Source of the DNA: a virus
Taxonomy: Duplodnaviria > Caudoviricetes
IMG/VR virus record: IMGVR_UViG_3300020045_006727
Span: 1 to 42,165 of that record
DNA: 42,165 bases
Direction: 5' to 3' (one strand)
Under the pieces are notes generated by a model, which did not search any database, was not told the origin of the DNA, and saw nothing but the letters and a program-made list of their open reading frames with translations. This document shows positions 1 through 42,165 of this stretch, in pieces. Position 1 is the stretch's first letter, and each line of letters starts with the position of its first letter. The translations under genes and the position numbers were made by a program.

Positions 1-121
1 CGATATAATAGAAATATCCCCTTCATGGGGTTATCATTATGAAACTTCTTAAAGGATACAAAACGTACATTGTTTCAGCATTATTGGTTGCCGTTGGTCT
101 TATTGATGTGTTGACTGGAGA
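1..121. repeat. Direct terminal repeat (copy 1), most likely assembly overlap of a circular or circularly permuted genome
   Basis: 1-121 is identical to 42045-42165 (cgatataatagaaatatcc...ttgactggaga). Confidence 0.95.
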
Positions 122-209
122 CCTCACTGCAAGTCAATTCTTGAAATCACCCGACCTTCTGGTCCTCTTAAACGGACTTGGACTCGCGGCGTTACGTTCT
201 GCTATCTAG
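39..209 (+). CDS. Putative holin (56 aa, two hydrophobic segments)
   Basis: Hand-translated MKLLKGYKTYIVSALLVAVGLIDVLTG...LLVLLNGLGLAALRSAI. On the circle it lies between the M23 peptidase and the SLT gene. Confidence 0.7.
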   Translation: MKLLKGYKTYIVSALLVAVGLIDVLTGDLTASQFLKSPDLLVLLNGLGLAALRSAI

Positions 210-296
210 TCGCTTGTATACCGCACGGCATTCAGCACCCTCTCTCGTCGATTGGGCAGCTGTAGAGACACTCGGTCACTCCTCTAATAGAGGCGT

Positions 297-698
297 ATTG
301 AACTACTAAAATACCTTAGCTCATTCATTGTTGGCGTAGCATTGGCAGCTACGACACCAAACACCACGTACATAGAAGTTCCTCAACCGACATTTGAGGT
401 TATTGATATTGAGCAAATGATACGTGATACGGCTATAGAGTACGGGGTGGACCCTAATCGGGCCGTGGCGGTGGCAAAATGCGAGTCAGGGCTCAATGTA
501 GACATTCAGAGCAACCACATACGGCCAGACGGCACCAGAGAGCAGAGCTTCGGAATTTGGCAAATCCACCTTCCGGCTCACCAGGACGTCACTAGAGAGA
601 TGGCAATAAATCCGGAGTGGAGCACACGGTGGGCGATGGAACATTTACAAAAAGGACGGTGGAGTATGTGGACGTGCAGCCGTATTGTCGGGTATTAA
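297..698 (+). CDS. Lytic transglycosylase / lysozyme-like (SLT) protein with N-terminal signal or TM segment
   Basis: VAKCESG catalytic Glu motif, SFGIWQI, and W..W.C C-terminus. The frame is open back to ATT at 297, adding IELLKYLSSFIVGVALAA; the ORF track starts at TTG 342. Confidence 0.8.
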   Translation: MELLKYLSSFIVGVALAATTPNTTYIEVPQPTFEVIDIEQMIRDTAIEYGVDPNRAVAVAKCESGLNVDIQSNHIRPDGTREQSFGIWQIHLPAHQDVTREMAINPEWSTRWAMEHLQKGRWSMWTCSRIVGY

Positions 699-743
699 AC
701 AAAAAAGCCCGCACAGACAAGTCCGTACGGACTCTCTTGCGGG
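698..743 (-). terminator. Intrinsic terminator at the convergence of the lysis genes and the left arm
   Basis: Hairpin cccgca...agtccgtacggact...tgcggg (708-743), followed on the minus strand by ttttttgttt. Confidence 0.75.
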
Positions 744-850
744 TATCGCCAGTATCATCGGCAGGGTGGAGGAAAGCTTTATATACGTCCACCAGGTTCC
801 CCACTGTCAGTATAGCGTCATTTTATATTCTTCAATGTTTTTTCCACAGG

Positions 851-949
851 CTAATAGTAGTCAGTCTCTTTCCACGTGCAGTTAGGACAGGCGAGGTATG
901 TTTCCTCTGAGTATATTTCCCCGCACTCGTCGCATTCAACGTCCGGCAT
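851..949 (-). CDS. Tiny zinc-ribbon protein (32 aa)
   Basis: Hand-translated MPDVECDECGEIYSEETYLACPNCTWKETDYY, with two CxxC pairs. Confidence 0.55.
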   Translation of the reverse strand: MPDVECDECGEIYSEETYLACPNCTWKETDYY

Positions 950-958
950 TAGTGTCCT

Positions 959-1183
959 TTAGAATGTCTTTAAGCCCATAGATTCGACCTTTATTTTCAC
1001 TAGTACTTCTGGTTTACCGAGGAATAAAGCCATGTCCGATAGGGACTGTCCTTTAGCATGTCTTTTTAGATAGTTCTCTTCCCACACCTCCCACTCACGC
1101 ATAGTTGGTTCCCTAGACCCCTTCATTTCACGTGAAACAGCCTCTCCTAGGCGTTCGTATTCATCATTCGATAGCTGAGTCAT
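959..1183 (-). CDS. Hypothetical protein, possible HTH/Myb-like DNA-binding
   Basis: W..EENYL...SLSDMALFLGKPEVLVKIK pattern; tightly coupled to the upstream ORF. Confidence 0.5.
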   Translation of the reverse strand: MTQLSNDEYERLGEAVSREMKGSREPTMREWEVWEENYLKRHAKGQSLSDMALFLGKPEVLVKIKVESMGLKTF

Positions 1184-1606
1184 TTTTTAGTTTGGAACCA
1201 CAACACCATAGTGATAAAGAGAAGGGCTTGGAGGCCGGCTGACTGGTACAGCGATTCAATAAAATCTTTTCCTACAAGCACGAAGTACCAATACGTGAGC
1301 CACCACGCTATAAGTCTCCATTCCAGTGCTAGTTTAAATTCCTGCATAACACATGAGGCAGGCGACCTCCTTAATGCGAATACCGTGGGGACATCGTGTC
1401 GCGTCTTGGTACGTTTTATACACGTCCCGTAAGAGCATCCGCACCTTGCGTCGCTTGAGCTTTGGACCTTCCTCAACGAGTGCTTTTTCTGGTTCCATCA
1501 TGTACGTAATTATAGATTAAAACACCAGCAGTAGTTACAGAAGGTTGTGCATGAACAACGGCGGTAGCACAACCCCGTGCAGGAGCAGTTCTTACACACG
1601 AGTTGT

Positions 1607-1948
1607 TTATGTTTCTCGGTCATATTCTTTTCGTACCTCACTGTCGACTCCAATTCTTTTTAGGCGGAGGAGCACTGCGGGGGATGTAATGCCATACTCT
1701 TTCGCGAGGTCACAAATCCGCGCACCTTTCATATATTTCACCGCCATATCCTCAGTCTCGCGCCGCTTGGCCTCTTTTACGCCGGTATAGGTGCCATTTT
1801 TAAACTTAGTCTTCATCACCATAAAGGAGTTGTATTTAATGCCCAGCATCTCAGCAATGAAACGGTACGACTCGCCGGTCTTTTCCTTCACCGCTTCCAC
1901 TTCATGCAGTGTACTCATCTCCCACCGTTGGTGTTCAGCTCGGTTCAT
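1607..1948 (-). CDS. Tandem HTH DNA-binding protein
   Basis: SYRFIAEMLGIKY and ICDLAKEYGITSPAVLLRLK helices. Confidence 0.6.
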   Translation of the reverse strand: MNRAEHQRWEMSTLHEVEAVKEKTGESYRFIAEMLGIKYNSFMVMKTKFKNGTYTGVKEAKRRETEDMAVKYMKGARICDLAKEYGITSPAVLLRLKRIGVDSEVRKEYDRET

Positions 1949-2148
1949 AACCCCTTTATAAGCTCAATAATCTCTGCAACCGTAAGATTCTTGACACTCT
2001 TTTCAAATGCCTGGGCCATGAGTGTGCGTTCTCTCCTCGCAATCTGCGACGTTACTTCATCGGGGACTTCGAGGAGGAGGGGTGGGAAGTTGCGTCGGTA
2101 CACGTCGGCACCTGGTACTCTCCGTTCAAATTGCCATGATTCATTCAT
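1945..2148 (-). CDS. Hypothetical protein
   Basis: ATGA overlaps with both neighbours. Confidence 0.55.
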   Translation of the reverse strand: MNESWQFERRVPGADVYRRNFPPLLLEVPDEVTSQIARRERTLMAQAFEKSVKNLTVAEIIELIKGL

Positions 2149-3128
2149 GTATAGATATTATTACACTGTGTTTGTTTTATCGCTTTCATAATTTCTTCTG
2201 CGACCTGCGGGACAATCGCATTTCCAAGAGCTTTGAGTCGGGGATTTCTGTCCATCCTTCGGGGAACCCCATCATCCACTCGACAAAGGCGGGTTGCAAC
2301 TTCAAGCCAGTTTTTTCTCCATTCGATGTTTTCTCTATAGAGCAATCTGTCCTGTTCCTCACGTTCTTGTTGCTTCCGCTTCCCTTCCACATTGATGCTT
2401 GGGGAGTTGAGAGCATTTGTATTTGTGTTGCCAAGTACGTTGATTTCTCGCGTGGTCTTCCGCTCGTGCTGCCCGATGCAAATACTCCGTCCCCCGCTTT
2501 CGGGGTCATCAGCATTCGACCTCGCAACAATCCAGACCCTATCCCTCCTGTGTGGCGCACCGACGGATACAGCTGGAATAATAAACGGTTGTACTTCGTA
2601 ACCTTCACTTTCCAAGTCAGCACACACTGTCTGGAGAACCAGACCGTCGTTCCAAGTAACGAGTCCGCCAACATTTTCAGCGATAACCCACTCTGGTCGG
2701 AAAAGAGAGACGCATTCAAGCATTGGCGGCCAGAGATAGCGGTCATCTTCCGTTCCTTTTCTTCGTCCAGCTTGAGAGAACGGTTGGCAGGGGAATCCAC
2801 CTGTAATGAGGAAATAGCCCGATTGAGTGTTATTTGAATGTGCTTGCCCGTTTTCTGGTTGTATGCCCTCTGTCCCACCATTGCTGGCTTCCCATTTTTT
2901 GTTTTGGCTTCCTTCATTGCTTTTTCCCCCGCCATTTGTGCGCTTGGGGTCGGCAACAAACTCCCTGATATCCTTGTGGTATTCCGCTTCAGGCCAGTGT
3001 TTTTTGAGGACTTCAGTGCAGAAGTCGTCCCACTCAACGAAAATGTGTTCGTTTTCTTCCTCATGCCATACACGGTCTACCGCTAGAGCAAACCCGCCAA
3101 TGCCGCTGAATAAATCGAGGTGTTTCAT
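2145..3128 (-). CDS. C5-cytosine DNA methyltransferase (alpha-type chain)
   Basis: Motif I DLFSGIGG, IV GGFPCQPFS, VI ENV, VIII HRRDRVW and X LGNAIVPQVA are present; no canonical motif IX in this frame. Confidence 0.92.
   Translation of the reverse strand: MKHLDLFSGIGGFALAVDRVWHEEENEHIFVEWDDFCTEVLKKHWPEAEYHKDIREFVADPKRTNGGGKSNEGSQNKKWEASNGGTEGIQPENGQAHSNNTQSGYFLITGGFPCQPFSQAGRRKGTEDDRYLWPPMLECVSLFRPEWVIAENVGGLVTWNDGLVLQTVCADLESEGYEVQPFIIPAVSVGAPHRRDRVWIVARSNADDPESGGRSICIGQHERKTTREINVLGNTNTNALNSPSINVEGKRKQQEREEQDRLLYRENIEWRKNWLEVATRLCRVDDGVPRRMDRNPRLKALGNAIVPQVAEEIMKAIKQTQCNNIYT
2186..3064 (-). CDS. Nested alternative-frame ORF, putative methyltransferase beta chain (TRD plus motif IX)
   Basis: Open for ~290 codons inside the MTase gene, with LPTP/LMTP/LSTP units and LQPAFVEWMMGFPEGWT. 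The start is uncertain (ATG 3064 or downstream). Confidence 0.65.
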   Translation of the reverse strand: MRKKTNTFSLSGTTSALKSSKNTGLKRNTTRISGSLLPTPSAQMAGEKAMKEAKTKNGKPAMVGQRAYNQKTGKHIQITLNRAISSLQVDSPANRSLKLDEEKERKMTAISGRQCLNASLFSDQSGLSLKMLADSLLGTTVWFSRQCVLTWKVKVTKYNRLLFQLYPSVRHTGGIGSGLLRGRMLMTPKAGDGVFASGSTSGRPREKSTYLATQIQMLSTPQASMWKGSGSNKNVRNRTDCSIEKTSNGEKTGLKLQPAFVEWMMGFPEGWTEIPDSKLLEMRLSRRSQKKL

Positions 3129-3146
3129 GAAAAACTTTGGTGTACT

Positions 3147-3425
3147 TCATGTACATCCTTTATGTCTATACATAAGTATACCGACGTTTGTGCCCTCCTC
3201 AAGCGTTTTCACCACCTCCCGCTGCTCGCGGAAGGTGTCGGTGGCATCCAGGTTGTTCAGTTGCATAATCATCCCCACGATGGACCACTTCAACTCCTCA
3301 CACTCCTTGTCTTTGAGAACGTCGTGCCAGACTTCTTCCGTTTCAGTGAGGATAAGGTTGCCTTTGAAAGAAGGCTCGGGGTTGAGGAGGAGGCCGAGTG
3401 CCCCCATGCGGAGTGCCTCGAACAT
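3147..3425 (-). CDS. Hypothetical protein
   Basis: ATG ORF co-oriented with the left-arm operon. Confidence 0.55.
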   Translation of the reverse strand: MFEALRMGALGLLLNPEPSFKGNLILTETEEVWHDVLKDKECEELKWSIVGMIMQLNNLDATDTFREQREVVKTLEEGTNVGILMYRHKGCT

Positions 3426-3477
3426 ATCTTGTAATTATAACGCTGTTTTTATTTTGCTCAGTTTAGTGTGTTGATAT

Positions 3478-3645
3478 CTATGGTGTTGGATAGGTATACT
3501 CCATCATAAATCTTTCAATTTGCTCAACGGTGAGGTAGTAGTCGTTCTTCTCTCCAACGGTTTGTTTATTCTTCATCGAAAACAGAATCATCTCACCCAT
3601 CATTGTGGCAAACGCTAGGTTCTTTTCCATGTCTCGTTTGTTCAT
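3478..3645 (-). CDS. Hypothetical protein (55 aa)
   Basis: Hand-translated MNKRDMEKNLAFATMMGEMILFSMK...YPTP; fills a gap in the operon. Confidence 0.5.
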   Translation of the reverse strand: MNKRDMEKNLAFATMMGEMILFSMKNKQTVGEKNDYYLTVEQIERFMMEYTYPTP

Positions 3646-3654
3646 ACACAGTTT

Positions 3655-3960
3655 TTATTTGTTTAATAACGCTACTTTGAGGGTTTCTAAAGCTCGGTTA
3701 TGTCCTGCTATTGCGTAACACGCTCCATAGTTGTCTGGATCATTTTTATCTAACTGTTCTTTTTTCATCCCCTCTATCCTCTCCACCACTTCTTTAATCG
3801 TCTCTTCTCGTACGGTTTCTATTTCTTTCTGGATGAATGATTTGAGTTGTCCGGCGAGTTCTGTTCCTGCGATATTTATCTCATTTTCGGCATCACTGAA
3901 GTGAAATTCCTTATCAAATCTTGTCCTCCACTCCTCTCTATTGGGTGTTGGGGTGGTCAT
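3655..3960 (-). CDS. Hypothetical protein
   Basis: ATG ORF in the operon; EEWRTRFDKEF...LKSFIQKEI pattern typical of small phage proteins. Confidence 0.6.
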   Translation of the reverse strand: MTTPTPNREEWRTRFDKEFHFSDAENEINIAGTELAGQLKSFIQKEIETVREETIKEVVERIEGMKKEQLDKNDPDNYGACYAIAGHNRALETLKVALLNK

Positions 3961-4132
3961 GGTTTTTCGTGATTAAGAAACTTAATCTCTTCTATAATCG
4001 AGTCAATGTATCTTTGTTTTTCCAGTTGAGTACGCTCATACCACCGGAAACTGAGATAGTCCTGCAATACAGTCTCAAGTATTGCTGGCGTAAGGCGGTA
4101 GTAGTTAGTATCCATAATATCTCTATGTTAGG

Positions 4133-4693
4133 TTACTTGGTAATGGCGAGCACATACTTATTGTTATCAATCCAACGAATAGCTGGTTCTGAGTCATCCG
4201 CCCTTACCCACACATACCACGCGTATACCATCATACCTGTGTGGTATTTTCCATCTTCTCTCAAGGGTTCGCCAAGCATGGGATAACGGGTAAATACATA
4301 GATTCTTGAAAGTGGAAAATCTTTATCCTGCCAAATCTGTTCGTAACGTTTTTGACCGTGAAGATAGGAAAGGGGTAGAAGAAACGCAATTTTCTTTTGT
4401 GCCACTTCTTTTGCTTTCTGGATGAACTCAAATGCTAATGAGTAGGGTGGATTTGTTATCACGTTGTCGAACTGGCGCGTTTCTTTCAAGAAATCTGTTT
4501 CGCTGTCATAGCTCGTTGCTTTGCCGAGAACTCGCACCATCGCTCCATTTCCGCACGCTGGTTCAAGAATAGTCCCGTCGAATCTCTCTCGTTCAAGCAA
4601 CTGCTCTGTCATGCTGTAAGGGGTTTCATAGAGGTCAGACTTGCGCCTTTGCCCCTGATTATTCCCTGAAAAGTTCTTACCTATTGTTTTCAT
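4133..4693 (-). CDS. Small N6-adenine (amino) DNA methyltransferase-like protein
   Basis: DLYETP, SAM-binding ILEPACGNG and catalytic ITNPPY. Confidence 0.85.
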   Translation of the reverse strand: MKTIGKNFSGNNQGQRRKSDLYETPYSMTEQLLERERFDGTILEPACGNGAMVRVLGKATSYDSETDFLKETRQFDNVITNPPYSLAFEFIQKAKEVAQKKIAFLLPLSYLHGQKRYEQIWQDKDFPLSRIYVFTRYPMLGEPLREDGKYHTGMMVYAWYVWVRADDSEPAIRWIDNNKYVLAITK

Positions 4694-4953
4694 GGATTGG
4701 ATTTGTTTGGAATCGGTGGTAAGACTCTAGTGCTTAGAGCCTCTCGGTATTCTAAATGTCCCTGTTGTACCCATTGTCTGCATATCTGAGCGACGAAGTT
4801 GATGGACCCCTGGTGGGAGATACCAAGTATCGTACCAAGTTCGCGTGAGGAAATGTCGCCGTTTAGATAGTCAAGTAACGCAACCCTCTCAGCGAAAGAA
4901 ACATTTATTGTGTACCTATCCATTTTTTTGACTCGTTTACTTTGAGTTTTCAT
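4690..4953 (-). CDS. Putative HTH DNA-binding protein
   Basis: ISSRELGTILGISHQG. Confidence 0.55.
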   Translation of the reverse strand: MKTQSKRVKKMDRYTINVSFAERVALLDYLNGDISSRELGTILGISHQGSINFVAQICRQWVQQGHLEYREALSTRVLPPIPNKSNP

Positions 4954-4987
4954 ACCTTTTGAGCCGCACAGATGTCGTAGGGGAGGG

Positions 4988-5383
4988 TCATGCGAGTTCG
5001 ATGTATTTAAGTAATAGTGGTTTCGACTTTGGGTTCGTCATATCCACTTGATTAGCTTTGAATAGGTTACAGCGACGGCACAATATTTCAAGATTTTCTA
5101 AGTCTTCGTACTTGCTCTCGTTATCCTGCCCTACAAGCTGTCGCAACAGACTTACGGGGATGATGTGGTCAAGAGTGAGTGAATCTGTCCTTGCACATCG
5201 TCTACAAACCCTGCCATCCCGTTCAGCCACTTCCGCAAATGCACTCTCAACATACCGCTTCCCCTTACGTTTGAGGACTTTAGTACCCTCTATTGAGTAT
5301 TGAGCGTTGTTTGGTAGTGGGGCAAGTGGAACATATAGAGATGGGTCAAAACCACTTGCGTGTATGTGTCTAGTGTCGTCCAT
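4988..5383 (-). CDS. HNH endonuclease
   Basis: RDGRVCRRC...LTLDHIIP...NLEILCRRCN..K; ATG 5383 follows the YopX stop. Confidence 0.85.
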   Translation of the reverse strand: MDDTRHIHASGFDPSLYVPLAPLPNNAQYSIEGTKVLKRKGKRYVESAFAEVAERDGRVCRRCARTDSLTLDHIIPVSLLRQLVGQDNESKYEDLENLEILCRRCNLFKANQVDMTNPKSKPLLLKYIELA

Positions 5384-5384
5384 A

Positions 5385-5807
5385 CTACTTTCTATCACTA
5401 CTAATGAGTTCTGGATTGGAGTAAATGTCGCCGATGACTTCAAAGAGGTTTGTTTTACCCTGAGTCAGTTGCCAATATTTGTCTTTTCCTCTTGTCGCAC
5501 CGTGGTCGTAACAGAATGAACCTTCAACGAACTCTACGACCCTATTGTGTTTTTTTCTTGACGGTGGGTTTACTGGCTTCAAAATATCCCCCTCATATAT
5601 CTCCTTGCCCGCTTTATCCGTTAAACCAGTGAATTGCATTATTACCTGCTCCTCCTCATCTCCTTTAGGCCACTGACATATGCCACGGTACTCATCCTGC
5701 GATGACTCAAAAGCAAGAGAGCTATACTCGGTACAAATCCACTTACGGTCGAGTGGCACCATAACTTTTTCTTTTGTGTCCCACGCTCTAAACTTTATTT
5801 TTCTCAT
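5385..5807 (-). CDS. YopX family protein
   Basis: MRKIKFRAWD, MQFTGLTDKAGKEIYEGDIL, EVIGDIYSNPEL. Confidence 0.9.
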   Translation of the reverse strand: MRKIKFRAWDTKEKVMVPLDRKWICTEYSSLAFESSQDEYRGICQWPKGDEEEQVIMQFTGLTDKAGKEIYEGDILKPVNPPSRKKHNRVVEFVEGSFCYDHGATRGKDKYWQLTQGKTNLFEVIGDIYSNPELISSDRK

Positions 5808-6163
5808 ACATTTTTACTATCACTACTAATGGTACGGGCGGCGAGATTTGGTCTACTGTCACGCCACATGCTTTCTAACTGTCCTATCCCTACCACAATC
5901 ATCTCTCTCAGCTCTTTCATTTGCTCGTAGGTTAGTTCCGTCACAGTGCCGTTTACCCCAAAGTCCATCTCCCCTTTGTGGTACCTAAAAGAAAGCAATG
6001 ATGTCTCCCCCCTCGCCTGTTCGACTAGGGTGGTGACGATTCCCATGATGTCTTTTATGAACTCAGGCTGGTACATTTTTTGGTCACTACTGACTCTGAA
6101 CATGTCCACAAGCTCGGTGATTTTCCTTCCTGCCTCCTCATTACTCGTTGGTTGGGTGGTCAT
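5804..6163 (-). CDS. Hypothetical protein
   Basis: ATGA-coupled to YopX. Confidence 0.6.
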   Translation of the reverse strand: MTTQPTSNEEAGRKITELVDMFRVSSDQKMYQPEFIKDIMGIVTTLVEQARGETSLLSFRYHKGEMDFGVNGTVTELTYEQMKELREMIVVGIGQLESMWRDSRPNLAARTISSDSKNV

Positions 6164-6187
6164 ACACTAGGTTTATTTGTTAATGGG

Positions 6188-6373
6188 TTAGCAAGTTACA
6201 CATGTGTGCGGGTAAGTTTTGCCACATACTGGGCATGGATAAAGTTGGGGGATTGTATTAGGAGTATACGGATAGACTGGAACATACTGTGGGCGTGACT
6301 CAAGTGCCAATATCCTACGCTCAAGTTCTTCTAATTTGGTTTCCTTAACCTTTCTCACTTTAGTTTGTTTCAT
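6188..6373 (-). CDS. Small coiled-coil protein with C-terminal CxxC/HxC zinc motif
   Basis: LEELERRILALE...CPVCGKTYPHTC. Confidence 0.55.
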   Translation of the reverse strand: MKQTKVRKVKETKLEELERRILALESRPQYVPVYPYTPNTIPQLYPCPVCGKTYPHTCVTC

Positions 6374-6495
6374 GGGTTTATCCTATCCACTATCGTTATA
6401 ATCGCCCACACCAACCCCGCTATGACAGCGGAGTAGTAGGCAAGGCGTATGGGAGATGGGCGTTCGTGGTTCATACGTTAGTTATCTACTTTTCC

Positions 6496-6669
6496 TCACT
6501 GCTCATTGAGTGAGGCTTTAGTAGTGTTGTTACTTTCTATTCTCTTTAGAAGGGCGGACTGTCCTTGTTTCCCTATTTTTTTATAATGCTCGGTGCCGTA
6601 TTTTTTCTTGGTTGAGTCACCGCCTCTTTTTCCGAGTGACTTCATATATTCGTTTTTTTTATTTTGCAT
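6496..6669 (-). CDS. Small KGG-repeat-like basic protein (57 aa)
   Basis: Hand-translated MQNKKNEYMKSLGKRGGDSTKKKYGTEHYKKIGKQGQ... Confidence 0.6.
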   Translation of the reverse strand: MQNKKNEYMKSLGKRGGDSTKKKYGTEHYKKIGKQGQSALLKRIESNNTTKASLNEQ

Positions 6670-7120
6670 ATTTTTTATCTATATAGTTAGCATATTGTTT
6701 AGTAAATCCACACATTTCTCCTATTTCAGTGTACGTCAGTCCTTTTCTTCTGAGGGAGATCACCTTATTAACTATATATATTTTGTTTTTATCGATTTTA
6801 CTAAATTGATGGTGGTTGTAGTGACATTTGTGACACAACGTAATCATACCTGATAAGTCAGAAGTACTATCGTACCCTCTGCTGTTTTTTCCGCACTGTC
6901 CATTCAAGTGATGTACATCGTGTAATTTTTTTCTACCACTTAATACTCCTTTTTTTATCTTCTTATTAAAATTCTCGACATCTATGACAGTTCGTACATC
7001 GCCACATGATTTACACTTGAAACCGTCTCGTATACGAACAAACATCCGTGCTCTTCCTCTGCCTCTAGTGTGATGCAGTTTCCCTCCTCTTTTTCTTACA
7101 TACGATTCAAGTTTATCCAT
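6659..7120 (-). CDS. HNH endonuclease fused to a C-terminal HTH
   Basis: RDGFKCKSCG...DVHH...ITLCHKCH, then GLTYTEIGEMCGFTKQY. Confidence 0.8.
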   Translation of the reverse strand: MDKLESYVRKRGGKLHHTRGRGRARMFVRIRDGFKCKSCGDVRTVIDVENFNKKIKKGVLSGRKKLHDVHHLNGQCGKNSRGYDSTSDLSGMITLCHKCHYNHHQFSKIDKNKIYIVNKVISLRRKGLTYTEIGEMCGFTKQYANYIDKKYAK

Positions 7121-7260
7121 TTATATAGATAATTACATACAAGCACCAAACGGGCAAGCGCTTAGTTGTGAATAACTTGTGAAATATTGACAAAAAGACT
7201 ATCCACATGTATACAAGCGGGCTAGTGGACAAGCGAATCAGTAGGGTATATACTTGAGGA
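7121..7260. promoter_or_regulatory. Divergent early control region
   Basis: Rightward TTGACA-17-TATACA (7187-7215) and TGGACA-17-TATACT (7226-7254); four CAAGC(G) repeats; DnaA-box-like tgtgaataa (7167-7175) and ctatccaca (7199-7207). Confidence 0.7.
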
Positions 7261-7312
7261 GTGAGGCTTTAACCAATAAATCGTCCACGCCTGACGCAAA
7301 CTGGCGACACAT

Positions 7313-7429
7313 ATGTCCTATCCAATACCAGGTTACGATTACCACGACACGATAGACGACGCAGCGTTTGACCCGTCTGACACGCTATTCGACGTAATAG
7401 ACCGAGCATTTAACCATGAGTCCCTATGA
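7313..7429 (+). CDS. Small acidic protein (38 aa)
   Basis: First ORF after the promoters; ATGA overlap with the ORF at 7426. Confidence 0.45.
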   Translation: MSYPIPGYDYHDTIDDAAFDPSDTLFDVIDRAFNHESL

Positions 7430-7608
7430 AACATACGACACGTATCTCGAAGGAGAGTATGCAATCCTTGCACACTGCCTCCGACGTGAACTCAGGTATG
7501 ATACTGCACCAAAGAAGTGAATCACCGCTTGAGAGTGTTCTGACTGGAGTGTTAGTTCTCGCCCTTTTAGGAATCATTATGCTCGCGGCGGTAGTCGCAA
7601 CTATATGA
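7426..7608 (+). CDS. Small protein with C-terminal TM helix
   Basis: VLTGVLVLALLGIIMLAAVVATI. Confidence 0.6.
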   Translation: MKHTTRISKESMQSLHTASDVNSGMILHQRSESPLESVLTGVLVLALLGIIMLAAVVATI

Positions 7609-7689
7609 TTGAGAAAAAAGTTATTGACTGTTTAATCGAGTACGCCATCTACGGAGACGAAGGGCCGTACCTCTACTATCAACGAAAAT

Positions 7690-7860
7690 ATGGACGACTT
7701 AATTGACGCACGTGAGGATGAGAAAGATGCACGCGAAGCACGCAAGTTTGCTGAAAAGGAACTCGACGATGCACAGCGATGGCTTCGTCGGTGCCGTGAA
7801 GCAGAAGCCGAGGCGATTATCAAAGTACGCGAGCTTGAGTTAGCGGAGCAAAAAGTATGA
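7690..7860 (+). CDS. Small coiled-coil protein (56 aa)
   Basis: Hand-translated MDDLIDAREDEKDAREARKFAEKEL...; ATGA overlap with 7857. Confidence 0.55.
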   Translation: MDDLIDAREDEKDAREARKFAEKELDDAQRWLRRCREAEAEAIIKVRELELAEQKV

Positions 7861-8765
7861 GCGATATACCAACCACAGGTTTCTACTACGACGTAGCAAA
7901 ACACGCCTACTACTACAACGGCAAGCTTATGACCGGAATGACTACGATACTCGGTGTGTTGAATAAACCTGCGTTTGTACCGTGGGCGGCGAGGATGGCG
8001 GTTGAGTATATTGAAAAAAATGGAAGCCCAGAATGGGACGGAGACATAAACGATGATGACAAGACATTAGAGGGCTACAGTGTCTCACTACAGGTCTTAG
8101 AAGAAGCAAAGTCAGCACACGCTAAAAAGCGTGACGAGGGTGCAGAGAAAGGAACAAACACGCACGCACTGGTTGAGGAGTATGTGAAGGAATGTATCGC
8201 GACCAATGACGGATTCAGCAAACCCGAACTTATGCTCACCGCAGACAGCAACTTGCACGCGTTCATTAAGTGGGGTTCGGATAACGAGATAAAGTTTCTC
8301 GCCTCTGAACAGCAAGTCTACAGTAAATCACTCTTCGTAGCTGGAACGTTCGATCTCCTCTTCGAGAAAGAAGGCAAACGTTACATTGGTGATATTAAGA
8401 CCTACAAAAAGATATGGGACAGAGTGCCGTTTTACCAATGTGCTGGATATGCGTACTTGTGGGAGGAGATGAACGGAAAAAAATATATAGGAGAAATAGT
8501 AAGAGTGGGTGATTGTCCAAACCACAGGCAGACACTGTGTACTTGTGTTTGGGGATCGGAAGGAATCTCAAAAGGAATCGCCCTACAAAGTAACAGTATA
8601 GACGGCTACTGCATCGTTAACCTCCCCAAAGAGCGTGAGTTTAATCCAGAGGAAGACGTTATGTGGAGTTGGGACACAGCCGGAGATACTAAGGCTTTCT
8701 TAGCGTGTGTAGAGATATACAGACAAAATGCGAGATTCGTTACACCTAAAAATAAAAAACCATGA
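7857..8765 (+). CDS. PD-(D/E)XK (RecB/Cas4-like) phage exonuclease
   Basis: TTILGVLNKPAF.PWA, GTNTH, AGTFD, GDIKT, YQCAGYA. Confidence 0.85.
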   Translation: MSDIPTTGFYYDVAKHAYYYNGKLMTGMTTILGVLNKPAFVPWAARMAVEYIEKNGSPEWDGDINDDDKTLEGYSVSLQVLEEAKSAHAKKRDEGAEKGTNTHALVEEYVKECIATNDGFSKPELMLTADSNLHAFIKWGSDNEIKFLASEQQVYSKSLFVAGTFDLLFEKEGKRYIGDIKTYKKIWDRVPFYQCAGYAYLWEEMNGKKYIGEIVRVGDCPNHRQTLCTCVWGSEGISKGIALQSNSIDGYCIVNLPKEREFNPEEDVMWSWDTAGDTKAFLACVEIYRQNARFVTPKNKKP

Positions 8766-9148
8766 CAAAACTAACCATTACAAGACTTGGTGAACCGAAA
8801 GAAATAGGCTATGTCGATAAGAAAGACGGGATAAAAAAATACTTCAAAAAAGTTGGTTTCCAAACACAAGAGTATGGAGACCGGTGGTTTGACTTTGCTT
8901 TCCGCGGAGAGCATGGACTTACCGTAGGAACGTCAAAAGAATTCGAGATGAGCGAACGTCAATACAACGGAAAAACGTACTACGATGCGAAACTCCCTAG
9001 ACAATCAAAAGGAGGACTGAGTGAAGACGACAAAGAAATATTGCTTAACATTCAAACAGGCATCGCATTACTTCGTAACGATATCCAAGCGTTGCGTAAC
9101 GACATTGTTAGTCGTGAAGAAGAACCGCCGGTTGGCTCACCCTTCTAG
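8762..9148 (+). CDS. Putative single-stranded DNA-binding protein
   Basis: Follows the exonuclease; beta-rich N-terminus and acidic tail ending in ...PF. Confidence 0.55.
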   Translation: MTKLTITRLGEPKEIGYVDKKDGIKKYFKKVGFQTQEYGDRWFDFAFRGEHGLTVGTSKEFEMSERQYNGKTYYDAKLPRQSKGGLSEDDKEILLNIQTGIALLRNDIQALRNDIVSREEEPPVGSPF

Positions 9149-9149
9149 T

Positions 9150-9215
9150 ATGCACCTCTCCCCACAAGAAACCGTCATCATAGACTACCTCAATGACGGT
9201 GCATGGCACGTATGA
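9150..9215 (+). pseudogene. Remnant N-terminus of the 9709 gene, truncated by an HNH-AP2 insertion
   Basis: MHLSPQETVIIDYLNDGAWH aligns with MKLSPQKRVIFDLHSDYEWH. Confidence 0.7.
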
Positions 9216-9712
9216 AAGAAATACAAATAGGGGGCCATTATAAGACTAACGGGAAGAGATGTATTAGTGGTTTTGCTTTAGTCGATGATAAAGACTACGA
9301 AGAACTTAATAAATATAGATGGTCTGTGAAGACGGGGGATTATATTTTTCGGTACATTTCAGGAAGCAAAAATCCTAAAAGATATATAACAATGCACCAA
9401 CAAATTATGGGAATTCCATATCCTAATCTTATTGACCACATAGACAGGAACCCATATAACAATCAAAGAAACAATCTGAGAATTGCTGATAGAATCCAAA
9501 ATGGATACAACCGTAAGACCCCATCGTCGAGTAGTTCTGGATTCAAGGGTGTGTACTGGAATAAAATTCGTAAGTCGTGGAGAGCCCATATAAAAGTATC
9601 GCGACGTAACATCCACCTTGGGTATTTCGCTGATAAAAAAGATGCTGCCAGGGCTTATAATAAGGCGGCCTCTAGGTTTCATGGTGCTTTTGCTGTCTTA
9701 AATAAAATATGA
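9212..9712 (+). CDS. HNH-AP2 homing endonuclease
   Basis: ALVDDKDY, IDHIDRNPYNNQRNNLR, SGFKGV...WRAHI...HLGYF...AARAYN...FAVLN. Confidence 0.92.
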   Translation: MKEIQIGGHYKTNGKRCISGFALVDDKDYEELNKYRWSVKTGDYIFRYISGSKNPKRYITMHQQIMGIPYPNLIDHIDRNPYNNQRNNLRIADRIQNGYNRKTPSSSSSGFKGVYWNKIRKSWRAHIKVSRRNIHLGYFADKKDAARAYNKAASRFHGAFAVLNKI

Positions 9713-9999
9713 AACTTTCTCCTCAGAAACGTGTCATTTTCGATCTACACTCTGATTACGAATGGCACTGCTCAACGGCGATAGAGTTTATCAGAGATCA
9801 GAGGAAACGCATCAGTGAAATGATAGCTGATGGGTATCTCTTTGAGAGTGAACCGTGTGATCGGCGGTGTGGCATCAATCACCACGCACGACTCCTCATG
9901 CGCCGGCTAGTCTCTGCACCGAATACACCACCCACTAAAAAGGTAATTATTATTGACCTCCCTAATGGTGAACGAGTGGCACGGTATGAAACCAATTAG
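9709..9999 (+). CDS. Hypothetical HTH-like protein
   Basis: ATGA-coupled; RKRISEM...GY pattern. Confidence 0.6.
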   Translation: MKLSPQKRVIFDLHSDYEWHCSTAIEFIRDQRKRISEMIADGYLFESEPCDRRCGINHHARLLMRRLVSAPNTPPTKKVIIIDLPNGERVARYETN

Positions 10000-10291
10000 T
10001 GACCTCTTTGGGAATAAATCAAAACCACAGCCACGCACACGAAGAACTGAACGAGGAGACCTACTAGAGTACCTTTGCTCTGTCATTAACCCGAGCCGCA
10101 TAGAAACCGGCTACAATCCAATTTCCATAAAGCGCATGGCATTTCTTCTCCAAAAAATACCCACTAAAGACTTGTACTACATGAAAAGTATAGCTCTCGA
10201 TAAACAACGCACAGGTGGTAACTTCTCTAAATGGTTCTGGTGGTCTTTAAAACCAAAACAAGAACACAAAGACATAACTACCTCTGATTAA
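9986..10291 (+). CDS. Hypothetical protein next to the putative origin (possible replication factor)
   Basis: ATG 9986; basic, ends with FSKWFWWSLK; lies just upstream of the structured non-coding region. Confidence 0.6.
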   Translation: MKPISDLFGNKSKPQPRTRRTERGDLLEYLCSVINPSRIETGYNPISIKRMAFLLQKIPTKDLYYMKSIALDKQRTGGNFSKWFWWSLKPKQEHKDITTSD

Positions 10292-10590
10292 TATTAATGC
10301 TTCTTGATATTGTTGTTGCGCCCCCCTCCCCCAAAATGTTTTAAATTTTGAGTGAGAAGGCGCAGATGCCCCTTTGACTTGTCGGCTGTTTTACGGCACA
10401 CCGAGCCTGCGCTGGAACGGGCTTATTAACGTCCCCCCGTTATACCCCCAGGACAAATACAAAAAACCACTCCGATTAAGAGTGGCTGTTCCTGTACTTT
10501 GTTGCAGCAGCGGACTTAGTTGGAACAAAGCCGACCACTGCCGCAACGAAGGACACGAATGTTTTGCTTTGTTCCACATCTTCATTATAC
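10290..10590 (-). ncRNA. Putative structured antisense RNA / replication-origin element
   Basis: Minus-strand TATAAT (10584-10589), interleaved stems, terminator, further stems, G5AG6 tract and AT palindrome. Confidence 0.5.
10461..10487 (-). terminator. Intrinsic terminator or attenuator
   Basis: Minus strand reads agccactc-ttaatcg-gagtgg-tttttt. Confidence 0.7.
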
Positions 10591-10636
10591 ACTCATCTTC
10601 ATTGCAAATCCACCTACCTGTGGAAAACTTTATAGG

Positions 10637-10969
10637 ATGGCCCCCACACGTACCAGCCAGCAAAATAAGTCCCTCTGGTTATTTTATCAGCTCCTCGCTG
10701 ACTCCTTGAACGCAGCTGGACTCGACATGCGCGTCGTCCTCAAGCCGGAAGTAGACATCCCCTGGAACAAAGACACGGTGCATGACTACCTTTGGATTCC
10801 GATTCAAAAAGCGTACTTGCGTACCGACAGTACAACAAAACTAGGCAAGCACCTGGACATCGAAGAAATACACGCTATCCTCATGCGCCACCTTGGCGAG
10901 AAATTTGGTGTAGAATATATACAATTCCCGAGTATCAATGAAGCGGACACCACTACGGAGAAAGAGTAA
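10637..10969 (+). CDS. NinB/Orf-like recombination protein
   Basis: RTSQQNKSLW...STTKL pattern; adjacent to a NinG-like gene. Confidence 0.65.
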   Translation: MAPTRTSQQNKSLWLFYQLLADSLNAAGLDMRVVLKPEVDIPWNKDTVHDYLWIPIQKAYLRTDSTTKLGKHLDIEEIHAILMRHLGEKFGVEYIQFPSINEADTTTEKE

Positions 10970-11372
10970 AAGTGCCTCGGCCCTTCTCAAAGACAAAATA
11001 CAGGCCCTGGTGCGTGAAATTGTTATGAAGAGGGATGGAGGGTGCGTGTTACGTGAAAAAAGGCACTGTGGGGCAGTTTTGGGCCTTCCAGGGCATGTTT
11101 ATCAGGCTGACCACCTAATAACGAGAGCTCATACCGCCACTTACGCCGACACTGAGCTTATCGTATGCCTGTGTAAACGTTGCCACGGGTGGAAGCACTG
11201 GAACAAAGAAGCCTACGATGTGCTCGTCAAAACCGTTCTGCCAGAACGTCGAGTGAAGCTCTGGGAGCGGTGCGAGAAAGAGCGTCAGCAAGGCGGAACC
11301 CTCTACCGAGGGAGTAACGACTGGCGATTGGTCGTAGCGGCTCTAGAACAAGAGGCAGCATCGTATGTCTGA
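10938..11372 (+). CDS. NinG/Rap-like HNH-fold nuclease
   Basis: MKRTPLRRKS, IVMKRDGGC..., QADHLITR, CLCKRCH. Confidence 0.7.
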   Translation: MKRTPLRRKSKSASALLKDKIQALVREIVMKRDGGCVLREKRHCGAVLGLPGHVYQADHLITRAHTATYADTELIVCLCKRCHGWKHWNKEAYDVLVKTVLPERRVKLWERCEKERQQGGTLYRGSNDWRLVVAALEQEAASYV

Positions 11373-11547
11373 GTCACGAGAAAAGAAAGCACTGTGTCTC
11401 GCCTGTGGAAAACGTGCCATTGAGGTCGAGGGCCTCTGTGGGTCATGTTATCGTTGGGAGGATGAAGAAAAAAATCAAAATACCAACCAAAAAGTATATT
11501 CAGAAGATAGAAATCAACGACAACGAAGTAGAAATCAACTTCTCTAA
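11365..11547 (+). CDS. Small CxxC...CxxC protein
   Basis: CLACG...GLCGSC; overlaps the GT6 start. Confidence 0.45.
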   Translation: MSESREKKALCLACGKRAIEVEGLCGSCYRWEDEEKNQNTNQKVYSEDRNQRQRSRNQLL

Positions 11548-12601
11548 TAAGAAAAAGGTCGCTTTACTCTTTATTTGCGTCAATGAGCGCTACTGGCCGT
11601 ATTTAAAACAAGTCGTCGAAGACTGCCAAAAACACTTCCTTCCGCATCATCTTGTAGACTATTTCCTCTGGACCGACATACCTAAAGAGGACACAGACAC
11701 CTACAAAGCAAGACTCGATCAGCTACTTCCTAACGAGATTTATCAACGGATAATCGCAGACGGTAGCCGCCCAAACGACCAATGGTGGCCCCGCGAGGTA
11801 ATACAAGAAACAGTTAACTTTGTGCGGGGTATCAAAGACGTCACCATTACTGAGACTGAGCCTATCGAGTGGCCTGCCCCGACACTCATGCGCTACCACC
11901 TGTTTCTCCAACAAGAAGAAAAACTCAAAGACTATGACTATGTGTTTTACCTTGATGCCGACATGCGTGTTGTAGATAAGATCAGTGACGAAATACTTGG
12001 TGAAGGACTCACCGCAGCAGAGCATCCAATGTACGCGCTCCGTCCGCAGTACATCCCACCATACGAGCCGAATAAAGACTCAACGGCATACATTAAGCGT
12101 CTTGGCACGGTGGTAGACGACGGTGGGAAGCCACGGTTTAAACCACACTACCTCGCTGGAGGTTTCCAGGGCGGTGTTGCAAAGAACTTTATAGCCGCCA
12201 TGAAGCGAATGAAAGCAAACATAGACATCGACTTTAATAACAACTACACGGCGATATGGAACGACGAAAGCCATTGGAATAAGTACCTCTGGGACTATCG
12301 TGGCCCGCTCACGGTACTCTCCCCTTCATACGTGTACCCGGACTCTCTCATTAACGAGTACTATATACCCGTGTGGGGCAAGGACTACCCGAAAAAGATA
12401 ATTACCCTCACGAAACCATTCTCGCTCTCGAAGCAAGCCGGGAGCGAACTCAATCAATTCCTTGGTGTAAAAGAAGAAAAGAAATTCCAATGCCCTCACT
12501 GCCTCGACATGTTCGATACACCAGGGATGCGAGTAAACCGGGTCGTGCAGTGTCCAGGGAAAGGACAGGCCCACCAGCTCGACATGACTAAAACCTCATG
12601 A
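11462..12601 (+). CDS. GT6 family glycosyltransferase (ABO-like alpha-1,3-Gal/GalNAc transferase) with C-terminal Cys/His motif
   Basis: WPAPTLMRY, YLDADM (DXD), YLAGGFQGG, AIWNDESHWNKYL, LSPSY. Confidence 0.9.
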   Translation: MKKKIKIPTKKYIQKIEINDNEVEINFSNKKKVALLFICVNERYWPYLKQVVEDCQKHFLPHHLVDYFLWTDIPKEDTDTYKARLDQLLPNEIYQRIIADGSRPNDQWWPREVIQETVNFVRGIKDVTITETEPIEWPAPTLMRYHLFLQQEEKLKDYDYVFYLDADMRVVDKISDEILGEGLTAAEHPMYALRPQYIPPYEPNKDSTAYIKRLGTVVDDGGKPRFKPHYLAGGFQGGVAKNFIAAMKRMKANIDIDFNNNYTAIWNDESHWNKYLWDYRGPLTVLSPSYVYPDSLINEYYIPVWGKDYPKKIITLTKPFSLSKQAGSELNQFLGVKEEKKFQCPHCLDMFDTPGMRVNRVVQCPGKGQAHQLDMTKTS

Positions 12602-13278
12602 TGGTTTCGATCATCATCCCCGTTTGGAATCAAGCACAATACCTTGCAGAAGCTATAGAGTCGGCACTCGCGCAGACGCACCCCGACAAAGAAATAATAG
12701 TCATTGACGACGGGAGCCCCGATAAAGCTGCTGAGATAGCGGCGCAATACCCTGTCCGGCTCGTTAGGCAAAGAAACAAAGGGCTTGCTTCGGCCCGGAA
12801 CACAGGAATCATGTGGGCCTATGGGGAGTACGTTTTGCCACTTGATTCTGACGACATACTTAAACCGGAATGCGTAGAGCGCATAGTTTCCGTTGCACGT
12901 GAAACGAACGCCGACATAATCGCTCCGTCTATCGAGTGTTTTGGAATTGCAGAGCAAGCAACTATTCTTATGCCGGCCCCGACTATAGAAGACTTTAAAG
13001 GCGGAAACAGAATAGCGTATTGTTCAGCAGTGAAACGTAGTGTACTTCTCGAGGTTGGTGGGTATTCACCTCGGTATGACGCATTAGGCGGCTGGGAAGA
13101 TCTGGCATTGTGGTACGACCTCCTTACACGAGGCAGAAGGATAGTCACCATTCCCGAGCCGTTGGTACGCTACCGTGTGAAAGAGAAGTCTATGTGGCGT
13201 GACGCGGAAAAAAATAAAGAAGCACTCTGGGAACAAATTATTAAAGACTTCCCCCATGTTGCCCACCACAAAAGTTAG
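12598..13278 (+). CDS. GT2 family glycosyltransferase
   Basis: VSIIIP..N, IDDGSPD, GLASARNTG, LDSDD, WEDLALW. Confidence 0.92.
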   Translation: MMVSIIIPVWNQAQYLAEAIESALAQTHPDKEIIVIDDGSPDKAAEIAAQYPVRLVRQRNKGLASARNTGIMWAYGEYVLPLDSDDILKPECVERIVSVARETNADIIAPSIECFGIAEQATILMPAPTIEDFKGGNRIAYCSAVKRSVLLEVGGYSPRYDALGGWEDLALWYDLLTRGRRIVTIPEPLVRYRVKEKSMWRDAEKNKEALWEQIIKDFPHVAHHKS

Positions 13279-13861
13279 CCTCGCCGTTCCCTACCACGAC
13301 ACACCACATACCGCGTTTTACCTTGCACGGCTTTTTAAGTCACTCGACGAACAGACATTCAAAGACTACGAAATTGTACTTACAAAAGAAGGAGCGTTCG
13401 CCAGAAACCACAACGCGGCCCTAATTAAATGCCGTGGGGAGATTGTGCAATTTATGGGGATTGACGACTATTTCGCTCATCCCCAGGCATTACAAAATAT
13501 CGTTGATGGGTTTACACAGGATACGGCGTGGCAGATTACCGCATGTCTTCACAATCAAGATGGTGTAGTAGGCTGGCCACACTATCCCTACTGGACTGAC
13601 GATATCTACACCGGGAATAACCGATTAGGGGGCGTTTCGACCCTTTCTGTGCTCCGTGAAAAAGCTATAACCTTCGAAGAACCACTCTCATGGCTCGTCG
13701 ATGTGGATATCTATTACAGACTCTTTTTAAAGTATGGTATACCTAAGTTAGGAACTACTCTTGACATAGTTGTAAACACCACCATGCACCGCACCTCGAA
13801 CACTCTCTCAGACGACATTAAACGGGGAGAGGTCGAGTATCTAACAAAAAAATATGGGTAA
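13256..13861 (+). CDS. GT2-like glycosyltransferase
   Basis: VSLAVPY, SLDEQTFKDYEIV, ARNHNAAL, DDYF, LVDVDIYYRL. Confidence 0.8.
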   Translation: MLPTTKVSLAVPYHDTPHTAFYLARLFKSLDEQTFKDYEIVLTKEGAFARNHNAALIKCRGEIVQFMGIDDYFAHPQALQNIVDGFTQDTAWQITACLHNQDGVVGWPHYPYWTDDIYTGNNRLGGVSTLSVLREKAITFEEPLSWLVDVDIYYRLFLKYGIPKLGTTLDIVVNTTMHRTSNTLSDDIKRGEVEYLTKKYG

Positions 13862-14876
13862 ACGGGTCCTTCTCACTGGTGTGTCAGGAAGTATTGGGTG
13901 TCATTTCTTCGCGCACTTCATGACCAACACAGACTGGCATGTAGTGGGTGTAGACTCGTTCCGGCATAAGGGATGGTATGACCGCCTCCAGGCAATGTTC
14001 GACCATCACCCTGAATGGCGCGAACGGTTTACACTCATTACGCACGACCTCACGGTTCCTTTCTCGCCAATTACAAAAAGAAAGATAGGTGATATTGACT
14101 ACATCATTGCGATGGCGTCGCTTTCTGACGTTGAGGCGAGTATCCAAGATCCGGTTCCTTTTATTCAAAACAACATTAACTTAACACTCAATCTACTTGA
14201 ATATGCTCGAGAAATTAACCCTGAAGTCTTTATCCAAATTTCTACCGACGAAGTTTATGGCGCGGTTGAAACAAAATATGATGATCTCTGCAAGGAATGG
14301 GCGCCAATTGTGCCTTCGAATCCTTACGCAGCTTCTAAAGCTTGTCAGGAGGCCATAGCTATCTCGTACTGGCGAACGTATGGTATTCCACTCGTCATCA
14401 CCAATACGATGAATAACTGGTCTGAGATGCAGAGTGCCTCGAAATTTCCAGTGATTATTCAAAAAGCGTTGATGACAGGGAAAAAGGTCACTATACATGG
14501 CGAGTCGAACGGTCAAATAGGTTCGCGTTCGTACATTCATTCACGTAATTTTGCTGACGCCATATTGTTTATTCTCAAGAATACGACGCCATATAAACAC
14601 CAGCCACTAAAAGCTGATAAGCCAGATCGTTATAATATAGCTGGCGATGTACAGCTAGATAATCTTGAGCTAGCACAACTTATAGCAGACTTAATGGGAA
14701 AGAAACTTGACTATGAAATAAAAGAGTCACACAGTCAACGCCCTGGCCACGACCCACATTACGGTCTCGATATGACCAAATTAAAGAAATTAGGCTGGAC
14801 TGCCCCGGTAGATTTTAAGACTTCCTTAAAGAATGTTATCGAGTGGCAGACCGCTCACCCGGAGTGGATAGAGTAA
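13854..14876 (+). CDS. NDP-glucose 4,6-dehydratase (RmlB-like extended SDR)
   Basis: LLTGVSGSIG, ISTDEVYG, PSNPYAASK, RPGHD..Y. Confidence 0.9.
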   Translation: MGKRVLLTGVSGSIGCHFFAHFMTNTDWHVVGVDSFRHKGWYDRLQAMFDHHPEWRERFTLITHDLTVPFSPITKRKIGDIDYIIAMASLSDVEASIQDPVPFIQNNINLTLNLLEYAREINPEVFIQISTDEVYGAVETKYDDLCKEWAPIVPSNPYAASKACQEAIAISYWRTYGIPLVITNTMNNWSEMQSASKFPVIIQKALMTGKKVTIHGESNGQIGSRSYIHSRNFADAILFILKNTTPYKHQPLKADKPDRYNIAGDVQLDNLELAQLIADLMGKKLDYEIKESHSQRPGHDPHYGLDMTKLKKLGWTAPVDFKTSLKNVIEWQTAHPEWIE

Positions 14877-14877
14877 T

Positions 14878-15477
14878 ATGCTTTCAACGCGAAAAAAAAT
14901 AGGTGGGCTCGGTAACCTCATGTTCAAGCAGGCATTTCTTCTGGGGAAGTTCTTCGATGGTGAGATACCTGACGTGTATCTCCAGGGAGAGAAGTATTGG
15001 GCAAAGCACCGCGAGACCATTAAAAAAGAATTCTCTGACGGCATTGGCAGTACCGACGTGGTGGCACTCCATATACGGCGTGGTGACTATCTCCAAGCGC
15101 ACAACTTCCATGCGAACCTCTGGGAGACTGACTTCTATCAGAAAGCTGTCGCTCTATTTCCTAACGAAAAGTTTCTCGTCTTTTGCAAGGACAACCAAAA
15201 CCCCGAGCAGGATAAGGCAGATCGAGTGTGGTGTCGCGAACATTTGCCGAAACTCCTTGGTGATAGGTTTGAAATGGCCCCCTACGAAGATGAAGAGTGG
15301 GAGGATATGAACCTCATGGCGTCGTGTACGAAAGGAATCATCATGGCGAACAGCTCATTTTCGTGGTGGGCGGCCTATCTCAACCCACACGAGGGAGCGA
15401 AGGTGGTGACTCCTAAGCAGTGGTTCGTCGATGGCGTTCAGCGAACGGAATTACTCGACACATGGATACAACTTTAA
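14878..15477 (+). CDS. GT11 alpha-1,2-fucosyl/deoxyhexosyl-transferase
   Basis: GGLGNLMF, LHIRRGDY, MANSSFSWWAAYL. Confidence 0.9.
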   Translation: MLSTRKKIGGLGNLMFKQAFLLGKFFDGEIPDVYLQGEKYWAKHRETIKKEFSDGIGSTDVVALHIRRGDYLQAHNFHANLWETDFYQKAVALFPNEKFLVFCKDNQNPEQDKADRVWCREHLPKLLGDRFEMAPYEDEEWEDMNLMASCTKGIIMANSSFSWWAAYLNPHEGAKVVTPKQWFVDGVQRTELLDTWIQL

Positions 15478-16439
15478 AAAGAATCTTAGTCACCGGTAGC
15501 GCTGGTCTTGTCGGTTCAGCATGCTTTGATCACTTTACGAAAGCAGGATGGGAAGTGTTAGGCATAGACAACGGCATGCGGCAGTACTTCTTTAACCTCC
15601 CCGAGTACAAAGTCGAAAACAACATTGATATTCGTGACGAGGAAAAGATAAACGAGATTTTCCAGCAATTTAAACCGGATGCAATTATCCATGCGGCGGC
15701 TCAACCAAGCCACGACTGGGCGAAGCATGAACCACTGACTGACTTTGACGTAAACGCCCGAGCCACGCTCGTTCTGCTCGAAGCAACACGGAAGTACACG
15801 CCCGACGCGGTGTTTGTTCACGTGTCTACCGACAAAGTGTACGGCGAGAATATGAGTCGAAGTGACCTTAAAGAAAAGAAAACTCACTACTACCATGAGA
15901 CCCCATTCGATGAAACGGTAGGGCTTGATTATGCGGGGCACCGGTCACTATTTGGGTGTTCAAAGGCTGCTGCGGATATATATGCACAGGAATACGCTGA
16001 CTGGGGACTCAAGGTAGGGATATTCCGCCCTGGGTGTATCACCGGAAAGAATCATAAGGGAGCGGAGTATCACGGGTTCCTCGCGTACATGGCGCAATGT
16101 ATTAAAGAAGGAAAAGTATATCGGATATTCGGCAACGGCAAGAACGTACGCGACCAGATTCACGCCTCTGACCTTGCCTCAGCATTCGCCGCGTTCATTG
16201 AGAAACCGAAACGCGGTGCGGTATACAACATTGGCGGCGGCCCTGGGCGGAGCCTGTCAGTCCTGGAGGCCGGTGAGATGCTTTCTGAAACCATAGGAAA
16301 ACCATTTCTCCACGAGTTCCACCCAGCGCGAATTGGAGATAGACTCTGGGACGTTCACGATGTATCAAAGTTCCGGGCCGATTACCCAGAGTGGGAGTAC
16401 CAATACTCGCTCGCAGATATTATTAAAGACCTTACATGA
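15462..16439 (+). CDS. CDP-paratose 2-epimerase (tyvelose epimerase)-like SDR
   Basis: VTGSAGLVG, HAAAQPSHDWA, STDKVYG, FGCSKAAAD.YAQEY, FRPGCITG, VRDQIH. Confidence 0.8.
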   Translation: MDTTLKRILVTGSAGLVGSACFDHFTKAGWEVLGIDNGMRQYFFNLPEYKVENNIDIRDEEKINEIFQQFKPDAIIHAAAQPSHDWAKHEPLTDFDVNARATLVLLEATRKYTPDAVFVHVSTDKVYGENMSRSDLKEKKTHYYHETPFDETVGLDYAGHRSLFGCSKAAADIYAQEYADWGLKVGIFRPGCITGKNHKGAEYHGFLAYMAQCIKEGKVYRIFGNGKNVRDQIHASDLASAFAAFIEKPKRGAVYNIGGGPGRSLSVLEAGEMLSETIGKPFLHEFHPARIGDRLWDVHDVSKFRADYPEWEYQYSLADIIKDLT

Positions 16440-17590
16440 AATATAAAGTATCTTACGGTGGCGCACTCATAGGAAAACAAGAAAAACAGGCCATCATGCG
16501 TATCGTCAATAGCAACTGGTGGCCCCTTTCCAAGGAAGGTGCTTTAATGGAAAAAGAAGCGTCTAAATACCTTGGAGTTAAATATGGGATATTGGCAAAT
16601 AGTGGCAGTTCTGCTGGTTTACTTGCTCTTACTGCTCTTGAACTACCGCGAGGGTCAGAAGTACTCATCCCCGCAGTTACGTTCCCTACTATTTTTAACA
16701 TCATCCTTCAGTGTGGCCTTGTTCCTGTGGTGGTTGATTCTAAGATAGGCACCTACAATCTCGACCCGAAAGAACTAGAACAAGCAATTACTAAAAAAAC
16801 GAAGGCTATTATTGCAGTCCATGCCGTGGGAAACCCCTGCGACATGGTGGCAATTATGAAGATAGCTAAGAAACATAAACTCTATGTTATTGAAGATAAC
16901 TGTGATGGATGGGGCGGTAATATCGGTAGGAAAAAGGTCGGTTCATTCGGCCACATCTCATTCACCTCATTTCATGCTGCACACATTGTTGCCATGGGTC
17001 AAGGTGGTGGAGTATTTACGAACGATAGAGAACTCGCCCGTCGTGTGCGAATGTACCGAGACTGGGGACGACAAAGCGACATCCCCCGTCGCACGAACGG
17101 TAAAAAGTGGCCGACGCTCCCTGAAGACTACGACGCGCGGTTCATCTACGAAAAAATCGGTTACAATCTCTCCCCGCTCGAACTCCAAGCAGCGATGGGG
17201 CGTGTCCAGCTCAAAAAGACTGAAAAAATAAAGCGACTACGCAAACGCAACTTTCACTATCTCTACAAACACCTCTCTAAATTTGACGACCTCATCATGC
17301 CAGAATGGATTGAAGGTGCTGACCCGTCGTGGTTTTCATTTCCACTCTCTACTGTTGGTGAGCGCGGGCCACTCGTCGCACATCTTGAAAAGAACGGTAT
17401 CGAGACTCGCTCCATGTTTGCCGGTAACATACTGGAGCATCCGGCCTATAAGGGCATGAAGGTAAAGAGCTTTGTCGAAGAAGCGGACTGGATACTCAGA
17501 CACTCGTTTTGGGTGTCGTGTCACCCGCGCTATTCGACCAAGGACCTGGATTACATGCTGAACGTGTTTGACGACTACTACAATGCTTAA
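16436..17590 (+). CDS. DegT/DnrJ-fold, His-type NDP-4-keto-6-deoxyhexose 3-dehydrase (RfbH/E1- or ColD-like)
   Basis: NSGSSA, EDNCD, SFHAAH (His at the Lys position), RDWGR, GYNL.P.ELQAAMG, FAGNI..HPAY. Confidence 0.85.
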   Translation: MKYKVSYGGALIGKQEKQAIMRIVNSNWWPLSKEGALMEKEASKYLGVKYGILANSGSSAGLLALTALELPRGSEVLIPAVTFPTIFNIILQCGLVPVVVDSKIGTYNLDPKELEQAITKKTKAIIAVHAVGNPCDMVAIMKIAKKHKLYVIEDNCDGWGGNIGRKKVGSFGHISFTSFHAAHIVAMGQGGGVFTNDRELARRVRMYRDWGRQSDIPRRTNGKKWPTLPEDYDARFIYEKIGYNLSPLELQAAMGRVQLKKTEKIKRLRKRNFHYLYKHLSKFDDLIMPEWIEGADPSWFSFPLSTVGERGPLVAHLEKNGIETRSMFAGNILEHPAYKGMKVKSFVEEADWILRHSFWVSCHPRYSTKDLDYMLNVFDDYYNA

Positions 17591-18164
17591 ACTCCCCGAA
17601 GTTACGCTCGTGTGCATCACTAACAAAGACTTTGAGAGTCATAAAAAAGCGTTAGATAAATCGTCAGAGGGTATCGAGTGGGGCGCACGCAAGATAATTT
17701 GGGACGAGGGAATAACAGGAATTTCAAACTGGAACGAGAAGGTGATACAAGACTTATATAAATATGTTGATACTACCCACATGCTCTTATACCATCAAGA
17801 TGGGTACGTGATTAACCCTGAACTTTGGGACGACTCATGGTTAGAACTGGATTACATTGGCAGTCCTTGGCCGCTGCCTACAGACAGTTATTCGTATAGG
17901 ACTCCTTCTGGAAAATTAATTCGTGTAGGGAACAGCGTCTCACTAAGAAGTAAGAAACTTATGGAACTTGTATCAACAAGACCAATCGAACTCCACTACG
18001 GTAATAATAATGAAGATGGACAGATATGTGTGTGGGAAAGAGATTGGCTAGAATCGCAGGGATGTAAGTTTGCAACTTTTGAACAAGCACTGAAGTTCGG
18101 TAAAGAAGCTCCGTTGCCAGAAAATATAGGTTTGAAAACCTTTGTATTCCATGAGTTTAATTGA
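17583..18164 (+). CDS. DUF5672-like putative glycosyltransferase
   Basis: HMLLYHQDGYVINP..W...LDYIGSPW, VGN..SLRSK, NED. Confidence 0.75.
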   Translation: MLKLPEVTLVCITNKDFESHKKALDKSSEGIEWGARKIIWDEGITGISNWNEKVIQDLYKYVDTTHMLLYHQDGYVINPELWDDSWLELDYIGSPWPLPTDSYSYRTPSGKLIRVGNSVSLRSKKLMELVSTRPIELHYGNNNEDGQICVWERDWLESQGCKFATFEQALKFGKEAPLPENIGLKTFVFHEFN

Positions 18165-18177
18165 TACAATAGGTTCA

Positions 18178-18627
18178 ATGGAAATTAGTTTAACGCAGGG
18201 TAAGGTAACTTTGATTGACGATGAAGATGTAGGACGTGTTTCTAAGCATAAATGGTGCTATGACAGTAGTAACGGTTATCCGGTCAGTAGAATTGGTGGA
18301 AATCGAGTACGTCTACATAGATTTATACTCAACAATCCTACTTCAAAGTATGTTGACCATATGAATAGAGACAAACTTGATAACAGAAAAGAAAATTTAA
18401 GACTGTGTAATGCTTCTCAAAATGTGAGAAATAGAGGGGTAAATAAAAATAATACCTCTGGTTATAAAGGTGTCATTAAATTTAAAAGTAAGTGGAGGGC
18501 GCAATTCTCACTCAACTATAAATTCTATGATTTAGGTCTGTATAATACAGCACAAGAAGCTGCGGTTGCCTACAATAAAAAAGTAGAAGAAGTTCACGGT
18601 AGTTTTGCCTACTTCAACAAACTATGA
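18178..18627 (+). CDS. HNH-AP2 homing endonuclease
   Basis: LTQGK...IDDED, VDHMNRDKLDNRKENLR, SGYKGV, AAVAYN...FAYFN. Confidence 0.92.
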   Translation: MEISLTQGKVTLIDDEDVGRVSKHKWCYDSSNGYPVSRIGGNRVRLHRFILNNPTSKYVDHMNRDKLDNRKENLRLCNASQNVRNRGVNKNNTSGYKGVIKFKSKWRAQFSLNYKFYDLGLYNTAQEAAVAYNKKVEEVHGSFAYFNKL

Positions 18628-19442
18628 TAGCGGGCATTTTCCACGAGGGTTCAGGAATTGGCGATCAGCTCTTTCGGTATATCACTGTACGAACTCTCGC
18701 GGAAGAAAAGGGCTTTGAGTGGGCTATGGTAAACAAGGAAAACTTTAAAGGTGAATCTTTTTTGAAGACAGACCTTTCATCAAAGATTTTTCTATGGGAA
18801 GACAACGTGAGGGTGATGGAAAAACCAACGTTATTTAATGAAAAAGACGTTAGAGACGCACAAGGTAATGACATCCGCTCCTACGACCCTGAGATTAACT
18901 TTGTCGGAGACAACACTGTCGTCGACGGTTCATTTGAAGATGATAAGTACTGGGGACACAACTTAGAGAATATAAACAAGTGGCTTGCGGTTGAGCCATT
19001 GGACATACCCGATGACATGTGTGTCGTAGGGTTTAGGGGTGAGGAATATACGACGCAATCAGACCTGTATTTACCGTATACATACTGGTTAAAAGCATAT
19101 CGATCTATCAAAGGTAAAGGGGCGCGGCAATTTGAAGTTCATACAGACGATCCAGAAAGTGCTCGTGTAATGTTGTTCCCTAGGTTTATGAGTGAATTCA
19201 AAATTATAGAAAATGAACCTATCTCACACTCAAAGCACACCAACATGGGATTTAACTGGAGATCGGCCCGATATGCAAAGTACGCTATTATACCCAATAG
19301 CGCATTCTTTATTCTGCCTCGCCTTCTCAAACACTTCGAAGACCCGACAGCGGTCACTATCGCGCCTCGGTACTGGGCTCGATACAACACCGGTGTATGG
19401 GCTCGACCAGCGTGTTATTACAAACAATTTACCTATATATGA
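18624..19442 (+). CDS. Divergent GT11-like glycosyltransferase
   Basis: GSGIGDQLF, GFRG.EY, IIPNSAF, IAPRYW. Confidence 0.7.
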   Translation: MIAGIFHEGSGIGDQLFRYITVRTLAEEKGFEWAMVNKENFKGESFLKTDLSSKIFLWEDNVRVMEKPTLFNEKDVRDAQGNDIRSYDPEINFVGDNTVVDGSFEDDKYWGHNLENINKWLAVEPLDIPDDMCVVGFRGEEYTTQSDLYLPYTYWLKAYRSIKGKGARQFEVHTDDPESARVMLFPRFMSEFKIIENEPISHSKHTNMGFNWRSARYAKYAIIPNSAFFILPRLLKHFEDPTAVTIAPRYWARYNTGVWARPACYYKQFTYI

Positions 19443-19708
19443 AACACTTGCATTACCAGTTTGTGGCTTATGTAGAAAAAGAAGGCAGAGAATTTATTGG
19501 AGGAACTCTAATAGATGTACTTGATTGTGCTAATGAAGAGGAGGCACTTGAAAAGGTTAAAACAGTTCTTCAGCGCCCTCTGTACCATTTGATGAAAGTT
19601 TGGGAGTGTTCGACCTGCTCTACTCAACAAGAACAATTAGCGAATAGTCGTTACCTTACTACACTTTTAGGTAAGCATTTGAAAAACGATGAAAGCAACT
19701 CTGATTAA
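19439..19708 (+). CDS. Hypothetical protein
   Basis: ATGA-coupled inside the glycan operon. Confidence 0.55.
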   Translation: MKHLHYQFVAYVEKEGREFIGGTLIDVLDCANEEEALEKVKTVLQRPLYHLMKVWECSTCSTQQEQLANSRYLTTLLGKHLKNDESNSD

Positions 19709-20321
19709 TTACAATCACGACCCACAAGACTGGTGGCTTGAGTATGGTTTTAAACCAGAAGACGTAACACTCTATGACCGCTCTGACGACGGTGAGTTTC
19801 GTATCTTTGCGGCGCGAACGTACCGAACCAAAAACTGGGGTGATGTAGATTTTGACAAACTCTCGTACCTTATTGAGAATTACGACAATCTCCCTGAAGT
19901 GTTTTTGTGGGCCAAGTCAAACATATTTAAGTCGGTAGAATCTGAGTACCTAAAGGAGAAACTTGTTGAAGGGCAGTTCGCACCACTCCTCAAATTCGAC
20001 CACAAAACATACTCAGACCAATTCGGTGTAGTGAATCGATACGCAGGGCCTATATACGAAGAACGGGCAGATTCGTGGTTCTTTAACAATCCGGCACTGT
20101 CTCGCAAATTCTTAAGTTGGCAACAGTGGGCAACGTACCTAGGACTTCCATTAACCGAGTTTATTCCATTTGCTCCGGGCGGTAATTATATCCTCACTCG
20201 AGAGCGTGTTCACCGCTACAGCCGTGATTTCTATGAGAAAATGAGAGATACCCTCCCCTACGCCATGCACCCAGCGGAGGCACATGCCTGTGAGAGGAGC
20301 TACTATTTACTATGGCGGTAA
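19689..20321 (+). CDS. DUF3431-like putative glycosyltransferase
   Basis: YLIENYDNLPE..., FAPGGNYILTRERV.....FY, H..ER...LW. Confidence 0.7.
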   Translation: MKATLINYNHDPQDWWLEYGFKPEDVTLYDRSDDGEFRIFAARTYRTKNWGDVDFDKLSYLIENYDNLPEVFLWAKSNIFKSVESEYLKEKLVEGQFAPLLKFDHKTYSDQFGVVNRYAGPIYEERADSWFFNNPALSRKFLSWQQWATYLGLPLTEFIPFAPGGNYILTRERVHRYSRDFYEKMRDTLPYAMHPAEAHACERSYYLLWR

Positions 20322-21103
20322 CCTCAATCTTTACGTTCAACGGAGAGAATAAGATGCTCCAACTCCACTTGGCCATACTCTATCCCTACGTTGATAAGTT
20401 CATTATAGTCGAGGCTAACAAAACATTTACCGGGAATGACAAGCCAATGTATTTCTCAAGGGATGGGCGGTTCTTTAAAGACTGGTTCAAGAAAATAGAG
20501 TACTACCCTATGACTGATTGGGATGACCCGGTGATATGGGAAATGGCTATTAAAAGCCCCAACACTGTTGGTGCACCACACTGGAAGCGTGAGTTCTATA
20601 TCAAGGAAAGCATCATGAAAGCTATCGAACAGCAGAAACCAGACGACGAGGACTTGTTCTTTATCGGTGATGTTGACGAAATTATTGACCCAACCGTTGA
20701 ATTCATCAGTGATACCCCTGTCAAAGCTAAACTGCGCGTCTATTCGTACTACCTCAACAACCGCTCAACAGAGCCATTTCACGGTACCCTCATCGCACAG
20801 TACAAAGATATCAAAGGAAAGTGCCTTAACCACTTGCGGAGTGATAAGAAACTTTACTCAAAAGGACCATACCTAGGGTGGCATTTCACTAACATGGGAG
20901 GGCAAGATGAAATCCGTCGCAAACTCAATGACAGCTATACGGAAGAAAGCTATAATACATTTGAGGTACAGCAACAACTCCCCGAACGTATGAAGGACAA
21001 TGTAGACTACCTGGGCCGTGACTTCACCTTCTCACTTGATGAGAGTGAGTGGCCGCAGTATCTCAAAGATAACCGCGAACAATTTGAACGCCTATGCAAG
21101 TGA
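20312..21103 (+). CDS. GT17 (MGAT3/GnT-III-like beta-1,4-GlcNAc transferase) family protein
   Basis: FNGE..ML..., VDKFIIVEANKTFTG..KP, GDVDEI, GWHFT.MGG. Confidence 0.85.
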   Translation: MAVTSIFTFNGENKMLQLHLAILYPYVDKFIIVEANKTFTGNDKPMYFSRDGRFFKDWFKKIEYYPMTDWDDPVIWEMAIKSPNTVGAPHWKREFYIKESIMKAIEQQKPDDEDLFFIGDVDEIIDPTVEFISDTPVKAKLRVYSYYLNNRSTEPFHGTLIAQYKDIKGKCLNHLRSDKKLYSKGPYLGWHFTNMGGQDEIRRKLNDSYTEESYNTFEVQQQLPERMKDNVDYLGRDFTFSLDESEWPQYLKDNREQFERLCK

Positions 21104-21187
21104 AGGTTAGAGGAAGAATATATGGCCCCGTTTCCCCGTCACATCCATGGAAGCGTCCTCACAACTTAGCGCTATCAAAAAAGACTA

Positions 21188-21216
21188 TTGACAATTCAAT
21201 AAAGAGTGGGTACAAA
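21188..21216 (+). promoter_or_regulatory. sigma70-like promoter for terS (probably leaderless)
   Basis: TTGACA-17-TACAAA, with ATG 7 nt downstream. Confidence 0.6.
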
Positions 21217-21223
21217 GAGATAT

Positions 21224-21514
21224 ATGGAAAATGACACAGGGGAACAGTCAGAAAACAGGCCAGGGAAGACTGACCATCTAAAACCATGGCAGTATAAGAA
21301 AGGACAATCAGGGAATCCGAGTGGACGACCTGAGGGTATCTCTTTGAAAGAATATGTACGCAAGAACTTCCGCCATATGTCTGACGAAGAACGAGAAGAG
21401 TTCCTAGAAGGCATAGACAAACGCACAATATGGGAGATGGCAGAGGACAAAGCTAAACAAGGGGTGGAGGGTGAAATAGATGTCAAACAACACATTATTG
21501 CCGCAGACGAGTAA
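21224..21514 (+). CDS. terS: Terminase small subunit (DUF5681-like)
   Basis: LKPWQYKKGQSGNPSGRP; directly upstream of terL. Confidence 0.75.
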   Translation: MENDTGEQSENRPGKTDHLKPWQYKKGQSGNPSGRPEGISLKEYVRKNFRHMSDEEREEFLEGIDKRTIWEMAEDKAKQGVEGEIDVKQHIIAADE

Positions 21515-22874
21515 CGAGGAGATTATAAAGTTCTCAGAACTCAGTGGATTCTTTCCTAAACAAATAGAGGCACTGAACGCGTCAAAGCGTTTTAAATTTA
21601 CGTTATTCGGAGGGAGTGTAGGGAGTGGTAAGTCACGGTGGCTGCGCTGGATGATGGTGTACTGGCTCATTAAGTACTACGCCAAGTACAACATTAAAGG
21701 AATCCGTGCAGGACTTTTTTGTGAGGACTATCCCTCACTGAACGACAGACACTTAACCAAGATACGGTTCGAGTTCCCTGACTGGCTTGGAACGTACAAT
21801 GAAAGCAAGAAAGAGTTCACACTCAAGCCAGAGTACGGCAGTGGCATTATTGCCTTTCGTAACTTAGACGAACCAGAGAAATACCTTTCTGTTGAGTTCG
21901 CCATCATGGGCGTGGATGAGATAAATAGGAACCCTAAGACCACATTTGACATGCTCCGCTCTCGTCTCCGCTGGCCCGGCATACGAGACACTAAATTCCT
22001 TGCAGGCTGCAATCCACTTGGTGAAGCATGGGTCAAGAACATATGGGTAAAACGGCTCTTTCCACCAGAAGAAAAAGAACAATACGAGTTTGTATTCGTA
22101 CCCGCATTGCCGACAGACAACCCACACCTTCCGCAAGAATATTACAAGTCGCTTGAGTCACTTCCTGAAGTACAGCGCAAAGCATATCTCGAAGGGAACT
22201 GGGACGCGTTTGATGAAGGTATGGACGAGAAAGGATACTTACGCCTCGTCACTGACCGTGAGTTACAAGCAGCCACGGTGAGTACCGGAATTCACTCAGG
22301 CTATAAAATACTCGGTATTGACCCGGCGGCTGGAGGAGACAAATCAGCTATAGTATTAAAGTCAGCCAACTACCAACAAATACTCTTTAATCAAAAGCTT
22401 CAGGATACGATGCAGCTCGTAAATGAAGCGTCCGAACTGTATCGCGACCACCAGTGTGATTTTATTTGCATCGACAAAACCGGCATTGGACAGGGTGTGT
22501 ATGACAGACTCAAAGAAATGGGGCTGCCTGTTCGCGGTGTGTCATTCGGTGAAAAGAGTGAGGACGACATGTTTGCTAATCTTAAAGCAGAGTGGCATTG
22601 GCGAGAGCGTCAGTGGCTCCTCTCCGGAGGGCGGCTTATACAAGACCACGGATGGAATGAGTTTGAAATTGTAAAATACAAGAATAAGGACGGGAGAATT
22701 ATCATTCAACCGAAAGAGGAGCTATTTCGAGAAGGCATGTTATCCCCCAACTGTGTAGATGCAGCAGTACTCACCCAGTGTATTTCGGATACGACTATAA
22801 AGAATGCGAGAATCTATAAAGCGGGCGGTAATGTATTCCGCGACGACACCATAAAGATATGGAGAGGCGAATAA
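21480..22874 (+). CDS. terL: Terminase large subunit
   Basis: Walker A GGSVGSGKS, Walker B GVDE, CNP, DNPHL, and nuclease GIDPA / IDKTGIGQGV / SPNCVDA. Confidence 0.93.
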   Translation: MSNNTLLPQTSNEEIIKFSELSGFFPKQIEALNASKRFKFTLFGGSVGSGKSRWLRWMMVYWLIKYYAKYNIKGIRAGLFCEDYPSLNDRHLTKIRFEFPDWLGTYNESKKEFTLKPEYGSGIIAFRNLDEPEKYLSVEFAIMGVDEINRNPKTTFDMLRSRLRWPGIRDTKFLAGCNPLGEAWVKNIWVKRLFPPEEKEQYEFVFVPALPTDNPHLPQEYYKSLESLPEVQRKAYLEGNWDAFDEGMDEKGYLRLVTDRELQAATVSTGIHSGYKILGIDPAAGGDKSAIVLKSANYQQILFNQKLQDTMQLVNEASELYRDHQCDFICIDKTGIGQGVYDRLKEMGLPVRGVSFGEKSEDDMFANLKAEWHWRERQWLLSGGRLIQDHGWNEFEIVKYKNKDGRIIIQPKEELFREGMLSPNCVDAAVLTQCISDTTIKNARIYKAGGNVFRDDTIKIWRGE

Positions 22875-23326
22875 GTAAAAAAGCAATTGAAAGGTTCGAG
22901 TCGAAAATAACAAAAACTGATTCGTGTTGGTTGTACGGTGGATATAAGACTGGCTCAATGGGATACGGATATATGAGAGTAGGTAACAAGTACCAATACG
23001 CACATCGTGTTTCATATCAAATCTATAAAGGACGTATCCCGAAAGGGGAGTTTGTATGTCATTCATGTGATGTCCCTTTGTGTGTCAACCCAGAACATCT
23101 ATGGACTGGAAGCGCAAAGGACAATAAACGTGACTCTGTTTCTAAAGGTCGTTCACCAGGCATGAAGGGGAACAATAATCCGAATAGACGGATAACTTCA
23201 CTTGACGTTTTTTACATTAGAGAACTTTATGCCTCCGGTGACTACTCCCACAAAGAGCTTGCAGAACACTACGATATATCTCATACCACGATACGTTCTA
23301 TCGTCAACAGAATTCTTTGGAAGTGA
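22859..23326 (+). CDS. HNH endonuclease with C-terminal HTH
   Basis: CWL, GYG, AHRVSY, VCHSCDVPLCVNPEHL..G...DN, ELAEHYDISHTTIRSI. Confidence 0.92.
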   Translation: MERRISKKAIERFESKITKTDSCWLYGGYKTGSMGYGYMRVGNKYQYAHRVSYQIYKGRIPKGEFVCHSCDVPLCVNPEHLWTGSAKDNKRDSVSKGRSPGMKGNNNPNRRITSLDVFYIRELYASGDYSHKELAEHYDISHTTIRSIVNRILWK

Positions 23327-23337
23327 ATAACTCACTG

Positions 23338-23366
23338 TTGACATACATAATTCATGCAATCACCAT
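23338..23366 (+). promoter_or_regulatory. Putative promoter of the virion operon (leaderless)
   Basis: TTGACA-17-CACCAT (weak -10), ATG 6 nt downstream; preceded by DnaA-box-like agtgaataa. Confidence 0.45.
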
Positions 23367-23372
23367 AAGAGT

Positions 23373-23846
23373 ATGGCTCGTTCTAAAAAAACTTTAGAAG
23401 TACAGAAATTCGGTGGCGTAGACGACCACGGGTCATTGCGTGAGGAAGGAATACAACAGTTTGAATCCGGCATGACCGGTGAAAAGTCTCTTCATGCTAA
23501 CGTCAACTACGACGTCAAGAGCATTGAGACTGAGTCTCAGACCAAGCTTGAACACGACGAGGGGTATGGAAACGCGGTCATCATTCGTGCCTTCGAGTTT
23601 GGTGTTAACCCTGAAGCATTCAAACAACATAAGCCTACCAAGCAAGAGCTATTCAACTCACACTACCGTGGTATCGAAGTTGCTCTATGGAAAGATGGTA
23701 TGAAAGTGATGCCTGACGTAAACCCCCGTATCACCCTCGCCCCTGAAGGGAACAAGTACACAATCTTTGTCGGCGCAGTGCCGGCTAAGGGTCACCTCTT
23801 ACGAGAAGAACCAAAAACACTCAGTCAAATAGTCCATGGCAGATAA
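23373..23846 (+). CDS. Hypothetical protein
   Basis: ATG ORF overlapping the portal start. Confidence 0.7.
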   Translation: MARSKKTLEVQKFGGVDDHGSLREEGIQQFESGMTGEKSLHANVNYDVKSIETESQTKLEHDEGYGNAVIIRAFEFGVNPEAFKQHKPTKQELFNSHYRGIEVALWKDGMKVMPDVNPRITLAPEGNKYTIFVGAVPAKGHLLREEPKTLSQIVHGR

Positions 23847-25806
23847 AACCTACGCAACATACAGCGACTTCCCTACCGACACACGGGACATTTGGAGTAA
23901 GTACAGCGAGTCGATGGAGTTTTTGCAGTCCAGAAAGCGTCGACAAGCAAACCAAATAGTCCTTTTAAACAACCTCCAGCGAGGGGACGAGAACATATCG
24001 TCTACCCTTCTTTTGACCCTGTTCAACCGCATCATGTCGAACCTGTACGACGACAAAATGCAGGTTAAGTTCGTACCAGGGGAGGAGATGGACAATAAGA
24101 AAGTAGCAAGCCTCAACATCCTTGCTCAGAACGACTACCGTGAGATGGACATGGCTCGACTCGACTACGACTGGACGTGGGACACGCTTTTTTTCGGGCG
24201 TGGGTACATGGAGACACTACGGTTCGACAAGGCACGGAAGATTATGCAGCCACATGTCATCAACCCGCTTGCGTTTGGGTATGACCCCTATTTTGCTAAC
24301 CCACAAGAATGGCGGTACTACTGGAAATGGATTACTAAGTCATCGCACGAAATAAACCAGCTTATCAAAGCAGGGATTATAACCACGGTAAAAGATGCGT
24401 CTGAGGTCCCCTCAGGCATGGAAAAGTACCTATGGAACTACAAGATTATTCGTGAGCGAGCAAAGTACGTCACGCCACAGGCCGACGACTCGTACCAAGG
24501 CGACATCCATCAAATTCTTGAGTACTTTGGCTACGACCAAGACGGCGACAAGTGTGTGTACTGGCTCGATAAAGACTTTTCTAAGATACTCTATCATTCG
24601 AAACTTAACCTCAATGACGGGGAGAACATCCTTGGCCCTGGTGGAGAGACGGTTAAGACTAACTCAAAGTGGCCTATTGTAGTCAAAGAGGCATTTCGTG
24701 AACCACATGCGTCAGTGGTATTTTCAGTCGCCGATCTCTTGGAAGACAAGCACCGCGCACGCTCAGTACTTCTCAACCTTGCATTCTTGGCAGCAAAAGA
24801 TAAGGCAAACCCGCTCTACCAGTACAACCCTGACAAAGTGAAGGACGTCACGCAACTATTCTCACGTCAAATCTACCAACACATCCCTGTAGAGAGTGTG
24901 ACCGACTCCATTGCGCCTCTCAATACCGACCCGGCCCTCGATCCATCGCTCCAAGCGTTCATGAACATGCTGAATCAAGAGGCATCAGACCCTGTGGGAA
25001 CAGGCATGGCACCTGAGCAACAGCAGCAAGGCAAACAAACAGCTACGGAAGCGGCTATCCAGCAACAGCTCAATGACCTTGCGCAGTCACTCCAATCAAA
25101 GGTTATGCAATTCGGAGCAGCAGAGTTTTGGTCACATTGGTACCAGCGGTACGTCAACAATACCAAGGCAGGTGATGAGAAGATTGCAACCATTGTAGGC
25201 GTAAAAGGTGTGTCATTTGAGAAGATTGACCTCGGGGACATTAAGACAAAGTTTCCACCAGGGGTTCTTGTTTTCTCAGCAAAAGAGGCTGAGTACAAGG
25301 AACTCGTCGAACGTCGTGACCTCATGCAGCTTATGCCCGACCTTCAAGCGACCCTCACACCTGACGGGATGCGTAACTTTCACAAGTACGTGTTCTTCCC
25401 TAAGTTTCAGTCACTTGACCCACAAACCATCGACATTCTCCTCCCTGATACCCTTGACGAAGTTAAAGCAGGCCAAGAGAATGAACGTATAGGGGAGAAT
25501 GAGATGCCCCAGGTGCTACCAACGGATAACCACGAACAGCACCTCGCCGTTCATTACCAGTCGAAGAACAGTTGGGCCAAGTGGGTACACATTCGGTGGC
25601 ATGAGGAACTTCTCTCCCAGCAGAAAATGCAAATGATGCAGCAAGCGCAGATGCAGATGCAGGGACAGATGCAAGAAGGCCAAGTACCACCAGAACCTAC
25701 CCAGCCAGAGCCCGGTGTCGCTAATCAAAATCCTCTACAAGCTGCTGCCTCGTTGAGGAAAGAAACACAAACCAGTATTCAGCAGCAACAGTTACAAAAT
25801 ATATAA
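23836..25806 (+). CDS. Portal protein (P22-like)
   Basis: 656 aa after terL; TATEAAI motif, Q/M-rich tail, DNHEQHL..H. Confidence 0.8.
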   Translation: MADKTYATYSDFPTDTRDIWSKYSESMEFLQSRKRRQANQIVLLNNLQRGDENISSTLLLTLFNRIMSNLYDDKMQVKFVPGEEMDNKKVASLNILAQNDYREMDMARLDYDWTWDTLFFGRGYMETLRFDKARKIMQPHVINPLAFGYDPYFANPQEWRYYWKWITKSSHEINQLIKAGIITTVKDASEVPSGMEKYLWNYKIIRERAKYVTPQADDSYQGDIHQILEYFGYDQDGDKCVYWLDKDFSKILYHSKLNLNDGENILGPGGETVKTNSKWPIVVKEAFREPHASVVFSVADLLEDKHRARSVLLNLAFLAAKDKANPLYQYNPDKVKDVTQLFSRQIYQHIPVESVTDSIAPLNTDPALDPSLQAFMNMLNQEASDPVGTGMAPEQQQQGKQTATEAAIQQQLNDLAQSLQSKVMQFGAAEFWSHWYQRYVNNTKAGDEKIATIVGVKGVSFEKIDLGDIKTKFPPGVLVFSAKEAEYKELVERRDLMQLMPDLQATLTPDGMRNFHKYVFFPKFQSLDPQTIDILLPDTLDEVKAGQENERIGENEMPQVLPTDNHEQHLAVHYQSKNSWAKWVHIRWHEELLSQQKMQMMQQAQMQMQGQMQEGQVPPEPTQPEPGVANQNPLQAAASLRKETQTSIQQQQLQNI

Positions 25807-25809
25807 CAT

Positions 25810-26277
25810 ATGAGAAATTACGCAGCAGGAATGCCCGTCGGAGATAACCAAATGCCTATCTCGCAGAATACGCCAGCGCCATACAAGGCGATTGCTACCC
25901 TTACCAAGGACTCAGGAAACAATGTATCGTCTATCCTCGTACTGACCGATAACACGACTGCAATCGAAGTTAGCGCCGCAGGTGCTCCTGCCTATATCAG
26001 ATGGCTTTCGCAGTCTCTGGTTGACTCAAGCGTCGCAGGAACGTCAGTGCTTGCGACGGGGGCAGCAAACTACGACCACATCGTTCCTGCCGCATCAGTG
26101 CGGAGGTTTGTTGTACCTGTCTCTACTGACACAAACAAAACGGTAGGTGCCACTGCTACGTCAGTTGTAGGACAGAATGTAGAGTACGGACTGTTCAAGA
26201 ATGTCGGGCTGATAGGTACCGGCGCCATTACGTCCATTATCAGTGTTACACAGTACGGTAAGTCTAATAGTTACTAA
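25810..26277 (+). CDS. Putative virion (head decoration) protein
   Basis: S/T/V/G-rich, located in the head module. Confidence 0.6.
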   Translation: MRNYAAGMPVGDNQMPISQNTPAPYKAIATLTKDSGNNVSSILVLTDNTTAIEVSAAGAPAYIRWLSQSLVDSSVAGTSVLATGAANYDHIVPAASVRRFVVPVSTDTNKTVGATATSVVGQNVEYGLFKNVGLIGTGAITSIISVTQYGKSNSY

Positions 26278-26278
26278 C

Positions 26279-26425
26279 ATGAAAAAGAAAGAAGTTATCG
26301 AAGAAATAGAAACGGAAGTAGTAGAAGAACAACCTATTACTCCCATAGACGTTGATTTTTCGAGTGAGCAACTAAACAATCTCGCTCGTAAACTCAACGA
26401 AGTCATTGCATGCCTAAACAAATGA
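26279..26425 (+). CDS. Small hypothetical protein
   Basis: MKKKEVIEE...LARKLNEVI. Confidence 0.55.
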   Translation: MKKKEVIEEIETEVVEEQPITPIDVDFSSEQLNNLARKLNEVIACLNK

Positions 26426-26529
26426 AACAGAAACGCATGCACCGCAGTACAGTGAAATCTGTCGCCAGAAGGACTTTCGGCGGCAGGTCGAGCTGAAAGG
26501 TCGAGATTACTAACTAATAAAAGAAACGT

Positions 26530-27036
26530 ATGTCAATCAGATTACCTCTCAAAACAATAGGAACATTCACCGCAGCAGCAAACGAAACAGGTGCTGGGTC
26601 AGTATCAGGAGGCATTCCGTACACATTCACCATCCCGCAGGATTCAGACAACATTGTTGTCAAACTCACTGCATCAGTGGTGGGTGCGTACTCGGCGGTG
26701 CTTCAGACCACTGACGATGGTGGTACCACGTGGTACGACGTGTCGCGCACGTCTGTTGTTTCAAACGCAAACAATACACTCGCAACGTGGTGCCTTGGTC
26801 AAGTAAACGGCGGTGGTGTTGCGACAGCGCAGAACAACTTTCCTACCGCTTCACTCTTGAGCGTTGGTATCCGCAGTACGGCAGCGTCAACACTTGCTGC
26901 TAACCAGATATCGGGTCTTCCGATACTCAGCCAGCAAGCACGTGTGTTCATCAGAATCACTGGTGATATCACTGACGCTGCTGCAAACACCTACACCGCA
27001 ACAGTTATGGTGAACAGCCAGTCGGCGACAGCCTAG
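26530..27036 (+). CDS. Putative virion protein (beta-rich, QTTDDGGTTWYDV)
   Basis: Asp-box-like motif; S/T/A-rich. Confidence 0.65.
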   Translation: MSIRLPLKTIGTFTAAANETGAGSVSGGIPYTFTIPQDSDNIVVKLTASVVGAYSAVLQTTDDGGTTWYDVSRTSVVSNANNTLATWCLGQVNGGGVATAQNNFPTASLLSVGIRSTAASTLAANQISGLPILSQQARVFIRITGDITDAAANTYTATVMVNSQSATA

Positions 27037-27048
27037 GGCAACCGCGTA

Positions 27049-27405
27049 ATGAATAACTCACTTGCCACCTTTGCCGTAGATATCTCCGAGTCTCCTGTTG
27101 ATGTAACACCTCAGTTACAGGAACGGGAGGCAAAACTCGGAAGAATCATTGAGGCATTGCAGGCAGTGAGAGAATCAAAAGCGTGGAGTACCTTGAAAAC
27201 AGAAATCTTCGATGACCTCACGACGCGATATTCGAAAGAACTCGCGGCTGAGGCTAAGAAGGACAACCCTGAGTCGAACAAGCTCAATAGGATTGCCGGT
27301 CAGCTCGCATGGGCTGAACGCTACGCAGACCTTGCAAAGCTCGAGACGACATACAGGACAGAATTAACAGGCATTAGAAAAAAACTACAAGAACCACATG
27401 ACTAA
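27049..27405 (+). CDS. Hypothetical helical protein (head module)
   Basis: ATG ORF with an S.AW..LK pattern typical of genes between portal and scaffold. Confidence 0.65.
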   Translation: MNNSLATFAVDISESPVDVTPQLQEREAKLGRIIEALQAVRESKAWSTLKTEIFDDLTTRYSKELAAEAKKDNPESNKLNRIAGQLAWAERYADLAKLETTYRTELTGIRKKLQEPHD

Positions 27406-27775
27406 CCAGTCCGCGACGGAGCGCGACACGGCTCCTGATACCTTACCCAGACAAATGCAAGTTGAGCGACAGGGCGACACACCGTCCCCTGTTTCCCGAC
27501 GGTTTCCTCAGGTGCGCGGCGGCATCTGTGAGTACTGCGGGGTGCTTGACCAGAATCAGCCTTCACAAATGCAGTACAAGCTCTGTCCCCATTATCGTGG
27601 ACTGCAGCTCCAGTGCTCGTATTGTGAAGCTGGAAAAGACGCCGATGACGTGATTTATCACGCCAACATGAACGTAGCAGAGCATCCGGACAAACCGGGA
27701 AGGCTCGTAGTCTGGTGCGATTCATTCGACTGCTCCAAGAAACACTTGGAAAAGTGGAATTACGCATCTCGATAG
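27398..27775 (+). CDS. Cys-rich putative zinc-binding protein
   Basis: CEYC, CPH, CSYC, CDSFDC..KH. Confidence 0.65.
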   Translation: MTNQSATERDTAPDTLPRQMQVERQGDTPSPVSRRFPQVRGGICEYCGVLDQNQPSQMQYKLCPHYRGLQLQCSYCEAGKDADDVIYHANMNVAEHPDKPGRLVVWCDSFDCSKKHLEKWNYASR

Positions 27776-27838
27776 ATATTACTCGTGAGCAGCGGTTCGC
27801 CACCCTGCAACCATTGTTACCAAATAAATTAAATATAT

Positions 27839-28303
27839 ATGGCAGACGAACTTACTACCCAATCCACGCAAGAGCTCGAGGCTCAAAATAAAGAGTCAGA
27901 AGCCCAGCGACGGATTAACCAGCTCTCTGAAAAAGTACGATTGACCAGTGAAGAGCGTGACGAGATAAAACGGCTCGCCGACGAGAAAGACGCTAAGTTA
28001 GCAGAAACCTCTCGTGAACGTGACTTCTTCGCAGGCTTCTCTGACATGGTAGCGACCAACCCTGCTGCTAAAGATCATAAAGATGATATTTTGGCGAAGG
28101 TGAAAGGTGGCTACACTGTCGAGGATGCTACCTATGCAGTGCTCGGCAAAGCAGGAAAACTTGGCTCACACGCACAAGCTCCTCAAAGCCCAGCCGGTGG
28201 GTCATCAGACACCACTATTTCACAGGGTGGCTCGAAGTCAGCAGGAGAAATGACGCAGGCAGAACGCCGTGCGATGCTCGAAAAAGAGCTCTTCATCTCA
28301 TAG
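27839..28303 (+). CDS. Capsid scaffolding protein
   Basis: Coiled-coil (AQRRINQL), charged, immediately upstream of the MCP. Confidence 0.7.
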   Translation: MADELTTQSTQELEAQNKESEAQRRINQLSEKVRLTSEERDEIKRLADEKDAKLAETSRERDFFAGFSDMVATNPAAKDHKDDILAKVKGGYTVEDATYAVLGKAGKLGSHAQAPQSPAGGSSDTTISQGGSKSAGEMTQAERRAMLEKELFIS

Positions 28304-28328
28304 TACATACCCAGAGAGTCTTACTTAA

Positions 28329-29426
28329 ATGGCAGTTACAGCACGCGGTTCAAGTTGGGGTGGGGCAAGTGCCAACACCTCCGAACTCCTCGTTGCCTAC
28401 ATCACTGAGCGCATTCGCACACTTGAGCCTGAGCTCCAGTATGCACGCCTCGGTACTAGACGCGATGCCCCGAAAGGGTTTGACCGCATCATGTTCCCTC
28501 AAGTCAACCAAGTCCCTGTCAAAATCAACGTGAACATCAACTCGTCAGTGACGAGCTTCGGTTCATATGTTGGTGGCGGCATTGGAGGCTCGGTGGCTGC
28601 CGGTGGTAATGCGTCTGTCGAAGGACAGGCTAACATTGCTCCTGGCGCACCGGTTTCTTCAACAGCCGGTGTTGCCGCAATCGTCGAAGGTACCAACCCT
28701 ACATCAGTGACGTGGGGTGCTACGTCGTACGGTTCCGGTCCGTTCCAATTTGGAATTCTTATTCAGGTGACCGACCTTCTTGTTCGTGACTCAGCAATAG
28801 AAGTTGTTGATTCATGTTCAGAAGAAGTCATGAAGTCCATGGCTCGCCTTGTTGACACCGTCATTCAGACTGTCGTCAACTCAGGTGTCAATGGCGTTAT
28901 TTACGCAGGTGGTAAAACAGCACGCACTGGCCTCGCCGCTGGTGACATCTTGACTCAAACCGAGATGATAAAGGGTGTTCGTAACCTCCGCGCTGCAAAT
29001 GCAGCTGGCGTAAAGCCATTCGATGGCAAGTACTATGTGGGCGTCATCCATCCGAACGTGATGGCAGACCTCATGTCGAACTCGCAGACAGGCGCATGGC
29101 AGGATATGGCTCGTTACTCCTCAGTGGACGATGTCCGCGAAGGGAAGATGGGCGATTTCCGTGGTATTCGCTACTTGGAGTCGGCTTACCAGAACTACTA
29201 CAACTCAACCACAACCGTCTATCCGACAACGTTGGTTGGAGACCAGTCGTTCGGATGGGGCTACTTCCAACAGCCAACACCTATCCTGGTTACTACTCCA
29301 GACAGCAACAACCCGTTGAACCTCTTCACCTCAATTGGTGGAAAAGTTACCTTGGGTGTTACTCGTTTCGAGGACAAGCCGTGGGTGTACCGCATCGTTC
29401 GCGCAGAATCAGCAGCAACGACATAG
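28329..29426 (+). CDS. Major capsid protein (N4-gp56-like HK97 fold)
   Basis: EGTNP, QFG.LIQVTD, YVGVIHP....DL, G.MGDFRGIRYLES, D..NPLN; followed by a hairpin. Confidence 0.88.
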   Translation: MAVTARGSSWGGASANTSELLVAYITERIRTLEPELQYARLGTRRDAPKGFDRIMFPQVNQVPVKINVNINSSVTSFGSYVGGGIGGSVAAGGNASVEGQANIAPGAPVSSTAGVAAIVEGTNPTSVTWGATSYGSGPFQFGILIQVTDLLVRDSAIEVVDSCSEEVMKSMARLVDTVIQTVVNSGVNGVIYAGGKTARTGLAAGDILTQTEMIKGVRNLRAANAAGVKPFDGKYYVGVIHPNVMADLMSNSQTGAWQDMARYSSVDDVREGKMGDFRGIRYLESAYQNYYNSTTTVYPTTLVGDQSFGWGYFQQPTPILVTTPDSNNPLNLFTSIGGKVTLGVTRFEDKPWVYRIVRAESAATT

Positions 29427-29434
29427 TGTTTGCT

Positions 29435-29461
29435 TCCTTAGCCCCTTCTGGGGGTTAGGAT
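29435..29461 (+). terminator. Hairpin after the MCP gene (possible terminator or processing site)
   Basis: tccttagcccc-ttct-gggggttagga; no clear U-tract. Confidence 0.5.
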
Positions 29462-29473
29462 AAGAAAATATAT

Positions 29474-29701
29474 ATGGAATATAAGGAACAAGTCGAACAA
29501 ATAGCTGAGGCTTTTAGAAAAGTATTGAGTGAGGGGTTAGAAGGGCAGTCAGAAAATCAGCGAGTCATACTTATCAAACGCATCCCCATTATTTGTAACG
29601 ACATTCTCGAAATAAAATCTGATATGAAATGGGTCAAGTGGTTGGTGATGGGTATCGGGGGCGCGATTGGGATTTTAGCACTAACGTACCTCATGAAATA
29701 A
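29474..29701 (+). CDS. Small protein with C-terminal TM helix
   Basis: IKSDMKWVKWLVMGIGGAIGILAL. Confidence 0.65.
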   Translation: MEYKEQVEQIAEAFRKVLSEGLEGQSENQRVILIKRIPIICNDILEIKSDMKWVKWLVMGIGGAIGILALTYLMK

Positions 29702-29702
29702 T

Positions 29703-30389
29703 ATGGCAACCTCAGTACTTTCAGCAATCACCTATGCACAGCAACTAGCACAAACCGATTATAATGGTATTGGAAGCGTGCTGGGGCTTGCGCTCTACAA
29801 TGACGCACTGCAGACGATGACGCGTGACCTCTTGAACAAGAACATTGACGCAGCACAAACACAGGAAGCATACCGCACACTCACCACCGATAGCCCGAAT
29901 ACGTATTTGTGGCCGACTGACATGTACTCTCTCAAGACTATCGAAGTGAACTGGGGAGACCAGACCGCACAAAACTACATTCAGGCACGACCTATCGACG
30001 TGGCGAACATACAAGACCGTTCATTCTCGTGGCTCCGTGCCAATCAACCAGAAAGTGACCCACTGTTCGATAACCGTGGTGACCAGTTTGAGATATTTCC
30101 CACACCAACCATCGCAAATGCACAGGGTATTCGTATCTTCTACTTCTTAACCCCTACAGAAGTGACGACGGTGGAACAGGGTATCCAGTATCCCCAGACA
30201 CTCGATTATCGAGCGCTCTCAGCACTGATGGCGTCACGGTACTACAAGACACAAAATGACACCGAGATGGCCACGGTATACGCGCAGGAGTACACCGAGC
30301 GTATCAATAAAATTATTACCATCCTCGCTCCGGGGACACAGCAACCTATTCAGCCATCCCCTCTAAGAATGTCGGGTTGGAACTACTAA
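29703..30389 (+). CDS. Head-tail adaptor / tail tubular protein A-like
   Basis: Position after the MCP; Y.WPTD...LK.IEV and FEIFPTP motifs. Confidence 0.65.
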   Translation: MATSVLSAITYAQQLAQTDYNGIGSVLGLALYNDALQTMTRDLLNKNIDAAQTQEAYRTLTTDSPNTYLWPTDMYSLKTIEVNWGDQTAQNYIQARPIDVANIQDRSFSWLRANQPESDPLFDNRGDQFEIFPTPTIANAQGIRIFYFLTPTEVTTVEQGIQYPQTLDYRALSALMASRYYKTQNDTEMATVYAQEYTERINKIITILAPGTQQPIQPSPLRMSGWNY

Positions 30390-30392
30390 CAT

Positions 30393-30611
30393 ATGAGTTC
30401 ATGGACAACCATACCGAAACCATCAGAATCATCCGTAACATCATCAGGGGGAGGAGTACCTCTAGGGCTATTAGCCGCCATTACCGAGACTACGCAAGGC
30501 TCGTCGGTAGCTACCGGGTGGAGCGACATCGCAAAACCAACAACAGTCACATGGACCACAGTCGACAAACCCATCTCGTCAGTATGGACAAAGATAGTTA
30601 AACCCGCGTAA
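30393..30611 (+). CDS. Small virion protein with WT.I.KP repeats
   Basis: WTTIPKP, WSDIAKP, WTTVDKP, WTKIVKP. Confidence 0.65.
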   Translation: MSSWTTIPKPSESSVTSSGGGVPLGLLAAITETTQGSSVATGWSDIAKPTTVTWTTVDKPISSVWTKIVKPA

Positions 30612-30620
30612 CATTACTTT

Positions 30621-31274
30621 ATGGCAATCCCTATCACTCTCGGAACAGGTGCAGCGTCAGTCGCAGCAGAAGCAATAGGAGGCTTGCAGTACCAACAAAT
30701 TGAAATGGTGGGTGCTGGTGGCTCGTCCACCCTCTCTATCGCACCGGACGGCGCGGCAAAGGTGTCAGTCGTTGGCACTATCACCGTCACACCATCAGGC
30801 GCAGGATCAGTCATCGCAGTACTTCAGTCGTCGTCTATATTTGCAGTCCCTACCGGAAACCAGTCAGTGTCGGGTACGGTGGGCGCGTCAGTCATTGGCA
30901 ACGTCAACACGACCATCACGTCGATTGCTACCGCGAACGGTGGACTTCCTATCTTTGCTCCACTCTCAGCACGTATTCAGGGGACCGCAGACCTTCGTGT
31001 AGTACTCGGAGCTTCAGTTGCTGCTATCGCCGCACAAGGGGCTGGTGTTAGGGCATACATAGACCACGTTCAGGTGGCTAACTTTGGCTCAGCGTCTGTC
31101 CTCGTGACCATCGCCGACAACACCACCTCTATTCTTGGGTACACTATTGCGCCTGCTGGCGGTGGGTCGAACTTCGACTGCTTCTATCGCCCTGCCGCAA
31201 ACTCTCCCATTACCGCGTCGATAAATGGGACGGCATCGGTTCTGGTGTCTTTACAAGGATTCACCGGTCCATAA
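30621..31274 (+). CDS. Putative virion fibre/decoration protein
   Basis: A/S/G/V/T-rich with many xSV/xSI units. Confidence 0.65.
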   Translation: MAIPITLGTGAASVAAEAIGGLQYQQIEMVGAGGSSTLSIAPDGAAKVSVVGTITVTPSGAGSVIAVLQSSSIFAVPTGNQSVSGTVGASVIGNVNTTITSIATANGGLPIFAPLSARIQGTADLRVVLGASVAAIAAQGAGVRAYIDHVQVANFGSASVLVTIADNTTSILGYTIAPAGGGSNFDCFYRPAANSPITASINGTASVLVSLQGFTGP

Positions 31275-31275
31275 T

Positions 31276-32004
31276 ATGGCACTTACCGATAACATTGTTG
31301 CTTATTGGAAGTTTGACGAGTCAAGCGGTGACGCATCTGATGCAACGGGGAATGGTAACACCCTTACCAATACTAATACTGTCGGATACGCTGCTGCTGT
31401 CATAAACAATGGCGCAGATTTTGGAGCGGCAAATTCAAATAAAAAACTCAGCAGAGCGGGAAATTGCGGTATTGGGACTGGAGACTACACCATGACATGT
31501 TGGGTGAATATGAGCGCACAGCCAGGCGCAGATACCAACTTTCAGATTTTCAACGTTGCCAATGCGACAAACGATGTAGTGTGTCGTTTTACCTACCAAC
31601 AAAACGGTGGCTTATTCAACATGCTCTTTCAAAGAGAAAAGCCCGGGGTTGGAGACGAAAAATATACCCACAATGCTACTTTTACAACAGGTGTCTGGTA
31701 CTTTCTCGCGATGACCTTTACGAGTTCAACAATTACTCCGTATATCAACGCAAGTTCGCCAGGAACAGCATCTGCATCAGGAACGGGTCTTGCGGTGGTA
31801 GACCAAACAACCTTCGGTGTTTTGGACTTTCTAGACGTACAGTATGCGTCGTGTCTTGTTGACGAAGCCGGTATATGGACCAGGGCACTTTCTGGTACAG
31901 AAATAACTGAACTTTACAACAGCGGTGCAGGTCTTCAGTATCCGTTCACTGCTGTAGGTGCGACACGCGACGCTCGTTCGTTTTCTATTTTAGGTGTCGG
32001 ATAA
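31276..32004 (+). CDS. LamG/concanavalin-A-like lectin-domain virion protein
   Basis: VAYWKFDESSG.A.D.TGNGN, W..LAMT, VDEAGIWTRALS.TEI..LYNSG.G. Confidence 0.85.
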   Translation: MALTDNIVAYWKFDESSGDASDATGNGNTLTNTNTVGYAAAVINNGADFGAANSNKKLSRAGNCGIGTGDYTMTCWVNMSAQPGADTNFQIFNVANATNDVVCRFTYQQNGGLFNMLFQREKPGVGDEKYTHNATFTTGVWYFLAMTFTSSTITPYINASSPGTASASGTGLAVVDQTTFGVLDFLDVQYASCLVDEAGIWTRALSGTEITELYNSGAGLQYPFTAVGATRDARSFSILGVG

Positions 32005-32005
32005 T

Positions 32006-33673
32006 ATGGCAAATAAACCACAAACCATTGCCATAACGAACTTCGCTGGACGTCTCACCCGTATTTTGAATGGGGACTTGAACAGTGGATTTGCAAAGTT
32101 TACTAACTCGTTTGGCTACGATCCTTTCTCAAAACCAATGAATCTCACATGGCTTGAAACGGCAAGTGATATCACCGGCCCTATCACGGGGCTTCCACTC
32201 ACGGGGAAAGTCATCCCCTATAACTCATCGGGGCCTAACGTTCACATTCTTGACCAAGGGGGGAGATGGTACCAGATTAGTTCGTCGTCCCTTTCGAATC
32301 CAAATCTGAATAGTGTCATTGCCATACAGTCAGTAGGGGGGAGTAACTACCTCTTTGGAGCGTCTATGGAGTTCTTTGGTTCGGTAGTAGGTCAAGATGC
32401 TGTAGGGAACAGCCTGGGGTTTCTCTATGCGTCAAACGACACAACCGTGAGGCGGGTAAACCCTAATGGTTCTGCAGAAGCGGTGGTTGGGACGGCTGGT
32501 CGGTACGTGGCTAACACGTTCAAACCACTCAAGGTATTTGCGGGGAAACTCATCTTTGGTAACGGCAATACTATCGGGGCAATTGATAGCACTGGGACAG
32601 TAACGTCGAGTGTCATGAGTACCGGCCTCACCCAAACGCCTATCTACAGCGAATTAAACCCCGCCCTCGGTACTCAAGCACGGGTCATGGACCTTGAGGT
32701 ATCGCCGTCGAATGACTACATCATAATGGCAGCCGCGAACATCTTGCAGCAGGAGCGACTCGACCTGTACACGACTGACTTCCAATCGAGCGGTGGGGGG
32801 GCTGACGGTAAACTCTTTCAATGGAACGGGTCGGACGGCACAGTCACGGCAGCAACGTCCCTCCCTTCGTATGCCATCACGGCTCTTGAAACATACTTTG
32901 CAAATACCGCTTTCTTCTCGAGTGACACATTTGGAACAACGTTCAATGATGGAACCGCCAAGCGTGTCTCGCTCCCCAACAACAAAACCCCGTTTGCAAA
33001 TGCTGTTTCGGTCAACGGTAACTTTATGACGTGGGCGTGTGCTGAGTGGGACTCAACCAAACGGTACATGTCGCTCTACTACTTCGGTTCACTAGACGAG
33101 GAAAACCCAACAGGACTTTACCGTGTCCTCCGGTGGGAAACGACCCAAGCAAACGGGTTTGTGTCGCAAGTTCCCCTCAACCTCGTAGTCTCAAACAAGT
33201 ACGTCGGTATTAATAACGCAGGTACCGCCCTCTCGACACGTGGATATGGGAAACACTACATCGGCCTCAGCTCTACAAACTCAAGTACGGTAGAAGAGTA
33301 CCTCCTCTCCTTCCTTGTCACCCCCACCGGCTCAGGAACCCCACAATCAGGGGTCTACGAGACACAGACGCAGATGTTTTCAAAACGCACTGACGTGAAG
33401 CAAATTCGCGTGTACACAGAGCCAACGGTTACCGGCAATGGGTTCCGACTCGACCTCATCGGGAGTGACGGGGCAGTCATGGACAACGGCACATTCACTT
33501 ACTCATTCGTAGCAGGCTCAAATATCAACAGTCTCCAGGGAGCACTTGAACGTATCAACTTCAACCCCACTGTCGAAGCCTCATACGCCGTTGGTGTTCG
33601 AGTCACTAATACAGGGAGCACTAATATGACGATAAAGAAAATAGAACTCGATGTGTCAGAAGAAGGACGATAA
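32006..33673 (+). CDS. Putative tail nozzle / DNA stabilisation protein (P22 gp10 or T7 gp12-like)
   Basis: ~555 aa beta-rich protein in the tail module. Confidence 0.55.
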   Translation: MANKPQTIAITNFAGRLTRILNGDLNSGFAKFTNSFGYDPFSKPMNLTWLETASDITGPITGLPLTGKVIPYNSSGPNVHILDQGGRWYQISSSSLSNPNLNSVIAIQSVGGSNYLFGASMEFFGSVVGQDAVGNSLGFLYASNDTTVRRVNPNGSAEAVVGTAGRYVANTFKPLKVFAGKLIFGNGNTIGAIDSTGTVTSSVMSTGLTQTPIYSELNPALGTQARVMDLEVSPSNDYIIMAAANILQQERLDLYTTDFQSSGGGADGKLFQWNGSDGTVTAATSLPSYAITALETYFANTAFFSSDTFGTTFNDGTAKRVSLPNNKTPFANAVSVNGNFMTWACAEWDSTKRYMSLYYFGSLDEENPTGLYRVLRWETTQANGFVSQVPLNLVVSNKYVGINNAGTALSTRGYGKHYIGLSSTNSSTVEEYLLSFLVTPTGSGTPQSGVYETQTQMFSKRTDVKQIRVYTEPTVTGNGFRLDLIGSDGAVMDNGTFTYSFVAGSNINSLQGALERINFNPTVEASYAVGVRVTNTGSTNMTIKKIELDVSEEGR

Positions 33674-33674
33674 T

Positions 33675-33956
33675 ATGGAACCAGACGATAAAAGAATTGT
33701 ACAGGGAATGATAGACGAGGCGGTGCGAAAAGCAACTGCTTTTCAAACTCGTAAAATAGGTGACACGCCAACTGACGATATACAGCTTGTACCACGCAAG
33801 TACGTGACTATGAATGGCTCTGTCGCTGGAAGACCCATAGCATCAATAGCAACAGTAGGACAGCGTTACTTTGCGAGCGATACTAATATCCCTATGTATT
33901 TTACCGCACAACAGACGTGGGTGAATGGTGTGGGGAGCGTCGTCGCACTTTCATAA
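33675..33956 (+). CDS. Small virion protein
   Basis: RP....VGQRYF.SDTN.P.Y.....WVNG.G pattern. Confidence 0.65.
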   Translation: MEPDDKRIVQGMIDEAVRKATAFQTRKIGDTPTDDIQLVPRKYVTMNGSVAGRPIASIATVGQRYFASDTNIPMYFTAQQTWVNGVGSVVALS

Positions 33957-33970
33957 TATATAATTACTCT

Positions 33971-35776
33971 ATGGCAATCACTCCACAACCAGGGTACATA
34001 GTAGATCCAAATAATCCAAACGGTGTTATTCGTGACCCGAACGCCACTGTCAGCTTTGGCAACATGAGCCTAGGGGCGACGAACACACAGCCGGTTGCAC
34101 AGTCCCCAGTATCACCATCTCCCCTCCCCCCAACACCAGCAGCCCCCACAGCACCGACTCCCTCCCCCTATCAGCCGTCGCCTGTACAGCCACAGGGCAC
34201 AGGACTCACTATGCCGGCCAATGGGTCGGTGGTAGACCTCCTCAATATGGCAGGGCAAGACTCGTCGTTTGCTGCTCGACAACAACTCGCCCAACAATAT
34301 GGTATTCAAGGATACACCGGCACGGCGTCACAAAACCAAGAACTCTCCAAGAAGTATCTCGACGCGTATAACGCTAACAAGGGTAGTGCGACACCTCAAA
34401 CTGGTGCTCAAGCGTCGTCTGCCCTCGATAGCTACTTCCAGCAGCAGCAACCAGTCGATACACCACAAGACCCGACTCGTGCGTTCATGGACGTATTTGC
34501 TGGGATGAACCCTATTGAGGCAAACATCTTTCAGCAACTCTCCGGTCTCCTTTCTTAAACACAAAACCAGCAGTCGTTCACGGAACTCTATCAACAAGAA
34601 TTTGCTAACCAGGGTATTCCTGGACTTCAAATGGAACTTGCGGACATGGAGCGTATTATGAGCGGTACCGAGGACGACATCCGCGCAGAAATAACCAACG
34701 CGGGAGGATTTGCCACTGAGTCACAGGTACAAGCCCTCACTGGTGCGCGTAATAAGACCCTTTTAAAGAAAGCAAACTATCTCTCAAACGTCTTGCAGGC
34801 AAAGAACGACTATGTAGACCGCATTGTATCTCTCACGCAAGCGGATAGAAAACAAGTCAGTGAAGACTTAGACAGAAAACTCGGTATCACCAAAACCCTC
34901 TTTGACATGAGTCAGAGTATGACCAATGCGGCGAGGGATAACTTTAAGACGATAGTGAACTCTGTTGGTTGGGAAGGACTTGCACAGTCCATTGGAGATA
35001 ACCCTCAGTCGCAAGCGTATGTTGAGAACCTGTTCGGTCTCCCTGAGGGTGGGCTTGAGTACCTTTCTTCGTACAAAAAACCATTGACCGCAAGCGAGCA
35101 ATTAGATTTAGACAACCAACGACTTCAGAACTTGAAACTACAACGCGATCTGGCCGGCGGAAGTGGAGGAGATAACCTTCAGTTCATTTCTGGTTCCGCG
35201 AACCAACCTGCTGGTGTATTTAATAAAAGTACAGGGGTGTTTACACCAATCACCGGCTCTAAAGACGACACACTACAAATTGCGTATCAACAAGGTACCA
35301 TCAACGAAATTGATAATCTTGTAAAAAGCGCTGCCTTAGGTGGTGCCGTCGGGCCGAGCCACTCTTTGGGGCTCATCGGTACTAACATTGGTCGCTCTAT
35401 ATTTGATTTTTCTGCAGAAAAAAGCAACTTTATTGCAGGTGTAGAGCAGCTCAGAGAGCAATTAACACTCGACAAACTTATCCAAGCAAAAGCAAGTGGC
35501 GCAACGTTCGGCGCACTTTCTGACGGTGAAAGACAAACACTTGCTGCTGCAGCAACTAAGTTAGGTACATACGCTGTAAAAGACAAAAACGGAAACATAA
35601 TAGGATACAATGCAAACGAGTCAGACTTCAAAGCCGAACTGAACAAAATCAACAACTTTGCACGGTTAGATTACATCCTCAAAGGAGGCGATCCCGCATC
35701 GGTTGGTGTTCAGGCTCTCCCAGATGGTACGTTTTGGGTACGAAATGCCGACGGTTCTCTAACTAAAATTAGATAA
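33971..35776 (+). CDS. Putative DNA ejection / internal virion protein with DUF3597-like domain, interrupted by one in-frame TAA (34556-34558)
   Basis: The two ORFs are in the same frame and the linker reads TQNQQSFTELYQQEFANQGIPGLQ; SVVDLL...DSSFAARQQLA..YGI.GY.GTA.QN; GATFGALSDGE. Confidence 0.7.
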
Positions 35777-35777
35777 T

Positions 35778-37205
35778 ATGGAAACTCTAACTGAAGAAGA
35801 ATTCAAAAAACGATACGGCCAGTCAACGCTTGACTCGTTTGAAAAAAGCAAGAAAGAAGAAGGGTTGTTCTCTTCTATTAAGCGCCAAATAGGAGAAGCG
35901 GCGCTGGGTGGGGTAGAGAAGACTATAGGCGGTGTGCAAGACTTTGCAAATTCATTTCCCACAAAGCAAAGACCAGAAGGGAGCCCGCTGGAGGCGGCTA
36001 AAGGGGTAACTAAGGTGGTTTCAGGTCCTATAGAAACACTTTTCTCTCCACTTGCTCCAGTGTTTAATGCAACTATAGGAAAAGGTATAGAGTTTGTAGG
36101 TAAAAAAATATCTGATATTCCTGGTGTTCAAAAGTTTGCTACCTCAAAAGCTGGTGAGGTCACGTCCGACGTTGCAGAGATTGTCGGGAATACGGCTGAA
36201 TTTGCAGGGGGAGTTGCTGGACTAAAGGTTCCCGGAAAGATTGCCCCCGCCGCTGAAGCTACTGCATCAAAAATTGGAAGTGCCGCAGAGGGAGTGAGAA
36301 CAAAAGTTGGGGAATCTACAAAATATGTACGAAGTGCTGTGCGAGATGTTGTCCCAACGAGAGTACAACGTATTGATGAAAATATTAGAGAAGCCCTAGA
36401 ACTCACACCGACTGACTTAGTTCGTATTGAGCAGTCTACCGGTAATCCTGTAGGCCGTTGGATGGCAGATAATAATTTGATAGGCCTCAATAAGAAAAAT
36501 ACTCAGGCAATGATTAAAAGTAATTTTGATACAAACTATCAAAATGTACGAAACGTAATCAATAAAATAGACACTGAGTACGGGATGGCACAAATTCCTG
36601 GATACGCTGATGCCCTAAATGCTATTTACGCAAAAGTAAGCGGTGTCCCAGGACTAGAAAAGGTTGCGGCGCAGGTTGAGAATTATATAAAACTAGGTAG
36701 ACCGATTAAATTAAAAGACGTACAAACCGTAAAAGAACTTCTTGACGACCACTTCTCCCTGTACAAAGTAACAGGAGAAATATCTGACGCTGTTGCAAAA
36801 CAAGGGTTGGCGAATATCCGCACAAAACTCAAGGAGTTTATAGAAGATCAGGTTAAAAAAACTACAGGAGAAGATATAAGAGCAATGAACAATAGTGTGT
36901 CTACAGCAAAGGCACTTTTGGACGCAATAGAAAAACGTTCAACACGCGGTCTTACTCGCATGCATATCACATGGAGGGACTTTGCAGTTGGTGCAGGTTT
37001 AACCTACTTCACTACTCCTCTCATTGGTCTTGCGGTGGTTCTTGCAAAAAAGGTTATGGAAAGCCCAACTGCACGACTGCGCTTTGCGAGGCACCTAGAT
37101 AGACTCACCGATGCTGAACGAGCTAAAATTAGTCAACAACTAAAAGACGGCGAAGTGCCACAAGCGGTAAAAGATGTTGTTGGTTTAGAAAAAACTAATC
37201 CTTAA
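35778..37205 (+). CDS. Putative DNA ejection / internal virion protein
   Basis: 475 aa, helical, A/G/K-rich, with a hydrophobic segment near the C-terminus. Confidence 0.6.
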   Translation: METLTEEEFKKRYGQSTLDSFEKSKKEEGLFSSIKRQIGEAALGGVEKTIGGVQDFANSFPTKQRPEGSPLEAAKGVTKVVSGPIETLFSPLAPVFNATIGKGIEFVGKKISDIPGVQKFATSKAGEVTSDVAEIVGNTAEFAGGVAGLKVPGKIAPAAEATASKIGSAAEGVRTKVGESTKYVRSAVRDVVPTRVQRIDENIREALELTPTDLVRIEQSTGNPVGRWMADNNLIGLNKKNTQAMIKSNFDTNYQNVRNVINKIDTEYGMAQIPGYADALNAIYAKVSGVPGLEKVAAQVENYIKLGRPIKLKDVQTVKELLDDHFSLYKVTGEISDAVAKQGLANIRTKLKEFIEDQVKKTTGEDIRAMNNSVSTAKALLDAIEKRSTRGLTRMHITWRDFAVGAGLTYFTTPLIGLAVVLAKKVMESPTARLRFARHLDRLTDAERAKISQQLKDGEVPQAVKDVVGLEKTNP

Positions 37206-37263
37206 AGAAAAACAACAAACCAAGTATGAGAATAACTCCGGCAATGAAGTTAAGAACAACCAT
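37195..37263 (-). CDS. Antisense 22-aa single-TM peptide with leaderless promoter
   Basis: MVVLNFIAGVILILGLLFFFKD; TTGAAT-16-(TGG)TATACT-6-ATG. Confidence 0.55.
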   Translation of the reverse strand: MVVLNFIAGVILILGLLFFFKD

Positions 37264-37277
37264 AAAAGAAGTATACC

Positions 37278-37649
37278 ATGTCTGAACAAAAATTCAAGCA
37301 AGCCAAGTCCTCTCTTGCCTTCTCACAGAGCCTTTTAGACTCTATGCGCCAACAGCAGGCACCTATGGAAGCCACTGAAGGCCAAGAAATGCCCCAAGAA
37401 GCCATGCCAGAGCCTATAGTTGAGGAGGAGGCAGTAGTAGAAGAAAAACCACAAGAAGAGCCTATTTCAGAGGCCACAGAGCCTGTGGAGGAAGAAGAAA
37501 AAGAAGACTTAGGTGCCACTCTGAAGTACTTCATGGATGAAGTACGTGGTATGTTCAAAAAGAAAGAAAACGACGATAAGTCAACTATAGAGAAGACGGT
37601 CAAGTCCTCGTTAAAAGAGATGCTCAATGAAGAAGATAAAGATACTTAA
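37278..37649 (+). CDS. Acidic hypothetical protein
   Basis: E/P-rich ATG ORF. Confidence 0.65.
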   Translation: MSEQKFKQAKSSLAFSQSLLDSMRQQQAPMEATEGQEMPQEAMPEPIVEEEAVVEEKPQEEPISEATEPVEEEEKEDLGATLKYFMDEVRGMFKKKENDDKSTIEKTVKSSLKEMLNEEDKDT

Positions 37650-39063
37650 AACACTCCTCAAAACCGGAGATACAAAAACGGTTGTTAAGGAATTAGTTGA
37701 TCTATACGACTCTCTCCCTAAAGAGACTGTAGAAGGTGCGCCCGGCAAAGACGGACCCCGTGGAGAAACCGGACCGAAAGGAGAAAAGGGAGATAAAGGA
37801 GACCCTGGGGAACCAGGGAAAGACGGAAAGAGTGTAGAGCTCGAGGATGTAGTAGACGAACTACGCCACGATGTCTTACGTCGGAACCAAGGGAGTGGAA
37901 ACATGAACCGTGATATTAAAATTAACGGGTCAGTCCTTTCATACTACGGAGATGTAAACTTCATAGGCTCTATAGCAGGAGTCCCGAACCAAACCACCAA
38001 ATATACTGACGTGTACTTTAGTGGAGGTGGCGGCACACCAGCCGCACCAGACACTGCGGTTCAGTTTAACGATGGAGGGAGTTTTGGGGGAAGCTCTCAT
38101 TTTACTTTTACTTTAGCAAACGACACTATCAACTTAGGAGTAGTAGGTGACGAGGCAGGAATTTCTGCCCCTAGTGCCGTTGATCCTGACACACAAGGTG
38201 GAGCGTTATTTTTTCAGGGCGGTGACGGTACTGGAGACAGTAATGGAGGGTATCTTGGATTTGTAACTGGAACTGGCGGATTAACAGGAAACGGCGGACA
38301 ACTTTCTTTTGACTCAGGAAACGGCGGTGCGACTTCGGGAGACGCAGGAAACATTTTTCTTACTGGTGGAAACGCTACAGACGGGTCTGGAGGAGACATT
38401 TTTCTCTCTGGTGGGAACTCATCTGAGGGTGCTGGAGGAGTTTTCAGTGCTTCAGCCGGTGAAACAAGCAACGGTAATGGAGGGTACGTTGAGTTTATTG
38501 CAGGAAATTCGAATGGTGGAAATGGGAACGGAGGGGATGTTAAGTTCACGACTGGTCGTAAAAACGGGGCAGGAACGGCAGGAAAATTCACCTTTACCCC
38601 TTCTGGAGGTTCCACCGTAAGCGGAATCCTTGACTTTGACTCTCTCGTAACTACAAATAAAACCTTCACCTTCCCGAATGTCTCGGGGACAGTTGCAGCT
38701 CCAGTCTCTGTCGCTAGCGCAGGAATGTATCTTCTGACAACTGGAGGCGGACTAAGTCAGTGGGCGTCGGTAGTGAGTAGTGGCGGATTCACCCGTACTA
38801 CAAGTATCATTTCGGTTAGCTCTACCATTGCTGCGGCAGCGTCAACCGACTACGTCATTTTCGCTAATGTAGGTATTCAAACTGTTCTCCCCACGGCGAT
38901 AGGTAACACCAACCGCTATACTATAAAAAACTATGCTAATTCAAGTGTCTTGGTGACCACAACAGCTGGACAAACCATCGACGACAGTGACACAGCCCTA
39001 CTATCGACAAAGTACCAGTCCCTTGATTTGATAAGTAATGGGAGTATATGGGGAGTCATTTAA
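37627..39063 (+). CDS. Tail fibre with collagen-like and glycine-rich repeats
   Basis: ~11 GXY triplets, VQFNDGGSFGG, ~8 GGxhxhxxG repeats, C-terminal LPTAIGNT..YTIKN domain. Confidence 0.8.
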   Translation: MKKIKILKTLLKTGDTKTVVKELVDLYDSLPKETVEGAPGKDGPRGETGPKGEKGDKGDPGEPGKDGKSVELEDVVDELRHDVLRRNQGSGNMNRDIKINGSVLSYYGDVNFIGSIAGVPNQTTKYTDVYFSGGGGTPAAPDTAVQFNDGGSFGGSSHFTFTLANDTINLGVVGDEAGISAPSAVDPDTQGGALFFQGGDGTGDSNGGYLGFVTGTGGLTGNGGQLSFDSGNGGATSGDAGNIFLTGGNATDGSGGDIFLSGGNSSEGAGGVFSASAGETSNGNGGYVEFIAGNSNGGNGNGGDVKFTTGRKNGAGTAGKFTFTPSGGSTVSGILDFDSLVTTNKTFTFPNVSGTVAAPVSVASAGMYLLTTGGGLSQWASVVSSGGFTRTTSIISVSSTIAAAASTDYVIFANVGIQTVLPTAIGNTNRYTIKNYANSSVLVTTTAGQTIDDSDTALLSTKYQSLDLISNGSIWGVI

Positions 39064-39069
39064 ACTAAT

Positions 39070-39525
39070 ATGGCATATTTTCCTCCAACTGGATCAGTCG
39101 TAGCATTTCAAAATAATCCTAGTGTTTTACAGGTCCTTGCTACGGTTACCAATCCAGTCACGTTCTCTTCAGTCTCTGGTACTGTCGGCGCTTCTGTTAT
39201 TGGTACGGTTCCTGTAACTCAGAGTGGCACAATTATTGTGTCAGTAGTGGGAGCAATGGCCGGTATTTCAAGCGTATATCTCGTCGCAAGCTCAGTCACC
39301 AGTGTAAGTGTCATGTCATTGAATACGAACCGGAAAGGAGGAACGATATTTAATCGCTCGGGAACAACAAACTATATAAAGTTAGGCACTGCGGCAACAA
39401 CGTCAGTGTACACAGTTGCTATGGACGACCAAGACTACTACGAACTTCCTTATGGATGGACTGGGGTGGTTGCTGCTATCAGTGCCTCAACCGCAGGGGT
39501 TTTGACAGTCACCGAATTTACCTAA
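39070..39525 (+). CDS. Putative virion protein
   Basis: S/V/T-rich; NRKG..IFN, YIKLG, YYELPY..TG; shares SVSGTVGASVIG with the 30621 protein. Confidence 0.7.
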   Translation: MAYFPPTGSVVAFQNNPSVLQVLATVTNPVTFSSVSGTVGASVIGTVPVTQSGTIIVSVVGAMAGISSVYLVASSVTSVSVMSLNTNRKGGTIFNRSGTTNYIKLGTAATTSVYTVAMDDQDYYELPYGWTGVVAAISASTAGVLTVTEFT

Positions 39526-39526
39526 T

Positions 39527-40321
39527 ATGCCTTTATATATTCAACCAGTAAATTCACGAGAACAAATCACGGCAAATAGGACGTACTACGTTCGCACTGA
39601 CGGGAACGACAGCAACAACGGGCTAACAAATACTGCAGGTGGAGCATTTCTCACTATTCAAAAGGGCATCGACACGATTGCAGCACTCGACATTTCTGTA
39701 CTTACGGTGACTCTCCAAGTTGGGGACGGTACGTATACTGCGGCAGTTAATTTGAAAGATCCAGTCGGAGACGGTACGTGTGTACTGCAAGGAAACACAA
39801 CAACACCATCGAGCGTTGTGATTTCAACAACATCCACTGACGGGATAACTTCTACAGGGACACTGAAATGGACTATAAAAGGATTCAAAGTCCAAACAAC
39901 TACTTCAGGAATGTGTATTTTGTCTCAAGGTGGCGGGAGGGTTGTTTTATCCGGTGTCAATTTTGGCCCTGCAGGGGTGAGCCACATACGCTCTTTTCAA
40001 GGGAGCCAAGTAAACATAACAGAAAGTTACTCAATTCTGGGTGGAGGTAACGACCACTATCTAGCACAACAACATGGGCGCATACTCATGGTGCCTAGTA
40101 AAGTGATAGACCTAACAGGGACAGCATCCTTCGTCGCTGCTTTTTGTAGGACTGGCCTTATGGGGTACGTTGAAAACTACTCGACTACTTTTGTTGGCTC
40201 AATAGCAGGTACACGATACTCAGCTTCGTCAAATAGTGTCATGAACGTAAACGGCGGGGGTGCTAACTACTACCCAGGGAACGTTGCTGGCTCGACAGGT
40301 ACCGGAGCACAGTACTTATAA
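39527..40321 (+). CDS. Tail fibre / spike receptor-binding domain protein
   Basis: RTYYVRTDGNDSNNGL....AFLTIQKGI, GDGTY, YYPGNVAG...TG.QY. Confidence 0.8.
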   Translation: MPLYIQPVNSREQITANRTYYVRTDGNDSNNGLTNTAGGAFLTIQKGIDTIAALDISVLTVTLQVGDGTYTAAVNLKDPVGDGTCVLQGNTTTPSSVVISTTSTDGITSTGTLKWTIKGFKVQTTTSGMCILSQGGGRVVLSGVNFGPAGVSHIRSFQGSQVNITESYSILGGGNDHYLAQQHGRILMVPSKVIDLTGTASFVAAFCRTGLMGYVENYSTTFVGSIAGTRYSASSNSVMNVNGGGANYYPGNVAGSTGTGAQYL

Positions 40322-40326
40322 AATAT

Positions 40327-40614
40327 ATGCCCGTATTCAATTACAACGAACGGGATCACTACTGGAGGATTAACATGGAGGTAACTTGGTACTCTTCTGC
40401 GTCACACACTTATGTGGGGTCTGTCCCTCAATCTTTCTATGATCGTGGTGGCGTAGTAACCGATATAGCGTCTGAAGACCTTTTATGGGAGTATCTCGGA
40501 AGTGTGTATCCAGAGGGTATCCCAGAGGGGAAAGTGAACCCAAAACCAGACTCATCACTCACTGCTCGTGTTTACGACTTAGAAGAACGACTAAAAAAAC
40601 TTGAAAATAAATAA
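40327..40614 (+). CDS. Putative tail fibre assembly protein
   Basis: Follows the fibre gene; DHYW...YSSA...YV, T.IASE..LWEYL. Confidence 0.55.
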   Translation: MPVFNYNERDHYWRINMEVTWYSSASHTYVGSVPQSFYDRGGVVTDIASEDLLWEYLGSVYPEGIPEGKVNPKPDSSLTARVYDLEERLKKLENK

Positions 40615-40636
40615 TATGAAACTACACAAACACTTT

Positions 40637-41215
40637 TTAAACCAAAGACTGCCATTTCTTTTTAAGGTATTTTTCCCCAATCTCTTTCATTTCTCCTTCG
40701 GTCAAAAACTCGTTCTTAATAATGTTGCATCGCCAACACGCCAGTACTATATTCTCGATGGTGTACCCCACAGAACTTTGTTTCCTGTCTATGGTCAGCC
40801 TGCTGCAAGCACTTATTTTTCCTATCTTCTTCCATACATCTTCAGGAATGTCACAGTAGTGACAAATTTTCTTAGCACTTTCGTACCAAGAAATAAAAAC
40901 GTCCTGCTCTATATCAAAGGACTTTTTTCCGTAAAACTTTATTTTTCTCTTCAGAATTTTGTATATCCCCTTTGGACTATTTTGAAAAACAACCTGAGTT
41001 TTATGGTAAGCGTCTCGGTGAACAGAACGATACGTGCGGGCCTTCTCTGCTACGCATTTCTTACAGCAATAGCTCAAACCATCTTTAGAATGCCCACTCG
41101 GTCTTTTGCCAAAGTCAGTGGTGGGTTTGTCTACTCTACAGCTTGGGCAGATTTTATTTATAATCCCATCGTACCATGAAAATCTACCGTCCCATAAAGC
41201 CAAACTATCTAACAC
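40637..41215 (-). CDS. Zn-finger plus HNH-like endonuclease (antisense insertion; start uncertain)
   Basis: KICPSC..DK...DF...DGL...CKKC; CHYC...LTIDRK....GY...NIVLACWRCN..K. Confidence 0.8.
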   Translation of the reverse strand: MLDSLALWDGRFSWYDGIINKICPSCRVDKPTTDFGKRPSGHSKDGLSYCCKKCVAEKARTYRSVHRDAYHKTQVVFQNSPKGIYKILKRKIKFYGKKSFDIEQDVFISWYESAKKICHYCDIPEDVWKKIGKISACSRLTIDRKQSSVGYTIENIVLACWRCNIIKNEFLTEGEMKEIGEKYLKKKWQSLV

Positions 41216-42015
41216 AAAAATTCGGTGAGAATGCCGCCTGTGCTGCCGTTGATAGTAGCGGAAAGATCATACGGCCATTCATTGTACGTGCTAAACAAAA
41301 CAACACCTGTCCTGTCGGGTACAAAGACTTCTACCCATTAGTGGGTCTTAGGGCACATCCAGGCGAAGACTGGTCTGCTACCCGTGGTGAAAAGATCTAC
41401 TTTGATGTAGACATCCCTGGTATGCGCTGGTGGGGAAGAGTAGAAGTTGACGAGGCGCAGGGCATCAACCTTGATATCTTTTCAGTAGATCCAATACCGT
41501 TTGAGACATTACCGAAAGAAGTCACTGCGAACACACTCTATCATTGGGACTTTAACGAAAAGAAACTCCATATTAAACGACGTTTTACTCATGGCTACCG
41601 CACCTTCCTCGACGATAAACCGCTGGTGCAGGTGGGAGTCTTTGCTGACGGACGACCAGAAATGCGACCTGAAATTAAACTCGGTGATCTTGTGATGCTT
41701 GCTGACAACACTGGAGCAAGCGCAGGCGACCACCTCCATCGTTCAATAAAATTCACTACTAAGAATGCAATTACTATTGGCGGCGATAATGGGTACATGG
41801 GGGCAGTAGACGAAGCACAGTGGTTCGACAATCGATTCGTCCTCGACGTACTGAAAGAGCGCGAGGAGCAACCGACAACTCCCCCGCTTTCGCAGTTGGA
41901 CTTAACCCTCCAGTCCTTAGAAAACAATGCACTCGAAGAAGAACAGAAAGGCAACCCCTCATTGGCGGCTATAATCCGCGCTATAAAAGGAATCGTCAAG
42001 GCATTCTGGAAGTAG
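41176..42015 (+). CDS. M23-family peptidase, putative endolysin
   Basis: LTQKFGEN, HPGED (HxxxD), ADNTGASAGDHLH (HxH); upstream of the holin on the circle. Confidence 0.8.
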   Translation: MKIYRPIKPNYLTQKFGENAACAAVDSSGKIIRPFIVRAKQNNTCPVGYKDFYPLVGLRAHPGEDWSATRGEKIYFDVDIPGMRWWGRVEVDEAQGINLDIFSVDPIPFETLPKEVTANTLYHWDFNEKKLHIKRRFTHGYRTFLDDKPLVQVGVFADGRPEMRPEIKLGDLVMLADNTGASAGDHLHRSIKFTTKNAITIGGDNGYMGAVDEAQWFDNRFVLDVLKEREEQPTTPPLSQLDLTLQSLENNALEEEQKGNPSLAAIIRAIKGIVKAFWK

Positions 42016-42044
42016 GGGATAACGCGTTGCAACCTGTACCGTCG

Positions 42045-42165
42045 CGATATAATAGAAATATCCCCTTCATGGGGTTATCATTATGAAACTTCTTAAAGGA
42101 TACAAAACGTACATTGTTTCAGCATTATTGGTTGCCGTTGGTCTTATTGATGTGTTGACTGGAGA
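42045..42165. repeat. Direct terminal repeat (copy 2)
   Basis: Identical to 1-121. Confidence 0.95.

What the first reader, a model, noticed from the sequence alone, without database searches (positions are those of the whole stretch)
11462..21103. A 42-kb podophage devotes ~23% of its genome to a soluble glycan-assembly operon: candidate virion-glycosylation system
Seen: eleven tightly coupled sugar genes (GT6, two GT2, two GT11-like, GT17, DUF5672, DUF3431, 4,6-dehydratase, 3-dehydrase, 2-epimerase-like) sit between NinG and terS. None has an evident TM segment, and there is no flippase, Wzy, GtrA/B, hydroxymethylase or TET/JBP. Known: serotype-converting phage systems need membrane components, DNA glycosylation needs a hydroxylated base, and virion glycosylation by phage GTs occurs in some mycobacteriophages and giant viruses. 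Inference: this operon builds a multi-residue branched glycan on a cytoplasmic substrate, most plausibly capsid and tail proteins, with its own rare-sugar supply. That is unusually complete for a small phage.
Basis: partly seen in the sequence, partly recalled or inferred. Interest (0 to 1): 0.92.

Follow-up and report, generated by a model that had tools for sequence, protein, structure and literature searches.

The report
Phage capsid sugar-coat system with sequon
A family of uncultured 40-44 kb phages carries a conserved operon of sugar-building enzymes, and its likely outer virion proteins carry a repeated serine motif that sister phages without the operon's capsid loop lack, so the operon most likely coats the phage particle with a branched sugar chain.

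Summary
In detail: eleven coupled, soluble sugar genes fill 11462-21103 (22.9%) of a complete circular phage genome. Seven transferase-type genes occur in 13 of 13 near-complete genomes examined. No TET/JBP, ThyA or ParB was found in 14 genomes. New evidence points to the acceptor. A serine-specific motif, [GAS]-S-[VI]-hydrophobic, is enriched in several unrelated virion-module proteins but not in scaffold, terminase or non-structural proteins. It sits in a ~50-residue capsid insertion in 95 of 97 MCPs; 14 sister MCPs lack both. A second phage family carries the cassette between its capsid and adaptor genes, where it goes with longer Ser/Thr capsid tails but not this motif. Best reading (0.78): O-glycosylation of virion serines with a branched glycan, probably primed by GT2a. 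No glycan was shown. The rare-sugar pathway is incomplete, and the host is unknown. Virion glycosylation is known in mycobacteriophages; homologous clusters in cyanophages are read as host-surface modifiers. This scan noted other terminase-linked transferase cassettes on other DNA, but none matching this one by sequence.

The parts
11462..12601 (+). GT6 glycosyltransferase, retaining alpha-1,3 type; keeps the DxD motif and the His/Tyr/Trp/Glu positions of BoGT6a
   Evidence: PF03414, NF041524 below cut-off, PDB 4ayj E 3e-21 with alignment; 13 of 13 genomes
12598..13278 (+). GT2a; inferred candidate for the priming protein-O-transferase
   Evidence: PF00535 E 2e-37; 13 of 13 genomes; only cassette gene of seven whose tree splits cleanly by capsid family
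13256..13861 (+). GT2b, short divergent GT-A transferase
   Evidence: PF00535 E 1e-4, below cut-off; conserved family alignment; 13 of 13
13854..14876 (+). NDP-hexose 4,6-dehydratase (best match dTDP-glucose type; nucleotide not settled)
   Evidence: TIGR01181 E 2e-56, below cut-off; 11 of 13 genomes
14878..15477 (+). GT11a, alpha-1,2-deoxyhexosyl (fucosyl-type) transferase
   Evidence: PF01531 E 4e-19; 13 of 13
15462..16439 (+). CDP-tyvelose 2-epimerase-like SDR
   Evidence: best PDB hits 9rl0 and 1orr, E 1e-36 and 8e-34; 8 of 13 genomes
16436..17590 (+). RfbH/E1-like 3-dehydrase with His at the E1 active-site position, lacking the Cys-rich loop
   Evidence: NF011936 E 3e-105; alignment to PDB 3bcx/3bb8; motif survey; 12 of 13 genomes
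17583..18164 (+). DUF5672 protein, probable transferase; missing together with the sugar-synthesis genes in G004
   Evidence: PF18922; 12 of 13; a homologue in cyanophage RN05-S carries a GT-A-type note
18151..18627 (+). HNH endonuclease inserted in the operon (passenger)
   Evidence: PF13392, phrog_99
18624..19442 (+). GT11b, divergent GT11-like transferase
   Evidence: phrog_2644 E 9e-4; family motifs; clusters with GT11a by BLAST; 13 of 13
19439..19708 (+). small unknown ORF inside the operon
   Evidence: no family hit; coupled on both sides
19689..20321 (+). DUF3431 protein with a predicted GT-A / nucleotide-diphospho-sugar transferase-like fold
   Evidence: AF2 pLDDT 95.7; VIA-align best Z 8.6, rmsd 4.4, 167 aligned, top rows nearly all GT-A or nucleotidyltransferases; Foldseek none at E<=0.001; 13 of 13
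20312..21103 (+). GT17-like transferase
   Evidence: PF04724 E 6e-15; found in 14 of 15 records searched, the miss a 60% fragment
28524..28673 (+). Gly/Ser-rich insertion (about residues 66-115) in the major capsid protein, just before the conserved EG; holds Ser88 (28590) and Ser96, candidate acceptors. E-loop position is inferred.
   Evidence: absent from sister MCPs; Ser88 in 96 of 97 in-group MCPs, gap in 14 of 14 outgroup; MCP identity TIGR04387, phrog_1357
25810..26277 (+). probable head decoration protein (role inferred from position), motif-rich family
   Evidence: 235 motifs vs 24.6 expected in 86 homologues; both TCN and AGY codons at the same columns
26530..27036 (+). second probable decoration protein (role inferred), motif-rich only in the in-group
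   Evidence: 171 vs 38.1 in 87 in-group; 1 vs 2.2 in 7 outgroup homologues
30621..31274 (+). fibre/spike-like protein with 7 motif copies (relatives carry up to 26)
32006..33956 (+). nozzle-like protein and following small protein (roles inferred), 2 and 3 motif copies
   Evidence: 90 vs 36.1 in 57 and 57 vs 5.7 in 46 homologues; positions
37627..40614 (+). collagen-bearing fibre and three distal tail-region proteins, 11 motif copies in all

Best explanation
The operon encodes soluble sugar-transferring and sugar-tailoring enzymes that most likely build a short branched O-glycan on serines of the phage's own outer virion proteins, in the host cytoplasm. Shown: gene families, conservation, lack of membrane segments, and a Ser-specific [GAS]-S-[VI]-hydrophobic motif confined mostly to late-module proteins, including a capsid insertion that sister phages lack. 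Inferred steps: (1) GT2a would recognise the motif on newly made capsid, decoration, nozzle and fibre proteins and add the first sugar; (2) GT2b, GT17, DUF3431 and GT6 would extend the chain and the two GT11-like enzymes would add alpha-1,2 deoxysugar branches, a GT11+GT6 pairing that recalls ABO-like epitopes; (3) the dehydratase, 3-dehydrase and 2-epimerase would turn a host NDP-hexose into a 3,6-dideoxyhexose, with host help for activation and reduction, perhaps attached by DUF5672; (4) variable tailoring genes would diversify the coat between phages. The purpose (shielding from proteases, decoys or grazers, particle mobility, or host attachment) is unknown.
For: Core of seven genes in 13 of 13 genomes picked by terL/MCP similarity, with variable methyl-, heptose-, radical-SAM and GT47-like extras. 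SV is the top dipeptide in the window's late proteins, 64 vs 35.2, and 12 vs 18 in other proteins. [GAS]SV[VILAM] 251 vs 38.5 shuffled downstream of portal, 4 vs 13.2 upstream; the Thr version 37 vs 35.4. Enriched in 12 of 13 genomes and in non-homologous families, but not in scaffold (1 vs 9.3), terL (10 vs 11.8) or the ~600-aa ejection-like family (15 vs 17.6). One MCP column holds it in 95 of 97; 14 outgroup MCPs have none. Thr replaces Ser in 2.1% at 11 motif columns vs 11.6% at 124 other Ser columns. Eight short-MCP sister loci: 26 observed vs 25.8 expected. A second family has the cassette between MCP and adaptor, in two separate clades whose 17 MCPs have 16-18-residue Ser/Thr tails vs 11-15 in 19 of 20 without. 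No Tet_JBP, ThyA or ParB in 14 genomes, no integrase in those 14. Precedent: Che8, Corndog, Myrna, seen as described in citing papers.
Against: No glycan, proteomic or expression data. The motif was found after the fact in this window and the pattern tuned on relatives; homologues are not independent, and the in-group is one clade, so motif and cassette share one origin there. G004 keeps all seven core genes yet shows no module-wide enrichment (6 vs 7.1), only MCP sites. The second family lacks the motif (9 vs 14.7 with cassette), and its tail gain in the larger clade is only two residues against sisters that also end in Ser/Thr. Adaptor homologues exceed expectation in the outgroup too (4 vs 1.2), and L162 shows 8 vs 4.4. 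Most outgroup loci are fragments; GT17 absence was tested in only 3, one complete, and three carry a different GT4/GT2 cassette. Surface exposure of the motif is unproven: the MCP model failed (pLDDT 42). Homologous cyanophage clusters are read in print as host-surface modifiers.
Confidence: 0.78

Rival explanations
1. The operon remodels host surface glycans (LPS, pili or S-layer glycans) through the host's own lipid-carrier machinery to block superinfection or grazing; the serine motif has another cause.
For: GT2, GT6, GT11 and RfbH-type genes are typical of O-antigen loci (recalled). DUF5672 and GT17 homologues sit in cyanomyovirus clusters, and papers read such clusters this way (passages). 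Soluble transferases can act on lipid-linked acceptors. In G001 and G012 the cluster is co-oriented with early genes, not late ones.
Against: No TM segment in 180 of 180 cluster ORFs; only 2 small ORFs with three or more TM-like segments in 13 genomes. No integrase in 14 genomes (G013, not among them, has one). The paper passages read give no experiment. It does not explain the capsid insertion and motif or the position between MCP and adaptor in the second family.
Confidence: 0.1
2. The operon glycosylates phage DNA through an unrecognised base-activation route.
For: The window has a C5 cytosine methyltransferase, and phage GTs add mono- to trisaccharides to 5hmC (abstract and section 9 of 10.1101/2023.12.21.572611). 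The cluster often abuts terminase genes.
Against: C5-MTase in 1 of 14 genomes. Tet_JBP, thymidylate synthase and ParB in 0 of 14 (the Tet_JBP search had no true positive control). None among 150 of 165 unannotated ORFs scanned. The paper itself calls GT contigs without 5mYOX/ThyS less likely to act on DNA.
Confidence: 0.05
3. The serine motif is a structural or docking repeat, or a site for another modification, and the operon makes a free or lipid-linked glycan that is not attached to virion proteins.
For: In fibre-like proteins the motif lies in repeats such as SVSGTVGASII, which could be a beta-strand repeat. A second family has the cassette without the motif.
Against: The motif recurs in non-homologous folds and at many different columns (31 in the nozzle-like family), uses both Ser codon classes at one column and excludes Thr. 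No kinase or protease was found as a conserved core gene.
Confidence: 0.07

Closest known systems
Mycobacteriophage virion glycosylation (Che8 gp108-110, Corndog, Myrna; Freeman et al. 2023, not held; seen only through citing passages in PMC12619734, PMC11256854, PMC13445384, PMC12363180)
   Same: Phage-encoded transferases, O-linked glycans on capsid and tail proteins.
   Different: There the glycans sit at the C-termini of capsid and tail tube, made by a few transferases. Here 8 probable transferases plus deoxysugar enzymes, GT6/GT11/GT17/DUF families, and a candidate internal motif on about ten proteins. Homology to Che8 enzymes was not tested.
'LPS / cell-wall modification' clusters of T4-like cyanophages and pelagimyophages (RN05-S, S-H68, S-B05, S-B43, S-SCSM1, S-SCSM2R, P-SSM2)
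   Same: Homologous GT17 (26%) and DUF5672 (32-37%) beside GT11, GT2, a 3-dehydratase and epimerases.
   Different: Those are ~200-kb myoviruses and the clusters are interpreted as host-surface modifiers without experiment in the passages read. Here a 42-kb genome spends 23% on the cluster and shows an acceptor signature in its virion proteins.
3,6-dideoxyhexose pathways (Yersinia/Salmonella RfbG-H-I-S-E; E. coli O55 ColD colitose)
   Same: 4,6-dehydratase, His-type 3-dehydrase, tyvelose-2-epimerase-like SDR.
   Different: No RfbF, E3 or separate 4-reductase found in the window; the dehydrase lacks E1's Cys-rich loop, which would make it ColD-like in mechanism (recalled).
Cytoplasmic bacterial protein O-glycosylation (serine-rich-repeat adhesin Gtf systems, AIDA/TibA heptosylation, GT2 flagellin transferases) - recalled, no call
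   Same: Soluble enzymes adding sugars to many serines of surface proteins before assembly or export.
   Different: Different transferase families, and the acceptors here are phage structural proteins.
Phage DNA sugar hypermodification (5mYOX/ThyS plus GT; 10.1101/2023.12.21.572611, PMC13326640)
   Same: Clustered GT-A enzymes and sugar epimerases in phage genomes.
   Different: No base-hydroxylating partner in 14 genomes.

Membership tests
Phage virion-glycosylation systems (Che8 type) | phage-encoded soluble glycosyltransferases | tested here: met
Phage virion-glycosylation systems (Che8 type) | glycans shown on capsid or tail proteins, dependent on those genes | not testable with these tools
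   no isolate or proteome available
Phage virion-glycosylation systems (Che8 type) | acceptor at the C-terminus of the MCP | tested here: inconclusive
   in-group MCPs end in short variable S/T/A residues without extension; the conserved Ser sites are internal; the second family does show C-terminal tails
Phage virion-glycosylation systems (Che8 type) | homology to Che8 gp110 / Corndog gp38 | not tested
   no comparison run
Serotype-conversion systems (GtrABC, phage Wzy/acetylase) | membrane flippase, bactoprenol transferase and periplasmic GT-C | tested here: not met
   no TM segment in 180 of 180 cluster ORFs; GT2a matches GtrB-like PHROGs only over its N-terminal GT-A half
Serotype-conversion systems (GtrABC, phage Wzy/acetylase) | temperate lifestyle (integrase) | tested here: not met
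   tyrosine integrase in 0 of 14 genomes; one in G013; serine recombinases not searched separately
DNA sugar hypermodification clusters | 5mYOX (TET/JBP) or ThyS-type hydroxymethylase | tested here: not met
   0 of 14 for PF12851 and PF00303; divergent 5mYOX could escape PF12851, whose control did not ring above cut-off
GT6 | GT-A fold sequence with DxD/NxN, acceptor His and catalytic WxDES Glu | tested here: met
   residue roles recalled
E1/ColD sugar 3-dehydrases | His in place of the PLP-binding Lys | tested here: met
   aligns with His of 3bcx and against Lys of the 3bb8 variant; same motif in most relatives, while divergent copies in G009, L035 and others differ
E1 (Fe-S dependent) dehydrase | Cys-rich loop for the 2Fe-2S cluster | tested here: not met
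   loop deleted in the alignment and in relatives
GT-A glycosyltransferase (for DUF3431) | GT-A-like fold | tested here: inconclusive
   confident model; best Z 8.6 with ties among GT-A and nucleotidyltransferases, so transferase versus nucleotidyltransferase is open
Podovirus morphotype | no tape measure or sheath; portal-adaptor-nozzle-ejection gene order | tested here: inconclusive
   SU10-type portal hit, no tail tube, sheath or tape-measure hit; adaptor, nozzle and ejection labels are inferred from size and order

The most novel reading that the evidence does not exclude
These phages run a sequon-directed, multi-protein O-glycosylation pathway: GT2a reads [GAS]-S-[VI]-hydrophobic on some ten virion proteins and the other enzymes build a blood-group-like branched glycan capped with a 3,6-dideoxyhexose, giving a dense, serotype-like variable coat. 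The cassette moves between unrelated phage families, capsids gain acceptor loops or tails with it, and the 'LPS' clusters of cyanomyoviruses may likewise target virions rather than hosts.
Probability: 0.45. Interest if true: 0.9.

Novelty: new variant of a known kind. Interest (0 to 1): 0.78.

Why it matters
Glycosyltransferase clusters in aquatic phages are routinely annotated as host cell-wall modifiers without tests. This family gives a specific, cheap test of the alternative: named serines (MCP Ser88 and Ser96, the motif sites of 25810 and 26530) and a named candidate priming enzyme. If right, glycosylated virions extend well beyond mycobacteriophages, a new cytoplasmic O-glycosylation sequon and enzyme set become available for glycoengineering, and DUF3431 and DUF5672 get a function.

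Tried and rejected
AF2 of the MCP from 22 sequences failed (pLDDT 42), so no fold search was run on it; the PDB sequence search with that profile gave only chance antibody hits. PDB sequence searches with DUF3431, DUF5672, GT11b and GT17 profiles gave nothing significant. Atlas search for ORF 25810 gave only leads under 0.9. Promoter and terminator scans were at chance level. No tRNA. Host not identified: the two close GTDB hits lie in MAGs of unrelated taxa and look mis-binned (my reading), INPHARED has only <31% matches, cluster look-ups gave no accessions. GT6 as the priming enzyme was considered because it is the one core gene missing from the motif-less second family, but it keeps sugar-acceptor residues; not excluded. 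N-glycosylation sequons showed no pattern worth following. No complex prediction was sent. Freeman 2023 was not held. Ten-search literature cap: nine used; none of the listings described this family or motif, but most subscription papers are not searched and no supplements were read.

Full report
Observation. The window is a complete circular phage genome (121-bp terminal overlap; CheckV 100%) with terL, an SU10-type portal and an N4-gp56-family capsid protein. Between NinG and terS lie eleven sugar genes, an HNH and one small ORF, all on the + strand and overlapping or abutting, 22.9% of the genome. Family calls are in the observation check; the GT2b and DUF3431 Pfam scores are below cut-off and GT11b rests on motifs and a weak PHROG hit. 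DUF3431 folds confidently (pLDDT 95.7) and resembles GT-A transferases and nucleotidyltransferases (best Z 8.6; no Foldseek hit at E<=0.001). None of 180 cluster ORFs in 13 genomes has a TM-like segment.

Sugar chemistry. The PLP enzyme aligns best to E1 dehydrase, has His at the position where the 3bb8 variant has Lys, and lacks E1's Cys-rich loop; most relatives share this, a few have divergent copies. One SDR is closest to dTDP-glucose 4,6-dehydratase, the other to CDP-tyvelose 2-epimerase. This points to a 3,6-dideoxyhexose, but no nucleotidyltransferase, E3 or separate 4-reductase was found in the window, so the supply is partial. GT6 aligns to BoGT6a and ABO transferases with the acceptor-site residues largely kept. 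That GT11 and GT6 together make ABO-like branches, and that a GT11 transfers colitose, is recalled and comes from no call.

Conservation. A terL search gave 41 IMG/VR loci at 68-81% identity; all 14 with a full 10 kb upstream carry the cluster in similar order (L019 and L020 are near-identical). GT17 was found in 14 of 15 records, the miss a 60% fragment. In the window plus 12 near-complete genomes, GT6, GT2a, GT2b, GT11a, GT11b, DUF3431 and GT17 occur in 13 of 13. My ORF caller missed three genes, recovered by tblastn (G006 GT2b and DUF5672; G008 GT2a). RfbH and DUF5672 occur in 12 of 13 and are absent together in G004. Extras vary: C- and O-methyltransferases, radical SAM, heptose genes, GT47-like, GroEL (150 of 165 unannotated ORFs scanned). 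In G001 and G012 the cluster follows NinG on the strand opposite the late genes. The best 120 dehydrase homologues lie on contigs of at most 46,050 bp, consistent with a phage-resident clade.

Acceptor evidence. Ser-Val is the most over-represented dipeptide in the window's late proteins (64 vs 35.2, p 8e-6 before correcting for 400 pairs) and not in the others (12 vs 18). In 45 terL-centred sequences, [GAS]SV[VILAM] occurs 251 times downstream of portal vs 38.5 in shuffles, and 4 vs 13.2 upstream; SI is also enriched, TV, SL and SA are not. The final pattern [GAS]S[VI][VILAMFWY] was therefore chosen after seeing these data. It is enriched in the late module of 12 of 13 genomes, G004 being the exception. 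By family (sequences de-duplicated by shared 5-mers): MCP 128 vs 54.2, ORF 25810 235 vs 24.6, ORF 26530 171 vs 38.1, nozzle-like 90 vs 36.1, its small neighbour 57 vs 5.7, adaptor-like 29 vs 14.4, portal 28 vs 16.9; not enriched in scaffold (1 vs 9.3), terL, the ejection-like family or three small ORFs. These protein roles, apart from MCP, portal and terL, are inferred from size and gene order. Both Ser codon classes are used at single columns (22 TCN, 56 AGY) and Thr is rare at motif columns (2.1% vs 11.6%). The MCP has a ~50-residue Gly/Ser insertion missing from its nearest relatives among 50%-cluster representatives; Ser88-Val89 in it is nearly invariant (96 and 97 of 97) in otherwise variable sequence. 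Its place before the conserved EG suggests the outer E-loop (recalled HK97 topology; the model failed).

Controls. Eight sister loci with short MCPs and over 2,000 late-module residues show 26 motifs vs 25.8 expected (summed; L163 dropped as a duplicate of L162), and 14 outgroup MCPs have none. No in-group cassette lay next to their terminase, but most are fragments: GT17 was searched in three records, one complete, with no match, and L164, L174 and L254 carry a different GT4/GT2/GT4 set. A DUF3431 search found a second phage family with the cassette, without GT6, between MCP and adaptor behind a near-constant GT4 gene. On a quick tree of 51 MCPs (shorter than 250 aa dropped; careful search unfinished), 17 cassette-bearing rows fall in two clades and have 16-18-residue Ser/Thr tails, vs 11-15 in 19 of 20 without; 12 were undetermined, 2 partial, and two distant rows were measured by a fallback rule. 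Against my reading, this family lacks the motif (9 vs 14.7). Of seven cassette genes, only GT2a splits cleanly by capsid family (27 vs 11, support 1.0); the others need 3-10 label changes (FastTree). That fits a protein-recognising first enzyme, though the two GT2a groups may simply not be orthologues.

Rivals. DNA: no Tet_JBP, ThyA or ParB in 14 genomes and a C5-methylase in 1 of 14; the Tet_JBP control was weak. Host surface: no membrane parts, no integrase in 14. Homologues of GT17 and DUF5672 occur in T4-like cyanophages and a 642-kb phage, and print reads such clusters as host-surface modification (passages of PMC12801897, PMC7029224, PMC7824862, PMC9602691), with no experiment in those passages. 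A purely structural motif remains possible for the fibre repeats.

Host. Unknown. Gene starts show no Shine-Dalgarno signal (10% vs 10% control in 39 window genes; 9% vs 14% in 361 genes of relatives). Some distant MCP relatives show Trp where Gly is expected, as a TGA=Gly code would give. Both hint at Patescibacteria, which is inference only.

Literature seen. Freeman 2023 was not held; known from passages in PMC12619734, PMC11256854, PMC13445384, PMC12363180. Pyle preprint: abstract and section 9. PMC13326640: abstract. PMC12494034: passages, not relevant. Searches for DUF3431 and DUF5672 listed 3 and 1 papers, none on phages by title. Nine searches listed no description of this family or motif; subscription papers and supplements were not seen. 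Earlier scan notes describe other terminase-linked cassettes; look-ups by this GT17, MCP and genome were empty.

Verdict. Real, conserved and most likely a virion O-glycosylation system (0.78). It is a new variant of a known kind: larger, with different enzyme families and a candidate internal sequon across many proteins. Interest 0.78.

Noticed in passing
L079:17310-18848 and family f35/f34 in G005, G007, G008, G011 and other loci: Many relatives carry a GroEL (Cpn60) gene, often with a small upstream ORF of GroES size, between the cassette and terS.
   Followed up: no
L322-L385, gene after MCP: A second phage family has a near-constant GT4-like gene plus a coiled-coil ORF right after its MCP, with or without the larger cassette; a possible basal glycosylation module.
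   Followed up: partly
L164:870-3278, L174:123-2594, L254:2331-5183: Sister phages with short MCPs carry a different three-gene GT4/GT2-like/GT4 cassette beside the terminase.
   Followed up: partly
window 2145-3128 and 4133-4693: A C5-cytosine and an adenine-type DNA methyltransferase; the C5 enzyme is in 1 of 14 genomes.
   Followed up: yes
window 4988-5383, 6659-7120, 9203-9712, 18151-18627, 22859-23326: At least five HNH endonuclease genes in a 42-kb genome.
   Followed up: no
window 39-209, 417-698, 41176-42015: Lysis-like block across the origin: small hydrophobic ORF, SLT lysozyme and a protein whose relatives hit peptidase M23.
   Followed up: partly
P0132, P0139, P0145, P0146: Distant MCP relatives show Trp at conserved Gly positions, as expected if TGA codes Gly in their hosts.
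   Followed up: no
L077:15007-17222 (G002): Amidoligase plus glutamine-amidotransferase pair on the opposite strand between cassette and terminase.
   Followed up: no
window 11462-12601, last 45 residues: GT6 has a Cys-x2-Cys...Cys...His C-terminal extension in some relatives only, zinc-ribbon-like.
   Followed up: no
G015:C1:9184-9855: The GT2a match in G015 has one internal stop: broken gene or sequencing error.
   Followed up: no
L313-L317; LR756502.1 447799-450929: Larger viral contigs and a 642-kb phage hold expanded versions of the same gene set; their virion proteins were not examined.
   Followed up: no
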